Positions 1 through 64,000 of a stretch of DNA of 64,000 nt are shown here, one piece after another. Within the stretch, counting starts at the first letter, position 1; each line of letters opens with the position of its first letter. The notes below the pieces were generated by a model. The model was not told where the DNA came from, made no database searches, and saw only the letters and a list, made by a program, of their open reading frames with translations. This stretch comes from Allosphingosinicella sp. (GTDB lineage: Bacteria > Pseudomonadota > Alphaproteobacteria > Sphingomonadales > Sphingomonadaceae), in the NCBI GenBank assembly GCA_036386475.1, contig DASVVQ010000046.1, positions 8,624 through 72,623 of the forward strand, in the 5' to 3' direction. A program made the translations under genes and the position numbers.

Positions 1-545
1 AGCACCGAGCCGTCCGTGTCGGTGAACACGAAATGGCCGCTGCTGTGATCGCTGCCGATGAATTCGAGGCTGTGCCCGCCGAAATTGACCGGCGCATAGG
101 TGCCTACGAACCCGCCCGTGGGATTGGTGCTGCCGCCGATGAAGCCGATCGAGCGGCTGCCGATCGTCACGCTGTAGAGATAATTCTCCATCCCCGGCGG
201 CGGTTGCTGCCAGGGCGTTTCGACGATGCTGTTGCCGATCCGGATGTTGAGGTTGTTGCTCCAGCCTTGCGTCGGGGTGCCCGAATAAGCCGAGAAGCCC
301 TGGTCGAGGCTGCTGAGATAGGTCCGCTCGAGAGTCAGGCCGACGGGGAAGTCGACGCCGCCGATCGCGAGGTCGCGCTCGGCGTGCGAAAAGGCGCCCG
401 TCGCGAAGCTGACGCCGGTTGGGCTCTGCGTATCCTGGCGCGGCGGCGGAGTCGGCCCGCTTTCGGCCGCGGCCGGCGCGATCCAGCTGGCAGTTGTCAG
501 CAGGGCGCAGGAAAGGGCTCCCGCCCGAAGCAAGTTGTGGGTCAT
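1..545 (-). CDS. RHS/YD-repeat protein, N-terminal part (signal peptide plus DUF6531-like domain); runs off the left edge
   Basis: Not in the ORF track; translated by hand from ATG at 545 (GGAG RBS upstream): MTHNLLRAGALSCALLTTASWIAPAAAE...TGVSFATGAFSHAERDLAIGGVDFPVGLTLERTYLSS...QGWSNNLNIRI. The TG-x-DL-x-L-x-RTY-S...GW pattern is typical of RHS N-termini. The frame stays open to base 1. Confidence 0.75.
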   Translation of the reverse strand, partial: MTHNLLRAGALSCALLTTASWIAPAAAESGPTPPPRQDTQSPTGVSFATGAFSHAERDLAIGGVDFPVGLTLERTYLSSLDQGFSAYSGTPTQGWSNNLNIRIGNSIVETPWQQPPPGMENYLYSVTIGSRSIGFIGGSTNPTGGFVGTYAPVNFGGHSLEFIGSDHSSGHFVFTDTDGSV

Positions 546-619
546 CGTCTTTCTCCAGTCTCGCGCCGGGGGCGCGTGCCGCCTTTCGCCTCTCCGGCGA
601 GCGGCGGCGGTTCAGGCCG

Positions 620-859
620 TCACTGGCCGGTCTTGGTCTCGCGGCGGGTGCGGTTGTCGGCCTTGTCGTGCTCGTATTCGGTCGCGGTCTTGACGATGTT
701 GGTGGCCGTGTCGCTCCGTTCCACCTTCACCAGCCGCCCGCGGGCGTCGTAGCGGTAGCGGATCGTCTCGCCCGCCAAAGCGGCGGTGGCGGCGACGGCG
801 AGCGCCGCGGCGCCGACCAAAGCGGCGCGCTTCAGCCGCAGGGCTTCTTTCCGGTCCAT
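620..859 (-). CDS. Small secreted YD-repeat protein
   Basis: MDRKEALRLKRAALVGAAALAVAATAALA signal peptide, then ETIRYRYDARGRLVKV...YEHDKADNR (YD-type repeats). Lies directly upstream of the RHS gene on the same strand. Confidence 0.7.
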   Translation of the reverse strand: MDRKEALRLKRAALVGAAALAVAATAALAGETIRYRYDARGRLVKVERSDTATNIVKTATEYEHDKADNRTRRETKTGQ

Positions 860-1020
860 TTGGGCATCCCTTCCGGTTCCTTCCGGCGACTCGGGAGCGA
901 GTCGCGTCCTGGAACGGAGAAAGAACATCCGAAGTCCTATTATGCAAGGGGTGGGCGAAATAATAATCCTATTGGGTTACTCATGCGGTGGCCGGCGCGG
1001 CGCCGGGTGCCGCCCCGCGG

Positions 1021-1036
1021 TTAACGCGCTCTTTAC
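1021..1036 (+). promoter_or_regulatory. Possible CtrA-like box
   Basis: TTAA-cgcgctc-TTTAC is one mismatch from TTAA-N7-TTAAC and lies upstream of a pilin-like gene. Confidence 0.3.
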
Positions 1037-1099
1037 CACTTCCGTTTACCGCTCGGCCTCGCAGGGAACGCGAGCGGCATCGGGATCGCGCGCGGCGTC

Positions 1100-2035
1100 A
1101 TGGGAGCAGGTGTGGAGCAGGCCGCGGCGAAGCTGGTGCAATGGGCGCTTGCCTTCGCGGCGATGCTCGCCTCGGCGCTCGCCGTCGCGCCCGGCGGCGC
1201 TTCGGCCGCGGTGTCGAACTGCTCGGTGACCTCGACCGGCCTCATCTTCTCGTCCTACAACACCCAGACCAAGGCCGCGGTCGACGGCACCGGCACCCTC
1301 AGCGTCACCTGCGACGGCAGCGGCAACAACAGCCTCAACCTCAGCCTCACCGGCGGCCACCTCAACAGCTGCGCCAATCGCCAGATGCGCAGCGGATCGA
1401 ACCCGCTCAACTACCAGATCTTCCGGACCGCGGCCCGGACGACCAACTTCTGCGACGGCGGCAACCGGCTCGACATCGCCTTCGATTTTCCGTCCGGAAC
1501 GACGCGGATGACCCGCAGCTATTCCATGTTCGGCCGTGTCCTGGCCAACCAGAATCCGGTCTTCGCCACCAATTTCACCGATGTCCTGAGCGTCATCCTG
1601 CGGCGCTCCAACGGCACCAGCGCCGCAACCGGCACGACGACGATCTCCGGCAGCGTCTCGCCGATCTGCTCGGTCTCGTCCGGCACTTTGGGCTTCGGCA
1701 ATTACAACGGCACCGCCGCCGTCCTGTCCACCGCCGCGGTGCTGGTCAATTGCTCGAACGGCGGCACCTACCAGGTTTCGCTCGGCGCGGGCGCGAACGC
1801 CGACGGCACCACCCGCCGCATGGCCGGCCCCTCCTCCTCCTTCCTCGGCTACGAGCTCTACCGCGACAGCGCCCGCTCGCTCGCCTGGGGCGACGGCGCC
1901 GCCTACGGCGCGCGCGTGTCGGGCACCGGCTCCGGCTCGGCCCAGACGCTCACCGTCTACGGCCGCATCCCCGCCGGCCAGAACGTCGCCGTCGGCAGCT
2001 ATTCCGACAGCGTCGTCGTCACCGTCGAATATTAG
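1100..2035 (+). CDS. Csu-type fimbrial protein with two spore coat protein U (SCPU) domains
   Basis: Signal peptide, then two domains with CSV...C, L-x-Y-x-LY/IF and the C-terminal YGRIPAGQNVAVGSYSDSVVVTVEY motif characteristic of SCPU/CsuA-B pilins. Confidence 0.85.
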   Translation: MGAGVEQAAAKLVQWALAFAAMLASALAVAPGGASAAVSNCSVTSTGLIFSSYNTQTKAAVDGTGTLSVTCDGSGNNSLNLSLTGGHLNSCANRQMRSGSNPLNYQIFRTAARTTNFCDGGNRLDIAFDFPSGTTRMTRSYSMFGRVLANQNPVFATNFTDVLSVILRRSNGTSAATGTTTISGSVSPICSVSSGTLGFGNYNGTAAVLSTAAVLVNCSNGGTYQVSLGAGANADGTTRRMAGPSSSFLGYELYRDSARSLAWGDGAAYGARVSGTGSGSAQTLTVYGRIPAGQNVAVGSYSDSVVVTVEY

Positions 2036-2044
2036 AGGGGCCGG

Positions 2045-2342
2045 ATGCGCGGCATCGCCCGCTCCTTGCCCAGCATCAGCTCAGCCATCGCCGCGCGCCT
2101 CGCCCTTCGGACCCCCGGTGACAGTCACGTACCTGTCCGACTACGCTGTTCCGATGCCCTCGTCCGGCGCGGATTTCCGGCCGCCGGGATCGGCATTCGC
2201 GCGTTCGGCGAGACCCGCCCGCTGATCGAGACGCCGCGGCGTTGCCGAACTCTCGAACCGCTACGTCGGGATTCTCATCAAGGAAATGGCCCGCCCCCGC
2301 TTGCCCGCCGGCCCTGCCTCCGTGCTGAAACCGGCCCCGTGA
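2045..2342 (+). pseudogene. Frameshifted OmpA-like C-terminal domain remnant
   Basis: DALVRRGFPAAGIGIRAFGETRPLIETP continues, after a frameshift near 2237, as GVAELSNRYVGILI. Restoring 2 nt gives ETPDGVAELSNRYV, matching the OmpA GExRP...TxDGVxExxNRRV motif. The upstream part is also disrupted. Confidence 0.45.
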
Positions 2343-2429
2343 TTCGCCGGGCGACGGCCATATTCAATTGGAACGGCCGCATGGGGAGTTGCCCGGACCC
2401 CGCGAAAGTACCACTCTTGCGGGAATGCG

Positions 2430-2957
2430 TTACCCCGGCCGCCGCGCCAGATACAAACAGCTCAGCGTATAAGCCCCCTGGTCCGAGTAAGACCCCGTCA
2501 GCCCCACCTGGATCAGTCCCCCCACCGCATGCTGCGGCTGCGGCCCGTTGGCGCCGTAGCCGTCGGCGCTCCACAGGCACTGGCTGTTGGCCGGGCAGTG
2601 ATAAATAAAGCCGCCGCCGGTCGGATAGGCGGCCTCGAAGGCGCGGCGGTAGCTATGCTGGTAATTCACCGGCAGCTCGTAGGAGAAGCTCCACATCACT
2701 CCCGGGTCGCGCATCACCGTGACCGCCGAGGGCGTCGCGCCGAGCACGCTCAAACCCGCGGGCCGGAAACGCTGCGGATATTGCTCGGCGCCGCCTGCGC
2801 CGGGCAGCCGCCCCTGGCGCGCCAGCAAGGCCTGCGCCGCGGCGATGGTCGGCGGACAGTCGCTCCCCGCCGCCGCCGCCGGCGCCGCCGCGCCGCCCAG
2901 CAATGCGAGCGCGACGCCCGCCTTCCCCGCTTGTCCCGAAATTCCGCCAGCCGGCAT
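2430..2957 (-). CDS. Hypothetical secreted protein
   Basis: Hydrophobic Ala-rich leader (GKAGVALALLGGAAAPAAAA) followed by a globular, Cys-containing sequence. No family recognised. Confidence 0.55.
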   Translation of the reverse strand: MPAGGISGQAGKAGVALALLGGAAAPAAAAGSDCPPTIAAAQALLARQGRLPGAGGAEQYPQRFRPAGLSVLGATPSAVTVMRDPGVMWSFSYELPVNYQHSYRRAFEAAYPTGGGFIYHCPANSQCLWSADGYGANGPQPQHAVGGLIQVGLTGSYSDQGAYTLSCLYLARRPG

Positions 2958-3183
2958 GTTCGATCCTCCCCTGCGACGCCCGAGACTAGCCGCGCTTCGA
3001 GCCGAAGCAAGCCGCTCCGCGCTCTCGCGTTCCGGCCGATGGTCCAGGCCTATCCTGAGCGCCTGCAAAGGCGCCCGAAGGGCGTGAAATGGTCCAGCGT
3101 GCGCGAAGACGTCCAACTTGCCCCGGAAGATCCGCCTGCCGCGGGAGAGGAGACGAGGCTGCTCCGCCCCCGCCCCTTCGCGG

Positions 3184-4203
3184 TCACTTCCCAGGACCGG
3201 CGCTATCGGCCGCCGGCGCCGCGCCCGCACCCGCACCCGCCCCCGCCTTCGGCTTTACCAGCTTGCGCACCGCCGCGAACAGAGCCCCCGCCGCGGTGAC
3301 GAGCGCGGCGAGCGCGGCCAGCGCCTTGGTCCAGCCTTCGCCCTGCTCGGTGGCGTTCTTCGCGGCTTCGAGCGAGCGCGTGCCGGGACGCAAAGTCACC
3401 CGCACGCTCGCCGTCGCCTCATATTCCTCGAGGTCGGCGCTCGGACCGCCGGGCGCAGCGAGGCGCGGGCGGGCGACGACGCGCAGGGTGCGCGGGCCCT
3501 CGGCGCCGACCGGCTTGACGGTCCAGTTCCACGACGCGGTCCGCTCCGGCCCGGCGCCCCTCTCGATCCAGCCCGCCGGCTCGATCTCGAAGCCCTCGCC
3601 GGTCAGCTGCGCGACCATCGTCGAGGCCGCCTGCACGCGCACCTCGGCGCGGACCTGTCCGGGCGCCGCCGCCGTCGCCGGGCTTTCGGGGCGGCGCAGC
3701 AAGGCGCGGACGTCGGCGCGCTCGTCGCGGTACATCTGCGCCGGGGCGATGAGCTCGAGCCGGCGGGCCTGGAGCGCGCCGCGCTGGCGCTGCAGCGTGT
3801 CGCAGTGCCGCACCGAGACATAGGCCTCGACAAGCTCGCAATATTCCTCCCCGCTCGCGCCGCCGCCGGCCGGGGCAGCCGCCAGCCGCGGCCGCGTCGC
3901 CGACGCGCGCGGCGGCGCCGAGCCGCCGACCGGCACTTCGGGCGCGCCGTCGTCCGTCCCCATGTCGTTGAAGTCGGCGCCCGTGTTCATGCTCTCGTCG
4001 ATCGCCATGGCGTTGTTGCCGCCGTCGCCGCCGTCCCAAACCGGCGGCGGCCCGTCGATTTCGTAGGCGCCGTTCACCGCATCGACGGCATTGACGATAT
4101 CGGGCGGCGCCGGCTGCTGGCGACCGTTGCGGCCCGCGCAGCCGGACGCGGCCGCCAGGCTCGCCGCCGCCGCGAGCGCGAGGATCCACTTCGTGCCGCG
4201 CAT
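3184..4203 (-). CDS. Hypothetical lipoprotein with a beta-rich C-terminal domain and C-terminal membrane helix
   Basis: MRGTKWILALAAAASLAAASGC lipobox-like leader; acidic/Pro-rich linker; MVAQLTGEGFEIEP...ASWNWTVKP...TLRV beta domain; hydrophobic WTKALAALAALVTAAGALFAAVRK near the end. Confidence 0.75.
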   Translation of the reverse strand: MRGTKWILALAAAASLAAASGCAGRNGRQQPAPPDIVNAVDAVNGAYEIDGPPPVWDGGDGGNNAMAIDESMNTGADFNDMGTDDGAPEVPVGGSAPPRASATRPRLAAAPAGGGASGEEYCELVEAYVSVRHCDTLQRQRGALQARRLELIAPAQMYRDERADVRALLRRPESPATAAAPGQVRAEVRVQAASTMVAQLTGEGFEIEPAGWIERGAGPERTASWNWTVKPVGAEGPRTLRVVARPRLAAPGGPSADLEEYEATASVRVTLRPGTRSLEAAKNATEQGEGWTKALAALAALVTAAGALFAAVRKLVKPKAGAGAGAGAAPAADSAGPGK

Positions 4204-4269
4204 CTCACCCCCCTCGCGAACCCACCCCAGTCCGCGGGCACAGCCTAGCAAGCCTTCCCGGAGAGGGCC

Positions 4270-4510
4270 AGCGCGACAAAGCCTCACTTCCTGCGCACAA
4301 AACAAGGCTTGTGCGATCTCGGCCGCTCCAGGAACCGTTGGCTCTTAGAAGACGCTGTCCCGAGCCCATAAAAGGCTCACGGCTGTCGCTTCTGAAGATA
4401 AATATGCCGCAAGCCGACGCTCTAGCGTCACTCTCGACCCCGCTCGGAGCCCAACTTCTCCCGCGCAGCGACGTCTCGGAGTGGCAAACCGAGCGTAGCT
4501 GAAGGACGAC
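4270..4510 (-). pseudogene. Possible heavily decayed serine recombinase N-terminal relic
   Basis: SFSYARFATP in one frame, then ETSLRGRSWA...SLVLCAGSEALSR in another, loosely resembling YxRxST...DSLxRQ...LxVExLDRLSR. Several lesions must be assumed, so this may be chance. Confidence 0.25.
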
Positions 4511-4560
4511 GGCCTCGAGTCGCGCCTGCTCCCCACAGAGCGAACCCCCCGGAATTGCGA

Positions 4561-4590
4561 AGGGCCCGCCATTCCGGCGGGCCCCTTTCC
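4561..4590. terminator. GC-rich hairpin, candidate intrinsic terminator
   Basis: agggcccgcc-attc-cggcgggccc followed by ctttcc; lies downstream of the 830-aa gene. Confidence 0.45.
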
Positions 4591-4592
4591 GA

Positions 4593-4660
4593 TCATCCTG
4601 AGGAGCGGCTGAGCCTGTCGGAGTCGAAGACGACCGCAGGTGAAGCCCGTCTCGAAGGAC
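4593..4660. repeat. REP-like palindromic element (TCATCCTGAGGAGCG...CGTCTCGAAGGA type)
   Basis: tcatcctgaggagcggctgagcctgtcg...gcccgtctcgaaggac. The inner GAGCCTGTCG also occurs in the element at 60421. Confidence 0.55.
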
Positions 4661-4743
4661 ACCTCTGTGAGCTGACCACAAAGCGCCGCACCAGCGTGAC
4701 GCTTTCAAGCGTTTTTACCGTGTTGGATTTACCAGCTGCGCTT

Positions 4744-7236
4744 TTACGGTACCGCAGGGTCGGACAGGAAATTGCTGTATAGGCGGACGAGGTCGAGATC
4801 GCTCGGCGCGATCACGCGCCGATATGCGGGGGCCGCGCGGCCGAGCGAAGCGACGAGCTCCACCAGCCGCCTGCCCTTCGCGCCGGGAAATGGCGCGGTT
4901 CGATCACGTACGGTCCTGATTGCCTCAAAGTTGAGAAGGCTGATGGGCTTGAGCTCGTCTGAATGCTTGTAGAATGGGTGAACGTAATCCTCTGCGAATG
5001 CCGCAAACTCGTCATCGAGAGTGTCCGATGGAACGGAGGCAATATACTGCATCACCCGTCCCGAGACGGTGTTCACGGCCGCTTGGAGCATAAGCCTACT
5101 TCGCTTTCTGGCGAACGCCTGATCGCCGGCGAAGTCAGATTCCTTGAGTGTGGCAAAGGCTGCTTTGAGGTCGCTTCTTCCCCCCTGCAGCAGCGCCGCG
5201 ACCTCCCCAAGTTCGGCATCGTCTGAGAAGTGAGACCATGTTTCCGCGCGTTGGAACCGTTCGACCGCTAAAAGATGGAGTGCGGCTGCGAGCTGAAGCG
5301 TTCCGCGCTCCAACAGGGCGCGTCCGCGTCGCAAAGGTGACAGGACAAGGCCCTGATCGTCGCCCGGGGTCAGCAATCGATAAGCCCGGCGATATTCCTC
5401 GATCGAAAGACAATCAAATCGAACTGCCAGGCCATATAGATAGCGAAGTTCGATAACGATCCCCTCGTCCCCGCCAGCCTGGGTCGGCAGCTCTGCTTTG
5501 CCCTCCTGGGCAGCGGCCTGGCTGCCATGGACGGCGAGCCGTTTCGCCTGCGCCCACCCTCCGAGCGACATCATCAGTACGATCGCGAACACGATCTGCT
5601 GAGGATCGGGCGACTCCGACGCCTGGCCGCCGCTGAGAACTCGAACGTCCCGGATCGTCGCGTCAATAGGCCCGGACAGCGCACGTTCCAGACGCAGATC
5701 CAGATTGTCGCCAAGACTTATCAGCAACTGGACGACGCTCCGAACGCGATCGAATCCCCGTGCGCGCTCTTGCATGTCCTGTCGCTCGTGGCGTGCGTCC
5801 TCGGCAAGCGCCGCCAAAGCACTCCACATGTGATCGATCTCAAGGTTAGCCACGATGTTGTTCTGCGCTGCAAGCAGATCACCGCCGGCTTGATCGATCG
5901 CAGCGCGCAGTATTTGATCCTGATGCCTCCGTCGCCCTTCGACGACCGGCAGCGTAATAAGGATAGAGTTCCCATACGCCAGCCGCCAGATTCTAACAAT
6001 TTCTGCCAAGGCAGGCGTATTGATCCACCTTAGGTGCTTCTCGAGCAAGCTCATTTCCGACGAGCTACTGCCACGCACAGAAGTTGCACCGAGAGCGATT
6101 TGCTTCGCAAGCACTTCAACAAAGCGGGGCCTCAAGCTGATCGGATCGAGAAACACGTCGAGCGAGGAAACAATGTCCCTGAACGTCGCAGTGCTTTTCT
6201 TGTCGTCAATATTAAGACCGAAGGCAGATGAATACGCACGTAAGTTAATCAAGGGCAGATACTGGATTGCATGCCTCAGCAAATATGGACCGGCGACAGC
6301 CTTTTCTAAATACCATATGGAATAAGCGCGGTGTACGAAGGTTGTGCCGGTAATTAGCACGGCGCGCTGGGCCTCAGGCAGTTTGCGGTTGAGGCTGATG
6401 AGGTCGGCAAGGGTACACGCATCTGCAAGTATTCTATCTCTAACGTGCTCAGATAGCTGGTTGTAAATCTCAAGGCCGCTCTTCTCCGAGACGTAGGGCT
6501 GCCCCTCCCGCTCGCTTGCGAGGCGGGCACACCACTCCGTGACGCGCACAAGAGAACGGCTTTCGGCGACATCGCGGTAAGCAGGAATTACCCGAGCGCC
6601 GGTCCATTTGCCCTTCGCGCGCGCGAGAGCCAGCACGGTCTCGGCTGAACGATACTTTTGGGGGTTGCGCGTCTCATAAGCGCGCTCGAAGAGCTGCATC
6701 GTAAGCGATGATGCCCGCTCACATAATTCTAGGATCTCCGTGTCCGTATAGCCAGCGCCCGATTTGGCGATTATTTCTGACGAAAACTCCCGCAGCGCAG
6801 CTTGTATCTCCGCATCGTCTTCGACGGGAGGAGGCCCCAGGTCCGGATCCTGCCCGCGCCGCAGTATCGCAGCTCTAATTTTTTCGACCTCGCGGTTATG
6901 CATATCCGACAAGTAGACGGGTTCGCCTCTCTGGGCAGGCAGGCGCTGCGACAAAATGTACTCAGTCGTTGCATACTCCGCAGGGATATGGACTGGAGTG
7001 GCGTTCACTTCTTCAAACAAGTCTAGTTGTACAGCTCGAGGTGATGCTGACAAGCTCCGCTCTGCCCGTTTACTGGGTGTTTCGAGGTAAAGTCCGACGA
7101 CATCGGCATCAATAAAGTACAGGATCTTGTTGCTAGTTGAATCGCCCCAGCGATTGTCAAGTGAGTTTAAATGCGTCGATATTTTGAGTGCGATGAGGCT
7201 ATTCACCATCATCCGGGCAGTGACGGGGCCGGTCAT
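4744..7236 (-). CDS. 830-aa hypothetical protein with putative PIN-like N-terminal domain and helical (TPR-like) C-terminal region
   Basis: Long ORF with an ATGA overlap to the upstream gene. ILYFIDADVV (aa 38-47), HNREV (aa 113-117) and ADACTLA...AVLITG (aa 271-297) resemble PIN-domain motifs. The remainder looks alpha-helical. Confidence 0.7.
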   Translation of the reverse strand: MTGPVTARMMVNSLIALKISTHLNSLDNRWGDSTSNKILYFIDADVVGLYLETPSKRAERSLSASPRAVQLDLFEEVNATPVHIPAEYATTEYILSQRLPAQRGEPVYLSDMHNREVEKIRAAILRRGQDPDLGPPPVEDDAEIQAALREFSSEIIAKSGAGYTDTEILELCERASSLTMQLFERAYETRNPQKYRSAETVLALARAKGKWTGARVIPAYRDVAESRSLVRVTEWCARLASEREGQPYVSEKSGLEIYNQLSEHVRDRILADACTLADLISLNRKLPEAQRAVLITGTTFVHRAYSIWYLEKAVAGPYLLRHAIQYLPLINLRAYSSAFGLNIDDKKSTATFRDIVSSLDVFLDPISLRPRFVEVLAKQIALGATSVRGSSSSEMSLLEKHLRWINTPALAEIVRIWRLAYGNSILITLPVVEGRRRHQDQILRAAIDQAGGDLLAAQNNIVANLEIDHMWSALAALAEDARHERQDMQERARGFDRVRSVVQLLISLGDNLDLRLERALSGPIDATIRDVRVLSGGQASESPDPQQIVFAIVLMMSLGGWAQAKRLAVHGSQAAAQEGKAELPTQAGGDEGIVIELRYLYGLAVRFDCLSIEEYRRAYRLLTPGDDQGLVLSPLRRGRALLERGTLQLAAALHLLAVERFQRAETWSHFSDDAELGEVAALLQGGRSDLKAAFATLKESDFAGDQAFARKRSRLMLQAAVNTVSGRVMQYIASVPSDTLDDEFAAFAEDYVHPFYKHSDELKPISLLNFEAIRTVRDRTAPFPGAKGRRLVELVASLGRAAPAYRRVIAPSDLDLVRLYSNFLSDPAVP

Positions 7237-8171
7237 GCAGCTTCTCGAACCGTATAATCAGGAACATATCTTTCAAGTGTCTGCCACCAGCTCTCCTTTT
7301 CTTCTAAACGAATAAATTCCTCGGCCATCGTATACGCGTCAGTGACGCTCTCGCGCGGTCGCAAGGCAAGAAAATCATGCACAAGGATCGAGTGCTGGTG
7401 AAGGTCTAATGTTATGGTCAGGGCTGCATCTGTCGTCACATAGTCGCCACTGAACTCAAGTCTCGCACCCGGCAGATTCCGGCCAAACAAAACCTCCAAG
7501 ACGGGTTCATGTTCGGGACTTCTGCCGCTTGCGAGCCCCGTCAGAACTGCAAGGTGACGGCCGTCGGCACATAGCGCGCCTAACGTAATTGCTAGTATAT
7601 TGTCGCCCGCGTCGGCCATGGCATTTACCTCGGCCAGTCGAGCGAGTGCTGCATCGAGCCAGACCTCGGGATCCTCCTCGATTTCAGTGCGAAGAAATGG
7701 TATTGCCAGTTCAACCGCGAGGTTCTCGTCGTCAACGCAGTTCTTCAACCCTTCCTCGAACCTGCTTCGAAGTTTGGCCTGCTGTCGAGCGCCCACCGAA
7801 GCGACACGCTGGAGTAGGTAGGGAGATGCGGACGCGAACTCCCCGCGGACGAGTTTGAGCAACAGGATGTGATTTGTAGCGGGACTACCGAAATAGTCGA
7901 TGAGCCGAACCAGCGCAGTCATCACGGCATCTGCGAAATCAGCATCGAAGCGGTGCAGCGTCGTGTCCGCCAGGGCTTCCGCCAGCGCCTGCTTCATCGG
8001 CAGGCCCAGCCTGGCGGATTGCAGCTGCTTGGCAAGTTGGGGAATTGGATCGCGGGCCGATTCCAGGGTTAGGCCCGGAAATTCATATCCGGTCGGGGGT
8101 CCGTCTGTTCCATAGACCCTGTGGAGGGCATCAACGAGCCAGGGGGCTGTAATTTGGTGGGGGGATATCAT
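7233..8171 (-). CDS. 312-aa hypothetical helical protein
   Basis: ORF sits 15 bp after the upstream stop and overlaps the next start (ATGA). Leu/Ala/Glu-rich; no family recognised. Confidence 0.7.
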   Translation of the reverse strand: MISPHQITAPWLVDALHRVYGTDGPPTGYEFPGLTLESARDPIPQLAKQLQSARLGLPMKQALAEALADTTLHRFDADFADAVMTALVRLIDYFGSPATNHILLLKLVRGEFASASPYLLQRVASVGARQQAKLRSRFEEGLKNCVDDENLAVELAIPFLRTEIEEDPEVWLDAALARLAEVNAMADAGDNILAITLGALCADGRHLAVLTGLASGRSPEHEPVLEVLFGRNLPGARLEFSGDYVTTDAALTITLDLHQHSILVHDFLALRPRESVTDAYTMAEEFIRLEEKESWWQTLERYVPDYTVREAA

Positions 8172-8186
8172 CCAGCCATCCGTCCG

Positions 8187-9200
8187 CTATTCCAAAGCCG
8201 CCTTCAAGGCCGCGACCACTCCGCTGAGGCGAACAGGTGGCTCCAACAGCTTAGCATAAAGTCTGTCGTCGCGTGCAACGGTTATGCGAGTAGGTTTTGA
8301 GCCGGAAATGTCGGCGTGCTCTCCCGTAAAGCCTTTGAAATGCGCGTCGATCAGAGCATCCATTGGAATCGAAGACAGCACCAACTCCTCAAACCCGTCA
8401 ACCACCGTTCTTGCGACACGCAATCGTTCGAGATCTGCAGCTGTCGCGCCACCGGTGGCGGCGCCCCCGATTCGCGGCGGCCTCGCCTTGAAGCGCCTGT
8501 GACTGGTGGCTTCCACAACGGTCGGCGCGGAAACATGTCGAGGAATAGCGCCCCCATGATGGGACGTGCCGCTACAGCGGAACGTGAGCTGCAAAACCGG
8601 TTCGTGGCGATCAATATGCACGAGACCAAGCTGATCGCGCACTCCGTCAGGATCGAGAGCTGCACTCTGACTGTCGGGAGTCCCCCAGAAGATGTCATAC
8701 TTATGGGCATAATTTCTTCCATTTCTGAACGCGGCGTCTTTCAGCGTTTGACATAGAGTGCGTGCGTGGCGCGCGGTCCAGGGGTCGCTCTCGGATCGCC
8801 GGTTCAACCGCGCTTCGGTGCGCACGTAATCCACCACAATCCTATTGTGGTCGTATAGCATGTCTTCCGCGCGTGATGTTGTATAAACTTCAAATGCGTG
8901 CGACCGCCGACTCCCGAGAGGCCGCGAAAATCGCAAAGCCCTGTTCCCCGGGTGGTGTAGAAAGGCGAAGAGAGCCTTTAGAGCAGATCCAGGAGTCTCT
9001 CGAGGCGATAGTGAATGCCGCAGCGGGGTCCACACTCTGTTCTTGAAGTTGCCTGAGTTGATCGGCTCGACTGGAGCGTTCATTCCTTCGTATAGATTAA
9101 TCAGGAAGATGCGTCCACGTGACGTACGACTTAAGAGACCAATTAAGCTCAGCATTTTCCGCGCACCCCCAATCCTGTCACATAACCAGTTAACTACCAC
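8187..9200 (-). CDS. 337-aa hypothetical protein, first gene of the islet operon
   Basis: GTG-start ORF co-oriented with and tightly packed against the next two genes. Enzyme-like motifs DIFWGTPD, LGLVH, PTVVEA and GFEELV. Start codon uncertain. Confidence 0.65.
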   Translation of the reverse strand: MVVNWLCDRIGGARKMLSLIGLLSRTSRGRIFLINLYEGMNAPVEPINSGNFKNRVWTPLRHSLSPRETPGSALKALFAFLHHPGNRALRFSRPLGSRRSHAFEVYTTSRAEDMLYDHNRIVVDYVRTEARLNRRSESDPWTARHARTLCQTLKDAAFRNGRNYAHKYDIFWGTPDSQSAALDPDGVRDQLGLVHIDRHEPVLQLTFRCSGTSHHGGAIPRHVSAPTVVEATSHRRFKARPPRIGGAATGGATAADLERLRVARTVVDGFEELVLSSIPMDALIDAHFKGFTGEHADISGSKPTRITVARDDRLYAKLLEPPVRLSGVVAALKAALE

Positions 9201-9377
9201 GCCGGCAAGCGGCTGAGCACTTGATGGATAGCCGCCTTTCCACTGTCGGCCGAGCGCGGATCAAGTGCAGAGTCCTCCCTAGCCTCCCGCGACATCTCCC
9301 CTCCCTGTCAGCGAAGATGACGCGTCCCATGCGCCTCCTGACGGGCCGTGAAGGATGGGGTTACCTACCGCCGACTC

Positions 9378-9405
9378 CTCCGCGTCTCCGCGCCGCCGCG
9401 CGAAC
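9378..9405 (+). repeat. Short dispersed repeat CTCCGCGnCTCCGCGCC...GAAC, copy 1
   Basis: 24/28 identical to 10443-10470 by direct comparison. Confidence 0.55.
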
Positions 9406-9449
9406 TAATCTTCTTCCTTCCCCGGCCGCGGGCACCCCGTCAGATGCGC

Positions 9450-9750
9450 TCAACCCGCCGCCGGCTTCTGCGCGCCCGCCTTCGCCGCCGCCTTCTCCGC
9501 CTCCCCCTTCACCAGCCTCCTCGCCGCCGCGAACAAAGCCCCGGCCGCCGTCAGCAAAGCCGCGATCGCGCCCAACGCCTTGGCCCAGCCTTCCCCTGCT
9601 CGGTGGCGTTCTTGGCGACTTCCAGCGAGCGCGTGCGGGGCGCAGCGTCACTCGCACGCCCGCCGTCGCCTCATATTCCTCGAGGTCGGCGCTCGGGCCG
9701 CCGGGCGCGGCGAGGCGCGGGCGGGCGGGCGGGCGGCGACGCGCAAGGTG
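9450..9750 (-). pseudogene. Decayed copy of the 3' end of the lipoprotein gene at 3184-4203
   Basis: Aligns with about 3250-3490 (e.g. cgccgtcgcctcatattcctcgaggtcggcgctcgg is shared). Has two 1-bp deletions and an expanded GGGC run, a different C-terminal tail, a stop at 9450 and no 5' half. Confidence 0.8.
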
Positions 9751-9800
9751 TCGCGGCGCCCCTCCGTAAAGGGCTGCCGCGGCGCCTGGGCAGCCCGTGC

Positions 9801-10232
9801 CTAGCCTTTGCCGGTGACCGCGCTGATCGAGCAAGGCGAGTCGACCACCGCGGTCGCGCCGCGGATCGCCTGCCAGGAACCCTGGACCGCGGTCGGCTTG
9901 TGCTTGTCGAGCGGAACCTTGGCCACCACGGTGACGGGGACCCGTCCGGAGCTGATCGGGGTAGCGGGATCGGCGACCTTGTTGAACGAGGTGAAGCAGC
10001 CGACAGGCACGGCCTGGTCGATTCCGCTGTTCACGCGGATAGTGAAGTTGCAACCCGGATAATTGGATCCCTTGGCATAAGGGTTCGGGACATTGAGCGT
10101 GACCAGCGCGAACGTCTCGTCGCCGGTCTGCTTGGGCAGAGTCAGCGAAAGCCCGGCAATATCGTCCCACCCTCCGCTGTTGGTGATCTGCTGCTGCGAC
10201 AGACTCTGCGCATAGAAAAGCCGCATGCCCAT
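9801..10232 (-). CDS. Small beta-strand-rich hypothetical protein
   Basis: MGMRLFYAQSLSQQQITNSGGWDDIAGLSLTLP... with a GAGGG RBS, host-like codon use and a downstream hairpin. No signal peptide. Confidence 0.7.
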   Translation of the reverse strand: MGMRLFYAQSLSQQQITNSGGWDDIAGLSLTLPKQTGDETFALVTLNVPNPYAKGSNYPGCNFTIRVNSGIDQAVPVGCFTSFNKVADPATPISSGRVPVTVVAKVPLDKHKPTAVQGSWQAIRGATAVVDSPCSISAVTGKG

Positions 10233-10442
10233 GGATCCCTCCCTCTCGGAATGCCTCGTGGGCGAAATGGGCGCCTTACCGGTTCCGAAGACAAGCCGAA
10301 GCTGCACCATTCCGGTGGTGGATATGGAGGCAAACCGTCCGCGTGCAGGCTCGCCGTCGGAGCAATGTATCTGTCACACAACCGGGCGGGGCCCTCTGAC
10401 AGCCGCCGTCCCCACTGCCCTGCTCCGCCTCCTACTTTTATC

Positions 10443-10470
10443 CTCCGCGCCTCCGCGCCTGCGCACGAAC
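10443..10470 (+). repeat. Short dispersed repeat CTCCGCGnCTCCGCGCC...GAAC, copy 2
   Basis: 24/28 identical to 9378-9405. Confidence 0.55.
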
Positions 10471-10614
10471 CAGCTCTTCGCTCACCTGTCGTTCACGCGC
10501 GCGCCCTACGTTGCAGACAGGAGGCGAAATCCTATTTAGGATCGCGACAGCCGGTGCCTCGCGCGCGGACGCTCTCAAACGGGTCCCGCAAAAGAACCAC
10601 TTCGATGGGATTAG

Positions 10615-12582
<1,968 letters not shown>

Positions 12583-12590
12583 CGCTCCCC

Positions 12591-13646
12591 TCAGCCCAGC
12601 ACGCCGAGCGTCAGCAGGAGCAGGCCGAAGACGAGCATCGCCACGCTGGCGAGGAAGAGGAGCAATGCGGTGCGCCACAGCGCGCTGAGGGCGCCGAGGC
12701 GATAGGCGCCGCGCAGCTGGCGGTAGATGTGGACGGGCGGCACGATGATCGTCGCCAGGCCAACGATCGCGCCGAAGATGCCGATCCGGTTGAGCAGAAT
12801 CAGGACGACCAGCCCGAGGCTCATGAACGAGATCGAGTAGGTGACGAACGCCATATGGTCGTAGGCCTTGAACTCCTCGCGGTACCGTCGCCGGTGGAGA
12901 AAGAGCAGCCAGAGGAACGGCACCGAGATCGGGATCAGCGCCCAGGAGAATTTATAGGCGTTGGTCTGGACCTTGTAGAAGAAGAGCGACCTGTTCTCGT
13001 TCGCTTTCTTGATCCCTTCGTCGAGCCGCCCCCAGCCGGTTCTCAGCTCGCGCGGGGCGGCGGCGAATTCCTGCGCGTCCCGGAGCGCATCGCGCTCCCG
13101 CCGGGCGCCTTCCAGGCGCCGGTCCACCGCCGCCACGTCTCCGCGCCGGGCGGCCGCTGCCCGCCGCTCCGCCTCGAGCGTGTCGACCTGAGCCTGGGCG
13201 GCGCGCAGCTCCCCGGCGATGTCGACCCCGGCGCGCGGGTCGTCCATGCCGATCACGCTGCCCCCGGCGATGCTCATCGCCGCGAACATCGTGAACACCG
13301 AGAAGAGGAACAAAGCGAGCGGCGAGACGAAACGCGCCCGCTCCCCGTCGATGTAGCGGCGGGTGAGCTCGCCCGGCCGCCAGGCGAGCAGCGGCAGAGT
13401 CCGCCACATCTTGCCTTCGAGATGGAGGACGCTGTGCAGAAAGTCGTGCCACCAGGCATGGAGGCTGCGATGGACATGCGCGGACTGGCCGCAGCCATGG
13501 CAGAAGGCGCCGACCAGCGCCGCGCCGCAATTCAGACACCGGCCGGGATCTTTATCCGGCCGCAGCTCGCCGGCCTCGGGCTCGACGGCTCGCGCAATCA
13601 TCCCGCCGGTGACCGCCTCGCCAATGCCCTCCGCGCCTTCGCTCAT
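12591..13646 (-). CDS. DUF3667 domain membrane protein
   Basis: CLNCGAALVGAFCHGCGQ zinc ribbon followed by GELTRRYIDGERARFVSPLALFLF and several TM helices. Confidence 0.85.
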   Translation of the reverse strand: MSEGAEGIGEAVTGGMIARAVEPEAGELRPDKDPGRCLNCGAALVGAFCHGCGQSAHVHRSLHAWWHDFLHSVLHLEGKMWRTLPLLAWRPGELTRRYIDGERARFVSPLALFLFSVFTMFAAMSIAGGSVIGMDDPRAGVDIAGELRAAQAQVDTLEAERRAAAARRGDVAAVDRRLEGARRERDALRDAQEFAAAPRELRTGWGRLDEGIKKANENRSLFFYKVQTNAYKFSWALIPISVPFLWLLFLHRRRYREEFKAYDHMAFVTYSISFMSLGLVVLILLNRIGIFGAIVGLATIIVPPVHIYRQLRGAYRLGALSALWRTALLLFLASVAMLVFGLLLLTLGVLG

Positions 13647-13742
13647 CCGTCTCCGCCCCTCGACGGGCCGGATATTGGATGAGGCGGCTCGGTGCGTCGA
13701 GAACATTCGCGCGGCGGCGCTGCCATGCTATTGCCGCCGCGC

Positions 13743-14423
13743 ATGACGCTTACCGGCCTACTCGGCGGCTCCTTCAATCCGGCGCATCGCGGCCACCGGC
13801 GGATCAGCCTCGCGGCGGCGGAGGCGCTCGGCCTCGACGAAATATGGTGGCTGGTCTCGCCCGGCAATCCGCTGAAGGAGCGAGACGGGATGGCGCCGCT
13901 TGCCGCCCGCGTCGCTTCGGCCCGCCGGGCGGCGCGGCGCACGCCGATCCGCGTCACGGCGATCGAGGCGGCGCTGGGCAGCGCCTTTACGGCCGACACG
14001 GTCGCCGCGCTCGTCCGCCGCTATCCCGGGCGCCGCTTCGTGTGGCTGATGGGAGCGGACAATCTCGCGCAGTTCCACCTCTGGCGCGAATGGCGTCGGA
14101 TCGCCGCGACGGTTCCGATTGCGGTCGTGATGCGGCCGGGTTATCATGGCGCCGCCCATCGGGCTCGCGCGATGGGTTGGCTGCGTCGCTTCGTCCGGCC
14201 CGCGGCCATGGCGCGTCACTGGGCGAAGTGGAGTATTCCGTCGCTCGTGCTGCTTCCACTGCCGCTCGATCAGACCTCCGCCACCGCCATTCGCGCCGCC
14301 GATCCCGATTGGCACCTCGACCGCGAGAAATCGTTCAGCAAAAGGGCGTTGCGCGACGGCGTGACGCGGCGCCCGCTCGACCCAAGGAGGCACATTGGCC
14401 GAACCATCCCCCGCTCCGCGTGA
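13743..14423 (+). CDS. nadD: Nicotinate-nucleotide adenylyltransferase
   Basis: GLLGGSFNPAHRGH (HxGH motif), WLVSPGNPLK, WLMGADNL, SATAIR; sits upstream of rsfS. Confidence 0.95.
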   Translation: MTLTGLLGGSFNPAHRGHRRISLAAAEALGLDEIWWLVSPGNPLKERDGMAPLAARVASARRAARRTPIRVTAIEAALGSAFTADTVAALVRRYPGRRFVWLMGADNLAQFHLWREWRRIAATVPIAVVMRPGYHGAAHRARAMGWLRRFVRPAAMARHWAKWSIPSLVLLPLPLDQTSATAIRAADPDWHLDREKSFSKRALRDGVTRRPLDPRRHIGRTIPRSA

Positions 14424-14802
14424 AGCAGGAGCCCCCGAACGAACCGAAGCGCTCCACCAGCTCGTGCTGCGTTCCCTCGACGACGACAAGGCGCTCGACG
14501 TCGTCTCCATCCCCCTCGCCGGCAAATCCAGCATCGCCGACCATATGGTGATCGCCAGCGGCCGCTCCTCGCGGCAGGTCGCTTCGATGGCGCAGAAGCT
14601 GACCGAGCGGATCAAGCAGGACATGGGCCGCAACGTCCGCCTCGAAGGGCTTCCCGTCGCCGACTGGGTGCTGATCGACGCCGACGACGTCATCGTCCAT
14701 CTCTTCCGCCCGGAGGTGCGCACCTTCTACAATCTCGAGCGCATGTGGGCCTTCGAGGAACGCTCCGGCTCCTCCGCACCCGCCCCCGCCGCGGCGGTCT
14801 GA
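14395..14802 (+). CDS. rsfS: Ribosome silencing factor
   Basis: SLDDDKA...IADHMVIASGRSSRQV...DWVLIDADDVIVHLFRPEVRTFYNLERMW. Confidence 0.95.
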   Translation: MAEPSPAPREAGAPERTEALHQLVLRSLDDDKALDVVSIPLAGKSSIADHMVIASGRSSRQVASMAQKLTERIKQDMGRNVRLEGLPVADWVLIDADDVIVHLFRPEVRTFYNLERMWAFEERSGSSAPAPAAAV

Positions 14803-14843
14803 CGGCCGCCCGAGGCCGGCCGTAGCGCGCAGGCCAGTACGTC

Positions 14844-15605
14844 TCAGCGGCAAAGGCGACCGGCGGCGTCGAGGTGCGGGCCGAGCGTGTCCGTTCTCCA
14901 TCCAATAGGAGTGGCGAGCAAGCTTCCCTCCGGCGGAACGACCGACAATTCGCCCGCGTCGAGGAAACGGCGGATCAGGCCGCGCGCCAAGTCGGAGTTG
15001 CGCGGCATCCAGTATCGCTCGCCGCCCCAAGAGATTTCTACGCGTGTCGGCGAGTCTGAGCCGAACGAAAATGACGCAAACGCGCCACGTAGCGGGGGCG
15101 GTACCCTGGGCTCTGCGCCGAAGTCGAGCATGATACTGGCACGACCGCCGCCACCGCACGTGAAGGAGAGGCTGGGTCGCTGCCCATCGGTTGCTGGCTC
15201 ACCTCCAATCGTGAAGGTCATCCCGGGAAAGAGGTCCGACCTGTGAACCTCGACCGAAGGAGGCGGCGGAGCACTTGGCGGACCTGCCGCAGCCCGGCGG
15301 ATTGTAATCGGTCCTTCGGAATGATCGCAGAGCTGGAGCCCGCGTTCGATCACGGCTCGTGTGTCGTAGTGCGACTGGATCGGGTCCGTCCGCGGCGCCA
15401 CCGCCATGGCCGAACCATTAGCACCGTACCGCCGGCCGTCAGGCATCGTCACGAAGACGCGGCGAGGACGACGACCTGCCCGAATCTCATGCCACTCGCA
15501 GCTGAGCGTCACTTCTGCGACGGTGAACGGCCACGGGTCGAGGGTCTCCACTGGCTCGGAGCAGGCGGCGAGCACGAGCAGCGACCAAGCGACAAGACAG
15601 CGCAT
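14844..15605 (-). CDS. Lipoprotein with N-terminal YebY/DUF2511-like domain
   Basis: Lipobox LVLAAC; WPFTVAEVTLSC...YGANGSA...IERGLQLC resembles the YebY family. A second, unknown domain follows a Pro-rich linker. Confidence 0.6.
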   Translation of the reverse strand: MRCLVAWSLLVLAACSEPVETLDPWPFTVAEVTLSCEWHEIRAGRRPRRVFVTMPDGRRYGANGSAMAVAPRTDPIQSHYDTRAVIERGLQLCDHSEGPITIRRAAAGPPSAPPPPSVEVHRSDLFPGMTFTIGGEPATDGQRPSLSFTCGGGGRASIMLDFGAEPRVPPPLRGAFASFSFGSDSPTRVEISWGGERYWMPRNSDLARGLIRRFLDAGELSVVPPEGSLLATPIGWRTDTLGPHLDAAGRLCR

Positions 15606-15751
15606 CACCCCAGGATCATGCCCTGACTCTGTGCGCTCAGCCAGATCACTTCTAAAAAGCCGCCGCCATATTTCCAATAAGGGCCTGCCATGGCCTCGGA
15701 GGCCGCACCGGATTGCTTCGGTTCGGCGGCAATGACGGCTACAGCCGCGCC

Positions 15752-16174
15752 ATGCTCCTCCACATCATCGCGCGCGGGAAGATCGGGCGCAGCCCGGAGG
15801 GCGAGCTGGTCGATCGCTATTTGAAGCGCATCTCCTGGCCGGTGAAGGTCAGCGAGCTCCCGGAAAGCGGCGGGCGGGTGCCTGCGGCCCCCGAGAACAG
15901 CGTCACCGTCCTTCTCGACGAGAAAGGCGAGCCGCTCGGCTCCGCCGGCTTCGCCGAGAAGCTGCGCGCCTGGCGCGACGACGGGCGGCGCGAGGCGCGT
16001 TTCCTGATCGGCGGCGCCGACGGCTTCGGGGACGCGGAGCGGGCGCGTGCGGACCTGCTGCTCGGCTTCGGCAGGGCGACCTGGCCGCATCTCATGGCGC
16101 GGGCGATGCTCGCCGAGCAATTGTGGCGGGCAACATCGATCCTTGCGAACCACCCCTATCATCGGGAAGGATGA
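15752..16174 (+). CDS. rlmH: 23S rRNA (pseudouridine1915-N3)-methyltransferase
   Basis: LDEKG...FLIGGADG...LLLGFGRATWPHLMARAMLAEQLWRATSILANHPYHREG, a SPOUT RlmH signature. Confidence 0.95.
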   Translation: MLLHIIARGKIGRSPEGELVDRYLKRISWPVKVSELPESGGRVPAAPENSVTVLLDEKGEPLGSAGFAEKLRAWRDDGRREARFLIGGADGFGDAERARADLLLGFGRATWPHLMARAMLAEQLWRATSILANHPYHREG

Positions 16175-16178
16175 GGCA

Positions 16179-17333
16179 ATGCGCCGCTTCCTCGCTTTCC
16201 TGACCGCCGCGGCCTGCGCCGCGGGCGTCGCGGTCGCGCAGAACCGGCCCGCCGACGACACTGCCGCGCTCCGCCAGGCCCAGCAGGAAGCCCAGCAGGC
16301 GCTGGCCCGCGCGCAGCGGCTCGACCGGGAGGCGGACAAGGCGACGACCGAGGCGGCGCGCGCCCGCGCCGCGCTCGAGGCCCTCGCCGCCCGGATCGAG
16401 GCGGGAGAGGCGGAGATCACCGCCGCCGAGCAAAGGCTGCGCATCGCCGAGACGCTCGCTGCCGGCCAGCGCGCCCGCCTCGCCGAGCGCCAGCAGCCGG
16501 TAGTGCGGCTGACCGCAGCGCTCCAGACGATGGCGCGCCGACCGCCTGCGCTCGCCCTCGTCCAGCCGGGCTCGCTGCAGGACGTCGTGCGCGTCCGCTC
16601 GATGCTCGCCTCGACCCTGCCGACGATCCGGGCGCGCACCGCCGGCCTGCGCGCGGAGGTCGCCCGCGGGAACCGGCTGCGCGACGATTCGGCGCGCGCC
16701 CATCGCTCGCTTCTTGCCGCGCGCGAGGAGCTGCAACGCCGGCGCACCGCTCTCGCCAACTTCGAGGTGCAGCAGCGCCGGCGTTCCCAAAGCCTCGCTT
16801 CGTCGGCACTCGCCGAATCGGACCGCGCCCTCGCGCTGGGCGAGGAGGCGCGCGAGATTTCGCGCCGCGCGGGGTCGCGCGAAGCGCAGGAACGGCTCGG
16901 CTCCCGTCTCGCCGAGCTGGACGGCCCGATCGCGCGGCCGAAATCCGCGGGCCCACCGCCGCGCGGACGCCCGCTTTACGTCCTGCCGGTCGAGGGACGC
17001 CTGCTGACCGGCGTTGGCGAGCTTTCGGACGGCGGCGTCCACGCCCGCGGCATCACCTTCGCCACCGAGCCCGGCGCCGACGTGGTGGCGCCTGCCGACG
17101 GCCGCGTCATCCACGCCGCCCGCTTCCGCTCTTACGGCGAGGTGGTCATCATCGACCATGGCGGCGGGGTCCACAGCGTCATCACCGATCTCGCCTCGTT
17201 GGCCGTCGCTGCGGGCGAGCGGGTGCGCCGCGGCGAGCGGATCGGAAGCGCCGGGACGAGGGACCCCCGCGTCAGCATCGAGCTGCGCCGGGGCGGCCGG
17301 CCCGTCGCCATCGCGCCGCTGCTCGCCGGCTGA
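16179..17333 (+). CDS. envC: Murein hydrolase activator EnvC family (M23 domain)
   Basis: Signal peptide, long coiled coil, C-terminal M23-like domain (LPVEGRLL, VVAPADGRV, YGEVVIIDHG); lies in conserved rlmH-envC-ctpA order. Confidence 0.85.
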   Translation: MRRFLAFLTAAACAAGVAVAQNRPADDTAALRQAQQEAQQALARAQRLDREADKATTEAARARAALEALAARIEAGEAEITAAEQRLRIAETLAAGQRARLAERQQPVVRLTAALQTMARRPPALALVQPGSLQDVVRVRSMLASTLPTIRARTAGLRAEVARGNRLRDDSARAHRSLLAAREELQRRRTALANFEVQQRRRSQSLASSALAESDRALALGEEAREISRRAGSREAQERLGSRLAELDGPIARPKSAGPPPRGRPLYVLPVEGRLLTGVGELSDGGVHARGITFATEPGADVVAPADGRVIHAARFRSYGEVVIIDHGGGVHSVITDLASLAVAAGERVRRGERIGSAGTRDPRVSIELRRGGRPVAIAPLLAG

Positions 17334-17442
17334 GCGGGCTGCCGGGCCGCCGTCTGAACCGACGTTCATCGAACGTTGCTTTTCCCGGCCCTAAGATCGC
17401 GATAGAAGCGCGCTCGAACCCTTTTTTCGCGTCAGGACATTC

Positions 17443-18801
17443 ATGGCCAGCAACCTCATCCGCTCCCTCGCCCTCGTCACGGCCATTGCGTTGGTCCCGG
17501 CGGCGACGGCGGGCCTCGCCCAGGTCGACGCCGACGCTTACAAGGGCATGGACCGCTTCATGAACGTGTTCGAGCGGGTCCGCTCCGAATATGTCGAGCA
17601 GGTCGACGACGACCGGCTGATCCGCGGCGCCATCGACGGCATGCTCGCCAGCCTCGATCCGCACAGCTCCTATCTCGACGAGCGCAATTTCCGGTCGCTG
17701 ATGACGACCACGGAAGGCAATTATGGCGGCCTCGGCCTCTCGGTCACGATGGAGGACGGCGCCGTCAAGGTGATCGCGCCGACCCGGGATACCCCCGCCG
17801 ACCGCGCCGGCGTCAAGGCCGGCGACTTCATCACCCATATCGACGGCCGGCTCTTCTACGGCGGCACTCTCGACGAAGCGGTCGAGCAGATGCGCGGCCA
17901 GCCCGGCACCAACGTCCGCCTCACCATCGTCCGACCCGGCCGCGACCGGCCGTTCGACGTCACCATCACCCGCGCGATCATCGACATTCCCGCCGCGCGC
18001 TCGGAAGTGCGGAACAATGTCGGCATCATCACGGTGACGACCTTCAACCGCAACACCACCGAGGCGGTCGCCGCCGAGATCCAGAAGGTCCAGCGCCAGG
18101 CCGGCAATAGTCTCGTCGGCTTCGTGATTGACCTGCGCTCCAATCCGGGCGGCCTGCTCGATCAGGCGATCGGCCTTTCGGACCTATTCCTGGAGCGCGG
18201 CGAGATCGTCTCGCAGCGCGGCCGCCGCCGGAACGACATCGAGCGCTATCACGCGCGGCCGGGCGACATCACCAACGGCCTGCCGCTGGTCATCCTCGTC
18301 GATGCAGGCACGGCCTCGGCAGCGGAGATCGTCGCGGCTGCCGTTCAGGACCACCGCCGCGGCATCGTCATGGGCGAGCGCACGTTCGGCAAGGGATCGG
18401 TCCAGACGCTGATTCCGCTCGGACGCGGCGACACCGCGCTTCGCCTCACCACCGCGCGCTACTACACGCCTTCGGGGCGATCGGTGCAGGAAGGCGGGAT
18501 CGCGCCCGACATCCTCGTGCCGCAGCTTTCCGATCCCGATTACCGGTCCCGCAACCGCGTTCGCGAATCAGATCTGAGGCGCCACCTGGTCAACGAGGCG
18601 GCGGTCGGCGAGGACGTGATCCAGGACGATCAGCGGCCCGATCCGCGCTTCGCCGCGACGCCCGAGGAGCTGCGCCAGCGCGGCATCGAGGATTATCAGC
18701 TCCACTATGCGATCCAGACCCTTTCAAGGCTGGCGCGGACCGGCAGTGCCGCGGCGGCGCCTGCGCCTGCGCCGGCGGCGCGCAACTCGCCGCGCCGGTG
18801 A
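17443..18801 (+). CDS. ctpA: S41 family carboxyl-terminal processing protease
   Basis: LDPHSSY, a PDZ domain, DLRSNPGGLL, TASAAEIV (catalytic Ser), GKGSVQ (catalytic Lys), TTARYYTPSG. Confidence 0.95.
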   Translation: MASNLIRSLALVTAIALVPAATAGLAQVDADAYKGMDRFMNVFERVRSEYVEQVDDDRLIRGAIDGMLASLDPHSSYLDERNFRSLMTTTEGNYGGLGLSVTMEDGAVKVIAPTRDTPADRAGVKAGDFITHIDGRLFYGGTLDEAVEQMRGQPGTNVRLTIVRPGRDRPFDVTITRAIIDIPAARSEVRNNVGIITVTTFNRNTTEAVAAEIQKVQRQAGNSLVGFVIDLRSNPGGLLDQAIGLSDLFLERGEIVSQRGRRRNDIERYHARPGDITNGLPLVILVDAGTASAAEIVAAAVQDHRRGIVMGERTFGKGSVQTLIPLGRGDTALRLTTARYYTPSGRSVQEGGIAPDILVPQLSDPDYRSRNRVRESDLRRHLVNEAAVGEDVIQDDQRPDPRFAATPEELRQRGIEDYQLHYAIQTLSRLARTGSAAAAPAPAPAARNSPRR

Positions 18802-18823
18802 GGCCGCTCTCACGGGCGTCGCG

Positions 18824-19294
18824 ATGACGGGCCTCGATCGCGCCCGGATGCTCTCGGTGCTGGTACCGGCGGGGCTGCTCGCGGGCGCCTACGGCTCGCA
18901 ATATCTGGGCGGCCTTCATCCGTGCGAGATGTGCTACTGGCAGCGCTGGCCGCATTTCGCCGCGCTCGGCCTCGGCCTTGCGGCGTTCGTCCTGAGCGGG
19001 CTGCCCGACCGCGGGCGCAGCCTGGTCTGGCTGGCGGCGCTGGCGATCCTCGTCAGCGGGGCCATCGGCGCCTATCATTTCGGAGTGGAACTGGGATATT
19101 TCGAGGGACTGACGCGCTGCGCCGGCGGCAGCGGAAACCTCGAGGACGTCTTCAACGCGCCCCTCATACGCTGCGACGAGGTGCAATATGCCTTCCTCGG
19201 CATTTCGATCGCGGGATGGAACGCGATCCTTTCGCTTGGGTTCGGAGCCCTGATCCTATGGTTGAGCCTCAGACGATCGCGCATCCGGACCTGA
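18824..19294 (+). CDS. dsbB: Disulfide bond formation protein B
   Basis: LHPCEMCYWQRWPH CxxC motif, TM helices and a second Cys pair. Confidence 0.9.
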   Translation: MTGLDRARMLSVLVPAGLLAGAYGSQYLGGLHPCEMCYWQRWPHFAALGLGLAAFVLSGLPDRGRSLVWLAALAILVSGAIGAYHFGVELGYFEGLTRCAGGSGNLEDVFNAPLIRCDEVQYAFLGISIAGWNAILSLGFGALILWLSLRRSRIRT

Positions 19295-19836
19295 GCCGCG
19301 CTCCCGCCTGGCGGCCGGGCGACGACCGGCCCGACATCGCCTCGATGCTTCGCGTCGACCAGGCCGGCGAATATGGCGCGACACGCATCTACGCGGGTCA
19401 GCTCGAAGTGCTCGGCGACCGCGGCCAGTGCGCCCGCCTGATCGCGCGCATGGCCTCGCAGGAGGAGCGGCACCTCAAGCATTTCGACGAGCTCCTGCCG
19501 GCGCGCGGCGTGCGCCCGACCCTGCTCCAGCCGATCTGGGACCGGGCCGGCCGCGCGCTCGGCGCGGCCACGGCCTTGATCAGCCCCCAGGCGGCGATGG
19601 CGTGCACCGCGGCGGTCGAGACCGAGATCGACCGGCATTATTCGGAGCAGCTCGCGGCCCTCGGCTCGGAGGATCCGGACCTCGCCGAGACCATCCGCGA
19701 GTTCCAGGCCGACGAGCTCGAGCATCGCGACACGGCACTCGCGGCGGGCGCCGAGGACGCGGTCGGCTATCCCATCCTTTCCTTCCTCATCCGCGCCGGC
19801 TGCCGCGCCGCGATCGCGCTGTCGAAGAGAATTTAA
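19258..19836 (+). CDS. coq7: Demethoxyubiquinone hydroxylase (COQ7 family di-iron protein); start uncertain
   Basis: WRPGD...MLRVDQAGEYGATRIYAGQ, EERH, AMACTAAVETEIDRHY, EFQADELEH. Confidence 0.88.
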   Translation: MVEPQTIAHPDLSRAPAWRPGDDRPDIASMLRVDQAGEYGATRIYAGQLEVLGDRGQCARLIARMASQEERHLKHFDELLPARGVRPTLLQPIWDRAGRALGAATALISPQAAMACTAAVETEIDRHYSEQLAALGSEDPDLAETIREFQADELEHRDTALAAGAEDAVGYPILSFLIRAGCRAAIALSKRI

Positions 19837-19922
19837 TGAAATCGCGCACCGACGCCCGCCCTCCCTGCGGGAACAAACCGATGCGATCGTTCCTTTTCCC
19901 AGGACCGCTTTGGAGGCCCGTC

Positions 19923-20318
19923 ATGAACCGCCTTGTTCCGATCTTGCTCGCCGCCGGCGCCGCCTTCGCCGTCGCCGCGCCCGGCCACACCCAATCGGAG
20001 GACGGTGCACGCCGCGTCAGCCAGCTCATCGTCTATGGCGACGACCCCTGCCCGGCGAGCACCGAAGAGGAGATCGTGGTCTGCGCGCGGCGCCCCGAGG
20101 ACGACCGCTATCGCATTCCCGAGCCGCTGCGCGGCACCGGCCAGCGAAGAGACCGGAGCTGGGCCGCCAACGCCCGCAGCCTCGAGACGGTCGGCCGCAC
20201 CGGCATCCAGAGTTGCTCGACCGTCGGCCCGGGCGGCTTCACCGGCTGCTGGGCCGAGATGATGCGCCAGGCGAGGGAAGACCGGCGCGCCAACCCGGAA
20301 GGCCAGCCGGTTCCGTAA
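19923..20318 (+). CDS. Conserved hypothetical secreted protein
   Basis: Signal peptide; VYGDDPCP...EIVVCARRPEDDRYRIPEPLR...SCSTVGPGGFTGC. Confidence 0.75.
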   Translation: MNRLVPILLAAGAAFAVAAPGHTQSEDGARRVSQLIVYGDDPCPASTEEEIVVCARRPEDDRYRIPEPLRGTGQRRDRSWAANARSLETVGRTGIQSCSTVGPGGFTGCWAEMMRQAREDRRANPEGQPVP

Positions 20319-20359
20319 GGGGACTAACCGCAGGCTGATGCTGGAATGCACGTATCGGC

Positions 20360-22114
20360 CTAAGCCGCCCTACCCCTTTCGCTCGCGATCCAGACGTCGA
20401 TCTGGGCTTCGAGGACGTCGAGCGGCACCGCGCCCTGCCCGAGCACGGCGTCGTGGAACCGCCGGAGGTCGAAGCGCGGTCCTAGCGCCTGCTCGGCGCG
20501 GACCCTCAACTCACGGATCTTGAGCTCGCCGATCTTGTAGGCGAGCGCCTGGCCGGGATTGGTGATGTAGCGGTTGACCTCGGCCTCGATATTGGCGCGG
20601 CTGAGCGCCGTATTGTCGACCATGTAGTCGATCGCCCGCTGGCGGGGCCAGCCGAAGGCGTGGATGCCGGTATCGACGACCAGGCGCGTCGCGCGCCACA
20701 TCTCGTAGCTGAGGCGCCCCATGTCGCGTGCCGGCGTGTTGTAGAGGCCCATCTCGATGCCGAGGCGCTCCGAATAGAGGCCCCAGCCTTCGACGAAGGC
20801 GGTGAAGAAGGTCGCGTGGCGCCGGAACTCCGGGAGGTCGAGCTCCTGCTGGATCGCGATCTGCTGGTGGTGGCCCGGCACCGCCTCGTGCACGGTGAGC
20901 GCCGGCACTTCCCAGAGCGGTCGCTGGTCGAGGCGTGAGGTGTTGACCCAGTAGATGCCGGGAATACCCGCCTCGAGCGAGCCGTCGCTATAATAGGCCG
21001 TCGTCGTCCCCTCCGCGATCTCGGGCGGGATTTCGCGGATCGTGTAGGGGAGGCGCGGCAGCCGGCCGAACAGGCTCGGCATCCGCCCGTCTATTTCCTT
21101 GGCGATCCGCGCGACCTCCTGCATCAGCTGCTCGCCGGTCCGCGGATAGTGGACGGGGTTGGTGCGAAGGTCCTGGATGAAGGCTTCGCGGCTCGGGAAG
21201 CCGGCGCGGCGCGAAACCTCCTCCATCTCGGCGCGGATGCGGGCCACCTCCGAGAGGCCGAGCTGGTGGATCTGCTCGGCGGTCATGTCGGTCGTGGTCT
21301 GCTGGCGGATGCGGAAGGCGTAGAATTCGCGCCCCCCGGGCTGGTCGGAGATGGCGAAGGTCGGCCGGCACCGCGGCGCCACCTCGCGCAAATAGAAGGC
21401 ATGGTGTTCGCGATATTGCGGGAACAGGGTCCCGGTGATGATCGTGCGGGCGCGCTCCTGCATCGCCGTCCAGTCGGCCTCGCTCATCCCGGCGGGACGC
21501 GTGCGGGTGAAGGGCTGGTAGAAGCGCGACGCTTCCGGCGTGTCGGTGACGACCCCGGAGATCGTCCGGTCGGCATTGACCATGACGTCGCAGGGAAGCG
21601 TATAGCCCTCGGCGACCGAGCGGCGCGTGATCCGGATCGCCTCCTGGTTGAGGCGCGGATATTGCTCGAGGCGGGCGAGATAGCTCTCATAGTCGGCGCG
21701 GGTGCGGAAGGGGAGCGCGTCGGCCATGCCCGCGATCGCCTGGTGCCAGCCGCCGCGCTGCGAATAGAGGACCATACGCTGGCCGAAGCGGTTGCGCTCG
21801 ACCTGCTCGGCGAGGCTGCGCCTCAGCAGGGCATGGTTGGTGCGGTCGGCGGGGCTCAGCTGCGCGACCGGGATCGCGTTCAGCCGTTCGAGAAAGGCCT
21901 GGGCCTCGCGCGCCTCGCGGTCGGCCGCCTCGAGGCTGATGTCGGGGAGGCGGTCGTCATAATCGCGCACGCCGAGCCGGGTCGCGGTGATCGGATCGCT
22001 TTTCAAATACCATTGCCAATGCTCGCCGAGGAGACGGTGGAGGTCCTCCGCCGGCGACGCGATGGCGGGAGCGGCGGCCGCGGCCAGCATGGCGGCGAGG
22101 ATCATCTTGCGCAT
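20360..22114 (-). CDS. DUF885 family protein (putative zinc peptidase), copy 1
   Basis: Signal peptide MRKMILAAMLAAAAAPAIA; HEAVPGHH, FVEGWGLYSE, RLVVDTGIH, PGQALAYKIG, FHDAVL. Confidence 0.92.
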   Translation of the reverse strand: MRKMILAAMLAAAAAPAIASPAEDLHRLLGEHWQWYLKSDPITATRLGVRDYDDRLPDISLEAADREAREAQAFLERLNAIPVAQLSPADRTNHALLRRSLAEQVERNRFGQRMVLYSQRGGWHQAIAGMADALPFRTRADYESYLARLEQYPRLNQEAIRITRRSVAEGYTLPCDVMVNADRTISGVVTDTPEASRFYQPFTRTRPAGMSEADWTAMQERARTIITGTLFPQYREHHAFYLREVAPRCRPTFAISDQPGGREFYAFRIRQQTTTDMTAEQIHQLGLSEVARIRAEMEEVSRRAGFPSREAFIQDLRTNPVHYPRTGEQLMQEVARIAKEIDGRMPSLFGRLPRLPYTIREIPPEIAEGTTTAYYSDGSLEAGIPGIYWVNTSRLDQRPLWEVPALTVHEAVPGHHQQIAIQQELDLPEFRRHATFFTAFVEGWGLYSERLGIEMGLYNTPARDMGRLSYEMWRATRLVVDTGIHAFGWPRQRAIDYMVDNTALSRANIEAEVNRYITNPGQALAYKIGELKIRELRVRAEQALGPRFDLRRFHDAVLGQGAVPLDVLEAQIDVWIASERGRAA

Positions 22115-22149
22115 CGTTCGTCTCCCATTCCCTCCCTGGGGAGGATTCA

Positions 22150-23910
22150 TCAACTCCGTGCGTGCTCGGCGGCGATCCAGGCATCGACCTGCGAATCCAG
22201 CACGTCGAGCGGGACGGAGCCGTTCCTCAGCACCGCGTCGTGAAACCTCCGGATGTCGAACCGCGCCCCGAGCCGCTCCTCGGCCCGCGCCCTGAGCTCG
22301 CGGATGCGGATGTTGCCGATCATGTAGCCCAAGGCCTGGCCCGGCCAGCTGATGTAGCGATTGACCTCGGCATCGATATTGGCGTCGGTCAAAGCCGTAT
22401 TCTCGCGCATGAAGGCGACGGCCCGCGCTTTGTCCCAGCCCATGGCGTGGATGCCGGTGTCGACGACGAGGCGTGAGGCGCGCCACATCTGGTAGGAGAG
22501 CTGGCCCATCCGCCGCGGCGGCGTGTCGTAGAGCCCCATCTCGCGGCCGAGGCTCTCGGCGTAGAGGCCCCAGCCTTCGGTGAAGGCGGTGTAGCTGGTG
22601 AAGTGGCGGCGGAAGGGCGGCAGATCCAGCTCCTGCTGGAGCGCGATCTGGTGGTGGTGGCCGGGCACCGCCTCATGCAGGCTCAAGGCGGGGATCTCCC
22701 AGAGCGGCCGCTGGTCGAGCTTCGAAGTGTTGACATAATAGGTCCCGGCGAGGCCGCTCTCCGGCGAGCCCGGCGCGTAATAAGCGGTCGTCGTCCGCTC
22801 CGCCGTCTCGGCCGGGATCTCGCGGATGCCGTAAGGGAGGCGCGGCAACGTCCCGAACAAAGCCGGCATGTGCCCGTCGATCGTCTTGGTGACGCGCGCG
22901 ACCTCGCGCATCAGCTGCTCGGGCGTGGTCGCATAATGGTCCGGGTTCGTCCTGAGATCCTGGATGAAAGCCTCGCGGGTCGGGAAGCCGGCCTCGCGCG
23001 CGACGGCCTCCATCTCGGCGCGGATCCGGCGGACCTCGGTCATGCCGATTTCGTGGATCTGCTCGGGCGTCAGGTCGGTGGTCGTGTTCTGGCGGACGCG
23101 ATAGGCGTAATATTCGCGGCCGCCGCGCTGCGCCGCGATGCTGTCGGTGCGGGCGCAGCGCGGCCGGTACTCGGTCGTGTAGTAATCGAGGTGGCGGCGA
23201 TAGGCGGGGTTGATCGTATCGGTGACGATCGTCCGCGCCCGTGCCTGCATCGCCGCCCAGTCGGCCTCGCCGACGTCGACCGGTCGAGTGCGGGTGAAGG
23301 GCTCGTAGAAGCGCGAGCGAGCCGGATCTTCGACGATCACGCCCGAAATGCTCTGCTCGAAGCCGTCGAGAACCGAGCAGGGAAGGACATGGCCGCCGCG
23401 CACCGCCTGACGCGTGATCGCGATCGCCTGGTCGTTGAGCCGCGGATAGAGGGCGATGCGGGCGAGGTAGCTTTCATAGTCGGCGCGCGTGCGGAACGGC
23501 AGGCTGTTCGGGATGAAGGCGAAATCCTGGTGCCAGCCATAATAAGTGGTGAAGAGCATATTGCGCTGGCCGAAGCGCTCGAGCTCGATCTGCTCGGTGA
23601 GGCCGCGGCGCAGGATGGCGCGGTTGACCCGGTCGGGCTCCGACAATTGAGCGGCCGGGATCGCGTCGAGCCGGCGCAGGAACGCCTGCGCCTGGCGGAC
23701 ACGCGCGCGCCGCGCGGCGGGGCTGAGGTCGTCGATCCGGGCGTCGTGGTCGCGCGTGCCGAGGCTGGTCGCATAGACCGGGCTCTCGCGCAGCAGCCAG
23801 CGATAATGCTCGTCGAGGAGCAGGCGGTAGTCGTCGGCGGGCGCCGCGCCGGCCGGGAGGGCAAGACTGAGCGAGGCGGCTGCGGCCGCGAGCGCGATCC
23901 TGAGGCGCAT
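22150..23910 (-). CDS. DUF885 family protein, copy 2
   Basis: Signal peptide; HEAVPGHH, FTEGWGLYAE, RLVVDTGIH, WPGQALGY. Tandem paralog of copy 1. Confidence 0.92.
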   Translation of the reverse strand: MRLRIALAAAAASLSLALPAGAAPADDYRLLLDEHYRWLLRESPVYATSLGTRDHDARIDDLSPAARRARVRQAQAFLRRLDAIPAAQLSEPDRVNRAILRRGLTEQIELERFGQRNMLFTTYYGWHQDFAFIPNSLPFRTRADYESYLARIALYPRLNDQAIAITRQAVRGGHVLPCSVLDGFEQSISGVIVEDPARSRFYEPFTRTRPVDVGEADWAAMQARARTIVTDTINPAYRRHLDYYTTEYRPRCARTDSIAAQRGGREYYAYRVRQNTTTDLTPEQIHEIGMTEVRRIRAEMEAVAREAGFPTREAFIQDLRTNPDHYATTPEQLMREVARVTKTIDGHMPALFGTLPRLPYGIREIPAETAERTTTAYYAPGSPESGLAGTYYVNTSKLDQRPLWEIPALSLHEAVPGHHHQIALQQELDLPPFRRHFTSYTAFTEGWGLYAESLGREMGLYDTPPRRMGQLSYQMWRASRLVVDTGIHAMGWDKARAVAFMRENTALTDANIDAEVNRYISWPGQALGYMIGNIRIRELRARAEERLGARFDIRRFHDAVLRNGSVPLDVLDSQVDAWIAAEHARS

Positions 23911-24010
23911 GGCGAGGACTCCTCCCGATGAAGCGCGCACCCTATCTCGCCGGGCCGACCGCGCAACCCTCGCGCCGCCCGCCGGTTGAGCAGGGCAAGG
24001 AGACCGGCCG

Positions 24011-24220
24011 ATGAAAGACAATGTCTACAAGGTGATCGAGCTGGTGGGCAGCTCGGAAACGGGGATCGAGGATGCCGTCCAGAACGCGATCGCGCGCGCC
24101 GCGGCGACGGTTCGGGAGATACGCTGGTTCGAGGTCACCGAAACTCGCGGCCACGTCGAGGACGGCAGGGTGGCTCACTATCAGGTGACGCTTAAGGTCG
24201 GCTTCACGTTGGTCGAATGA
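24011..24220 (+). CDS. Dodecin (flavin-binding)
   Basis: [21 protein letters not shown]...IRWFEV...[12 protein letters not shown]. Confidence 0.92.
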
Positions 24221-24235
24221 GATTGCGCAGGATCG

Positions 24236-24922
24236 TCAGGCCGGCACTTTTGGCGGTAGCACGAACCAAGTGACGAAACGCTTTGCGAGAGAGCGGTCGC
24301 CTTCTACGTGCAGCACGCCGTCCGCCGCGAGGTCTTCGAATGGCACGCCGCCATAGACCGCGGCGGCGATTGCGGGCGGTGGGCCGGTGAAGGTCACGTC
24401 CGCGACCGCCGGATCGGCGCGCACCGCGACGACCTCGCCTCCCTCGATCCGGACGAGGAAGTCTTCGCGGCCGAGGCGGAAGCCGATCGCAGCGGCGACG
24501 CCGGCAATGCGCGCCGGATCCGCCATGGTCCTAAAGGAGAGCATCAGCGAATTGGCGCTGAGTGGGAGGGTCGGATCGTGGCTCGGCGAACGGGCCGCCC
24601 AGCGGCCCAGCACCTGGAAGATCGGTTCGGCCTCGTAGCCCCAATCGGTGAGCTCGTAGACCTGAGTCGCGGCGGGAGGGGGCAGCCTGCGACGGACCAG
24701 GACGCCGGCGGTTTCGAGCCCTGCGAGGCGCTGGGTGAGCACGTTGGCGCTGATTCCGGGCAGGTCGGCGCGAAGGTCGCTGAAGCGCTTCGGGCCGAGC
24801 ATCAGTTCGCGCATGACGAGAAGAGACCAGCGCTCCCCGACGAGATCGAGGGCGTGCGCCGCTCCGCAGGCGTCGTCGTAGCTGCGGCGGCCCGCTACAT
24901 CAGTTATCTTTCGTAACTTCAT
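24236..24922 (-). CDS. HxlR-family winged-helix regulator with SCP2-like C-terminal domain
   Basis: YDDACGAAHALDLVGERWSLLVMRELMLGPKRFSDL...YELTDWG, then a C-terminal sterol-carrier-like domain. Confidence 0.88.
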   Translation of the reverse strand: MKLRKITDVAGRRSYDDACGAAHALDLVGERWSLLVMRELMLGPKRFSDLRADLPGISANVLTQRLAGLETAGVLVRRRLPPPAATQVYELTDWGYEAEPIFQVLGRWAARSPSHDPTLPLSANSLMLSFRTMADPARIAGVAAAIGFRLGREDFLVRIEGGEVVAVRADPAVADVTFTGPPPAIAAAVYGGVPFEDLAADGVLHVEGDRSLAKRFVTWFVLPPKVPA

Positions 24923-24938
24923 GGTTGCTTTTTATAAC
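24903..24938. promoter_or_regulatory. Paired imperfect palindromes, candidate operator for the HxlR regulator
   Basis: GTTA-N7-TAAC (24903-24917) and GTTG-N7-TAAC (24924-24938), 21 bp apart, overlapping the regulator start and the divergent promoter region. Confidence 0.45.
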
Positions 24939-24998
24939 GCAAGAGTCCATCAGCGTCAAACAGCGATTCGCCCGGAGCGGACGACGAGGAGAGAGACG

Positions 24999-25442
24999 AT
25001 GGCGAAGATGATTTTCGTGAACCTGCCGGTGACCAACCTCAACCGGTCGATCGCCTTCTACGCTGCGCTGGGCGCCGAGCAGAACCTGCAGTTCAGCGAC
25101 GCGACGGCGGCGATGATGAGCTTCTCGGCCGAAGTGAACGTGATGCTGCTGACCCACGACAAATATCGCCAGTTCACCGCCAAGCCGATCGCAGACGCGC
25201 ATGCGACCAGCCAGGCCCTGCTCTGCCTTTCGGCCGAGGGCGGCCGCGATGAGGTGGATGGAACGGTGGCGAAGGCGGCCGGCGCCGGTGGAGTCGCGGA
25301 TCCCGGACCAAAGCAGGATCACGGCTTCATGTACGGCCGCAGCTTCGAGGATCCGGACGGCCACCACTGGGAGGTGATGTGGATGGACATGGCCGCGCTC
25401 GGCGCCGCCCCCGCCGCCGGCGCGGAAGCAAAAGCGGACTGA
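24999..25442 (+). CDS. VOC/glyoxalase family protein
   Basis: MIFVNLPVTNLNRSIAFY...DHGFMYGRSFEDPDGHHWEVMWM. Confidence 0.9.
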   Translation: MAKMIFVNLPVTNLNRSIAFYAALGAEQNLQFSDATAAMMSFSAEVNVMLLTHDKYRQFTAKPIADAHATSQALLCLSAEGGRDEVDGTVAKAAGAGGVADPGPKQDHGFMYGRSFEDPDGHHWEVMWMDMAALGAAPAAGAEAKAD

Positions 25443-25475
25443 ACGCCGCACACAAAAATCAAAGGAGAAGCGAAG

Positions 25476-26207
25476 ATGACCTATGTGGAAGGATTCGTGG
25501 TCGCGGTACCCACCGCCAATCGCGACGAATATCTGCGCCACGCCGCCGCGGCCTGGCCGATGTTCGAGGAATTCGGCGTCCGGCGCCACGTCGAGGCCTG
25601 GGCCGACGACGTGCCGGATGGCAAGGTCACCGACTTCAGGCGCGCCGTCCAGGCCAAGCCGGACGAGGCGGTCGTCTTCTCCTGGTTCGAATATGCCTCG
25701 CGCGAAGACCGCGAGGCCGCCAATGCGAAGATCATGAGCGATCCGCGCATGGAGGAGATGGGCGCGACCATGCCCTTCGACGGCAAGCGCATGATCGTGT
25801 CGGGCTTCCGCTCGATCGTCGAGCACGGCACCGGCGGCGCCATGGGCTATGTCGATGGCTTCGTGCTGCCCGTGCATGAGGAGAAGGCCGAGGCCTATCG
25901 CGCGCTCGCGGCCAAGGCCGCGCCGATCTTCGAGGAGCATGGCGCGACGCGCATCGTCGAAGCGATGGGCGACGACCTGATGCGGGGCAAGGTCACCGAC
26001 TTCTACCGGTCCGTGAACGCCGAGGACGGCGAGAATGTCGTCTTTTCGTGGATCGAATGGCCGTCCAAAGAGGCGCGCGTCGCCGGCTGGGAGAAGATCA
26101 TGGCCGATGAGCGCATGAAGCCCGAGGGCGACATGCCCTTCGACGGCAAGCGCATGTTCTGGGGCGGCTTCTCGATCCTGCTCGACAAGAACGCCGGGGC
26201 GGAGTGA
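25476..26207 (+). CDS. Tandem DUF1428 (YbaA-like) protein
   Basis: Two copies of YVxGFV...GKVTDFxRxV...VVFSW...MPFDGKRMxxxGF. Confidence 0.9.
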   Translation: MTYVEGFVVAVPTANRDEYLRHAAAAWPMFEEFGVRRHVEAWADDVPDGKVTDFRRAVQAKPDEAVVFSWFEYASREDREAANAKIMSDPRMEEMGATMPFDGKRMIVSGFRSIVEHGTGGAMGYVDGFVLPVHEEKAEAYRALAAKAAPIFEEHGATRIVEAMGDDLMRGKVTDFYRSVNAEDGENVVFSWIEWPSKEARVAGWEKIMADERMKPEGDMPFDGKRMFWGGFSILLDKNAGAE

Positions 26208-26989
26208 GCGACATGGCGAGCGGCTTCATCTGGTACGAGCTGATGACCTCCGATCCGGACGCGGCGATCCCCTTCTACGAGAAGGTAGTCGGCTGGCGGG
26301 CCGAGGTCATGACGATCCCGGAAATGGGCGATTATCGCTACACCATCCTCCACGCCGGCGAGCGCGGCGTCGGCGGCCTCGCCGGAATCCCCGGCGAGTG
26401 CGGGGAAGAGATGCGGCCGGGCTGGTACGGCTACGTGCATGTTCCCGACACGGATGCCGCAGCCGCGGCCGTCGCCGCCGCCGGCGGCGCGGTGTTGATG
26501 CCGCCCGACGACATTCCGACCGTCGGCCGCTTCGCCATGGTCGCGGATCCGGGCGGCGCCCCCTTCTTCCTGCTGACGCCGCTGCCGCGCGAGGATGCGC
26601 CGCCGCCGCTCGAGCGGATGGCGCCGGGCAATATCGGCTGGCACGAGCTCCACGCCGCCGACGGCGACGCCGCCTTCGCCTTCTACCAGGAGCAGTTCGG
26701 CTGGTCGCAATTTTCGGCGATGGATATGGGGCCGATGGGCACATACCGTCTCTGGTCCGCGGACGGCGGCGAGGCGGTCGGCGGAATGATGACCAAGATG
26801 GCGCGGACTGAGCACCCGGTCTGGCTCTTCTACTTCGTCGTCGACGGCGTCGAGGCGGGTGCGGCGCGCATTGCCGAAGCGGGCGGGCAAGTGATCAACG
26901 GCCCGATGGAAGTGCCCGACGGCAGCTGGATCGTTCAGGGCATCGACCCGCAAGGCGCAATGTTCGCGCTGGTATCCGAGCGGCGCTGA
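26204..26989 (+). CDS. Two-domain VOC family protein
   Basis: FIWYELMTSDPDAA..FY...VGRFAMVADPGGAPF, and a second repeat WHELH...QGIDPQGAMFALV. GTG start overlaps the upstream stop. Confidence 0.9.
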   Translation: MSDMASGFIWYELMTSDPDAAIPFYEKVVGWRAEVMTIPEMGDYRYTILHAGERGVGGLAGIPGECGEEMRPGWYGYVHVPDTDAAAAAVAAAGGAVLMPPDDIPTVGRFAMVADPGGAPFFLLTPLPREDAPPPLERMAPGNIGWHELHAADGDAAFAFYQEQFGWSQFSAMDMGPMGTYRLWSADGGEAVGGMMTKMARTEHPVWLFYFVVDGVEAGAARIAEAGGQVINGPMEVPDGSWIVQGIDPQGAMFALVSERR

Positions 26990-27005
26990 GGGAAGGAGAC
27001 GCAAG

Positions 27006-27485
27006 ATGCAGAAGATCACGCCCTGCCTGTGGTATGACGGCGACGCCGAGGAAGCCGCAAACTTCTACGTTTCCCTGCTGCCCGACAGCCGGGTCGACAG
27101 GATCGTGCGCTCGCCCGCCGACAATCCGAGCATGAAAAAAGGCGGCGTGCTCCTGGTCGAGTTCACGCTCGCCGGGCAGAAATATTCCGGCCTGAACGGC
27201 GGGCCGCAATTCCCGTTCACCGAAGCGGTCTCGTTCCTGATCCGCTGTGAGGACCAGGCCGAGGTCGACCGACTCTGGTCGGCGATCGAGGACAATGGCG
27301 GCAAACCCAGCGCCTGCGGCTGGATCAGCGACCGCTGGGGCCTCTCCTGGCAGATCTGCCCGCAGGAGATGCTGGACATGCTGGCGAGCGAGGATCGCGA
27401 CGCGGCGGAGCGCGGGATGAAGGCGATGCTGGACATGGTCAAGCTCGACCTCCCGACGTTGCGCCGGGCTTTCGAGGGCGGATAG
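27006..27485 (+). CDS. VOC family PhnB-like protein
   Basis: MQKITPCLWYDGDAEEAANFY...LNGGPQFPFTEAVSF...CGWISDRWGLSWQI. Confidence 0.9.
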   Translation: MQKITPCLWYDGDAEEAANFYVSLLPDSRVDRIVRSPADNPSMKKGGVLLVEFTLAGQKYSGLNGGPQFPFTEAVSFLIRCEDQAEVDRLWSAIEDNGGKPSACGWISDRWGLSWQICPQEMLDMLASEDRDAAERGMKAMLDMVKLDLPTLRRAFEGG

Positions 27486-27496
27486 GAGGCCGCGGC

Positions 27497-28132
27497 TCAG
27501 GCCGCTTCGCCGTTCCTGCCGAGCTGGCGGCCGAGGTCGTCGAGCGTTGCGGCGATATGGTCGCGGGTGAGGGCGCGTACGCGGTAGAGGCGGCGGCCGA
27601 GCCAAGCTTCGAGCAGTTCGCGGTGCTCCCCGGCGGCGCGATCGGCGCGGCCGCCGGGCTCGAGATGGACGCGGACGTAGCGCTCCGAAAGCACGTGGAG
27701 GCGGGCAAGTATCTCCGTCGTCACCGCCTGGCCGGAGGGGCGCACGAGCGCGATGTGGAAGGCGCGATTGCGGGCGCCGACGTCCGCTCGCGCCTGCGCC
27801 ACGGCGCAAGCGAGCTCGGCGGAGGCCGCTGCCGCCTCCGCTCGGTCCGCGTCGGCTGCGGCGAGCGCGCCGGCGGCGGCTGCGTCCGGCTCGAGCTTGA
27901 GGCGCAGCTCGTACACTTCGCGCGCCTCGGCGGCGCTCAGCGGCCGGACGAAGAAGCCGCGATTGGGCTCGGCGCGGACGAGGCCTTCCTGCTCGAGCCG
28001 GGCGAGAGCCTCGCGGAGCGGGATCTTGCTGATGCCGAGCTCGATCGCGAGCGCGTCCTGCCGGATCGAGCGGCCGGCGGCGACCGTGCCGGACAGGATT
28101 CGGTCTCTTACTTGGTCGAGAATGCCTGTCAT
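27497..28132 (-). CDS. GntR family regulator (FCD domain)
   Basis: HTH IRQDALAIELGISKIPLREALARLEQEGLV plus an FCD domain; last gene of the hydroxyproline operon. Confidence 0.9.
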   Translation of the reverse strand: MTGILDQVRDRILSGTVAAGRSIRQDALAIELGISKIPLREALARLEQEGLVRAEPNRGFFVRPLSAAEAREVYELRLKLEPDAAAAGALAAADADRAEAAAASAELACAVAQARADVGARNRAFHIALVRPSGQAVTTEILARLHVLSERYVRVHLEPGGRADRAAGEHRELLEAWLGRRLYRVRALTRDHIAATLDDLGRQLGRNGEAA

Positions 28133-29130
28133 GTGACCGAGAAGCCGCGCCAGAAGGGATCTTCCCGGTCCACCCAGATGGTGTTGAAGCCGGTCGAGAC
28201 GGCCGAGCCCTCGATCGAAGGGATGATGGCGGAATGCGCGCCGACCGCGGTCGCTTCCTCGACGCGGCCGAGGAAGCGCGATCCGATATAGCTTTCATGG
28301 ACGAAGGAGTCGCCGACATCGAGGCGGCCGGCGGCGGCGAGATGGGCAAGGCGCGCGGAGGTGCCCGTGCCGCAGGGGCTGCGATCCAACGCCCGCTCGC
28401 CGTAGAAGACGGCGTTGCGGCCGTCCGCGCCTTCCCCTTTGGGCGCATCGGCCCAGAGGACGTGGCTGACGCCGCGGATACTCTCGTCCAGCGGATGGAC
28501 GGGCTCGAAGGCTTCGCGCACGAGGGCACGGATCGTCCGGCCGTGCTCGACCAGCTGCGACGCGCCGAGATCGTCGAGCCCGGCATAGGGCCCCTGCGGC
28601 TCGACGATCGCGTAGAAATTGCCGCCATAGACGACGTCGACCGTCAGCGGTCCGAACCCCGGCACGTCGATTTCGATGCCGCGGGCAGCGACGTAGGAAG
28701 CGACGTTGCGGATCCTGACCGCAGTCACCTTGCCGCCAGCTTCGCGATATTCGATGCAAATCCTGCCGGCGGGGACGTCGACCGTCAGCCGCCCGGGCTG
28801 GCGCGGCGCGATCAGGCCGTGCTCGAGGCCGAAGCTGACGATGCCGATCGTGCCGTGGCCGCACATCGGCAGGCAGCCGCTCGTCTCCATGAACAGGATC
28901 CCGCAATCGGCCTCCGCGCTCGTCGGCGGGTAGAGGAAACCGCCCGACATCATGTCGTGCCCGCGCGGCTCGAAGCAAAGACTGGTCCGGATCCAGTCGA
29001 AGCGCTCGAGGAAGTCCTGCCGCCGCTCCGACATCGTCGCCCCGCGCAGCAAGGGCGCCCCGCCCGCGACGAGGCGGACCGGGTTTCCCGCGGTGTGCCC
29101 GTCGATGCAGAAGAAGGTATGGCGCGTCAT
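28129..29130 (-). CDS. 4-hydroxyproline epimerase (proline racemase family)
   Basis: IDGHTAGNPVR, EPRGHDMMSG; both catalytic Cys present (MCGHGT, DRSPCGTGTSA). Confidence 0.92.
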   Translation of the reverse strand: MTRHTFFCIDGHTAGNPVRLVAGGAPLLRGATMSERRQDFLERFDWIRTSLCFEPRGHDMMSGGFLYPPTSAEADCGILFMETSGCLPMCGHGTIGIVSFGLEHGLIAPRQPGRLTVDVPAGRICIEYREAGGKVTAVRIRNVASYVAARGIEIDVPGFGPLTVDVVYGGNFYAIVEPQGPYAGLDDLGASQLVEHGRTIRALVREAFEPVHPLDESIRGVSHVLWADAPKGEGADGRNAVFYGERALDRSPCGTGTSARLAHLAAAGRLDVGDSFVHESYIGSRFLGRVEEATAVGAHSAIIPSIEGSAVSTGFNTIWVDREDPFWRGFSVT

Positions 29131-30047
29131 TCGACGACGGCGGCGGCGAGGGCCGGACGCGTTCCTGCCGCCTTTTCCACCATCGCGGTCACCTCGGCGC
29201 GGCGGGCGCCCGCAAGCCGCATGCGTGGCATGCGCACGCGCTCCGAGCCTCTCCCCATGAGCTGCTCGGCGAGCTTGATCGACTGGACGAGGTCGTGCTC
29301 GGCATCGAGGTGGAGGAGCGGCATGAACCACCGATAGATGGCACGGGCAGTCGCGAGATCGCCGCGCTCGAAGGCGGCGAAGAGCGCGACAGACTCGCGC
29401 GGGAAGGCGCTGGTGACGCCGGAGACCCAGCCGGCGGCGCCGAGGATGAGGCCCTCGAGCGCAATGTCGTCCAGGCCGGCCATAAGGGTGAAGCGATCGC
29501 CGAAGCGGTTGACGAGATCGGTGAAGCGGCGCGGGTCCGGCGCGCTCTCCTTGATCGCGGCGACGTTGGCCACGTCCGCCAGCCGCTCGAGCACCTCGAA
29601 GCCGATCGCGACGCGATAGGCGGGCGGATTGTTGTAGAGCATGATCGGCAGCGAGGTGGCCGCGGCCACGGCGCGAAAATGTTCGTACAGCTCCTCCGGC
29701 TTGGGGACGTAGACCATGGCCGGAAGAAGCATCAACGCATCGACACCGATCGCCTCGGCGTCGCGCGCGAAGGCGATCGCGCGGGGCGTGGTCAGCTCCG
29801 AGACTCCGGCGACCAGCGGCACCCGACCGCCGACCGCCGCGACGGCCGCACGCAGGATCTCGCGCTTTTCGGCAGGCTCCAGCGAATTGTTCTCGCCGCA
29901 GGTGCCGAGGAGGATGAGGCCGTCGACGCCGTCGGTTACGAGCGCGCGCTGCACGGCTGCGGTCGCGGCGAGGTCGACCGACAGGTCCTCGGCAAATTGG
30001 GTCGTCGCGGCAGGATAGACGCCGTGCCAGAGCGGACGTGAAGTCAC
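29127..30047 (-). CDS. DapA-like protein, probable pyrroline-4-hydroxy-2-carboxylate deaminase
   Basis: WHGVYPAATTQF, LGTCGEN, MLYNNP, AIKES. GTG start with GAGGA RBS; coupled to the epimerase gene. Confidence 0.85.
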   Translation of the reverse strand: MTSRPLWHGVYPAATTQFAEDLSVDLAATAAVQRALVTDGVDGLILLGTCGENNSLEPAEKREILRAAVAAVGGRVPLVAGVSELTTPRAIAFARDAEAIGVDALMLLPAMVYVPKPEELYEHFRAVAAATSLPIMLYNNPPAYRVAIGFEVLERLADVANVAAIKESAPDPRRFTDLVNRFGDRFTLMAGLDDIALEGLILGAAGWVSGVTSAFPRESVALFAAFERGDLATARAIYRWFMPLLHLDAEHDLVQSIKLAEQLMGRGSERVRMPRMRLAGARRAEVTAMVEKAAGTRPALAAAVVE

Positions 30048-30070
30048 GAGCTGCTTCCTCATTGCTGGTA

Positions 30071-30087
30071 GAAATCGTATACTATAT
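30071..30087. promoter_or_regulatory. AT-rich divergent promoter with GTATAC palindrome, candidate GntR operator
   Basis: gaaatcGTATACtatat in the short gap between the divergent hydroxyproline genes. Confidence 0.3.
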
Positions 30088-30097
30088 GGCCGCTCGC

Positions 30098-31336
30098 ATG
30101 TCAGCCCCCGCGAAGATCGGCAGCGTCATCGTCGTCGGCGGCGGCTCCATCGGCATGAGCTGCGCGCTCTCGCTGCAGTCTCGCGGCATCGCGGCGACCG
30201 TGGTCGATCCCGGGACGCTGCGACCGGCGTCGCTCGGCAATGCCGGCCATATCGCCGTCGAGCAAGTGGAGCCGCTCGCGTCCCTGGCGACGCTGCGGAG
30301 CTTGCCGCGCATGCTCTTCTCGCGCGGTGGGCCGGTCTCGCTCATGCCTCGCGAGATCGGGGCCTGGCTGCCCTTCGCACTTCGCTTCGTGCGTGCCGCG
30401 ACGCCGTCGCGCTTTCGCGCCGGGAGGACGGCGCTCTCCAGCATTGCTGCAGCCGCATTGCCGGCGTGGCGGCGCCAGCTCGAGCGCGCCGGCGCGGCCG
30501 ATCTGCTCCTCGACTGCGGCCATTATGCGGTGTGGGAGACCAGGGACGCCGCCGCATCGGGGCGTCGGCGCTGGGCCGAAACCGATACCGGCGCGGTGAT
30601 CGTGCGCGACGCGTCCGGCGACGAACTGGAGCGAGTTGCCGCGCTGCTGCGCGTCCCGCTCGCAGGTGGAGTCCGCTTCGACGGGAGCGCGCAGATCGCC
30701 GATCTCGACCTGCTCGCCGCTGCGCTCCTGCACGCGTTCGACGCCGGCGGCGGCGTGCGCGTGCGCGGCGCCGCGGGGCGAGTCTCGCCGCGCTCGGTGA
30801 CCCTCGAGACGGGCGAGCGACTGGACGCGGACGCGGTGCTGGTCGCGGCAGGCGCGGCGTCCGGCCGGCTGCTTCCGCGACATTTCGTGCCGATGATCGC
30901 GGAGCGCGGTTATCACCTCCAGACGGCCGAGAGCGAATGGCCGCTCGATCTGCCGCCGGTGGTGTTCGAGGAACGCTCGGTCGTCGTCACCCGCTTCCGC
31001 TCCGGCCTGCGCGCGGCCGGCTTCTTCGAGTTCGCCCGCGCCGACGCGCGGCCCGATCCGCGCAAGTGGGCGCGGCTGCGCGCGCATCTCGACGCGCTCG
31101 GCATCTGCGTTCCGGACGCGGCCGAGTGGACCGGCGCTCGCCCTACCCTCCCGGATTATCTCCCGGTGATCGGGCGCACCAACGAAGGCCTGTTCTATGC
31201 CTTCGGGCACCAGCATCTCGGCCTCACCCTCGCCGCCGCGACCGGCGAGGCGATCGCCGCGCTCGCCGCTGGCGAAGCGCCCGAATTCGATCTATTCCCG
31301 TTCAGGATCGAGCGGTTCGGGAGGCGGCGCGGGTGA
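30098..31336 (+). CDS. FAD-dependent D-amino acid dehydrogenase, probable D-hydroxyproline dehydrogenase
   Basis: VIVVGGGSIG, ASLGNAGHI, ERGYHL, WTGARPTLPDYLPVIG, AFGHQHLGLTLAA; context with the epimerase. Confidence 0.82.
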   Translation: MSAPAKIGSVIVVGGGSIGMSCALSLQSRGIAATVVDPGTLRPASLGNAGHIAVEQVEPLASLATLRSLPRMLFSRGGPVSLMPREIGAWLPFALRFVRAATPSRFRAGRTALSSIAAAALPAWRRQLERAGAADLLLDCGHYAVWETRDAAASGRRRWAETDTGAVIVRDASGDELERVAALLRVPLAGGVRFDGSAQIADLDLLAAALLHAFDAGGGVRVRGAAGRVSPRSVTLETGERLDADAVLVAAGAASGRLLPRHFVPMIAERGYHLQTAESEWPLDLPPVVFEERSVVVTRFRSGLRAAGFFEFARADARPDPRKWARLRAHLDALGICVPDAAEWTGARPTLPDYLPVIGRTNEGLFYAFGHQHLGLTLAAATGEAIAALAAGEAPEFDLFPFRIERFGRRRG

Positions 31337-32523
31337 CGAGGGGTGTCGGCGGATCGGACGCAGCGGCCGAGCTGGCGAAGCTGTCGCCCTGGTCGGACTG
31401 TGCGCCGCCCATCTCCCCCGAAGAGCGCGCCGGCCGCGCCGAACAGGCGCGTCGGCTGATGCGCGAGGAGGGCTCCGACGCCTTGCTGATCGGCGCGGGC
31501 GCGAGCCTCCGCTATTTCAGCGGCATTTCCTGGGGAGCGAGCGAGCGCCTGGTTGCGATGCTGCTGCCGCGCGAGGGCCGGCCCATCCTCCTCGCCCCGG
31601 CCTTCGAGCAGGGATCGCTGGAAGCGGAGCTCGCCGTGGACGCGGAGCTGCGCCTCTGGGAGGAGGATGAAAGCCCGTCCGCGATCGTCTCAGACCTGAT
31701 CGGCGGGGGCACGCTGGCTGTCGACCCGGCAATGGCCTTCGTGCTGGTCGAGCGCATCCGCAAAGCGGCACCGTCGGCGACCCTCGTCGATGGCTCGGCG
31801 ATCGTCGACGGCTGCCGCAGCCGCAAGTCGGAGGCGGAGCTCGGGCTGATGCGGCAAGCGAAGCGGATGACGCTCGAGGTCCAGCGCAGCGCGGCGCGCA
31901 TCCTTGCGGAAGGGATGCGCTCCAGCGAAGTGCGCCGCTTCATCGACGAGGCGCACCGCGCGCTGGGCGCGGGGGCAAGCAGCTTCTGCATCGTCCAGTT
32001 CGGTCGCTCGACCGCCTTTCCGCATGGGCTTCCAGGCGACGACGTCCTGCGCGCAGGCGACATGGTGCTGATCGACACGGGCTGCGCGGTCCAGGGCTAT
32101 CACAGCGACATCACCCGCTCCTACGTCTTCGGTGTGCCCACGGAGGAGCAGCGGCGGGTATGGGAAGTCGAGCAGGAAGCCCAACAGGCGGCCTTCGACG
32201 CGGTGCGGCCGGGCACGGCCTGCGAGGAGATCGACGCCGCCGCCCGGCGCGTGCTGGAGCGCCATAGCTTCGGCCCCGGCTACAGGCTTCCGGGACTCCC
32301 GCATCGGACAGGGCACGGCATCGGCCTGTCGATCCACGAGGCGCCCTATCTGGTGCGCGGCGACAGGACGCCGCTTGAGCCCGGCATGTGCTTTTCGAAC
32401 GAGCCGATGATTGTCGTCCCGGACCGGTTCGGCATCCGGCTCGAGGACCATTTCCACGTGACCGACGACGGCGCGCGCTGGTTCACCGAGCCGATGCCGT
32501 CGATCGACGAACCGTTCGGCTGA
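31333..32523 (+). CDS. Xaa-Pro peptidase (M24 family)
   Basis: Creatinase N-domain plus metal ligands LIDTG...YHSDITR, HRTGHGIG, FSNEP, IRLED. GTG start overlaps the upstream TGA. Confidence 0.92.
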   Translation: MTRGVGGSDAAAELAKLSPWSDCAPPISPEERAGRAEQARRLMREEGSDALLIGAGASLRYFSGISWGASERLVAMLLPREGRPILLAPAFEQGSLEAELAVDAELRLWEEDESPSAIVSDLIGGGTLAVDPAMAFVLVERIRKAAPSATLVDGSAIVDGCRSRKSEAELGLMRQAKRMTLEVQRSAARILAEGMRSSEVRRFIDEAHRALGAGASSFCIVQFGRSTAFPHGLPGDDVLRAGDMVLIDTGCAVQGYHSDITRSYVFGVPTEEQRRVWEVEQEAQQAAFDAVRPGTACEEIDAAARRVLERHSFGPGYRLPGLPHRTGHGIGLSIHEAPYLVRGDRTPLEPGMCFSNEPMIVVPDRFGIRLEDHFHVTDDGARWFTEPMPSIDEPFG

Positions 32524-32533
32524 GCGAGGCTCG

Positions 32534-34285
32534 TCACTCCTCCTCTGGCCAGGGGCTGGGGCCGCCCTCGGCGATGAAGCGGTCGATGCGGGCGTGCAGC
32601 ACGGGCAGCGGCACCGAGCCGAGCTCGAGCACGGTGTCGTGGAAGCGGCGGATGTCGAAGCGGTCGCCCAATGCGCGCGTCGCGCGGGCGCGGGCCTCCT
32701 CGATCGCCATCTGGCCGAGATAGTAAGAGAGGGCCTGGCCCGGCCAGGCGATGTAGCGGTCGACTTCGGTCTCGATCTCGTGACGCGAGAGCGCGGTATT
32801 GTCGGTCATGAAGGCGCGGGCCTGGTCGCGGGTCCAGCCCTTTGCGTGAAGGCCGGTGTCGACGACGAGACGCGCCGCGCGCCACATCTGGTAGGAGAGC
32901 ATGCCGAAGCGGTCGTAGGGCGTCTCGTACATGCCCATCTCGACGCCGAGCTTCTCGGCGTAGAGCGCCCAGCCCTCGCCATAGGCAGAAATGTAATATT
33001 CCCGGCGGAACTCCGGATGGCGGCGGTTCTCGGCGGCCAGCGACATCTGCATCGCATGCCCGGGCGCCGCTTCGTGGAGAGTGAGCGCGCGCAGCGAATA
33101 GAGGGGACGCGAGGGCAAATCGTAGGTGTTGATAAGATAGCCGCCGGGGCCGCCGCGGCCCGACGTGTAGAAAGGCGCGATGTCGTCGGGAACGGGACGG
33201 ATGGCGAAACGGGCGCGGGGCTGGCGGCCGAACCAGCGCGAGGCGATGCCGTCGAACTGCTTGGCGATCCAGGCGCCTTCGCGCAGCAGCTGCTCCGGCG
33301 TCGTCGCGTAGAAACGTGGATCGGTGCGGAGAAAGGCGAGGAAGGCCGGCAGGTCCCCCTCGAAATTCACCTCCCGCATCACCTCGTGCATCTGGGCGCG
33401 GATCGTCGCGACCTGCTCGAGGCCGATCTGGTGGATCCGCTCCGGCGTCAGATCGAGTGTGGTGAATTCGCGAATCTTGGACTGGTAGTAGGCGGGACCG
33501 TCCGGGAGCGTCGTCGCGGCGAGCTCGGTACGAGCGCCCGGAATATATTCGCTGCGCATGAAGCGCAGGGTCTCGGCATGGGCCGGGATGACGGCGCTGC
33601 GAATCGCCTCCACGGCCTGCGCGCGCAGCTCTTCCTGGCGAGCGGCGGGCACCGCGCCGGACATATTGCGAAAGGGCTCGTACCAGACCGTCTGATCGGG
33701 GTTCGCGGCCTCGGCGACGGAGGCAAGCGATGCGTCGCGGCCTTCGAGCGTGATTCGCGGCGGCGTGAAGCCGCGAGCGAGGCCGGCGCGCATGTTCTGC
33801 GTCTGCTCGCGGAAATAACGCGGCATGTCGCGAAGCATCGAGACGTAGTTGCGATATTCCTCCTCGGTCCTCAGCGGACGGCGGGCGGCGAAGGCGAGGT
33901 CGCTCCAGAAGGCGCTGTCCGAATTGAGCGGCTTCTCCCAGTCGCGAAAGCGCTGCGACGCCGCGAGCGTTTCGATCTGGTAGCGATAGACATCGTAGTC
34001 GAGCCGCCGATCGGGCGGCAAGGCGCCGCGGTCGATCCGGGCGAGCTCTGCCAAGACCTGTTCCCAGTAGCGCAGGCGCGCTTCCTGCGTCCGCGGCGTC
34101 ACGTCCGGGAGGCGCGGGCGGACGCGCTGCTCGTCCTCGCCGCCGCCTTCCTGCGACTGTCGCCAGCGCCACTCGCGTTCGTACAGCGCCTTGAAGCGGG
34201 CCTCGGCGGCGTCCGGCATGGGCTGGACGGCGGCGGCGAGAACGATTGCGGCGACGGGCAGAGCCGTACGGAGGAGCCTGTGCAT
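32534..34285 (-). CDS. DUF885 family protein, copy 3
   Basis: Signal peptide; HEAAPGH, YGEGWALYAE, RLVVDTGLH, WPGQALSY. Confidence 0.92.
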   Translation of the reverse strand: MHRLLRTALPVAAIVLAAAVQPMPDAAEARFKALYEREWRWRQSQEGGGEDEQRVRPRLPDVTPRTQEARLRYWEQVLAELARIDRGALPPDRRLDYDVYRYQIETLAASQRFRDWEKPLNSDSAFWSDLAFAARRPLRTEEEYRNYVSMLRDMPRYFREQTQNMRAGLARGFTPPRITLEGRDASLASVAEAANPDQTVWYEPFRNMSGAVPAARQEELRAQAVEAIRSAVIPAHAETLRFMRSEYIPGARTELAATTLPDGPAYYQSKIREFTTLDLTPERIHQIGLEQVATIRAQMHEVMREVNFEGDLPAFLAFLRTDPRFYATTPEQLLREGAWIAKQFDGIASRWFGRQPRARFAIRPVPDDIAPFYTSGRGGPGGYLINTYDLPSRPLYSLRALTLHEAAPGHAMQMSLAAENRRHPEFRREYYISAYGEGWALYAEKLGVEMGMYETPYDRFGMLSYQMWRAARLVVDTGLHAKGWTRDQARAFMTDNTALSRHEIETEVDRYIAWPGQALSYYLGQMAIEEARARATRALGDRFDIRRFHDTVLELGSVPLPVLHARIDRFIAEGGPSPWPEEE

Positions 34286-34416
34286 GGAAATGGATGATAG
34301 ACGTACGGAGGCGCGGTTCAACAGGCTGACCGCGCGTCGCGGCTGTTCGGGCTGCGATGGCAGACCGTCCGCCGCCCGCCGAGCAAGCGACCGGGCCGTT
34401 CACTCGCCGGACTAGG

Positions 34417-35118
34417 CTATTCCTGCTCCGGCGCCGCTCCGCCCACCACCATCTCGACCAGCCGCGCCAGCGCGGTCGTGTCGAGGATGACGATGCGCCG
34501 GCGCTCCTGCGCGAGGATGCCCTTGTCGGCGAGCTCGCCCATTTCCCGGGTCACGGCTTCGCGGTGCGTCCCGATTCGGGCGGCGAGGTCGGCATGGGTC
34601 GGCGCAGGCTCGATGGCGACCCGGGTCGAGTCGCTGCCGGCGCACAGGCGCAGCAACTCGCAGTGAAGGCGGCTGCTGACACGCAGCGCGTTGAGCTCGA
34701 ACACCTTTTCGGTCAGATCTCGAACCTGCGCCGTCAAGCGTCGGGCGAGCCAGATCGAAGATTCCGGATCCGCCGCGACGGCTTCGCGGAAGGCGGCCGC
34801 GCCGATGCTGGCGAGGGTACAGCTCGAGACCGCGACGATGGTGGCGGAGCGCGGCTGGCCGTCGATGGCGGCGAGCTCGCCGAACATTGCGCCTTCGCCC
34901 AGGCTCCTCAAAATGACTTCGCGGCCGGCGAGCGAGTAGAGCGTCACCCGCACACGGCCCTTGAGCACGACATAGACGTGATCCGAACGCGCGCCGGACG
35001 ATACCAGCGTTCGCCCCGGCTTCGCGCTCATGGTTGTAGCAGCCGCCCAGAGGCGCTCGGCAAGCGCTCTCGGCAGCCCGCTCATCGCCGGCGGCAGGCC
35101 GAACGAAAGGGTGTTCAC
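34417..35118 (-). CDS. Crp/Fnr family transcriptional regulator
   Basis: GTG start with GGAGG RBS; cNMP-binding cassette FGELAAIDGQPRSAT; HTH THADLAARIGTHREAVTRE. Confidence 0.92.
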   Translation of the reverse strand: MNTLSFGLPPAMSGLPRALAERLWAAATTMSAKPGRTLVSSGARSDHVYVVLKGRVRVTLYSLAGREVILRSLGEGAMFGELAAIDGQPRSATIVAVSSCTLASIGAAAFREAVAADPESSIWLARRLTAQVRDLTEKVFELNALRVSSRLHCELLRLCAGSDSTRVAIEPAPTHADLAARIGTHREAVTREMGELADKGILAQERRRIVILDTTALARLVEMVVGGAAPEQE

Positions 35119-35261
35119 CGGCTCCTCCCTAGTCCGCCCAGTTTGCGCCACCGAAGGGCGACATGCAATTGCTACGCAACCGGAGCGAGTTTTTGCTTGT
35201 ATCGCGTCCGAAGTGGGCAAATGATAAGCAACTACCGGCAAGACCATCGAGGGGGAGGTCC

Positions 35262-38200
35262 ATGCCTGCACAGCCTCTCGAGGCCTTGAACGTCCATGCC
35301 GCGCCAACTGACGGTCCGCGGCGTCGCTATCTTTCGATTCTTTTTTCGGACCTGTCTGAATCGACCCGCCTTGCCAGCCGGCTCGAGGCCGAAGAGTATT
35401 TGGACCTGCTCGCACGCCTCGGGGCCGTCTATCATGCCGTAGTCGCGCGCCACGGCGGCACTGTGGCGCAGATCAGCGGAGACGGCATGCTCGCTTTGTT
35501 CGGCTATCCGGAAGCGCGCGAGGGCGACGGCCGCCGCGCGGTGGAGGCGGCGCTGGAACTCGATGCGGCCGTCGCCTTGCTTGGGACGGGCGGGCGCGGC
35601 GAGGGACCGCTCCGCCTCCATAGCGGCATCCACGCGGGGCTCGTGCTCCTCCAGAGCGGCGACCAATGCCGCGGCCGCTTCGAATTGCTCGGCTGCGCTA
35701 CGAACATCGCCTCGCGGCTGTGCAGTGTTGCCGCTCCGGGCGAAATCCTGGTCAGCGAGGAGACGTTGGGGCCCGAGCGTCACCTGTTCGCAACGAGCGC
35801 GCGCAGCCGGCTGCGCTTGCGGGGCGCCGACGAGCCGGTGCTGACGCTTGCAGTCACTGGACGCGCCGTCGAGGCGCGGAGCGAACCGGCGCCGTTCGTC
35901 GGGCGCGACGCAGAGCTCGCGGCTCTCGCCGCCGACTTCGCCGCGGCCAGAGTCGGCGGGCCGCGAATTACGATCGTCGAGGGTCCGCCTGGCGTCGGCA
36001 AGACCCGCCTCGTCGAGGAATTCCTGCGGCGAGCCGGCGCCGAGGGCTGCGCGATCCACCGCGGCAACTGCGAATCCTCGGCCGAGCCGCTCCGCCCGTT
36101 TCTCGAGATCGCGCGCTCGCTGCTCGGCGTCGCCGGCGACGATCCGCCCGACGTGGACACGGCCGCGTGTGCGCTCGCCGGGATCGATCCTGGGCTTGCG
36201 GACCTGGCGCCGGCTCTTTGCCGGCTGCTCTCGCCGCGGCGCCAATCGACGCCCGGCGACGCGGCCGCGCTCGCCGAGCTGATCGCGCACGCCGGGACGC
36301 TGGGACCGCTCGTCCTGTTCGTCGACGACTGGCACGCGGCCGACGATGCCAGTCGCGAGATGATGGCGCTGCTGCGCACCCTCGAGAAGGGCGCTGTGCT
36401 CGTGCTCGCGACCGCCCGGCCCGATCCAAGGATCGACGGACTATCGGAGGGACTCGAGCGCCTGCGTCTGGCGCCGCTTACCGCGGCGGAGACGGCGGCA
36501 GCGGTCGCCGGCTTGCTGCCCTCCGCCGATCCATTCACGGTCGAGGAAATCGGCGCGGCTTCGGGCGGCAACCCCCTCTTTATCGAGGAGCTCTGCCACG
36601 CAATGGCGGCCGGAGAACGGCACGAGCGCCCGCAGGGCTGCACGCCCTGGCTCGCCAACCTCATCGAATCGCGCGTGTCGCGCCTGCCGCCGGCGGCCGC
36701 CGAGCTCCTTCGCGTCGCCGCGGTGATCGGCAATTCGGTGCCGGCTTGGCTGCTCGAAGCGATCGCCGGCCGCGGCGAGGGCGACCCGTTGGTCCGCTCG
36801 CTCGCCGAGGCGGATTTCCTGTACCCGGGGGAGCGCCCGGGGACGCTGCGCTTCAAGCACGGCATCACTCGCGAGGTGATCTACGATTCGGTCGGCCTCC
36901 ACCAGCGCCGCGGCCGTCACGCCGATATCGCAGCGGCTCTCCGCGCCCGTGCGTCGGCGGCCGGAGAGGACGAGCCTGTCGAGGCTCTCGCTTACCATTT
37001 CGGCGCCGCGGACGAGCTAAACGCAACGGTCCTCTACGCAGAGCAGGCCGGCGACAAGGCGATGGCCGCCTCGGCTCTGGACCGTGCACAGGGCTATTAC
37101 CGCGCCGCACTCGACGCGCTCGAGCGGCTCGAAGATTCGGACGAAAACGCGGCGCGCTGGGATCGGATCGCGCAGCGCTTCGGTCTCGCGGGAGTGTTCG
37201 ATCCGGCCCGCGACCAGCTGCAAGTGTTCGAGCGCGCGATCGAGCGCGCCGGCGCGCGCCGCGACCCGGTCGCGCTTGCCTGGGCAGAATATTGGCTCGG
37301 CTACATCAATTACGGCCTCGGCGAACCGGAAACGGCGAGCGACCATTGCTCGCGCGCGCTCGAATCCGCTCTCGGAACCGGCGACGACCGCCTCGTCGTC
37401 CAAATCCGCGCCACGCTCGGCCAGGCCAAGGCAGCCGCCTGCGACTATCGCGGCGCCCTGCTGCTGCTCGACGAAGCGATCGAGGTGAAGCGCCGCCACC
37501 GCACCGGCCAGCACGCCTCGGTCGGCTTCGCCTATTCGCTTGCCTCCAAGGCATTCGTTCTCGGCGACATGGGCCGCTTTGCCGAGGCGGAGGCGGGTTT
37601 TTCGGAGGCGATGGACGCGGTGCGCGGCGCCGATCACGAGGTCGAGGGGTCGGTGCTGTGCAAGCATGCCGGCGTCTACCTTTGGCAGGGACGGCTCGAG
37701 GAGGCCCTGCGCTGCGCTGAGGAGGCGGAGCGAGTGGCGGTGCGCGTCCACAGCGTCTATCTCTATGCGATGAGCCGCGCGCTCGGCAGCTATGCGCTAT
37801 GGTCGCTCGAGGCCGGCGACGGCCCGATCGAGACCCTGGTCGAGGCGACGGGCTGGCTCGAGGCGAAGGGCCGCGGACTCTACGCCTCGCTCCCCTATGG
37901 CTGGCTCGCCGATGCTCTGGCGAGGCGAGGCGATCCCTCCGGCTCCCGCCGTTACGCCGCCCGCGCCTTGCGCCGCGCGGAAAAAGGCGACCGCCTCGGC
38001 GAGGCGATGGCGTGGCGCGCCATGGCGCGGTCGGCGGCGGCGAGAGGCGCACGGGAAACCTCGCACCGGTGCCTGGAGCGCGCCGAAGCTGCCGGCGCAG
38101 CCCGCGCAGCTGCGCACGAAGCCGCGGCGACGCGGCTCTGCGCCGCCGAGATCGCCGCGGCATCGGGCGACACCGAGCTCGTGCCTCGGCTCGACGCGAT

Positions 38201-38270
38201 GGCCCGTGCCGAAGCCGAGGCGCGCCGCCGCGCCGCTCGCATCAGGTGCCGGGCAGGCGCGGGATCGTAA
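35262..38270 (+). CDS. Class III nucleotide cyclase - AAA/STAND-like ATPase - TPR protein
   Basis: LFSDLSES, AQISGDGMLALFG, GIHAG, GCATNIASRL; Walker A EGPPGVGKT, Walker B LFVDDWH; SGGNPLFIEEL; FKHGITREVIY; C-terminal helical repeats. Confidence 0.9.
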   Translation: MPAQPLEALNVHAAPTDGPRRRYLSILFSDLSESTRLASRLEAEEYLDLLARLGAVYHAVVARHGGTVAQISGDGMLALFGYPEAREGDGRRAVEAALELDAAVALLGTGGRGEGPLRLHSGIHAGLVLLQSGDQCRGRFELLGCATNIASRLCSVAAPGEILVSEETLGPERHLFATSARSRLRLRGADEPVLTLAVTGRAVEARSEPAPFVGRDAELAALAADFAAARVGGPRITIVEGPPGVGKTRLVEEFLRRAGAEGCAIHRGNCESSAEPLRPFLEIARSLLGVAGDDPPDVDTAACALAGIDPGLADLAPALCRLLSPRRQSTPGDAAALAELIAHAGTLGPLVLFVDDWHAADDASREMMALLRTLEKGAVLVLATARPDPRIDGLSEGLERLRLAPLTAAETAAAVAGLLPSADPFTVEEIGAASGGNPLFIEELCHAMAAGERHERPQGCTPWLANLIESRVSRLPPAAAELLRVAAVIGNSVPAWLLEAIAGRGEGDPLVRSLAEADFLYPGERPGTLRFKHGITREVIYDSVGLHQRRGRHADIAAALRARASAAGEDEPVEALAYHFGAADELNATVLYAEQAGDKAMAASALDRAQGYYRAALDALERLEDSDENAARWDRIAQRFGLAGVFDPARDQLQVFERAIERAGARRDPVALAWAEYWLGYINYGLGEPETASDHCSRALESALGTGDDRLVVQIRATLGQAKAAACDYRGALLLLDEAIEVKRRHRTGQHASVGFAYSLASKAFVLGDMGRFAEAEAGFSEAMDAVRGADHEVEGSVLCKHAGVYLWQGRLEEALRCAEEAERVAVRVHSVYLYAMSRALGSYALWSLEAGDGPIETLVEATGWLEAKGRGLYASLPYGWLADALARRGDPSGSRRYAARALRRAEKGDRLGEAMAWRAMARSAAARGARETSHRCLERAEAAGAARAAAHEAAATRLCAAEIAAASGDTELVPRLDAMARAEAEARRRAARIRCRAGAGS

Positions 38271-41200
38271 CGATCAAGGGCGCGGGCAGCGCCTCGATCC
38301 GTCCGACCTCGAGCAGCGCGCACAGCATGCCTGTCATGGCACCCATCGCAAAGGGAAATGCGGGGCAGGCGTGGGTCGGGTGCGGCGTCGCCCTGCGGTT
38401 GCCGCCGAAGACGGGGTAAATGGCGTGATCGTCCGAAGCTTGCGCTTCGGCGGTGGCCGAGGCGATGCCGAGGCAGACCTTGTCGCCTTCGCTTATTGCC
38501 ACTCCGCGGAGAGTGGTCGCCTTCTTCGCCGTCCGCCAGAGGGCGTCCGGCGCCGGGCGCTTGCGCATCGCATCGATGAGGGGCGTCCGCAGCACCCCCT
38601 GGACCGCCGCATGATCGCGCGATGCGGCGTCGACGGCCAACAGGTCGTGCTGGATCCGCCATAGCGTGCCGTGGCTGAGCCAGTCGTAGAGCGTTCCGCG
38701 CAGGCAGCCGTCGGCCGGCGGAAGGAACCCCATCATGACGCCGATCACGGTGCGCGCGATCATGTCCGCCGCGTTTTCGGTGCCGAGAAACTGCTGATAG
38801 ATCGCGTTGGCGATCGGCGCCTGCGGGGCACTGCCGGCGGCGATCCGCTTCTCGTAATGGCGCCGCGCCGCCTCGCGCAGCGCCGTGCCGTCGGCCTGGC
38901 CGCGGCGGGTGAACCCCGCAATCGGGTCGACGTAGAAGATGAAGCTCGAGGGCGCCATGAAGTCGCCGGGGCAGACCGGCCTGCGATCGCCTTGCGGCGT
39001 CCATTTCCACGAGCCGTCCAGGATGTCGTGCCCGGGCTGGGGCTCGACGAGCGGCGGCTGGTCCGGGAAGCCGAAGGTGCCGCGGCAGATGAGCGCGAGC
39101 ACACCGGCAATATAATCGTGGACGAGATCGATCTTGACCGGCCGGTCGGGCTGCGGGAAGTTTCTCGCATAGATGCGCTGGAAGTTTTCCAGATATCCAG
39201 CCCCTGCCTTGCGGGCGGAGGCAAACGCCGCTTCCTCGGTCACCATGGCGATCGCCCCGTTGGCGATGCGGGACTCGTTCCAATACTCATCGCCGGCGTC
39301 GCGCCCGAGATAGATCTCGCCGATCGAATCGCGCATCCGCGGCATGTAGCCATCGACCGAGAACCTCTCGTCGTCGCCCAGCACCTCGTCGATGAGATCG
39401 CGCGAGCCGACGAGGACGACCTCCTTGAGCCTGCCCTTCTCGTCCTTGGGCGGCCAGCCATAGGGGACCTTGATGGCACCGCCGCGCGCGCGGATGGCGG
39501 CCCACACGCGTGGCCCGACATTGCGATCGTCGGGATCGCGGGCAGCGACGTCCTCGAAGCAGGTTTTCCAGGCGAGCGCCTGCGCCTCGGGATCCTGGGC
39601 CTCGATCGCGGCGATGATCTTTTCTCCCTCTTCGGCGGCGGACCCGGCGGGCGCGGCGCGCGGCGCCAATATGGCCTTCAGCCCGGATGCGGAGGGCACG
39701 AAAAGGTACGCGCCCCACTGCAGCTTCACATAGGGGTTCGGCATGCGCAGGCGGATCGTGCGATTCTGGAGGCGGAACACGAACGTCCGCGGGTCCTGGT
39801 CGCGGGCCGGGCCCATCAGCGGGTCGCTCTGGCACGAGGCCACGCGCGTGCTGTTGCCGCCGCTGATCCAGCTCTGCACGACCTCGAACTGCTCGGCGAT
39901 GCTTGCGTTGTAGGCCATGAACATGACCCCGCGCTCGCCGTCGAGCGGCGCATCGCGCGGCGGTCCGTAGGACATGCCGCGGCGCATGATCCGGGGAACC
40001 GGCCTGTCGAAATTCTCCTTCTTGTCGGTGCGCGGATTGGCCCGGCGGATATGCGACTGGAAGGGGCATTGCTGGCCGCGCAGGTCGGATTTGTAGTCGA
40101 AGTCGTTGGAAAGGGTGCTCGTGCCCTGGAGCAGCGGGCTTCCGTCCGGTCGCCGGCCCATCATCTTGCCGAGCAGGTCGTCCCGGAGCTGCGGATAGAC
40201 CGGGAAACCGTTGCGCGTGAGCTCGGCGACGGTCCGATCCAGAAACGCCTCGAGCTCTCCCACCTCCTGCTTGAGCTTGCGGATGACGAGGAAGGTGCCG
40301 TTGTCCCAATGCGCGTTCGCCCGCTGGGGCGGATCGCCGCGGTCGTTGCCGTAACCGATCAGCAGCTCGCCGAGGGCGACGCGATCGCGCTCGGGAACGC
40401 TGGTATCGGAGATCGCCACGGGCTGGCTGAAGCCGTCCAGAAAGCCGAAATGATCCTTGGCCACGGTCCTGTTGCTGCCGTCGCCCAGCCATGCGCGCCG
40501 CATCGACTCGACCGCGAGCAGCTCCACGCCGCTCGCGTCCGGCCCGGCGGCGAGGGCGGCGACCTTGGCTGCGAGGGGATGGAGCGGATCGCCGACGACA
40601 TCATGCCCGGGATAGTCGCTGTTGGTGCGCAGCTGGAGGACGAAGTCGACCTCCTTGAGCTCGACCGGCGGCGCCGCGGCATCGGCCGACGGTGCGCTTC
40701 CGCCCACATCGGCGCGGCACCGGCGAGGGAGCGCCCAGCGCCGGGGATGACTGTCGCCGGTGTCGCCGATCATGCCGGCCCGCGCTTCCATGCCTTCGAG
40801 AAATTCCTGCGGAAGCTGCGCCAGGGTGTCTTCGGATACGCCGAGCGCCCCCAGGCCGGCGAGGGTGAAGGCGAGATTGACGCTCACTCCGCCGTCCGGG
40901 AACGGCGCCGCCTCCGTGCTCAGCTTGAGCGTGCCGAGCCAGGCGCGTGCCTTCTCGGCATCGGCGATCCGCATCAGCATCAGGCAGCCGTGCGTCATCG
41001 GCTTCCCGTCGAGCTCGTAGCCGCCCACGATCCCGGTCTGGACCTCGGCCGGGTCGAAGCGAAGCCGCCCCTCGTCGCGCGGACGCGGAGGGGGCGGCGC
41101 GAGCAGCTCCAGATATTCCGCATATTTGTGCCTGACCGGCGCGGGCAGCTCCTTGGGATCCCAGTCCTGGAGGAGCTTGGCTGCGGCGCGCTTCAGGAAG

Positions 41201-41934
41201 CGGCCTTCCTGCGGATCGTCGGGGGGATAGAAATCGGTCAGCCGCCCGAGCGCGACCAGCGCCTGCAGACCCATGTCCATCGTCTCGGCGACGTTGCGCT
41301 TCTGCGCCGCCTTGGCGCGCTCGACCGGATCGACGGCGCATTCCGACATTGCGATCACGTCGAGGTTCGGCATCAGCGCGTCGCGATGGAGGCGCTCCAT
41401 CTGCGAAAGATACTGGACGTCCGCGATCGTATGATTGGAGGCGGCGTAGAAGAAATCGGTGTCGATCTGCACGCTCCGGACCCAGTCCAGATAGGCCGGA
41501 AACGAGGAGTCGCCGGCGACGACATAGCGCTCGGTGTTGCAGAAAAAGAGGTCGAGAAGCGGCCCGAGAGGATCCCAGACAAGCCGCATATAAGGTTCGA
41601 ACGGTCGGTCGAAGGCGACGGACAGCATCAGCATCTTCGGCCTGGCCCCGCCGGCGGGAAGCGATTGCTCGCCCACGACAGCCGCGTCGGCGTCGAGGAT
41701 GACGATGCGGAAATCGAGCAGCGACTGGATGCGCTCCGCCGATTCGACGAAGGGCTGGAACTTGGAATATTCGCGCGCCGTGGCACGGACCTTGAACAGG
41801 GCGTTCATCACCAGTCGCACGCGCGTCTCGTAGGTGACGGCTTCGAGCGCCGGAACGAAGCCCTGCCGGATCGGCGCCCAGAGCGTCAGGTCGCTGACAT
41901 TTTCCAGATGCTTGCTGCTGACCCTCTTGCCCAT
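38242..41934 (-). CDS. Three-domain heme protein: N-terminal unknown domain, Dyp-type peroxidase and cytochrome P450-like domain
   Basis: Dyp motifs HFGFLDGFSQP, SHIRRANPR, IMRRGMSYG, QFEVVQSW. P450-like C-terminus with DAMRKRP (ExxR position) and FGG...HACP Cys-ligand loop. One uninterrupted 1230-aa ORF. Confidence 0.8.
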   Translation of the reverse strand: MGKRVSSKHLENVSDLTLWAPIRQGFVPALEAVTYETRVRLVMNALFKVRATAREYSKFQPFVESAERIQSLLDFRIVILDADAAVVGEQSLPAGGARPKMLMLSVAFDRPFEPYMRLVWDPLGPLLDLFFCNTERYVVAGDSSFPAYLDWVRSVQIDTDFFYAASNHTIADVQYLSQMERLHRDALMPNLDVIAMSECAVDPVERAKAAQKRNVAETMDMGLQALVALGRLTDFYPPDDPQEGRFLKRAAAKLLQDWDPKELPAPVRHKYAEYLELLAPPPPRPRDEGRLRFDPAEVQTGIVGGYELDGKPMTHGCLMLMRIADAEKARAWLGTLKLSTEAAPFPDGGVSVNLAFTLAGLGALGVSEDTLAQLPQEFLEGMEARAGMIGDTGDSHPRRWALPRRCRADVGGSAPSADAAAPPVELKEVDFVLQLRTNSDYPGHDVVGDPLHPLAAKVAALAAGPDASGVELLAVESMRRAWLGDGSNRTVAKDHFGFLDGFSQPVAISDTSVPERDRVALGELLIGYGNDRGDPPQRANAHWDNGTFLVIRKLKQEVGELEAFLDRTVAELTRNGFPVYPQLRDDLLGKMMGRRPDGSPLLQGTSTLSNDFDYKSDLRGQQCPFQSHIRRANPRTDKKENFDRPVPRIMRRGMSYGPPRDAPLDGERGVMFMAYNASIAEQFEVVQSWISGGNSTRVASCQSDPLMGPARDQDPRTFVFRLQNRTIRLRMPNPYVKLQWGAYLFVPSASGLKAILAPRAAPAGSAAEEGEKIIAAIEAQDPEAQALAWKTCFEDVAARDPDDRNVGPRVWAAIRARGGAIKVPYGWPPKDEKGRLKEVVLVGSRDLIDEVLGDDERFSVDGYMPRMRDSIGEIYLGRDAGDEYWNESRIANGAIAMVTEEAAFASARKAGAGYLENFQRIYARNFPQPDRPVKIDLVHDYIAGVLALICRGTFGFPDQPPLVEPQPGHDILDGSWKWTPQGDRRPVCPGDFMAPSSFIFYVDPIAGFTRRGQADGTALREAARRHYEKRIAAGSAPQAPIANAIYQQFLGTENAADMIARTVIGVMMGFLPPADGCLRGTLYDWLSHGTLWRIQHDLLAVDAASRDHAAVQGVLRTPLIDAMRKRPAPDALWRTAKKATTLRGVAISEGDKVCLGIASATAEAQASDDHAIYPVFGGNRRATPHPTHACPAFPFAMGAMTGMLCALLEVGRIEALPAPLIVTIPRLPGT

Positions 41935-42047
41935 GCGCGGCTCTCCTGTTTCGCTCGTTCTGGCCCCGCGGCCGGCGGTGGGTCTGTGTCATTTCGCACA
42001 GGGCGTGGCGCGACTTCGGATACCCGAGGCAAAGCCTCGCAAGAGCC

Positions 42048-42479
42048 TCAGTTCTTGCCGCCCCCGCGGCGGCTCATCGCGTCGGCGACCGGATCGGCGA
42101 CCGTCTCGCCCGGCCATTCGCGGCTGCAGGCAGCGGTGATCGAGGCATGGAAGACGCTGCCCGGCGGCGCCGTCAGCGGCTCGCCGGACGGTCGCCAGGT
42201 GTCGCTCCTCCCGTCGGTCAGGAAGGCCGTCATCTCGAGCGTGCTGAGCTCGAAGCTGCGGCAGTCGGCGCGCTGGCGGGCGAGCGAGCGCGTCATGCCG
42301 CGCGGCGCATCGAGGAAGATCATCGTTTCCAGATATTCGACCCGGTCGCCGCTGCGGTTCACCGATTCGGCATCGACATAGGTCGATCCGCGCAGCGTGA
42401 CACCGGTCAGACGCCAGTCCGCGGCTTGGGCCGGGGCCGCGGCCAGCAGCACCGGCAGGCATAGGGCAAGACGCTTCAT
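42048..42479 (-). CDS. Secreted protein, surface-adhesin E-like
   Basis: Signal peptide; YVDAESVNRSGDRV...ADC...LxC pattern. Confidence 0.6.
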   Translation of the reverse strand: MKRLALCLPVLLAAAPAQAADWRLTGVTLRGSTYVDAESVNRSGDRVEYLETMIFLDAPRGMTRSLARQRADCRSFELSTLEMTAFLTDGRSDTWRPSGEPLTAPPGSVFHASITAACSREWPGETVADPVADAMSRRGGGKN

Positions 42480-42717
42480 CCTTCATTCCTCCCCGGGCGC
42501 GCGAGTCGTCCGCGCTCCTCTCCCCGGAGACTAGCATTCGATGCGGCGGTGGAAACGGGAATGTGGCAACGGCAAGCCCGTCTTAAGGAACGGCGTGCAA
42601 CCGCTTTTTTTACAAGCAAAGCGGAATCGGTGCCGCTATGCTGCTCGCGAATGCCGGCCGGGGGGCCGGCGCAACCTTGTGGAGGGGGGAGAGACGCCGA
42701 CGAAGGAGTAAACGTCA

Positions 42718-48098
<5,381 letters not shown>

Positions 48099-48102
<4 letters not shown>

Positions 48103-50192
48103 CGGCAAGCGACTCCGAGCCGGCCGCGGACGTCGACGCGCCCGCCGTGGGCGCCGACGCGCTCGATCGGCCGCGAGTCCTGGTCGTCGACGACGACGAG
48201 CACAATCTGCTCGCCATCCGGACCGTGCTTGAGGACGTCGGCGACATCGTCATCGCGCGCTCGGGCGAGGAGGCGCTGCGCCACCTCCTCAAGGGCGAGT
48301 TCGCGGTCATCCTGCTCGACGTCTACATGCCGGGCATCGACGGCTACGAGACCGCGCAGATGATCCGCAGCCGCGAGCAGACCAAGCGCATCCCGATCGT
48401 CTTCCTCTCGGCCGTGAACAAGGAAACCGAGCATCTGATGCGCGGCTATTCGATGGGCGCGGTCGACTATGTGTTCAAGCCGGTCGAGCCGATCGTGCTG
48501 CGCTCCAAGGTCGCCGTCTTCGTCGATCTGTTCGCGATGACCAAGGAGATCCAGCGCAAGGCGGCGGCCGAGCAGGCTTTGCTCGACGCCAATTTGCGCG
48601 CCAATGCCGAGCGCCTGCGGATCGAGCAGGAGCTGCGCCTCGCCGAGCAGCGCCAGGCGGCGATCATCCAGTCCCTCCCGATCATCCTCTATCTCGAGGC
48701 GCTCGACGCCGCCCCGCGCGTGCCCAAGTTCGTCAGCGGCAATTTCTCGGCCCTGACCGGCTACGAGTTCGAGGAGATTCAGGCCTCGCCCAGCCTCTGG
48801 ATCGACCGGCTTCATCCCGAAGACCGCGACCGCGTCCTGACGGCGCTGGCGGGGCGCCCGCACGGCCGCTCGCTCTCAGTCGAATATCGCTGGCAATGCG
48901 CCGACGGCCAGTACCGCCACTTCCTCGACCAGGCGGTGCTGCTCAAGGATCCCGACGGCGTGCCGATCGAATATGCCGGTACGCTCCTCGACGTCACCCA
49001 TCGCCGTGAGCTGGAGAGCCAGCTCGTCCAGGCGCGCAAGATGGACGCGATCGGCAAATTGACCGGCGGCATCGCCCACGACTTCAACAATCTCCTTGCC
49101 GCCGTCCTCGGCGGACTCGGCCTGATCGAGCGCCGGCTGCCGCTCGAGGAGGAGCATTTGAAGGTCCTCAACATGACGCGGCGCGCGGCCGAGCAGGGCT
49201 CCGAGCTCGTCGGCCGCCTCCTCGCCTTCGCGCGTCGCCAGCAGCTCGAGCCGGCCTGCATCGAGATCGACGCGCTCGCGACCGCCGTCACCGACCTCCT
49301 CGCCCATACGCTGGGCGGGCTCGTCGAGCTCGAATGGAAGATGGACGAGGAGCTGGGCTGCGCCTTTGCCGACCAGTCGCAGCTCGAGCTCGCGCTCATG
49401 AACCTCATCATCAACGCCCGCGACGCCATGCCGGAGGGCGGCACGATCACCGTGCGGGCAGAGAACCGGACGGCGTCCGCCGATCCCGAGAGCGGGCTCG
49501 CCGCGGGCGACTATGTGGTCATCGCGGTCTCCGACGCCGGCTGCGGGATTTCGCCGGAGATCATGGAACAGGTGATGGAGCCCTTCTTCACCACCAAGGA
49601 GGTCGGCAAGGGCACCGGCCTGGGCCTGTCGATGGTCTACGGCTTCGCCAAGCAATCGGGCGGCGCGTTCCGGATCGAAAGCGAGGTGGGCATCGGGACA
49701 CGCGCCGAAATCTGGCTGCCGCGCGGTCTGGAGGAGGAGTCGGCGTCCCCCGCCGAGCCTGCCGGGAAAGAAGTCCACCGGGCACCAATAGAGGGTCTGA
49801 CGATTCTCGTCGTCGACGACCATGAAGGCGTGCGCACGACGACCGCGGCGCTGCTCTCCGATCTCGGCCACGACGTGATCGAGGCAGGGGACGGCCCGGA
49901 AGTCCTCGCCTTGCTGGCGAGCGATCCCGGCTGCTGCGACCTCCTCATCACCGATTATGCGATGCCGCACGTATCGGGCGCCGAGGTGATCCGGCAGGCG
50001 CGCGAGGTGCGTCCGGGGCTGCCGGCGATCATCATCACCGGCTATGCCGATGCCCAATCGATCGCGCGGCGCCCTGACGACGTCGTCGTCCTCGCCAAGC
50101 CGTTCACGCCCGCCCAGCTGCTGTCCGCGATCGAAGCGGTGCGTTCGGCACTGACCGCACCGGGGCAGGAGCTCCTCAAGGCCGCCTCCTGA
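48099..50192 (+). CDS. REC-PAS-HisKA-HATPase-REC hybrid kinase with OsaB-like N-terminus
   Basis: GTG overlaps the upstream [15 protein letters not shown]...[29 protein letters not shown] (IHPEDR-like, EYRW), [23 protein letters not shown]-terminal REC. Confidence 0.93.
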
Positions 50193-50269
50193 CGCCGGAC
50201 ATCCCGGATGGAGGAAAGCGCGCGAACGACGCTTTTGCAATTTTCGAAGCGATGATAGCATCCGTGCCC

Positions 50270-50632
50270 ATGAAGCTTCCGCTCGCTTTTGCCGCCGCCG
50301 CGGTGCTCGCGGCTTTCGCGGCTCCGCCCGCGGCCGGCGCGCCGACCAGCCGGGCCGCGCGCTGCGTCGTCGCCAGCAACGGAAATCCCACCTATCGCGG
50401 CCCCTGCCGCTTCACGCCCGAGCGCGGCGGCACCTTCCACGTCGCGCCGCCGCGCGGGCGCGAATTTCCCGGCGGGCAGACCGGGATCAGCGTCGAGATC
50501 GTCGAGCCGGGCGTCGCCGAGGTCTACGGCCTGACGCCGCGCGGCCCCGCCTCGCGCTGGGGCACCGCAGTGCGCTCCCGCCGCGACCGCGCGTGCTGGG
50601 AAGGCCCCGATTTCTCGGTCTGCGCCTACTGA
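50270..50632 (+). CDS. Small secreted Cys-containing hypothetical protein
   Basis: Signal peptide; ARCVV...YRGPCRF...SRWG...DRACW...SVCAY. Confidence 0.7.
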   Translation: MKLPLAFAAAAVLAAFAAPPAAGAPTSRAARCVVASNGNPTYRGPCRFTPERGGTFHVAPPRGREFPGGQTGISVEIVEPGVAEVYGLTPRGPASRWGTAVRSRRDRACWEGPDFSVCAY

Positions 50633-50639
50633 CGCGGGC

Positions 50640-52040
<1,401 letters not shown>

Positions 52041-52059
52041 CACTTGAAGTTCCCTAGCC

Positions 52060-52152
52060 GTCATGCCGGACTTGATCCGGCATCTATGAACAGAAGCACT
52101 CGAGACCCTTCGCAATCCGTGTTCATGGATCCCGGATCAAGTCCGGGATGAC
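52060..52152. repeat. REP-like palindromic element (GTCATGCCGGACTTGATCCGG...CCGGATCAAGTCCGGGATGAC)
   Basis: Near-perfect inverted arms around a 40-50 bp spacer, intergenic between sspB and fumC. Confidence 0.8.
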
Positions 52153-52172
52153 GGTCCGCCTTCGGCGGCCCG

Positions 52173-52655
52173 TCACTTCTTCCGCTTGAAGTCCACGGCG
52201 ACGACGTTCGAGCCGTCCTCGATCGGCTCGATCGCGCGCGGCGGATCGTTCTCGGCCTCGTCATGGTCCTGCGGGCCGAGCTCGTCGACCTGCGCCTGGA
52301 ACTGGAGCTGGAAATTGACCGCGGGGTCGACGAAGCCGGTGATCGCGGCGAACGGGACGACGAGCTTGGCGGGCGCCTGGTTGAACGAGAGCCCGACTTC
52401 GAAGCCATCCTCGCGCACCTTCAGATCCCAGAAGCGGTTCTGGATGACGATCGTCATCTCGTCCGGGAAGCGCTCGGTGAGGTGTCGGGGAATGTCGACC
52501 CCGGGCGCGGCGGTCTTGAAGGTGATGTAGAAATGGTGGTCGCCGGGCAGGCCGGTCGCTTCGACCTCGCCGAGCACGCGGCCGACGACGGCCCGCAGCG
52601 CCTCCTGGACGATCTCGTCGTACGGAATCAGGCTGTCCGGCGCGTCCTCGCTCAT
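52173..52655 (-). CDS. sspB: ClpXP adaptor SspB (alphaproteobacterial type)
   Basis: YDEIVQEALRAVV...LPGDHHFYITFKT...FPDEMTIVIQNRFWDL...FVDPAVNFQLQF...VVAVDFKRKK. Confidence 0.9.
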   Translation of the reverse strand: MSEDAPDSLIPYDEIVQEALRAVVGRVLGEVEATGLPGDHHFYITFKTAAPGVDIPRHLTERFPDEMTIVIQNRFWDLKVREDGFEVGLSFNQAPAKLVVPFAAITGFVDPAVNFQLQFQAQVDELGPQDHDEAENDPPRAIEPIEDGSNVVAVDFKRKK

Positions 52656-52743
52656 CGCCCCCTGTGGTAACGCGGCCCCGTCCGGGGTCAAGCGCGTTGC
52701 AGCCCGCGCGCCGCCGCGTCTAATGAGTGCGAGGAGCAGCCCA

Positions 52744-53133
52744 ATGCCGATCGATGCCACTTCGCCCTACGACGACGAAAACATCTTCGCGCGGATCCTG
52801 CGCGGCGAGATTCCGTGCCGGAAGGTCCACGAGGACGAGCATGCCCTCGCCTTCCACGACATCAATCCCGCCGCTCCCGTCCATATCCTCGTCATCCCGA
52901 AGGGCGCCTACGTCTCGTGGGACGACTTTTCCGCACGCGCAACGGACGAGGAGATCGCCGGCTTCGTCCGCGCCGTCGGCCATGTCGCGCGCGAGCACGG
53001 CCTGACCGCGCCGGGCTACCGCCTGCTCGCCAATGTCGGCGGCCATGGCGGCCAGGAAGTGCCGCACCTCCACGTCCATTTGTTCGGCGGCGGACCGCTC
53101 GGGCCGATGCTCGCGCGCCGCCCGCCCGGCTGA
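52744..53133 (+). CDS. HIT (histidine triad) nucleotide-binding protein
   Basis: NIFARILRGEIP, AFHDINPAAPVHILVIPK, QEVPHLHVHLFGG. Confidence 0.95.
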   Translation: MPIDATSPYDDENIFARILRGEIPCRKVHEDEHALAFHDINPAAPVHILVIPKGAYVSWDDFSARATDEEIAGFVRAVGHVAREHGLTAPGYRLLANVGGHGGQEVPHLHVHLFGGGPLGPMLARRPPG

Positions 53134-53231
53134 TGTGGTTTAGGCTTTGCGGCCGCGCCTTTACTGGCTAGGTTCGCGCCGCAATCAGGAGAGGGGCGCC
53201 GCCAGCGCCCCCCGTGCATAAGGGGACGGAG

Positions 53232-54818
53232 ATGATTTTCGGGCGCGTAAAGCCTCTCGACGCCATTCTCGCGACTGCCGAGAAGAAATCGCTGCATCGC
53301 TCGCTCGGGCCGATCCAGCTGACCCTGTTCGGGATCGGCTGCATCATCGGCACCGGCATCTTCGTGCTGACCGCCGCCGGCGCCCAGAAGGCCGGCCCCG
53401 GCCTGATGCTCGCCTTCGTCATCGCCGGTGCGGTCTGCGTCGTCGCCGCCCTCTGCTATTCCGAGATCGCGACGATGATCCCGGTGGCCGGCTCCGCCTA
53501 TACCTATACCTATTCGGTAATGGGCGAGTTCCTCGCCTGGACCGTCGGATGGGCCCTCGTCCTCGAATATGCGATCGCGGCCAGCGCGGTGTCCGTCGGG
53601 TGGTCGGGCTATTTCACGGGCACGATCCTGCAGGAAACGTTCGGGGTGGCATTGCCGGCCTGGCTCAGCGCCGGGCCGCTGGCGCTCGGCGGCGCGCCGG
53701 GCGGGCTGATCAACCTGCCCGCCTTGGTGATCGCCCTCCTCATCACTTGGCTGCTGATGATCGGCACCAGCGAATCCGCCCGCGTCAACGCGGTGCTGGT
53801 GATGATCAAGGTCACGGCGCTGACCGTCTTCATCATCCTGGCGCTGCCCCAGGTGGACACCGCCAATTTCAGCCCGTTCCTGCCGGCGGGCTCGTTCGGC
53901 GGCTTCGGATCCGGCGTCGGCGCGGTCGGCGCGGCGGCGACGATCTTCTTCGCCTATGTCGGCTTCGACGCGGTTTCGACCGCGGCCGAGGAGACCAAGA
54001 ACCCGCAGCGCAACGTGCCGATCGGTCTGATCGGCAGCCTCGGCATCTGCACCATCTTCTACATGCTCGTTGCCGCCGGCGCAGTCGGCACGATCGGCGG
54101 CCAGCCGATCATGGGGCCGGACGGCATTCCCTTCCCGGCCGGTTCCGAGGAGCTCGCCCGCCAGTGCGCGCTGCCGCAATATGCCGAAGCCCTGGTCTGC
54201 TCAAACGAAGCGCTCGCGCACGTCATGCGGACGATCGGCTACGGCGTGATCGGCGACGCCATCGGCTATGCTGCGATCCTGGCGCTGCCGTCGGTCATCC
54301 TCATCCTGCTGTTCGGCCAGACCCGCATCTTCTTCGTCATGTCGCGTGACGGCCTGCTGCCGGACCGGCTGTCGACCGTGCACCCGAAATGGAAGACGCC
54401 GCACATCGTGACCGCGATCACCGGCGTGGTCGTCGCCATCGCCGCGGCCTTCCTCCCGGTCGGGCAGCTCGCCGACATCGCCAATGCGGGAACGCTCTAC
54501 GCCTTCTTCATGGTGGCGATCGCGGTGATGATCCTGCGCAAGCGCGACCCGGACCGGCCGCGCAAGTTCCGGGTGCCGGCCTTGTGGCTAGTCGGGCCGC
54601 TGACGATCCTCGGCTGCCTGTTCCTGTTCCTCAACCTGCCGACGGCGGCGATGCTGATGCTGCCGATCTGGACCGCGGTCGGCTTCCTCGTCTATTTCGG
54701 CTACAGCCGGGGCAACAGCCATCTCGGGCGCGGCCTGGTCGAGGTGCACGAGACCGAGATCAGCGATCTCGAGCCGCCGATCCCCGGCATCGACGAAACC
54801 GAGCCGGAGCGCCGCTGA
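53232..54818 (+). CDS. Amino acid permease (APC family)
   Basis: GIGCIIGTGIFVL, GSAYTY, FAYVGFDAVSTAAEETKNPQRNVPIG, MSRDGLLP and many TM helices. Confidence 0.95.
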   Translation: MIFGRVKPLDAILATAEKKSLHRSLGPIQLTLFGIGCIIGTGIFVLTAAGAQKAGPGLMLAFVIAGAVCVVAALCYSEIATMIPVAGSAYTYTYSVMGEFLAWTVGWALVLEYAIAASAVSVGWSGYFTGTILQETFGVALPAWLSAGPLALGGAPGGLINLPALVIALLITWLLMIGTSESARVNAVLVMIKVTALTVFIILALPQVDTANFSPFLPAGSFGGFGSGVGAVGAAATIFFAYVGFDAVSTAAEETKNPQRNVPIGLIGSLGICTIFYMLVAAGAVGTIGGQPIMGPDGIPFPAGSEELARQCALPQYAEALVCSNEALAHVMRTIGYGVIGDAIGYAAILALPSVILILLFGQTRIFFVMSRDGLLPDRLSTVHPKWKTPHIVTAITGVVVAIAAAFLPVGQLADIANAGTLYAFFMVAIAVMILRKRDPDRPRKFRVPALWLVGPLTILGCLFLFLNLPTAAMLMLPIWTAVGFLVYFGYSRGNSHLGRGLVEVHETEISDLEPPIPGIDETEPERR

Positions 54819-54861
54819 GGCGTCTCCCGGCGCCGCCGTCTGCAGACGCAAATGGCGCGCA

Positions 54862-54905
54862 AAAACGAACGGGCGGAGCTTTTTTGCTCCGCCCGTTTGC
54901 GTTTG
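54862..54905. terminator. Intrinsic terminator-like hairpin after the permease
   Basis: aaacgaacgggcggagc-tttt-gctccgcccgttt. Confidence 0.6.
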
Positions 54906-55046
54906 ACTCGCACATCGCTGCAAATCGTGCAAAACAAGCCGAAGTAATGCCAGGTCGTGAGTCGAGTCCCGGGCACCTGTGCCTTAGGGAGGCCACTGCC
55001 TTTACCCGAAGGATTACATCACCACGCAACAAAGGGGGGAATTATC

Positions 55047-55970
55047 ATGAACTATGCTCGCAAAAGCCTGATCGCGGCCATCGGCCTGTCGATCGCGACT
55101 CCGGCCTTCGCCCAGGCGACCCGGACCTGGGTGTCCGGCACCGGCAGCGATGCCAATCCGTGCAGCCGCACCGCGCCGTGCCAGACCTTCTCCGGCGCAT
55201 TCAGCAAGACGGCGACCAGCGGCGAGATCAACGCGATCGATCCGGGCGGCTTCGGCACGATGAACATCAACAAGTCGATCACCGTCGACGGCCTCGGGCC
55301 GATGTCCTCGATCCTCGCCGCCAACACCAACGGCATCATCATAAACGGCGCCGGCGCGGTCGTGAACATCCGCAACGTCACCATTAACGGCGCCGGCACG
55401 ACCACCGGCAACGGCATCCGCATCCTCAATGCCGCCGCGGTCAACATCGACAACGTGACGTTCGAGAATTTCGGCGGAACGCTGACCAACGGGCGCGCCA
55501 TCACGATCGAGACCGCTTCCGACGTGCGCGTCAACATCTCGAACAGCCGGATCACCAACGCCACCAATTTCGGCATTCATTCGAACCCGTCGGCGGGGAC
55601 GGTGAACCTGGTCGTGCAGGACACGGTCATCGACAATGGCGGCACGACGGCGATCCAGCTGCGCCAGAACACCAATGCCAGGATCAACCGCGTCACCGTC
55701 TCGCGTCACGGCGTCAATGCCGCGGCGGTCACGGCCGAATTGACGACCGTCAACACGCACATCACCGACAGCGTCTTCGTCGACAATGCGTTCGGCATCT
55801 TCAACGGCAATGGCGGCTCGCCGGTGACCCGGATCGCCGGCACCACGATCACCGGCAGCACCTCGGCGGCGCTGCAGATTACCGGCGGCCAAATCATCTC
55901 CTACGGCAACAACCCGATCCGCGGCAATGTCGGCAACGAGCTGCCCAGCTCGGTCGAGCTGCCGCGCTGA
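55047..55970 (+). CDS. Secreted right-handed parallel beta-helix protein, paralog 1
   Basis: Signal peptide; QATRTWVSGTGSDANPCSRTAPC; repeated Asn/Gly/Ile beta-helix turns; ends SSVELPR. Confidence 0.85.
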   Translation: MNYARKSLIAAIGLSIATPAFAQATRTWVSGTGSDANPCSRTAPCQTFSGAFSKTATSGEINAIDPGGFGTMNINKSITVDGLGPMSSILAANTNGIIINGAGAVVNIRNVTINGAGTTTGNGIRILNAAAVNIDNVTFENFGGTLTNGRAITIETASDVRVNISNSRITNATNFGIHSNPSAGTVNLVVQDTVIDNGGTTAIQLRQNTNARINRVTVSRHGVNAAAVTAELTTVNTHITDSVFVDNAFGIFNGNGGSPVTRIAGTTITGSTSAALQITGGQIISYGNNPIRGNVGNELPSSVELPR

Positions 55971-56051
55971 GGCGGCAAGGCGGCGCCTCGGCCATGCCCG
56001 GGCGCCGCTGCCGCCGGCCCTAAAGCACGGCGGCTGCTGTACAATGTGAGA

Positions 56052-56083
56052 CCCGGCGGGGCTGCGACCCCGCCGGGCGTTTT
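56052..56083 (+). terminator. Intrinsic terminator
   Basis: cccggcgggg-ctgcga-ccccgccggg followed by cgtttt. Confidence 0.6.
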
Positions 56084-56230
56084 CCGCTTCCGGCCGAGGC
56101 TGGCGCAGCGCTGCGAATCGGTGTATTCGACTCGGCATTCGCTGGCCTTGGCCGGCGAACGGGGGATGAGGCCGTGTCGCGAAAATCGCCAGGCCCGGCT
56201 CTCCCCGAAGACATCAGCCAGGGGGGCCCC

Positions 56231-57163
56231 ATGAAACTTCTTCGCACCGCTTTGATCGCAACTGCCGCAACCGCCGCCATGGGTCTTGCGACTCCGGCGC
56301 TCGCGCAGGCGACCCGCACATGGATCTCGGGCGTCGGCGACGACGTCAATCCGTGCAGCCGCACCGCTCCCTGCAAGACGCTGGCCGGCGCCATCTCCAA
56401 GACCGCCACCAACGGCGAGATCAACGTCCTCGACCCGGGCGGCTTCGGCGGCCTCACCATCACCAAGTCGATCACGATCGACGGCCTCGGCCCGATGGCC
56501 TCGGTGCTGGCGGTCGGCCAGAACGGCTTTCTGGTCAACGGCGCCAACGTCGTCGTCACCATCCGCAACATCACGATCAACTGCGCCGGATCGACGATCG
56601 GCAACGGCATCCGCATCGTCAACGCAGCCGTGGTCAACATCGACAATGTCGTGTTCGAGAATTGCGCCGGCACCGGCACCAACGGCCGCGGCGTCGCCAT
56701 CGAGACCGCAGCGGACGTTCGCGTGACGATCCAGAACAGCCGCTTCGTCAATCTCACCAATTTCGGGATCCACTCGAACCCGTCGGCCGGCACGGTCACG
56801 CTCAATGTCGACAATTCGACTTTGATCCGCGGCGGCACGACCGGCATTCAGCTGCGCCAGAACACCAATGCGACGATCAACAATGTCAGGATCGTCCAGC
56901 ACGGCAGCACCGCTGCCGCGGTCACCGCCGAGCTAGGCACGGTCAACGCCCATATCTCGAACAGCGTCTTCACCGACAACGGCCACGGCGTCTTCGCCGG
57001 CAATGGCGGCGCGCCGGTGGTGAGGCTGTCGAACACGGTGATCACGCGCAGCATCTCGTCCGCGATCCAGCTGAACGGCGGCACCGTCATTTCCTACGGC
57101 AACAATCCGATCCGCGGGAACACCGGCAACGAGGCGCCGAGCTCCGTCGAGCTGCCGCGCTAA
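56231..57163 (+). CDS. Secreted right-handed parallel beta-helix protein, paralog 2
   Basis: QATRTWISGVGDDVNPCSRTAPC...; colinear with paralog 1; ends SSVELPR. Confidence 0.85.
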   Translation: MKLLRTALIATAATAAMGLATPALAQATRTWISGVGDDVNPCSRTAPCKTLAGAISKTATNGEINVLDPGGFGGLTITKSITIDGLGPMASVLAVGQNGFLVNGANVVVTIRNITINCAGSTIGNGIRIVNAAVVNIDNVVFENCAGTGTNGRGVAIETAADVRVTIQNSRFVNLTNFGIHSNPSAGTVTLNVDNSTLIRGGTTGIQLRQNTNATINNVRIVQHGSTAAAVTAELGTVNAHISNSVFTDNGHGVFAGNGGAPVVRLSNTVITRSISSAIQLNGGTVISYGNNPIRGNTGNEAPSSVELPR

Positions 57164-57188
57164 GTTCGCTCCGGATTTCGTGAGCATG

Positions 57189-57230
57189 GGGCCGCCGGGC
57201 GCTCGCAAGAGCCCCCGGCGGCCCTTTTTT
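57189..57230 (+). terminator. Intrinsic terminator
   Basis: Long GC-rich stem (gggccgccggg...cccggcggccc) with a gcaa loop, followed by a T-run. Confidence 0.75.
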
Positions 57231-57234
57231 GCGT

Positions 57235-57639
57235 TCAGCCGAAGCTGGCCTGCAGGGCCGGGCGCAGGACGAGCAGGATGCCGACGATGCTGACCAGGAA
57301 AATGAACGTCCTGAGCTTGGCGATGCCGAGGGCGTAGACCGGAAGATAGACGATCCGCGCCGCCAGCCAGACGATCGCGCCGATCGCCGTCCAGCGGTCG
57401 TGGAGGCCGGCGACATAGACGAGAAGAATGGACACGGCCGCGATCGGAAAGGTCTCGAAGAAATTGGCCTGGGCGCGGGCGAGCCGGCCGACGATCGGCT
57501 TGGGCGGCGGCAGCTCCTCGTCGCGCGCGCCCATGTTCCAGGCGGTGCCGTACTGCCGCGTCTTCACCCGCACCGCCGCGAAGATGTGGACGATGGCGAG
57601 GACGCAGCCCCAGCCGAGCACGGCGAGTTCTGTGGTCAT
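57235..57639 (-). CDS. MAPEG family membrane protein
   Basis: WNMGARD...GRLARAQANFFETFP...ARIVYLPVYALG. Confidence 0.88.
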   Translation of the reverse strand: MTTELAVLGWGCVLAIVHIFAAVRVKTRQYGTAWNMGARDEELPPPKPIVGRLARAQANFFETFPIAAVSILLVYVAGLHDRWTAIGAIVWLAARIVYLPVYALGIAKLRTFIFLVSIVGILLVLRPALQASFG

Positions 57640-57675
57640 GGAGGCGAGCATGCCGCCGCGGCGCGCGAATCGCAA

Positions 57676-57915
57676 TCAGCCGGTCGGCCGGAAGCGGCGC
57701 CGCTCCGGATCGAAGCTGCAGCGATAGCGGCCCTTGATGCACCGGTTGAAATAGGCGCCGGCCGAGCGCGCCGTCTTGAGCGCCTCGTAGACGGCGGCCG
57801 GAACGCCCTCGTAGATGTAGCGGCCGGTCGCCCTGAACCAGATGCTCAAGGAGCTCTCGTCGTCGTCGTAGCAGATGCGCTCGATCATCGAGGAGTTGAG
57901 GCGGGCGGCGCGCAT
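57676..57915 (-). CDS. KTSC domain protein
   Basis: SSMIERICYD...LSIWF...YIYEGVP..VYEAL..A.SAGAYFNRCIKGRY. Confidence 0.9.
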   Translation of the reverse strand: MRAARLNSSMIERICYDDDESSLSIWFRATGRYIYEGVPAAVYEALKTARSAGAYFNRCIKGRYRCSFDPERRRFRPTG

Positions 57916-58026
57916 GATCCAGTCCCTCGCGAACGGAATCGAACCCGGACGAAGCGACGAATCGCCCGTTCCATGCGCTGCGCCCACTCGAATCGATTTC
58001 GCGCCGGAACGAGTCGCACAAGATTA

Positions 58027-58147
58027 TCCTCCCCGGCACGGGGAGGGGGACCGCGCCGCGCAGCGGCGTGGTGGAGGGGGCTCATTGCCGGTCTCAGACC
58101 CCCCTCCACCGCGCTGCGCGCGGTTCCCCTCCCCGTCCCGGGGAGGA
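58027..58147. repeat. REP-like composite palindrome (CCTCCCC...GGGGAGGGGGACC...GGTGGAGGGG / inverse)
   Basis: Inverted arms tcctccccggcacggggagg...ggtggagggg and cccctccacc...cctccccgtcccggggagga. A short version recurs near 58780. Confidence 0.75.
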
Positions 58148-58179
58148 ATTGCTATCCTCCTTGAGAGGAGGGACCCCAC

Positions 58180-58779
58180 ATGACCCGCGACCCACGCATC
58201 GACGCCTATATCGCCCGCCAGGCCGACTTCGCCCGGCCGATCCTCGAGCATCTGCGCGCGGCCGTCCACGCCGCCTGCCCCGAGGCCGAGGAAACGATCA
58301 AGTGGAGCATGCCCCATTTCGTCTACAAGGGTCAGAACCTCGCCGGCATGGCGGCCTTCAAGGCGCATGCGACCTTCGGCTTCTGGCGTTCGAAGGACGT
58401 GGTCGGGGAGACCGGCGCGGAGCGTGTGGCGATGGGCCAGTTCGGCCGCCTGACGTCGATCGACGACCTGCCGTCGCCCGAAATCCTCGCCGCGCTCGTC
58501 GAGAAGGCCATGGCCGTGACCGACAGCGGCGTGAAGCGTGCGAAGCCGGCCAAGCCGCCGAAGCCCGACCTCGAGACGCCGGACGACCTATCGGCCGCGC
58601 TCGCCGGCAATCCGGCCGCCCGCTCCACATTCGACGGCTTTCCGCCGAGCTGCCGCCGCGAATATGTCGCCTGGGTAGTCGAGGCGAAGCGGCCGGAGAC
58701 GCGGGCCAGGCGCATCGACCAGGCGGTCGAGTGGATGGCCGAAGGCAAGCGCCGCAACTGGAAATACGAGAATTGCTGA
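58180..58779 (+). CDS. YdeI/OmpD-associated (DUF1801) family protein
   Basis: DPRIDAYI...EETIKWSMPHF...FDGFPPSCRREYVAWVVEAKRPETRARR..WMAEGKRRNWKY. Confidence 0.9.
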   Translation: MTRDPRIDAYIARQADFARPILEHLRAAVHAACPEAEETIKWSMPHFVYKGQNLAGMAAFKAHATFGFWRSKDVVGETGAERVAMGQFGRLTSIDDLPSPEILAALVEKAMAVTDSGVKRAKPAKPPKPDLETPDDLSAALAGNPAARSTFDGFPPSCRREYVAWVVEAKRPETRARRIDQAVEWMAEGKRRNWKYENC

Positions 58780-58811
58780 TCCTCCCCGGGACGGGGAGGA
58801 TCGGCCTAGCC

Positions 58812-59252
58812 TCACCCCTCGCCCGGACTCACTGCCAGCACTCTGATCTCTTCGGTGCGCCCGCCGGCCTCGAGCTCGACGACCTCGCCGCGCACCGCGC
58901 CTTCGAGCGCGCGGGCGAGCGGAGCGGTCCAGGCGATGCGCCCGCGCGCGGGATCGGCCTCGTCCTCGCCGACGATCCACAAATCGCTCATCAGGATGCC
59001 GCGGCGGACGGTGACGCGGGTGCCGAAGCCGGCCGCGACCGGCCGGGGATCGGCCGGCACCCGCCGCGCCGTCTCGCGTCGCAGGCGCCAATGGCCGAGC
59101 TCGAGCCGCAGCCGCGCTTCCTCCGCGCCCGTCGCCCCGGCCAGCGCAGCCTCGATTCGCGCGATCTCCTCGTCGATCAGGCGCGCGCCGCGCCGGGTCA
59201 CCGGATTCGAGGGGATTGCGGCGTCGACTTCGCTGACAGGGGCGCAGCTCAC
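58812..59252 (-). CDS. GreA/GreB-family C-terminal domain protein
   Basis: FGTRVT...IVGEDEADPARGRIAWTAPLARAL; GTG start with GGAG RBS; N-terminus divergent. Confidence 0.75.
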   Translation of the reverse strand: MSCAPVSEVDAAIPSNPVTRRGARLIDEEIARIEAALAGATGAEEARLRLELGHWRLRRETARRVPADPRPVAAGFGTRVTVRRGILMSDLWIVGEDEADPARGRIAWTAPLARALEGAVRGEVVELEAGGRTEEIRVLAVSPGEG

Positions 59253-59390
59253 CTTGCTTCTCCTTGCCGGAACAACGCAGAGCGATGCGAAGGGATGCAT
59301 GCTATCTGTCTAAGTCATTGAACGAACGCCTTTATTCCCAACCATGACAGCGTTGTCAGAGCGCGCTCGGGCAGTCTAGGCTGCGCTGCG

Positions 59391-59843
59391 ATGCGTCTTA
59401 TCGCCTCCTTTTTGCTGCTCGCCGGCTGCGGCGCTCCGGACGATGCGAAACATCCGGCCGCAAACGAGGCCGGGGGCGCGGCCCCCGCGGCGGCGCCCCG
59501 CGTGCCGAACGCGGCGGAGATCGCGGACATGGACTCGGCCGCGGCGGCGCTGCGCAACTATTACGCCCACATTGCGCGCCGCGACTATCGCGCCGCCTGG
59601 GCGCTTCGCGAGCGCCGGCCCGGCCTCGATTTCGAGGCGTTCGCGCGCAGCTTCGCGCTTTACGCCGACTATCACGCGGACGTCGGCCAGCCCTCCTTCC
59701 CGGCGGCGGCCGACGGCTTCGTCTGGATCGATGCGCCGGTCCAGATCTGGGGCCGCCAGCACGACGGCGAGCGCTTCGGCAGCGTCGGGCGGGTCATGCT
59801 GAAACGACCCGCGGGAAGCCGCGTCTGGAAGGTCGCACCTTGA
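59391..59843 (+). CDS. Hypothetical lipoprotein
   Basis: Lipobox LLLAGC; LRNYYAHIARRDYRAAWAL, an NTF2-like pattern. Confidence 0.7.
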   Translation: MRLIASFLLLAGCGAPDDAKHPAANEAGGAAPAAAPRVPNAAEIADMDSAAAALRNYYAHIARRDYRAAWALRERRPGLDFEAFARSFALYADYHADVGQPSFPAAADGFVWIDAPVQIWGRQHDGERFGSVGRVMLKRPAGSRVWKVAP

Positions 59844-59903
59844 CGCGGCGCGAAACCGCGCGCCACTGCGGCCGTTGACCCTGCGATGGACATGGAGGGG
59901 AAG

Positions 59904-60389
59904 ATGAAGCGCATTCTTTCGCCCGCGACCGCAGCGCTCGCCGCATTCGCTCTATCGGGCTGCGGCGGCGGGGGCGAGAGCGCGCCCGCGGCGAAGCAGA
60001 AAGAGAGCGGCGTGCCGGCCGCGGCGTCCGCCGACGCCTCGGCCGAGGCGAGCAGCGAGACCCGGATCGCCAATCGCCCCCATGAGAGGCTTGTCGCCCT
60101 CTCCGATGCCGACCGCCGCGTCGGCCTGATCCGCGCGATCCGCGCGACCGGCAATCGCTGCCCGCGCCGGGTCGAGCCCAATCCGGTCTACCAGGGCGAT
60201 TATGAAGGCATGGCGTTGTGGACCGCGCGCTGCGACAATGATGAGCAATATGCCGTCTTCATCGCACCCAATGAGGACGTCCAGGTCCGCAATTGCCGCG
60301 ACATGGCCCAGCTCCGCCTCCCCGCCTGCCGCACGCTGCCGCCGGCCGCACCGAACCGGGAGCGGCCGAAAGCAGCGACGAAGGGGTAG
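59904..60389 (+). CDS. Hypothetical Cys-rich lipoprotein
   Basis: Lipobox ALSGC; RAIRATGNRC...WTARC...VRNC...LPAC. Confidence 0.75.
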   Translation: MKRILSPATAALAAFALSGCGGGGESAPAAKQKESGVPAAASADASAEASSETRIANRPHERLVALSDADRRVGLIRAIRATGNRCPRRVEPNPVYQGDYEGMALWTARCDNDEQYAVFIAPNEDVQVRNCRDMAQLRLPACRTLPPAAPNRERPKAATKG

Positions 60390-60420
60390 GAACGGGAGGA
60401 AAATGTCGGGAGGGGAAAGC

Positions 60421-60492
60421 CGCTAGCCCTGAGCCTGTCGAAGGGCGGATTGGAGCGCAGCTGCCCGGGCTTCGACAAGCTCAGCCCTAGCG
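60421..60492. repeat. REP-like palindrome (CCTGAGCCTGTCGAAG...CTTCGACAAGCTCAG)
   Basis: Near-perfect inverted arms between convergent genes. Confidence 0.8.
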
Positions 60493-60528
60493 GTTGTAAT
60501 TAACTTAGCGCGCCGGCGGCGCCTCAGC

Positions 60529-60816
60529 TCAGTCGCACTGCCTCGTTTCGCGATATTCGCCGGCCGCGCTCATCGTCCGCACGGTGACGCAGGCGCCGTC
60601 GCGGACCTCCTCGCGCCAGGAGCCGTCGGCGGCGGTGACCCGGTTGCCCCGCGGCACTCGGCGGCCGTTGCGGATCTCGTAGGACCAGTTGGAGGGAGTG
60701 CGCGCGCCGGTGTCGCTCTTCTGGGCCAAGGCCTGGCTACTGAACGCGCCCATCGCCACCGCCGCGACGGCAATCACCGCGCCGGCCGCAAGCGTCAGTT
60801 GAACCGTTTTTGTCAC
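60529..60816 (-). CDS. Small secreted hypothetical protein
   Basis: GTG start, signal peptide, NWSYEIRNGRRVP...GSWREE...CVT...RQCD. Confidence 0.65.
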   Translation of the reverse strand: MTKTVQLTLAAGAVIAVAAVAMGAFSSQALAQKSDTGARTPSNWSYEIRNGRRVPRGNRVTAADGSWREEVRDGACVTVRTMSAAGEYRETRQCD

Positions 60817-61171
60817 GAGACGCACTCCTGTCGAACGATAAGCTCCTAGGCCTGAGCGCATGAACGGGACCTGAGCGCTAAGGGCTTGTTCACCGAGTCG
60901 AACCGCCCCCTGCGTGCGACGAAATTGCGGTGGATAAGTGCTTTACCCTCTTGGCGGCGGAATGGGCTTCAGGCACTATTGCTTGTGGCGAAGCTGCGGG
61001 GGTGACGCTAATGGTTGTAGGCAGCGGCTGCGGGCCCCATATCGGCCACAGACCGGAACGGCATGTCCTGTGGATATCGGGGACAAGCCCAAATGAGCCC
61101 GCCGCTGCCCCGCAAAAGCGCCTAAGGTGGGCCGTTCCCACTGGAACACAGTAAGAACAAGGGGTAGAGTG

Positions 61172-63076
61172 ATGGATCTGTCCGGCAGCAGCGAAGTGGG
61201 AAGCGGCGACGTGAGCACCATGACGGCGGAGGCGCCGAAAAAGGTCAAGGCCGACGGCGGCGACAGCCGGCGAATCGCTCCCCAGGCGTTCGAGATCGAG
61301 CTCGACCACAGCCGCGATTCGCTGCTCACCGATTTCGGCAAGGACACGCTGGGCGACCGCTACCTCCTGCCCGACGAGACCTATCAGGACCTGTTCGCCC
61401 GCGTCGCCTCGGCCTATGCAGACGATGCCGGCCACGCCCAGCGGCTCTACGACTATATCTCGAAGCTCTGGTTCATGCCGGCGACGCCGGTCCTCTCCAA
61501 CGGCGGCACCGGGCGAGGCCTGCCGATCAGCTGCTATTTGAACAGCGTCGACGACAGCCTCGAGGGCATTGTCGGCACCTGGAACGAGAATGTCTGGCTG
61601 GCCGCGCGCGGCGGCGGCATCGGCACCTATTGGGGCGCGGTCCGCGGCATCGGCGAGGCGGTGGGCCTGAACGGCAAGACCAGCGGCATCATCCCGTTCG
61701 TGCGTGTCATGGATTCGCTCACCCTCGCGATCAGCCAGGGCAGCCTCAGGCGCGGCTCAGCCGCCTGCTATCTCGACATCAACCATCCCGAGATCGAGGA
61801 ATTCCTCGAGATCCGCAAACCCTCCGGCGACTTCAACAGGAAGGCGCTCAACCTCCACCACGGCGTCCTCATCACCGACGCCTTCATGGAGGCCGTCCGC
61901 GACGGCGCGGAATGGACGCTGCGCTCGCCCAAGGACGGCTCGGAGCGCGCCACGGTCGACGCCCGCGCCCTCTTCCAGAAGCTGGTCGAAACCCGGCTCG
62001 CGACCGGCGAGCCTTACATCATCTTCATCGACCAGGTGAACCGGTCGATGCCCAAGCACCAGCGCGACCTCGGCCTCAAGGTCTCGACCTCGAACCTGTG
62101 CTCGGAGATCACGCTGCCGACCGGCCGCGACCATCTCGGCAAGGATCGCACCGCCGTCTGCTGCCTCTCCAGCCTCAATCTCGAGACCTGGGACCAGTGG
62201 CACGGCGACAAGGCCTTCATCGAGGACGTGATGCGCTTCCTCGACAACGTCCTCCAGGACTATATCGACCGCGCGCCCGACGAGATGGCGCGGGCGAAAT
62301 ATTCGGCCGAGCGCGAGCGCAGCGTCGGCCTCGGCGTGATGGGCTTCCACTCCTTCCTCCAGGCGCGCTCGATCCCGTTCGAGGGTGCCATGGCCAAGAG
62401 CTGGAATCTCAAGATCTTCAAGCATATCCGCGCCCAGGTCGACGAGGCTTCGATGATGCTCGCCAACGAGCGCGGCGCCTGCCCCGACGCGGCCGACCAG
62501 GGCGTGATGGAGCGCTTCTCGTGCAAGATGGCGATCGCGCCGACCGCTTCGATCTCGATCATCGCCGGCGGCACCTCGGCCTGCATCGAGCCGATCCCGG
62601 CCAACATCTACACCCACAAGACCCTGTCGGGCTCATGGTCGATCAAGAACCCCTATCTCCAGAAGCTCCTCCAGGAGAAGTCGAAGGATTCGGACGGCGT
62701 CTGGTCGACCATCCTCGAGCGCGGCGGATCGGTCCAGCATCTCGATTTCCTCACGCCCGAAGAGAAGGACGTGTTCAAGACCAGCTTCGAGATCGACCAG
62801 CGCTGGCTGATCGAGCTCGCCGCCGACCGCACGCCCTACATCGACCAGGCGACCTCGCTGAACCTCTTCATCCCGGCCGACGTCGACAAATGGGACCTGC
62901 TGATGCTGCACTACCGCGCCTGGGAGCTCGGCATCAAAAGCCTCTATTACCTGCGCTCCAAATCGGTCCAGCGCGCCGGCTTCGCGGGCGGGGTTGAGGC
63001 CGACAACACGATCGACCTCAAGGAAATCCCGCTCGCGGCCACCACCGATTACGACGAGTGCCTCGCGTGCCAGTGA
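61172..63076 (+). CDS. nrdA: Class Ia ribonucleotide reductase alpha subunit (no evident ATP cone)
   Basis: WFMPATPVLSNGG, ISCYL, SNLCSEI (catalytic Cys), SVGLGVMG, AIAPTAS, KSLYYLRS (Tyr dyad), C-terminal CLAC. Confidence 0.93.
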   Translation: MDLSGSSEVGSGDVSTMTAEAPKKVKADGGDSRRIAPQAFEIELDHSRDSLLTDFGKDTLGDRYLLPDETYQDLFARVASAYADDAGHAQRLYDYISKLWFMPATPVLSNGGTGRGLPISCYLNSVDDSLEGIVGTWNENVWLAARGGGIGTYWGAVRGIGEAVGLNGKTSGIIPFVRVMDSLTLAISQGSLRRGSAACYLDINHPEIEEFLEIRKPSGDFNRKALNLHHGVLITDAFMEAVRDGAEWTLRSPKDGSERATVDARALFQKLVETRLATGEPYIIFIDQVNRSMPKHQRDLGLKVSTSNLCSEITLPTGRDHLGKDRTAVCCLSSLNLETWDQWHGDKAFIEDVMRFLDNVLQDYIDRAPDEMARAKYSAERERSVGLGVMGFHSFLQARSIPFEGAMAKSWNLKIFKHIRAQVDEASMMLANERGACPDAADQGVMERFSCKMAIAPTASISIIAGGTSACIEPIPANIYTHKTLSGSWSIKNPYLQKLLQEKSKDSDGVWSTILERGGSVQHLDFLTPEEKDVFKTSFEIDQRWLIELAADRTPYIDQATSLNLFIPADVDKWDLLMLHYRAWELGIKSLYYLRSKSVQRAGFAGGVEADNTIDLKEIPLAATTDYDECLACQ

Positions 63077-63084
63077 CGATACAC

Positions 63085-63170
63085 GTCATCCCGGCGAAGG
63101 CCGGGATCCCATGGGGTGAAGGGCTCAGGAGCTTTTCACCCGACGAGATCCCGGCCTTCGCCGGGATGAC
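63085..63170. repeat. REP-like palindrome (GTCATCCCGGCGAAGGCCGGGATC...GATCCCGGCCTTCGCCGGGATGAC)
   Basis: Perfect inverted arms immediately after the nrdA stop. Confidence 0.85.
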
Positions 63171-63339
63171 GAGACAGTATCCCCGGGAGCGGGGAACCCG
63201 CGCTGACTCCCTTCGGCGCGGGCACTGGCGGGGGAGTGGAGACGAGCGGGTGGCTTCCGCCTGTCCGCATCAGAGCAAGCCCTGTGCCGCTCTCCCCTCC
63301 CCCGCCGGTTTTTGCCCCGCCGGTCTTTGAGCGCGCGCG

Positions 63340-63582
63340 ATGGGCAGCATCTTCCCCCTCCTGACCTCCGGCATCGCGCTGACGATGCTGGGCGTGATCG
63401 TCCTCATGTTCGCGATCGTCCAGCTCGGCGCGAACTACAACCATGCCGGCTACAAGCCCGGCACGCCCGGCTACGCCCGCGCCCGCGACGGCCGCCGCTA
63501 CGGCTACATGTCGCTCGCCGCGGCCCTCCTGCTCTTCGCCGCCGCCTGGTTCACCCCGCTCGGCGGGATCGTATTGATATGA
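63340..63582 (+). CDS. Small two-TM membrane protein
   Basis: Two hydrophobic segments; ATGA overlap with the DUF559 gene. Confidence 0.6.
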   Translation: MGSIFPLLTSGIALTMLGVIVLMFAIVQLGANYNHAGYKPGTPGYARARDGRRYGYMSLAAALLLFAAAWFTPLGGIVLI

Positions 63583-64000
63583 AAGCGGTCAGGACCTCTC
63601 CGCATCTGGCTCCCGCCGCGCTCGCCCGGGCGCGTGCGCTCCGCCGCGACATGACGCCGGCCGAGCCGCGCCTGTGGTCCGCCCTTCGCGCGACGTTCCG
63701 CGACGCCCATTTCCGCCACCAGGTCCCGCTCGGGCCCTATTATCCCGATTTCGCGTCGCACCGCGCCCGGCTGGTGATCGAGGTCGACGGCGGCCAGCAC
63801 TCGCAGGCGCGCGATGCCGAACGCACCCGCTTCCTCGAAGGCGAGGGCTACCGCGTCCTCCGCTTCTGGAACAACGAGGTCATGGAGAATCTCGACGGGG
63901 TTCTCCAGGTAATTGCCGCTGCCCTCCCTTCCCCCCTTGTGGGGGAAGGTGGCGCAAAGCGCCGGATGGGGGGTGCGCGGCGCAGCCGCGCGCCGGCCCC
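63579..64000 (+). CDS. DUF559 (Vsr-like PD-(D/E)XK) endonuclease; runs off the right edge
   Basis: Not in the ORF track; hand translation: ARARALRRDMTPAEPRLW...FRHQVPLGPYYPDF...LVIEVDGGQH...RTRFLEGEGYRVLRFWNNEV. Confidence 0.9.
   Translation, partial: MKAVRTSPHLAPAALARARALRRDMTPAEPRLWSALRATFRDAHFRHQVPLGPYYPDFASHRARLVIEVDGGQHSQARDAERTRFLEGEGYRVLRFWNNEVMENLDGVLQVIAAALPSPLVGEGGAKRRMGGARRSRAPA
63926..63973. repeat. REP-like element (CCCTTCCCCCCTTGTGGGGGAAGG...GCCGGATGGGGG) inside the 3' end of the DUF559 ORF
   Basis: The hairpin is read in frame as PSPLVGEGGAKRRMG. Confidence 0.7.

Follow-up and report, generated by a model that had tools for sequence, protein, structure and literature searches.

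A conserved and mobile three-gene cassette in an AT-richer islet of an Allosphingosinicella genome

Three adjacent genes in a 64,000-nucleotide stretch of DNA from Allosphingosinicella sp. (contig DASVVQ010000046.1; hereafter the window) belong to a real, unannotated and horizontally mobile three-gene family, whose members we call A, B and C. The proteins of this cassette are all annotated as hypothetical, including the RefSeq entries WP_313918883.1 and WP_126424246.1, and A and B constitute two new protein families. Our best guess is that the cassette serves in defence or abortive infection, a reading to which we give about even chances. As a defence system, the cassette would add a family present in ~3% of the genomes of a major phylum; in any other role, it remains a mobile three-gene unit, frequent enough to merit a name.

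Layout and borders of the islet

A, B and C are tightly packed, co-directional minus-strand genes in a foreign-looking islet. The original prediction had described co-directional genes with a 15-bp gap and an ATGA overlap, and the ORF coordinates confirm this layout (8187-9200, 337 aa from GTG; 7233-8171, 312 aa; 4744-7236, 830 aa; all minus strand): 15 nt lie between the stop codon TAG of A (8187-8189) and the ATG of B, and the ATGA joins the stop of B to the start of C. The predicted sizes of 312 aa and 830 aa stand for B and C, but the 337 aa given for A has to be shortened to 322 aa, given that alignment with homologues sets its start at ATG 9155 (MLSLIGLL...); the gene callers of other assemblies likewise picked 322 aa. 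The features of the locus are as follows.

8187..9155, minus strand: gene A, 322 aa; ORF open to GTG 9200, homologues start at ATG 9155
8358..8705, minus strand: conserved core of A, residues 151-266, with the conserved motifs
7233..8171, minus strand: gene B, 312 aa, beginning 15 nt after the A stop
4744..7236, minus strand: gene C, 830 aa, start overlapping the B stop (ATGA)
6202..7236, minus strand: N-terminal domain of C, residues 1-345, probably PIN-like, four motifs
6451..6879, minus strand: predicted helical insertion in C, ~140 residues, from model secondary structure; no VapC match
4747..6201, minus strand: C-terminal half of C, residues 346-830, all-helical and repeat-like in the model
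4562..4584, minus strand: GC hairpin, possible terminator, read from the sequence
9453..9767, minus strand: decayed copy of the 3' end of gene X, from DNA repeat and amino acid identity
3184..4203, minus strand: lipoprotein gene X, 339 aa, not a cassette member

The atypical, AT-richer composition that had been predicted is evident both in overall GC, which is 0.50-0.62 over positions 4500-9500 and 0.66-0.77 in the surroundings, and in the GC3 of A, B and C, which is 0.58-0.63 compared with ~0.88 in host genes. The coding pattern in the three genes is GC1>GC3>GC2. None of them contains a hydrophobic stretch of transmembrane strength (maximum KD19 = 1.54), in line with the expected absence of clear transmembrane segments. 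Within the window, the islet carries neither an integrase nor a known defence gene.

A perfect 9-bp GC hairpin, GGGCCCGCC GGAAT GGCGGGCCC, with a weak T tract can be read 160 nt past the C stop; it may be the operon terminator, and was missed by a consensus terminator scan. Downstream, the islet is bordered by gene X, which is separate from the cassette and encodes a 339-aa lipoprotein with the lipobox LAAASGC, a hydrophobic C-terminal helix and host-like GC; of the 41 genomes of the genus compared, only those of this species contain it. The upstream edge is marked by a decayed copy of X, visible as a DNA repeat at 9485-9750 that is 76-92% identical to 3231-3490 (the 3' end of gene X) and as 49% amino acid identity to X residues 234-333 with one in-frame TGA.

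The original prediction had also placed the genes near an RHS gene, and RHS-repeat gene fragments do occur a few kb from the cassette, at window positions 620-928 and beyond the window start. With these fragments ~4 kb away, the cassette could be cargo of an RHS locus, that is, an orphan polymorphic-toxin and immunity set. We reject this reading as hardly credible: an SCPU gene and lipoprotein gene X separate the RHS fragments from the cassette, Pfam gives no RHS, PAAR, YD-shell or toxin-domain match in A, B or C, and 19 other loci have no RHS genes in their annotated or most frequent neighbour families.

Conservation and mobility of the three genes

The A-B-C order is kept on six independent, unrelated metagenome contigs, with 40-56% identity in all three ORFs. 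Of 401 genomes from the phylum, 12 encode A together with C, 1 encodes C alone and 2 encode A alone (Fisher p=3.9e-20); of the two 'A-only' genomes, one actually contains the full triad. At 10 of the 12 genome loci, the match to the A profile lies two genes upstream of C, with a B-like gene in between. The genes thus stay together elsewhere, both on the six contigs and at these ten loci, and conserved order, co-occurrence and adjacency bear out the earlier idea that the three genes are one unit. No further conserved neighbour of the cassette was found besides A, B and C. Searching 1.84 billion representatives with a C profile returned 209 relatives of ~800 aa at E<=1e-3.

The distribution of the cassette is patchy: it is present in ~3% of the 401 genomes and in 10 of 212 genera, and the window's genus has 36 further species in which it was not found. 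Its AT content exceeds that of the flanks by at least 3 points in 16 of 19 loci. A pattern-based search for close relatives found none in species-representative genomes, JGI metagenome contigs or viral contigs, and tblastn of window C against plasmids and phages gave no match; the same type of search with a distant C member (P0031) gave one plasmid match.

The original prediction could not assign the set to a named defence system, and the PADLOC-DB v2.0.0 models have no match to A, B or C at E<=1. Pfam and NCBIfam likewise have no match to the three proteins, and we found nothing relevant in the literature on a described PIN/TPR three-gene system.

The three proteins

The N-terminal domain of C is a probable PIN-type nuclease, judging from its sequence motifs. 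Window C contains YFIDADV (D43), TTEYILS (E92), DACTLA (D272) and VLITGT (T296, T298), four motifs that are co-linear with those of VapC PIN nucleases and of which three centre on an invariant or near-invariant acidic residue (D43, E92 and D272). D43, H113, D272 and R321 are invariant across 132 C-family proteins, D272-A273 is invariant or 95% conserved, and the first-strand motif has the family consensus YxFDANV compared with YFIDADV in window C. E92 is kept in 87% of the family and is aligned on the VapC Glu by hhalign (P=1e-3). In the comparison of the C family with the VapC profile, the first half matches at P=1e-3 and a control region at P=0.46, while the second half (P=0.23) is not significant, with D272 in register with VapC D..iaA.

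Domain and structure searches were less informative. There is no Pfam match to window C at E<=1, the Pfam PIN model matches none of the 69 C members scanned (10 plus 59 relatives), and searches of PDB sequences, with the single protein as well as with profiles, gave no significant match to C, only noise at E>0.01. The AF2 model of C, built from 4 sequences, is poor (pLDDT 46.8); at this quality it shows strands in the N-terminal domain only at 37-42, 290-296 and 320-322, and gives no significant Foldseek match in the PDB. Of the PIN-like reading in the original prediction, the motif order and a weak VapC match stand in favour, and the missing Pfam PIN match and the poor AF2 model against.

Between PIN-like motifs 2 and 3, the AF2 secondary structure suggests a helical insertion of ~140 residues that has no match in VapC. 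The C-terminal half of C is all-helical and repeat-like in the model and is conserved family-wide at W417, R499, W561, E596, R606, R639 and E643. Its best Foldseek matches are the TPR proteins LGN/Pins, Rap and IFIT5, none of them significant, so the TPR-like character predicted earlier stays tentative.

The fourth motif is VLVTxD in the C family (T296 in 90%, D298 in 89%) and ITGT in the window clade, where T298 takes the place of D298. Because this motif is T-x-T and not T-x-D, window C may be weakened or non-catalytic. Taken further, the loss of this last acidic PIN-like residue, otherwise present in 89% of the family, could mean that the cassette is an inactive relic in this genome and the islet the remnant of an old insertion, which would also fit the divergence of the bracketing repeat to 76-92% identity and an islet without a mobility gene. 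We consider this very unlikely. T298 is common to all four to five clade members, which at 41-52% identity have long open frames and conserved motifs and thereby point to purifying selection; the three ORFs of the window are all intact, and in the VapC set used the equivalent of position 298 is mostly N, not D.

Protein A is basic (net charge +12), with the core motifs YDIFW-TPD, (A)D-LRD-LGLVH, RPT--(E/D)A--HRRFKAR, WG-TADL and DG--E-V. Residues N20, R173, G177, L178, P211, L242, G254, E257 and G275 are invariant in 15 distant members, and hhalign links the window-clade A to a distant A-like protein (L020) with a probability of 81% (E=1.2e-5). The AF2 model of A (6 sequences; pLDDT 37.8) is unusable, and Pfam, NCBIfam, PADLOC and PDB gave no known domain or sequence match. 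A recurrent PDB match of the N-terminus to a cyclodipeptide synthase was distrusted at an E of only 0.16-0.72.

Protein B (312 aa) is acidic, with a net charge of -19, and is best conserved over its first ~110 residues. It has no domain match in Pfam, NCBIfam, PADLOC or PDB, including no DNA-binding domain, and hhalign could not connect it with the B-like proteins from other branches (probability 0.3-4%). An N-terminal pattern, W-L-x-x-G-L ... F-P-G, is common to window B and the B-like proteins; we regard it as a hint only. An acidic charge recurs in the B-like proteins of 14 of 17 loci, and a basic one in the A-like proteins of 12 of 15.

Partners, proposed role and comparison with known systems

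Other branches have, in place of A-B, a flavoenzyme and a protease-like protein, and one locus encodes the two as a fusion. The flavoenzyme matches the PADLOC model of LmuA (FMO effector) over the N-terminal 270 positions (E=1.7e-48), and FAD/NAD(P)-binding oxidoreductases are found among the partner genes. In some branches the partner of C is a trypsin-like or caspase-like domain; one C member is itself a fusion protein with a caspase domain, and its match to the caspase model is the only PADLOC match among 59 C relatives. The two partner genes of the L017/L018 branch match neither A nor B.

Defence or mobile-element neighbours were seen in 5 of 8 annotated contexts. One locus contains PARIS AriAB (E=1.3e-61) together with an integrase and small-terminase/HTH genes, another a KAP NTPase, an Eco57I-type methylase, a GHKL ATPase and a serine recombinase, and a third has a 1028-aa reverse transcriptase beside the cassette. 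A TIR_2 fragment adjoins one close relative, and the copy on the Asticcacaulis plasmid pASEM-1 has ICE genes and an integrase nearby; Tahibacter (GCA_032229445.1) carries another version of the triad. Two-component signalling genes (response regulators, histidine kinases) and housekeeping genes make up most of the surroundings at 11 other genome loci, whose 95 neighbour ORFs include only a handful of PADLOC matches (SoFic, mad2/3, PDC-S04, AriA; raw counts). Most genome loci have no mobile-element gene within 6.5 kb.

The predominance of signalling and housekeeping genes at the 11 loci would suit an accessory function outside conflict, such as a part in the processing or turnover of RNA, or a module for regulation or metabolism. 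Oxidoreductase partners would point to small-molecule chemistry, and the PADLOC scans found no homology of the cassette proteins to any tested defence protein. We nevertheless regard such a function as unlikely, since the cassette is sparse and patchy (3% of genomes), consistently foreign in composition, absent from 36 congeners and without a conserved neighbour, and since partner swapping and protease or caspase fusions would, by analogy, be typical of conflict systems.

Within conflict systems, the cassette could also be a toxin-antitoxin-like module for the addiction or stabilisation of mobile elements, in which C would be the toxin, acidic B would neutralise it and A would modulate, with no dedicated anti-phage role. 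The PIN-like motifs of C, the translational coupling of B and C, the recurrent charges (acidic B-like proteins in 14 of 17 loci, basic A-like proteins in 12 of 15) and the several copies that adjoin integrases, recombinases or ICE genes are consistent with it. However, the cassette proteins greatly exceed VapBC pairs in size, searches of B returned no DNA-binding domain and most genome loci lack a mobile-element gene within 6.5 kb, which makes this reading distinctly improbable. Given that toxin-antitoxin and abortive-infection functions overlap, it is not cleanly separable from defence.

Defence or abortive infection is the reading we prefer, and the cassette is a reasonable candidate because it moves from genome to genome and, in some of them, adjoins known anti-phage genes. 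C would be the conserved core, its PIN-like domain a metal-dependent nuclease that probably acts on RNA and its helical C-terminal half a scaffold for binding or sensing. Through the ATGA overlap, the amounts of B and C would be kept at a constant ratio, and B, being acidic and fast-evolving, is probably a binding partner that restrains or adjusts C. A, basic and with an invariant R/T/R/E set, may be a second effector, or a sensor or signal of infection. Infection by a phage would release or activate the complex, whose nuclease would then stop either the host cell or the phage itself. We infer a single complex and abortive infection from the B-C translational coupling, the fusions in relatives and the neighbours of some loci; the nuclease activity and its trigger are likewise what we infer.

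A broader version, held tentatively and at somewhat less than even confidence, is that C is the PIN-like/helical-repeat component of a new, widespread and modular immune family with interchangeable two-gene partner sets, in which A and B would be folds new to immunity. Besides A-B, the sets would then include, equally tentatively, the pair of flavoenzyme and protease-like protein and one or more additional pairs. The design, a conserved nuclease-like core whose partner modules can be exchanged, offers handles in C (D43, E92, D272) and in A (R173, T212, R221, E257).

Among known systems, C resembles the VapC PIN family (PF01850) in motif order: fDaNV, TAExLFSG (helix with E), D-A-x-x-L-A and V-L-V-T-x-D. 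It departs from it in the ~140-residue helical insertion, the further 480-residue helical half, the family-wide invariant H113 and R321, and the T at the last acidic position in the window clade; the cassette also has no small antitoxin. In VapBC, a small DNA-binding antitoxin of ~70-100 aa immediately precedes a PIN toxin of ~130 aa, whereas B has 312 aa without a domain match and C has 830 aa.

With Avs/AVAST-type repeat sensors, the cassette shares a nuclease-like N-terminal domain followed by long helical repeats in C, and a patchy, mobile distribution. Unlike them, C contains no NTPase domain of the STAND or any other type, its TPR assignment is non-significant and it comes with two obligatory partner genes. 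The C branches paired with a trypsin-like or caspase-like domain recall the nuclease-protease pairs of Hachiman/AVAST/canu. In the protease-linked defence modules of Tuck et al. 2025 (PMC12799240), the nuclease is reported to be an MBL-fold DNase activated by cleavage; compared with those pairs, the candidate nuclease here is PIN-like and the window cassette has no protease-like gene.

As for Lamassu, window A, B and C match no LmuA, LmuB or LmuC model and include no SMC-like ATPase. The likeness lies in sister branches, where the first gene is the flavoenzyme that matches LmuA and is absent from the window cassette, and this match suggests that the two draw on a shared pool of effector domains.

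The islet and its edges

An ORF scan recovered the three predicted co-directional genes, with 15 nt between the TAG of A and the ATG of B and an ATGA shared by the stop of B and the start of C. Gene A, predicted at 337 aa, encodes 322 aa, given that its homologs start at the position corresponding to ATG 9155 (MLSLIGLL...); gene calls made independently for further assemblies of this organism also give 322 aa.

Features of the islet and its flanks (window coordinates)
8187-9200, minus: gene A (ORF scan; homologs start at the equivalent of ATG 9155)
7233-8171, minus: gene B (ORF scan)
4744-7236, minus: gene C (ORF scan)
3184-4203: lipoprotein gene X, host-like; its 260-bp 3' end (3231-3490) has a second copy
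9485-9750: repeat of the X 3' end, 76-92% DNA identity to 3231-3490, just upstream of A
9453-9767: decayed X fragment; the translation of the second copy carries one in-frame TGA
9801-10310, minus: flanking gene, Bc2l-C N-terminal lectin domain protein (E=1e-19)
1100-2035, plus: flanking gene, two-domain SCPU (spore coat protein U) protein (E=1.4e-51)

Base composition marks the islet as foreign, as had been proposed: its GC is 0.50-0.62 compared with 0.66-0.77 around it, and the GC3 of its genes is 0.58-0.63 compared with ~0.88 in host genes. The codon-position pattern of its ORFs is that of real genes. It contains the triad alone; none of the three proteins has a segment of TM strength, in agreement with the original prediction, and no tRNA or Rfam match was found in the window.

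The low-GC segment sits between the two X repeats and holds no integrase or transposase. At 160 nt past the stop of C there is a perfect GC hairpin of 9 bp. On the coding strand the order is X remnant, islet, intact X; had an element simply integrated into the 3' end of X, the opposite order would be expected. Searches of 36-40 further species in the window's genus found neither C nor X, so the whole stretch is species-specific. RHS-repeat fragments do lie near the islet, as noted earlier, and this locus (window 1-930 plus the upstream contig, L002 16378-22250) is broken into short ORFs of 79-102, 646, 864 and 92 aa and looks degraded or mis-assembled.

Distribution of the triad

Close relatives are few, with only 1-3 per protein at 41-58% identity in a word-indexed search of 5.8 billion proteins. 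The A-B-C order is kept on contigs L001, L008, L009, L010, L011 and L082, the flanks of which are unrelated. It is most improbable that the window's triad is cargo of the adjacent RHS locus. In two of these relatives a frameshift breaks one triad gene in two (A in L009, 1797-2898; C in L082, 9606-12016), which may be sequencing error or real decay; L082 is a long-read assembly. Alongside the closest relative's triad, on L001, GC jumps from 0.52 to 0.66, and an ORF of 116 aa at this place (5795-6145, minus) is Arg-rich, ends in PPRGYGRD and may resemble small proteins of transposons or ICEs.

A profile of C gave 209 matches at E<=1e-3 among 1.84 billion representatives, mostly of 750-900 aa and aligned in three blocks. 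All C relatives are annotated 'hypothetical', and the ten that were looked up have no Pfam domains. In an even sample of the phylum C occurs in 13 of 401 genomes and 10 of 212 genera. When the 20 kb around each C locus was scanned with an HMM built from window-clade A alone, 10 of 12 loci had a match two genes upstream of C, to a protein of 312-394 aa; the gene separating it from C encodes 247-416 aa. The A profile matched 14 of the 401 genomes, of which 12 also carry C (Fisher p=3.9e-20), and one of the two 'A-only' genomes holds a full triad missed by the first-look filter. Genome G101 has A at the very end of contig C16 and a B-like gene and C at the very start of C15 (L088, L049), probably one triad broken by assembly. 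Locus L087 (G150:C31, 6017-8755) has A-like and B-like genes, the latter with an unusually long open frame (530 aa); no C-like gene was detected downstream of the pair.

The B-like genes of the genome loci are homologous to one another, and no homology was detectable between them and the window's B. The expectation that the genes stay together in distant taxa therefore holds for A and C by co-occurrence and adjacency, and for B by position only. No additional conserved neighbor was found beyond A, B and C, and in 16 of 19 loci the AT content of the triad exceeds that of the flanks. This is an unannotated, mobile three-gene family, larger than the sequence-only reading could see.

Protein families and the PIN-like domain of C

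Consistent with the original failure to recognize a named defence system, A, B and C have no match at E<=1 in Pfam, NCBIfam or PADLOC and none among PDB sequences, using single sequences or profiles; a deeper profile of A still gave no Pfam or PDB relative. The conserved core of A spans residues 151-266, and N20, R173, G177, L178, P211, L242, G254, E257 and G275 are invariant across 15 members at ~20% identity, with homology reaching the most distant member tested (hhalign, 81% probability, E=1.2e-5). Two separate profiles give a weak, non-significant match of residues 33-117 of A to a cyclodipeptide synthase (6ztu; E 0.72 and 0.16). Most A-like proteins are basic, and most B-like proteins are acidic.

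Among 132 full-length C members, D43, H113, D272 and R321 are invariant, and N24, D27, Y40, E92, W235, A273, T296, P328 and N331, followed by W417, R499, W561, E596, R606, R639 and E643, are nearly so. The family consensus (YxFDANV ... TAExLFSG ... DAxxLA ... RxVLVTxD) shares its order and character with the four VapC PIN motifs, with ~140 helical residues inserted in C between motifs 2 and 3. When compared by hhalign with a VapC alignment made from PF01850 matches in related genomes, the first half of the N-terminal domain gave P=1e-3, with D43 matched to the Asp and E92 to the Glu of the PIN motifs (control, C-terminal half of C: P=0.46). For the second half the register was as expected (D272 against D..iaA, VLVTxD against LvTxN) but the score was not significant. 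The predicted PIN-like character of C is supported in part, by motif order and the first half, but not by the second half or by Pfam, whose PIN models matched none of 69 members scanned. Given this and a poor AF2 model (pLDDT 46.8; strands at the DADV and VLITG motifs), we call the N-terminal domain PIN-like by motif, not a proven PIN member. A TA-like addiction role for the cassette is unlikely.

The last acidic residue of the PIN-like site is Thr (T298) in the window's clade, a position at which the VapC set mostly has Asn, so T298 need not abolish activity; we do not favor the possible but distinctly unlikely reading of the window's copy as an inactive relic. The C-terminal 480 residues of C are predicted to be all-helical, and the top Foldseek matches are TPR proteins, none significant. 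Among 59 members scanned, one C-core relative carries a caspase (Peptidase_C14) domain (Pfam E=1.1e-10; PADLOC caspase model 6.2e-9).

Neighborhoods, partners and possible function

Locus L018 (GCA_947493155.1) has a fused PARIS AriAB gene (3503-5155, E=1.3e-61) 0.5 kb upstream of a distant member of the triad family, a tyrosine integrase downstream, and small-terminase (Terminase_4) and HTH_17 genes, a satellite-like element; its sister genome, L017, combines this triad and integrase with other cargo. Elsewhere the neighbors include a KAP NTPase, an Eco57I-type methylase, a GHKL ATPase and a serine recombinase (L084), a 1028-aa reverse transcriptase with housekeeping genes on the other side (L083, Tahibacter), a weak TIR_2 fragment (L082, whose triad is a close relative of the window's), and ICE-type genes with an integrase (pASEM-1, an Asticcacaulis excentricus plasmid). 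In 11 genome loci, response regulators and histidine kinases are the most frequent families among the 95 neighbor ORFs, and few PADLOC models were matched (SoFic, mad2/3, PDC-S04, AriA and a type I REase-like protein; raw counts, uncorrected for background).

The AriAB, recombinase, reverse transcriptase, TIR_2 and ICE neighbors, together with the AT-rich triads, speak in favor of defence or mobility, whereas the signalling-dominated neighbors, the few PADLOC matches and an islet made up of the triad only weigh against. A non-conflict accessory function is somewhat unlikely. We give about even chances to the best-supported reading, in which a conflict or defence cassette is built around a PIN-like nuclease core.

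In several branches two different genes stand upstream of C in place of A-B. On L019, L040 (from a genome in the same family as the window) and pASEM-1 these encode an FAD/NAD(P)-binding protein of 519-604 aa and a second protein of 242-287 aa, and L017/L018 have a third, unrelated pair.

Loci with the flavoenzyme and small protease-like partner set
L084 7683-10004
L019 694-3085
L040 6680-9092
L085 6427-8993

On L084 both partners are fused (773 aa), with a GDSGS motif in the C-terminal part; the unfused protease-like partners have Gly or Ala in place of Ser (GDGGT, GDAGG) and are possibly pseudo-proteases. The flavoenzyme partner of these sister branches matches the PADLOC model of LmuA, the FMO effector part of Lamassu (E=1.7e-48), and a conserved core with interchangeable partners, fusions and protease modules would, by analogy, fit the pattern of prokaryotic conflict systems.

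Follow-up and report, generated by a model that had tools for sequence, protein, structure and literature searches.

A Crp, cyclase-STAND and DyP-P450 gene cassette kept together in many proteobacteria, probably a second-messenger switch for an oxidative reaction

A crp gene, a cyclase-STAND gene and the gene of a 1230-aa DyP-P450 enzyme lie side by side in the stretch of DNA analysed here (64 kb, hereafter the window) and form a gene cassette that is kept together in many proteobacteria. Linkage of the genes, their co-occurrence among genomes and the enrichment of CRP boxes across loci argue, on the grounds of comparative genomics, for a regulatory circuit, and the cassette probably serves to switch an oxidative reaction by way of a second messenger. 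We consider it reasonably likely that the three genes constitute one conserved functional cassette, in which the cyclase and Crp make up the switch for the enzyme gene. The initial annotation of this DNA had read the locus as the same three genes, crp being divergent from the cyclase gene and the latter overlapping the convergent enzyme gene by 29 bp. All of this was recovered: the overlap is exact, and the divergent spacer falls at nearly the same place (35120-35260 in the earlier reading). The crp gene proved shorter than its long ORF. The features are as follows.

34417-35118, minus strand: crp, Crp/Fnr-family cyclic-nucleotide-dependent transcription factor, 233 aa, cNMP_binding and HTH_Crp_2 domains
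35119-35261, between genes: divergent crp/cyclase intergenic region, 143 bp, without a CRP box
35262-38270, plus strand: cyclase-STAND gene, about 1002 aa, Pfam Guanylate_cyc, AAA_16 and TPR
aa 57-223 (P0002 numbering), plus strand: class III nucleotide cyclase domain, Guanylate_cyc 2.4e-15
aa 244-413 (P0002 numbering), plus strand: AAA_16/STAND NTPase, AAA_16 3.1e-23
about aa 690-1000 (P0002 numbering), plus strand: C-terminal TPR array, TPR_12 5.1e-16, TPR_MalT 6.7e-6
38242-38270, both genes: 3'-end overlap of the convergent cyclase and DyP-P450 genes, 29 bp, ORF coordinates
38242-41934, minus strand: DyP-P450 gene, 1230 aa, three domains
38245-39663, minus strand: divergent P450-fold domain (aa 758-1230), from structure-profile search, AlphaFold and Foldseek
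39664-41046, minus strand: DyP-type haem peroxidase domain (aa 297-757), class V (C/D type), from PDB 8re3 and TIGR01413
41065-41934, minus strand: family-specific N-terminal domain (aa 1-290), 38 invariant columns among 17 homologues
41985-42000, no strand assigned: CRP box TGTGTCATTTCGCACA, its centre 58 bp ahead of the DyP-P450 start codon

Linkage of the three genes across proteobacteria

The comparison set consisted of 80 species-level loci from alpha-, beta- and gammaproteobacteria. The cyclase-STAND gene adjoins the DyP-P450 gene in 73 of them, i.e., in 73/73 informative ones, the seven exceptions being contigs that break off no more than about 1.2 kb from the enzyme gene. The pair is tail to tail (convergent) in 71 loci; 39 of 67 related tail-to-tail pairs overlap, and 16 more are separated by gaps of at most 50 bp. 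Such an order is unusual for co-regulated genes and counts against the circuit reading. Among 201 genomes of the window's order, the full fusion occurs in three, and a cyclase homologue (E <= 1e-30) is found in the same three, adjacent to it. Moreover, all-against-all clustering of about 1000 neighbouring ORFs left these three families alone as conserved. Enzyme and cyclase also agree in their pairwise distances (Mantel r 0.83), as any two vertically inherited genes would. Three flanking candidates, namely DUF885, a small secreted protein (42048-42479) and a giant HAMP hybrid kinase, were rejected as parts of the cassette, being absent from other loci. From the window itself, with its convergent orientation and no shared promoter, one could suspect a coincidental neighbourhood of three functionally unrelated genes; this is already refuted by the recurrence over three proteobacterial classes (73/80 loci), by the exact match of presence and absence in the 201 genomes and by the lack of any other conserved neighbour, and we hold its probability to be negligible.

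Crp is linked in 38/80 loci, in three arrangements: a crp-then-cyclase operon (15 loci), crp divergent from the cyclase gene as in the window (10 loci) and crp just upstream of the enzyme gene (9 loci). Linkage of the three genes elsewhere, on which the earlier reading had been made to depend, was thus borne out, for the cyclase and the enzyme more broadly than for Crp. The other 42/80 loci lack a Crp gene within 10 kb, and a search of 119 immediate neighbours in such Crp-less loci revealed no further cNMP-binding receptor; the genes that recur there, for patatin-like proteins, alpha-amylase and sensor kinases, are each confined to a minority of loci. Hence, the strict partnership is that of the cyclase and the enzyme, not that of Crp and the enzyme. 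About 10 related loci have a patatin-like lipase gene directly upstream of the enzyme gene. One copy of the cassette sits on a mobilizable plasmid, with Crp retained. A split cluster, in which the set exists as separate genes, is found in one genome (G190): besides Crp, the N-domain-like part and the DyP have genes of their own, and so has the P450, in an operon behind a cyclase-STAND gene.

These data bear on a smaller functional unit made of the cyclase-STAND protein and the enzyme only, Crp being a general cAMP regulator, frequently but not obligatorily adjacent, and not the specific governor of the enzyme gene. The sensor would then read the substrate or product, or the enzyme itself, and the nucleotide would be read elsewhere in the cell. 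Adjacency in 73/73 informative loci, against 38/80 for Crp, favours such a unit, as does the predicted co-transcription of the P450 with the cyclase gene in the split version.

The cyclase-STAND sensor, Crp and the CRP boxes

The cyclase-STAND gene is enclosed in an ORF at 35163-38270 (+), and its likely start is the ATG at 35262, behind GGGGGAGG. Its residues D63, D107, N181 and R185 align with those of CyaC (1wc0), the metal Asp pair, the Asn and the Arg being retained; in a family alignment of 68 sequences, the two metal Asp residues are kept in 66 and 66, the Asn in 57 and the Arg in 55. The two metal Asp together with the transition-state Asn and Arg predict a class III cyclase. These catalytic residues are equally well kept in loci with and without a linked Crp, which again suits a unit of cyclase and enzyme only. 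Walker A K280 and Walker B D388/D389 are invariant (68/68 cyclase-STAND sequences), and the Walker A Lys, the Walker B acidic pair and the repeat array point to a STAND/TPR NTPase of the MalT-like kind. Pfam and NCBIfam searches found no HTH or LuxR-type DNA-binding output domain in the protein, leaving the cyclase as its sole output.

The same domain order, class III cyclase, AAA/STAND and TPR, is found in TIGR03903 ("TOMM system kinase/cyclase fusion protein") and the Rv0386 group. The M. tuberculosis proteins Rv0386, Rv1358 and Rv2488c are cyclase-ATPase-TPR signal proteins; MalT and Rv0386 carry a LuxR-type DNA-binding output domain. Unlike TOMM kinase/cyclase and Rv0386-type proteins, the cyclase-STAND protein has neither a kinase nor a LuxR domain, and it scores 251 bits against TIGR03903 (E 1.6e-74, model positions 255-1246), far under the cut-off of 706. 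We know of no Rv0386-type or TIGR03903 protein that is a partner of a DyP-P450 enzyme.

The canonical base-selecting pair of class III cyclases is Lys/Asp for ATP and Glu/Cys(Ser) for GTP. The window's cyclase has Gln103/Glu174 and not Lys/Asp. Among the 68 family sequences, the first selector position is Arg in 46, Gln in 19 and never Lys; at the second, 51 have Glu and 12 Asp. A pair of Gln or Arg plus Glu or Asp matches neither the ATP nor the GTP rule. Rv0386 is likewise without the Lys/Asp pair. Non-canonical selector residues would also suit a Pycsar/Avs-type anti-phage system, in which the STAND module detects an invader and a cyclic, possibly pyrimidine, nucleotide triggers an effector. 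PADLOC matched the cyclase to PycC at the domain level (best E 1.5e-10) and likewise the cNMP domain of Crp to Pycsar TIR effectors, and both the patchy distribution (3/201 genomes of the order) and the copy on a mobilizable plasmid are consistent with defence. However, these matches are weak and of a kind that any class III cyclase or cNMP domain would give, PADLOC found nothing in the large enzyme, and the surroundings of the cassette show no further conserved defence genes. The receptor, moreover, belongs to the DNA-binding transcription factors, and the promoters carry boxes to match it, whereas a Pycsar system couples its cyclase to a cNMP-activated toxic effector of the TIR or transmembrane type. 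The defence reading, very improbable in our view, was rejected after PADLOC.

On the long ORF that encloses crp, 34417-35415(-) with its upstream limit at 35415, Pfam detects cNMP_binding (PF00027, E 1.4e-22) and HTH_Crp_2 (PF13545, E 1.6e-14). Since similarity to relatives begins near residue 100 of this ORF and a GGAGG ribosome-binding site stands ahead of the GTG at 35118, crp most likely spans 34417-35118. Among solved structures, S. meliloti Clr (7pza, E 1.5e-20) is the nearest DNA-binding, Crp-type relative of the protein, along with E. coli CRP. The cNMP cassette is intact, as had been claimed for it: the phosphate-binding residues (FGE...RSAT) are retained, FGELAAIDGQPRSAT being aligned to E72, R82 and S83 of E. 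coli CRP. Retained as well is the R-E-x-x-x-R recognition helix (HREAVTR against SRETVGR of E. coli CRP), which in proteins of the CRP type is the reader of TGTGA half-sites. With this phosphate-binding cassette and a C-terminal HTH, the protein is of the cNMP-dependent CRP type, and nucleotide-dependent DNA binding is predicted.

Within the 64-kb window, where 0.2 would be expected, the box at 41985-42000 is the single perfect TGTG-N8-CACA. Across the comparison set, a TGTG-N8-CACA lies 58-120 bp upstream of the enzyme gene in 16/36 Crp-linked vs 3/42 unlinked loci (Fisher p = 1.6e-4; background 0.021 per 150 bp). Loci of the operon type have one or two CRP boxes ahead of crp, with a spacing of exactly 23 bp in five cases, and locus G183 has boxes ahead of crp, the enzyme gene and the cyclase gene. 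In the window, a scan of 35081-35300 allowing up to two mismatches found no CRP box in the crp-cyclase spacer, the sole 2-mismatch match being at the cyclase start codon, outside the spacer; a consensus scan of 34300-42700 found no sigma-70-like promoter, none near the box. Where Crp is linked, and specifically there, boxes are strongly enriched at a constant distance ahead of the enzyme gene; this speaks against a unit of cyclase and enzyme only, and so does the retention of Crp despite three gene orders, also on the plasmid copy. In favour of that unit, the window's Crp is the single detectable Crp of the source genome, and similar boxes occur at storage-polymer gene promoters: the genome holds eight other perfect boxes, 6-7 of them in or near other promoter regions, at genes that include two phaC genes, cyanophycin synthetase and acyl-CoA dehydrogenase. 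On balance, we give the smaller unit a minor, if real, chance of being the correct description. Crp may be a small-regulon regulator in the source genome, not a private one.

The initial annotation had gone on to propose a self-contained circuit of sensor, messenger, Crp and effector. Comparative genomics supports the circuit reading; "self-contained" overstates it, because half of the loci have no Crp or other cNMP-binding protein nearby and because the source genome encodes a sole detectable Crp, two further class III cyclases and similar boxes at other promoters.

A three-domain enzyme with a divergent P450 fold

Described earlier as a dual-heme Dyp-P450, the 1230-aa protein does contain a DyP domain and a P450 fold, with two corrections: the P450 is invisible to Pfam, and there is an extra N-terminal domain (aa 1-290). 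Neither the isolated N-terminal piece nor the C-terminal one has a useful Pfam match, even at E <= 10, and databases name the family only "Dyp-type peroxidase" or "hypothetical protein". A profile of the N-domain gave 704 matches among 1.84 billion proteins, nearly all of them N-terminal in proteins of 1150-1700 aa. Foldseek with its AlphaFold model, which is of moderate quality (pLDDT 69), returned nothing significant, only weak dimeric alpha/beta-barrel and ferredoxin-like look-alikes; the domain may consist of a ferredoxin-like alpha+beta core and a helical part behind it.

The DyP domain matches PDB 8re3 (E 3.5e-28; 9.4e-61 with the family profile) and TIGR01413 (E 1.7e-24). Asp500 of the GxxDG motif (GFLDG), the proximal His628 (SHIRRANPR) and the distal Arg651/652 are invariant in 30 homologues, and this set of GxxDG Asp, distal Arg and proximal His, which in DyP-type peroxidases sits in a two-lobed ferredoxin-like fold, marks the domain as an intact class V DyP. 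The term peroxide-using is applied to the enzyme by virtue of its family membership and is to be read as a prediction.

The C-terminal part (aa 758-1230) has no PF00067 match, even at E <= 10. Its P450 nature is shown by the following: (i) a profile search of solved structures returned little else than P450s, collinear with the domain (best E 7e-4), (ii) the AlphaFold model (pLDDT 89.4, pTM 0.89) gave 1650 Foldseek matches at E <= 0.001, the 50 matches listed being P450s throughout, with a TM of about 0.57 and about 15% identity, and (iii) hhalign aligned the domain, Cys included, with the stand-alone, Pfam-positive P450 of the split cluster (Prob 97%, E 8.6e-11). Cys1190 (codon 38365-38367), invariant in the P450-domain homologues, directly precedes model helix 438-453 and is the presumed haem thiolate ligand; in P450s, the Cys ligand stands directly ahead of the L helix. 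The domain nevertheless departs from the canonical signatures, i.e., the haem loop, which is HPTHACPA and not FxxGxRxCxG, the I-helix motif (A/G)Gx(D/E)T and the PF00067 threshold. The presumed I-helix, placed by sequence pattern and the longest model helix without structural superposition, is GVMMGFLPPADG and has no acid-alcohol pair. A 7-residue insertion in the haem loop was considered and dropped; since hhalign puts FGG on the meander motif of normal P450s, we call the loop non-canonical and go no further.

Two kinds of natural fusion invite comparison. The fungal psi-factor-producing oxygenases, PpoA and the linoleate diol synthases, are two-haem fusions of a peroxidase-type domain and a P450; the P450 of PpoA is self-sufficient, dispenses with a reductase and rearranges the hydroperoxide that the first domain produces (PMC13049297, PMC9579011). 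Such a fusion is the best available working model for the DyP-P450 enzyme, whose lipid activity is putative. The first domain of PpoA belongs to the cyclooxygenase/animal peroxidase superfamily, whereas the first haem domain here is a DyP, of another superfamily, and the 1230-aa protein contains no PpoA-type N-terminal cyclooxygenase-like haem dioxygenase; the two P450s show no sequence relationship beyond the fold. DyP subclass V4, known from a sequence survey and experimentally unexplored, combines an N-terminal P450, transmembrane segments and a C-terminal DyP (PMC9719856). V4 is, like the 1230-aa enzyme, a natural DyP and P450 fusion. However, its domain order is opposite and it is membrane-bound, whereas the 1230-aa family is soluble and has a further domain at the N-terminus; InterPro recognises the V4 P450, whereas the one described here escapes Pfam.

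A model of the circuit and its significance

Gene content, domain identities, the conservation of catalytic residues and of linkage, co-occurrence across genomes and the enrichment and position of the CRP boxes are observed; that Crp activates, which nucleotide is made, what the sensor binds and which chemistry the enzyme performs are proposed in the following scheme. The cyclase-STAND protein would be the sensor, its TPR array reading a ligand whose binding drives nucleotide-dependent oligomerisation of the AAA_16/STAND module. Class III cyclase domains need dimers for catalysis, and oligomerisation would bring them into catalytic dimers that make a cyclic nucleotide, with cAMP as the default guess, although the base-selecting residues are unusual. 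Nucleotide-bound Crp would then bind the TGTG-N8-CACA 58 bp upstream of the 1230-aa gene and activate its transcription. The product would be a cytoplasmic three-domain enzyme in which the N-domain is joined to a DyP haem peroxidase with a His ligand and a P450-fold domain with a Cys ligand. No reductase partner was found near the DyP-P450 gene, and the usual O2-activating residues are absent; the enzyme would thus handle H2O2 or an organic, possibly lipid, hydroperoxide, and is most likely no monooxygenase.

A more specific form of this scheme is a lipid-mediator circuit, in which a lipase frees an acyl chain that the DyP and the P450 convert, via a hydroperoxide, into an oxylipin-like product, the cyclase senses the lipid or its precursor, and Crp sets the enzyme level with feedback. 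We regard it as unlikely, though worth stating. The nucleotide in such a circuit may not be plain cAMP because of the Arg/Gln plus Glu/Asp selector. In some loci, an acyl-freeing lipase would be the patatin-like one.

The closest wiring is the S. meliloti cAMP cascade, cyaD1/cyaD2/cyaK to Clr to smc02178 (PMC5498481, PMC4222275, PMC10127613). The proposed circuit is like it in that receptor-type class III cyclases feed a Crp-like regulator that acts on a 16-bp palindrome and, in S. meliloti, turns on a target gene of unknown function. The sites found here are TGTG-N8-CACA, unlike the Clr consensus HGTYHCNNNNGRWACA (PMC10127613). The S. meliloti cyclases are membrane CHASE2 receptors, whereas the cyclase here belongs to a cytoplasmic STAND-TPR protein, and the Clr target is not a haem enzyme, in contrast to the DyP-P450 gene. 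To our knowledge, a strict pairing of cyclase and target gene across classes is not on record for the Clr cascade.

Every part of the cassette comes from a known family, and the wiring from cyclase to Crp to target has its precedent in Sinorhizobium Clr. Literature searches on DyP-P450 fusions and on DyP with adenylate cyclase and Crp turned up artificial fusions and the V4 survey note only, and no description of the three-gene cassette was found. Two features are new and not described so far: a STAND-type cyclase strictly partnered with one particular enzyme across three proteobacterial classes, and a natural soluble DyP fusion with a database-invisible divergent P450 and a family-specific N-domain. 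If the proposed model is true, the cassette would provide a ready-made inducible switch, with a signal that a screen could reveal, together with a class III cyclase bearing a new base-selecting pair. The two-haem enzyme, for its part, may show a bacterial PpoA-like peroxide-relay chemistry built from different parts.

The three-gene locus and its 1230-aa protein

The initial annotation had described a Crp regulator with an intact cNMP cassette, divergent from a cyclase-AAA-TPR gene that overlaps by 29 bp a convergent gene for a 1230-aa DyP-P450 protein. We confirmed this observation from ORF coordinates and strands, domain matches and, for the 1230-aa protein, PDB matches, a profile search, and its AlphaFold/Foldseek fold.

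Features of the locus
34417-35415 (-): crp ORF; cNMP-binding domain (E 1.4e-22), Crp-type HTH (E 1.6e-14)
34417-35118 (-): crp gene as placed, 233 aa
35163-38270 (+): cyclase ORF; class III cyclase domain, AAA_16 (STAND-type) NTPase, TPR repeats
38242-41934 (-): enzyme ORF, 1230 aa; convergent with the cyclase gene, 3' overlap of exactly 29 bp
41985-42000: candidate CRP box, perfect TGTG-N8-CACA, its centre 58 bp before the enzyme start codon

We placed crp at 34417-35118 because relatives align with the ORF only from about residue 100 onward and GTG 35118 is preceded by a GGAGG ribosome-binding site. The cyclase gene likely starts at ATG 35262, which gives a divergent spacer of 143 bp.

Within the enzyme, aa 297-757 form a class-V (C/D-type) DyP peroxidase (PDB 8re3, E 3.5e-28; family profile, 9.4e-61) whose Asp500 (distal, in GFLDG), His628 (proximal), and Arg651/652 (distal) are invariant in 30 homologues. 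Residues 758-1230 had no Pfam match even at E <= 10; compared with all solved structures, a 14-homologue profile of this region returned P450s in 29 of 30 matches (best E 7e-4), the matched segments keeping the same order along the sequence. Its AlphaFold model is confident (pLDDT 89.4, pTM 0.89) and gave 1650 Foldseek matches at E <= 0.001, the 50 listed all being P450s matched over the whole length (TM ~0.57, identity ~15%). Cys1190, the presumed haem ligand, is invariant and lies directly before the helix corresponding to the P450 L helix. Canonical P450 signatures are absent: the haem loop reads HPTHACPA, and the presumed I-helix (GVMMGFLPPADG), placed by sequence pattern and not by superposition, has no acid-alcohol pair.

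The third, N-terminal domain (aa 1-290) is strongly conserved, with 38 invariant columns, and has no recognisable relatives, Foldseek returning weak ferredoxin-like look-alikes for a model of moderate confidence (pLDDT 69). Searching 1.84 billion representative proteins yielded 704 matches to it, nearly all N-terminal in proteins of 1150-1700 aa; one subgroup (P0180-P0254; 1520-1735 aa) exceeds the window's protein by 300-500 aa and presumably carries an additional domain. The enzyme family comprises at least 635 proteins, more than 100 of them full-length, named in databases only "Dyp-type peroxidase" or "hypothetical". We took the enzyme as cytoplasmic because neither a signal peptide nor a twin-arginine motif was seen in its sequence.

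In one genome, G190, these parts are encoded by separate genes (locus L089, C8:1928000-1943000), namely a Crp (-), an N-domain-like protein of 346 aa for which membrane helices are predicted (hhalign with the N-domain core, Prob 69%, E 4e-5), a DyP and a P450, each of them stand-alone, and a cyclase-AAA-TPR protein. The P450 lies in an operon behind the cyclase-AAA-TPR gene, converges on the DyP, is Pfam-positive (E 1.9e-13), and has the canonical FGFGLHWCIG loop; it aligns with the fusion's C-terminal domain, Cys on Cys (hhalign, Prob 97%, E 8.6e-11). This split version independently ties all five parts together and connects the fusion's hidden P450 domain with the P450 family. A one-mismatch box-like site lies ~120 bp upstream of its cyclase gene, although such sites are no more numerous in the 15-kb locus than expected by chance.

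Linkage of cyclase and enzyme across genomes

One genome per prokaryote species was scanned, which gave 348 related loci; the best 80, each taken with 10-kb flanks, were retained. In 73 of these 80, the DyP-P450 gene has as its neighbour a gene for a cyclase-STAND homologue that is full-length (37-72% identity over ~950 aa), and in the other 7 the contig stops within ~1.2 kb of the enzyme gene. The two genes stand tail to tail in 71 loci and are co-directional in 2, both from Bradyrhizobium; 39/67 pairs overlap at the 3' ends. All-against-all clustering of ~1000 neighbouring ORFs recovered the enzyme (76 loci), the cyclase (67 loci), and Crp as conserved, with no fourth neighbour family. Crp was found in 29 of the best 80 loci by strict clustering and in 38 by tblastn; the linkage of the three families anticipated in the initial annotation thus holds elsewhere, and the invariant partnership is that of the cyclase with the enzyme. 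Moreover, a set of 201 genomes from the window's order contains the full fusion in 3 members and a cyclase homologue (E <= 1e-30) in exactly those 3, adjacent to the fusion.

By taxon, the loci belong to Sphingomonadales, Caulobacterales, Bradyrhizobium, many Burkholderiales, and some Pseudomonadales MAGs. Fitting this patchy distribution, a cassette with cyclase and Crp is borne by the 200-kb mobilizable plasmid pDB-1 of Sphingopyxis sp. DBS4 (NZ_CP102385.1, 35652-52030; L092), where a Tn3-family transposon cuts the 5' end of the DyP-P450 gene and the partners bear no more specific RefSeq names than "AAA family ATPase" and "Crp/Fnr family transcriptional regulator".

Read from the CyaC (1wc0) alignment and a 68-member family alignment, the cyclase metal-binding Asp residues are each kept in 66/68 members, the Asn in 57/68, and the Arg in 55/68, equally with or without a linked Crp; the Walker A Lys and Walker B DD are invariant (n = 68). 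The base-selecting pair is unusual: its first position is Gln in the window's protein and, across the family, either Arg or Gln but never Lys; its second is Glu or Asp. It therefore allows no product prediction, and cAMP is a default guess. The sensor is similar to Rv0386-type and TIGR03903-type cyclase-ATPase-TPR proteins, of which kinase or LuxR parts are features; the window's protein has neither and scores under the TIGR03903 cut-off.

In the window, the gene for a hybrid histidine kinase of 1794 aa, which combines about ten HAMP repeats, GAF, kinase core, and two receiver domains (42718-48102, +), is followed by a receiver-PAS-kinase gene (47961-50192, +), neither being a conserved neighbour of the cassette elsewhere. 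A gene situated between the candidate box and the kinase gene (42048-42479, -) encodes a protein of 143 aa that has a signal peptide (MKRLALCLPVLLAAAPAQA) and no homologue in the 80 related loci. Proline-racemase-family, DHDPS-family, and FAD-dependent (DAO) oxidoreductase genes at 28129-31336 resemble a cluster for hydroxyproline catabolism. Directly upstream of the cyclase gene and co-directional with it, a gene for a 420-aa protein outside any Pfam family occurs in 11 Burkholderiales loci of Roseateles/Pelomonas type that lack Crp (L027:16855-18117 and 10 others).

Crp, its candidate boxes, and the extent of the proposed circuit

Where linked, crp lies upstream of the cyclase gene co-directionally in 15 loci, divergently as in the window in 10, and directly upstream of the enzyme gene in 9. 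The window's Crp retains the cNMP phosphate-binding residues and an R-E-x-x-x-R recognition helix; among solved DNA-binding relatives, Clr of S. meliloti is the closest. The box at 41985-42000 is the one perfect TGTG-N8-CACA in the window, against 0.2 expected; the 143-bp crp-cyclase spacer, when scanned, held none. Across loci, a box with at most one mismatch precedes the enzyme gene by 58-120 bp in 16/36 Crp-linked versus 3/42 unlinked loci (Fisher p = 1.6e-4; background 0.021 per 150 bp), one of those 3 being a 3.6-kb contig too short to show a Crp. One or two boxes precede crp in 10/38 Crp-linked loci, all with crp co-directional upstream of the cyclase gene. In five loci (L006, L009, L014, L026, L059) paired boxes upstream of crp are spaced by exactly 23 bp, as are further pairs at L091:4561-4599 and 12343-12381, the pairs preceding crp or the cyclase gene, and this spacing suggests cooperative or tandem binding and autoregulation. 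In genome G183, boxes stand before all three genes.

The cyclase-enzyme pairing and the Crp-linked boxes favour the circuit put forward in the initial annotation, but calling it self-contained goes too far. Of the best 80 loci, 42 have no Crp within 10 kb, with no cNMP-binding domain in their 119 immediate neighbours, and the window's genome (3.0 Mb, 94% complete) encodes two further class III cyclases, of which one bears a CHASE2 domain. In this genome tblastn detects this Crp alone, and perfect boxes number 9, as expected by chance; of the other 8, 6-7 lie in or near promoter regions (C6:4002, C11:48604, C25:8778, C35:12643, C40:100207, C42:1402), beside two PHB synthase genes (phaC), cyanophycin synthetase, an acyl-CoA dehydrogenase/S8 peptidase pair, and a LysR gene. 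Given the sole Crp, the further cyclases, and these promoter-near boxes, Crp may run a small storage-polymer regulon here.

Proposed mechanism and relation to known systems

With these corrections, comparative genomics supports a circuit interpretation, and we hold the following model to be somewhat more probable than its negation. A ligand sensed by the TPR-STAND module would switch on the cyclase, the cyclic nucleotide would activate Crp, and Crp bound at 41985-42000 would activate the enzyme gene; the cytoplasmic enzyme, carrying two haems, would perform a peroxide-based reaction and not O2/NAD(P)H monooxygenation.

Concerning the substrate, a gene for a patatin-like lipase (~700 aa) immediately precedes the DyP-P450 gene, co-directionally, in ~10 loci (including L012:1411-3465, L016:7802-9940, L018:2207-4216, L023, L030, L040, L041, L049, L051) of Bradyrhizobium, Variovorax, Xenophilus, and others, mostly with no Crp within 10 kb (L041, L049, and L051 have one). 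This neighbour hints at a lipid substrate and, together with the analogy of fungal PpoA enzymes (PMC13049297), makes a lipid or oxylipin role a possible lead only.

The proposed wiring is similar to that of the S. meliloti CyaD1/CyaK-Clr-smc02178 cascade (PMC5498481, PMC10127613). A survey of DyPs noted an unexplored P450-TM-DyP subclass, whose domain order is opposite to the DyP-then-P450 order of the fusion (PMC9719856), and our literature search found no paper combining DyP, cyclase, and Crp. The proposed local second-messenger switch is of a known kind, and the two-haem enzyme attached to it is undescribed.

Follow-up and report, generated by a model that had tools for sequence, protein, structure and literature searches.

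Introduction

The closest described counterparts of a protein that unites a peroxidase and a cytochrome P450 are the fungal DOX-CYP fusions (PpoA, linoleate diol synthases, 8/9-AOS and 10R-EAS), where one polypeptide holds two haem domains, a peroxidase-type domain and then a C-terminal P450. Their P450 domain has no redox partner and rearranges the hydroperoxide of the first domain, and the Cys pocket of the fungal 8-AOS reads H(Q/A)C (PMC13049297). The self-sufficient class III P450s, namely CYP74 (allene oxide synthase/hydroperoxide lyase), CYP8A1 (prostacyclin synthase) and CYP5A1 (thromboxane synthase), have the P450 fold and the Cys ligand without the acid-alcohol pair. They use no redox partner, their substrates are fatty-acid hydroperoxides or endoperoxides, and the HxC Cys pocket is retained in self-sufficient CYPs (PMC13049297).

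Pseudomonas aeruginosa has a two-step haem pathway from fatty acid through hydroperoxide to oxylipin (PA2077, the 10S-DOX, and PA2078, the 7,10-DS), with a dedicated sensor-regulator and an oxylipin quorum-sensing circuit (PMC4496055, PMC6377657). Its oleate 10S-dioxygenase and 7,10-diol synthase belong to the RoxA-related di-haem Ccps (PMC4496055). Dye-decolourising-type (DyP) peroxidases of class V have been solved repeatedly (Deinococcus radiodurans 8re3, AnaPX 5c2i, DyP2 4g2c, and the fungal 2d3q and 4au9), and known DyPs are single-domain proteins of about 300-500 aa. Finally, the mycobacterial protein Rv0386 joins a class III cyclase to AAA_16 and TPR/MalT-like parts.

Here we describe a bacterial gene in which a DyP is fused to a P450-like domain and which is always paired with a gene of the Rv0386 layout. 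Our literature search gave no described bacterial peroxidase-P450 di-haem counterpart and no DyP fused to a P450 fold, and a search on DyP with patatin or cyclase returned nothing relevant. The domain combination appears to be new, and the peroxidase-P450 di-haem fusions known so far come from fungi, where they make oxylipin signals.

Results

The fusion gene lies on the minus strand at 38242..41934 of the window (the whole stretch of DNA that was analysed, 64 kb), exactly where the preliminary description had placed it, and it encodes 1230 aa followed by a stop codon. The assignment comes from the open reading frame and its motifs, and the GC3 of 0.86 marks this frame as the coding one. The product consists of an N-domain, a DyP and a P450-like domain, in that order; no signal peptide and no transmembrane segment were found in it, and it is a soluble, cytoplasmic, three-domain protein. 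Judging from the conserved ligands, it probably binds two haems.

The N-domain, delimited by the model and by conservation, covers residues 1-295 (41050..41934, minus strand), so the extra N-terminal domain is larger than the size of about 230 aa first given for it, and the fungal DOX-CYP fusions do not have such a domain. The AF2 model predicts a ferredoxin-like beta-alpha-beta-beta-alpha unit and, after it, a helical region. The invariant positions include many charged and aromatic residues, among them R38, E55, R76, F108-D109, E113, Y115, R117, W120, D128, Y137 and W151. No relatives of the domain were found in Pfam, PDB or BFVD: Pfam and NCBIfam gave nothing for the N-terminal piece at E<=10, and Pfam also nothing for the domain across 40 members; its profile against PDB sequences met chance coiled-coil matches only; and in Foldseek with the N-domain and DyP modelled together, DyPs dominated the PDB matches, while BFVD held nothing meaningful for the N-domain. 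A phmmer search with the domain over 1.8 billion representatives gave 484 matches at E<=0.001, of which the best 150 were mostly long proteins (about 1170-1630 aa), and each one examined belonged to the fusion family. The N-domain is thus family-specific and strongly conserved. Its origin as a duplicated DyP half was considered and rejected (hhalign E 0.48), as was kinship to the P450-like part (hhalign E 0.17).

The DyP-type peroxidase domain follows at residues 296-759 (39658..41049, minus strand), as defined by sequence, HMM and fold matches. The complete set of catalytic motifs that had been claimed was found, all on the minus strand: GFLDG at residues 497-501 (40432..40446), which is the GxxDG motif with the catalytic Asp500; SHIRRANPR, with His628 (40051..40053) as the proximal haem ligand; and IMRRG, with Arg651-Arg652 (39979..39984) at the distal arginine position. 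GFLDG, His628 and Arg651/652 align with the equivalent motifs of 8re3 (SHIRRMNPR around the His), the GxxDG Asp, proximal His and distal Arg being common to class V DyPs and the fusion protein, and Asp500, His628 and Arg648/651/652 are invariant in 40-111 full-length homologues. By its motifs, the catalytic set of the domain is complete. Solved class V DyPs were matched by sequence with E 3.5e-28 for the single sequence and 1.6e-62 for the profile. The AF2 model of residues 1-770 (pLDDT 89.3) shows the DyP fold, with its two ferredoxin-like alpha+beta barrel halves, and its top Foldseek matches are all DyPs, with 8re3 at E 4.5e-26 and a target-normalised TM of 0.77 (0.68-0.77 for the class V DyPs named above). 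The Pfam model Dyp_perox_C scored 28.7 bits, above its cut-off of 20, while DyP_N (17.1, cut-off 27.5) and TIGR01413 (86.8, cut-off 100.5) remained below theirs. The domain is nearest to class V (the former C/D types) and, unlike the known single-domain DyPs, it sits between two other domains. It also differs from the first haem domain of the fungal fusions, which is a cyclooxygenase/animal-peroxidase-type DOX, whereas DyPs belong to the dimeric alpha+beta barrel superfamily; no domain of the animal-haem-peroxidase type was found in the fusion protein, and DyP was the only peroxidase family detected.

Residues 760-1230 (38245..39657, minus strand) form the P450-like domain, defined by AF2, Foldseek and weak collinear P450 sequence matches. 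The AF2 model of this part has a pLDDT of 96.6 and a pTM of 0.94, with an order of secondary structures that fits the P450 topology, and Foldseek against the PDB returned 1648 matches at E<=0.001, of which the best 50 were all P450s (TM 0.53-0.66). The identity to solved P450s is 12-15%, which makes the domain very divergent. Pfam p450 (PF00067) did not match the isolated domain at E<=10 and did not match it in 40 homologues, a divergence that also sets it apart from the fungal DOX-CYP fusions, and NCBIfam gave nothing for the C-terminal piece at E<=10.

The blocks HACP (with Cys1190), MMGFLPPAD and DAMR are present as the preliminary description had them, all on the minus strand. MMGFLPPAD (residues 1067-1075, 38710..38736) lies in the middle of the I-helix, as placed by the model helix 1055-1087 and by conservation, with G1065, G1069 and P1072 invariant; there is no acid-alcohol (D/E-T) pair in it, and Pro1072 stands at the Thr position, an equivalence drawn from the position in the helix. 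DAMR (residues 1121-1124, 38563..38574), at the end of the K-helix, falls on ExxR in the hhalign alignment with a canonical P450 of the same genome. In place of ExxR, the family consensus there is xAMQxRP, so neither the Glu nor the Arg is conserved. The same alignment sets Cys1190 (codon 38365-38367) on the thiolate Cys and shows a meander about 18 residues shorter. The Cys-ligand loop FGGNRRATPHPTHACP (38362..38409), recognised by alignment, hhalign and conservation, has F1176-G-G, H1188, C1190 and P1191 invariant and carries a 7-residue insertion relative to FGxGxHxCxG, so that the FxxGxR/HxCxG Cys signature is seen only in modified form. In CYP74, too, the Cys loop contains an insertion, and the HAC of the fusion protein may be set beside the H(Q/A)C pocket of the fungal 8-AOS. 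A conserved distal Asn was not identified in the P450-like domain.

The C-terminal domain therefore lacks both the acid-alcohol pair used by O2-activating P450s and a conserved ExxR. The AlphaFold model supports a P450 fold, the alignment puts Cys1190 at the ligand position, and with these and the absent I-helix pair the structural side of the earlier interpretation stands. The nearest neighbours among the Foldseek matches listed are BM3, CYP46A1 and CYP204A3, i.e., ordinary monooxygenase P450s, and not CYP74 or CYP8A. No sequence relationship to the class III P450s is detectable and the best structural matches are other P450s, so the likeness to CYP74/CYP8A/CYP5A would be one of functional analogy, with membership not supported.

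Convergent to the fusion gene, and overlapping its 3' end by 29 bp, is a gene on the plus strand (35163..38270) whose product combines, according to Pfam, a class III nucleotide cyclase, AAA_16 (a STAND ATPase) and TPR; its longest open reading frame has 1035 aa, but translation probably starts from the Met at 35262. This cyclase-STAND gene was directly downstream of the fusion in 67 of 67 related loci with enough flank (convergent in 65), and the two genes diverge in a correlated manner (r=0.84). The fusion gene and the cyclase-STAND gene form an obligate pair, which is a further difference from the fungal fusions, as is the bacterial, cytoplasmic setting. The layout is the same as in Rv0386, but the LuxR-type HTH is missing from the cyclase-STAND protein, and its output apparently passes through a separate Crp-like factor. 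We know of no cyclase-STAND protein described to date with a fixed haem-enzyme partner.

A Crp-like regulator (cNMP_binding and HTH_Crp_2) is encoded at 34417..35118 on the minus strand, as delimited by Pfam and by its relatives; the longest frame extends to 35415, and relatives align only from about residue 100. Such a gene often adjoins the fusion locus in many lineages. A pattern search found the CRP/FNR-type palindrome TGTGTCATTTCGCACA (TGTG-N8-CACA) at 41985..42000, with no strand assigned, its promoter-proximal end 50 nt upstream of the fusion ATG, and this is the only exact match in the window. Such a box is present upstream in 25 of the 38 loci with a Crp neighbour, against an expectation of 0.019 per region, and in Vineibacter terrae a box of the same type lies about 140 nt upstream of a stand-alone P450-like gene. 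The palindrome is a predicted site for the neighbouring Crp-like regulator. The obligate pairing with the cyclase-STAND gene and the Crp box are the most robust feature of the locus.

Lipases are a frequent associate of the family. A patatin domain is fused N-terminally in two members (P0176, E 8e-17; P0202, E 3e-19), 23 of 253 collected members, including that of Bradyrhizobium cajani, are extended at the C-terminus by a GDSL-like part that contains GDSW, GGGND and HP blocks, and at 11 of 80 genome loci the fusion has a patatin-like gene as its neighbour. The gap of about 1 kb seen between fusion and cyclase genes at some loci could have held an extra gene, which was rejected, as the gap is the GDSL-like extension of the fusion itself. 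The lipase link is missing from about 60% of the related loci; in the window, the fusion protein is without a lipase domain, and the 64 kb yielded no patatin gene.

In a sister subfamily, the same cyclase-STAND gene accompanies a stand-alone P450-like protein and a RoxA-like di-haem cytochrome c (match to NF040606, E 1e-165), an arrangement seen in four independent loci. Here a signal peptide is present in the cytochrome and absent from the P450-like protein, which would put the two in separate compartments and argues against simple substrate channelling. The kinship to the oleate-diol synthase enzymes of P. aeruginosa holds at the level of the wider RoxA-related group, with a RoxA-like Ccp taking the place of the DyP part; in P. 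aeruginosa, however, the second step is carried out by another di-haem Ccp and not by a P450-like protein, and the regulator is not of the cyclase-STAND/Crp kind.

The fusion family is spread patchily over hundreds of proteobacterial species. The fusion is missing from the one other genome of the genus. The gene of the DUF885 family that flanks the locus has in that genome only paralogues of 34-40% identity, so the boundaries of an insertion are not definable by this comparison.

Discussion

The constant cyclase neighbour and the frequent lipase link point to a signal-controlled enzyme of lipid peroxides. In our judgement, the best explanation is a two-haem enzyme of lipid (hydro)peroxides that needs no NAD(P)H and is controlled by a cyclic nucleotide and a Crp-like factor, by analogy with the fungal DOX-CYP fusions, and we propose it tentatively, as a reading that falls a little short of probable. 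To hypothesize, the STAND protein would detect a cue and make a cyclic nucleotide, upon which the Crp-like factor would bind its box and switch on the fusion gene. The substrates of the enzyme would be unsaturated fatty acids or lipid hydroperoxides, freed, where present, by the fused or neighbouring patatin or GDSL lipase. The peroxide-activated DyP haem could either form fatty-acid hydroperoxides through radical hydrogen abstraction, as haem dioxygenases do, or consume them, and the P450-like haem-thiolate domain could rearrange the hydroperoxide with neither NAD(P)H nor a redox partner, in the manner of CYP74, CYP8A and the P450 halves of the fungal fusions. The product may be a signal (an oxylipin, possibly the ligand of the STAND protein, with feedback), or the purpose may be the repair of peroxidised lipids.

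The two-step peroxide/oxylipin role began as a guess from motifs and has now gained independent comparative support, which is indirect and consists of the lipase fusions, the patatin neighbours and the RoxA-like swap. Two points of background count against the favoured explanation: to our knowledge, no DyP is known as a fatty-acid dioxygenase, and alphaproteobacteria of this kind are expected to have mainly monounsaturated lipids. Further points against it are the missing lipase and patatin gene in the window, the related loci that show no lipase link, the ordinary monooxygenase P450s that lead the Foldseek matches, and the separate compartments predicted for the sister subfamily. Joining all observations into a single reading, the loci could represent a widespread, patchy bacterial oxylipin module made of a STAND cyclase, a Crp-like factor and a self-sufficient haem-thiolate hydroperoxide isomerase, in which the first oxygenation is done interchangeably by a DyP or a RoxA-like di-haem cytochrome c and the lipid product is read by the TPR arm of the STAND protein. 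We consider this reading as a whole rather unlikely; if true, it would make this DyP the first with the role of a fatty-acid dioxygenase.

The partnership that never varies is that of the P450-like domain with cyclase-STAND, whereas the peroxidase partner varies (DyP fused, or a separate RoxA-like Ccp), and at one locus (L093) the cyclase gene is followed by a P450-like gene alone. This would suit a P450-like domain that is not chiefly an enzyme and instead senses NO, CO, H2S or peroxide through a haem-thiolate, or that makes or presents the ligand for the TPR arm of the STAND cyclase, with the peroxidase partner conditioning or protecting it, and the lost I-helix pair and ExxR would also suit a non-catalytic haem domain. 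We regard such a role as improbable, since a CRP box upstream of the P450-like gene speaks for an output of the pathway rather than an input (feedback being possible), the repeated lipase fusions are hard to square with a gas sensor, and the full-size substrate-binding fold of a P450 is kept, at very high model confidence.

A low probability is also given to an inducible peroxide-driven oxidase or peroxygenase of a non-lipid compound (aromatic or lignin-derived, a secondary metabolite or a xenobiotic), with H2O2 used at both haems. To judge by how the closest solved structures are named, the typical substrates of class V DyPs are dyes, phenolics and lignin-model compounds; P450s of the CYP152 peroxygenase type likewise have Pro in place of the I-helix Thr, and the copy in the window is without a lipase. 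Against this, the fusion protein lacks an export signal and is cytoplasmic, the related loci share no catabolic or biosynthetic genes in its surroundings, and its only recurrent enzymatic partners there are the lipases and the RoxA-like oxygenase.

It seems very unlikely to us that the locus is an anti-phage or conflict system, in which infection would be signalled by an Avs-like STAND protein through its cyclase effector domain and then aborted by damage that the induced haem enzyme, together with lipases, does to the lipids of the membrane. The gene is distributed in the way of accessory genes (6 of 151 genomes from the same bacterial family), defence systems often include patatin effectors, one related locus lies among TIR, patatin and RES-Xre genes, and weak matches to Pycsar models exist for the cyclase domain (E 1.5e-10) and for the cNMP domain of the Crp-like protein (E 3e-17). 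These PADLOC matches, however, cover only generic cyclase and cNMP-binding domains, and the cNMP protein carries a Crp HTH and not the TIR or membrane-disrupting effector of Pycsar; PADLOC gave no match to the fusion protein itself and otherwise only generic domains, most neighbourhoods consist of ordinary metabolic or regulatory genes, mobile-element and phage genes are not conserved in the related loci, and Crp-type transcriptional control is slow for abortive infection.

A conventional O2-activating monooxygenase, served by a ferredoxin and a reductase encoded elsewhere and with the DyP fusion incidental, is hardly credible, for although the partners of bacterial P450s are often encoded away from them, the genome does have Fer2 proteins and many flavoprotein reductases at other places and the closest structural neighbours are monooxygenases, the I-helix Thr is replaced by an invariant Pro with no preceding acid, ExxR is unconserved, the insertion in the Cys loop falls on the proximal partner-docking face, the fusion is kept across hundreds of species, Fer2, Fer4_15 and Pyr_redox_2 have no match on the whole contig of the window (as the early claim of no ferredoxin or reductase gene nearby had it), and none of the 67 related loci has a conserved or linked redox-partner gene.

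If the lipid-peroxide explanation is true, bacterial oxylipin signalling reaches beyond Pseudomonas, and DyPs gain a physiological role, which most of them have not been assigned so far. With the cyclase-STAND gene as a fixed partner and the Crp box, the proposed circuit is complete, running from a sensor by way of a second messenger and a transcription factor to the enzyme, and it is open to ordinary genetics and biochemistry. The fusion enzyme might also be of use as a biocatalyst that oxygenates fatty acids independently of cofactors. The genome-wide PF00067 search returned two other P450s and missed the fusion protein, and since Pfam misses the P450-like domain in every member tested, censuses of P450s miss the family. 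In the reference collection, 389 species genomes were found to contain a related gene.

Domain architecture of the fusion protein

The ORF at 38242-41934 on the reverse strand is a true coding frame (GC3 0.86) of 1230 aa, and its product has neither a signal peptide nor a hydrophobic stretch long enough for a membrane helix. The protein has a three-domain architecture, composed of an N-terminal domain (residues 1-295), a DyP peroxidase domain (residues about 296-759) and a P450-like domain (residues 760-1230). The motifs claimed in the preliminary description were found where it had placed them, with GFLDG (497-501), His628 in SHIRRANPR and Arg651/652 in the DyP part, and MMGFLPPAD (1067-1075), DAMR (1121-1124) and HACP with Cys1190 in the C-terminal part.

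The DyP domain matches Pfam Dyp_perox_C above the cut-off, and TIGR01413 at E 1.7e-24 with a score under the model cut-off. The closest PDB sequences are class-V DyPs (E 3.5e-28 with the single sequence, 1.6e-62 with the family profile), and the best relatives are the Deinococcus radiodurans DyP 8re3, an ancestral D-type DyP, DyP2, AnaPX and fungal DyPs; the same structures are recovered by Foldseek (E 4.5e-26, target-normalised TM 0.77) with the AlphaFold2 model of residues 1-770 (pLDDT 89.3, pTM 0.90). Alignments of 40, 83 and 111 homologues show no variation at the catalytic Asp, the proximal His or the two Arg residues. By fold and catalytic residues the protein belongs to the DyP superfamily, and the DyP half looks catalytically competent.

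The P450-like domain, assigned by AlphaFold2, Foldseek and hhalign, is very divergent: it has no Pfam p450 match at E<=10, nor do any of 40 family members match that model, and a genome-wide PF00067 search found two other P450 genes and missed the fusion gene. Matches to PDB sequences are weak (E 0.09-0.7), collinear and nearly all to P450s. The fold, for which an AlphaFold check had been proposed, is borne out by the AlphaFold2 model (pLDDT 96.6, pTM 0.94), in which helices and sheets follow one another as in a P450, and by Foldseek, where 1648 PDB chains reach E<=0.001 and every match listed is a P450; the neighbours listed include BM3, CYP46A1 and CYP204A3 (TM 0.53-0.66, 12-15% identity). 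When the family profile was aligned by hhalign to a canonical P450 of the same genome, IDAMRKRPAP paired with IEETLRLYPPAP and FGGNRRATPHPTHACPA with FGGGPRVCVG, and therefore DAMR lies at the ExxR position and Cys1190 at the thiolate position. In the Cys loop a 7-residue insertion separates FGG from HxC; according to hhalign, the region preceding this loop is about 18 residues shorter than the canonical one and contains no PERF-type motif. ExxR is not conserved in the family (consensus xAMQxRP), and the 33-residue I-helix lacks the acid-alcohol pair, its centre being G-x-x-x-G-F-L-P-P with invariant G1065, G1069 and Pro1072, where the helix is equated by its position in the model and not by superposition. 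Of the features that mark the P450 superfamily, only the fold and the Cys ligand, in its modified loop, were found, and an ExxR, an acid-alcohol I-helix and a Pfam match were not: this is a P450 fold keeping the Cys ligand, with the O2-activation motifs missing. The invariance of F1176-G-G, His1188, Cys1190 and Pro1191 argues for a functional haem-thiolate site.

The N-terminal domain is predicted to form a beta-alpha-beta-beta-alpha unit followed by helices, and is rich in invariant charged and aromatic residues. No relatives were found in Pfam, PDB sequences or BFVD, and kinship with the DyP or the P450-like domain was not detectable. A phmmer search of 1.84 billion representatives gave 484 proteins at E<=0.001; the best 150 are mostly about 1170-1630 aa long, and all those examined belong to the fusion family.

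Distribution of the fusion family

Among the matches listed, over 100 cluster representatives keep the three-domain layout, with 36-70% identity and coverage close to 100%; in the databases the homologues go by no names other than "Dyp-type peroxidase family" and "hypothetical protein". When a single genome was scanned for each species, 389 stretches encoding a relative came up, the best 80 of which lie in Sphingomonadales, Bradyrhizobium, Caulobacterales, Hyphomonadaceae, many Burkholderiales (Roseateles, Variovorax, Rhizobacter, Pelomonas) and a few others. The fusion gene is an accessory gene, carried by 6/151 genomes of the taxonomic family and absent from the other genome of the same genus.

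Pairing with a cyclase-STAND gene

The fusion gene converges, with a 29 bp overlap, on an ORF (35163-38270, forward strand, 1035 aa) with Guanylate_cyc, AAA_16 and TPR domains, here called cyclase-STAND; next to it lies a divergent Crp-like gene (34417-35118, reverse strand; cNMP_binding and HTH_Crp_2). This trio is present in five metagenomic or genomic homologue loci (37-54% identity). Of the 80 genome loci, 67 extend 2.5 kb or more downstream; every one of these has the cyclase-STAND gene, convergent in 65. The two genes have diverged in step from their window counterparts (r=0.84). The fusion gene is obligately linked to the cyclase-STAND gene, and this pairing is the most robust new result of the analysis. 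When flanking ORFs were clustered de novo, the recurrent neighbours were the cyclase, in 58 loci, the Crp-like gene, in 29, and a patatin-like gene, in 9, and no others.

A less likely, rival reading of the module is a conflict or defence system. In the alphaproteobacterial MAG locus L005 (1-5487 and 17900-19028) it is accompanied by a patatin-like gene, two TIR_2 genes and a toxin-antitoxin pair of the RES-Xre type, surroundings resembling a defence island. Separately, Pycsar PycC cyclases are weakly matched (E 1.5e-10) by the cyclase-STAND protein in PADLOC.

The 260 bp preceding the fusion gene were searched for a CRP/FNR-type palindrome (TGTG-N8-CACA, tolerating one end mismatch), which was found in 25/38 loci having a Crp-like neighbour and 4/44 without one, the background being 0.019 per equal-sized region. 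The window box (41985-42000) is the sole exact match in 64 kb, and its promoter-proximal end lies 50 nt upstream of the fusion ATG. The Crp-like factor therefore probably acts on the fusion gene, and presumably receives its cyclic nucleotide from the cyclase encoded nearby. Four loci (L056, L060, L061 and L065, from an alphaproteobacterial MAG, two Bradyrhizobium MAGs and another alphaproteobacterial MAG) share a TGTGAACCAnnTCACA box conserved 114-116 nt upstream of the fusion gene and have no Crp-like gene in their flanks, which suggests that their regulator is encoded elsewhere.

A sister system without DyP

Stand-alone P450-like homologues (358-470 aa, 85 matches) also exist, and in four independent loci they occur with a RoxA-like di-haem cytochrome c and a cyclase-STAND gene: L091/L092 (L091 141-3296), L095 (1948-5016), L097 of Vineibacter terrae (8001-14078) and L098 (3221-9077). 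In the V. terrae locus a Crp-like gene is present too, and about 140 nt ahead of the P450-like gene lies a perfect CRP box; in another locus, L093, the cyclase gene is followed by the P450-like gene alone. The RoxA-like partner (about 565-595 aa) matches NF040606 over its full length (E 1e-165 to 1e-171), and translation of the L091 copy shows a signal peptide as well as two CxxCH motifs. As the same cyclase-STAND gene accompanies either a DyP or a RoxA-like partner, the invariant core consists of the P450-like domain and the cyclase-STAND gene, around which the peroxidase-type haem partner can be exchanged. Rubber oxygenases belong to the large RoxA-related di-haem Ccps, as do the Pseudomonas aeruginosa oleate 10S-dioxygenase and 7,10-diol synthase (PMC4496055), the oxylipin products of which serve as quorum signals (PMC6377657). 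It seems unlikely that the two sister proteins channel directly, because the RoxA-like partner is exported and the P450-like protein has no signal peptide.

Lipase links and proposed function

Lipase fusions and lipase neighbours recur in the fusion family. Of the members collected, three are extended at the N-terminus by about 340 aa, and in the two scanned (P0176, P0202) this extension is a Patatin phospholipase domain over the Pfam cut-off. At the C-terminus, 23/253 collected members carry about 330-390 additional aa containing GDSW, GGGND and HP blocks, including the 1595-aa Bradyrhizobium cajani fusion, where this extension is GDSL-like; GDSL-lipase models match weakly in 5/5 extensions tested, one above the PF00657 cut-off. 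A patatin-like gene (about 670 aa) adjoins the fusion in 11/80 genome loci, mostly directly upstream and co-directional; the window itself has none.

To hypothesize, the fusion enzyme would act on lipid or fatty-acid (hydro)peroxides. The DyP would either make the hydroperoxide, through a tyrosyl or tryptophanyl radical as haem dioxygenases do, or just consume it, and the P450-like domain may be a self-sufficient hydroperoxide-rearranging catalyst, by analogy with CYP74, CYP8A1, CYP5A1 and the CYP halves of fungal DOX-CYP fusions, which need no redox partner (PMC13049297). Cyclic nucleotide would drive expression via the Crp-like factor, and the output could be a signal or lipid repair. Two less likely rivals are a non-lipid substrate, against which the recurrent lipase links speak, and a haem-thiolate sensor role for the P450-like domain. 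A conventional partner-dependent P450 fits poorly with the missing O2-activation motifs and with the lack of a nearby redox partner, already claimed and upheld here, as the whole contig has no Fer2, Fer4_15 or Pyr_redox_2 match and no ferredoxin or reductase recurs among the flanking-ORF clusters of the genome loci.

The fusion protein falls outside the fungal DOX-CYP family, as it has a peroxidase of a different superfamily, and the two are alike only in their logic. The literature searched held no description of a DyP-P450 fusion or of the fusion/cyclase-STAND gene pair; the protein is a probable peroxidase-P450 di-haem fusion within an undescribed cyclase-STAND/Crp context.

Other observations

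Directly upstream of the fusion gene, a 143-aa secreted or lipoprotein-like ORF (42048-42479, reverse strand) has a signal peptide, a weak Adhesin_E match and no counterpart in any related locus. Just past the fusion gene are two hybrid kinases, neither among the conserved flanking-ORF clusters of related loci: a 1794-aa hybrid histidine kinase (42718-48102), the N-terminal ~900 aa of which are near-identical tandem repeats of about 90 aa each, HAMP-like by eye, and then a PAS/HisKA/receiver kinase (47961-50192). Clustered proline-racemase-family, DHDPS-family and FAD-dependent (DAO) oxidoreductase genes (28129-31336) look like a hydroxyproline catabolic set, with no bearing on the fusion gene. 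The genome encodes another atypical P450 (404 aa; contig C30, locus L007, 1417-2631), which matches PF00067 at E 1e-7 only and has the Cys loop HLGWGLHPCSG and the I-helix GSIDTT.
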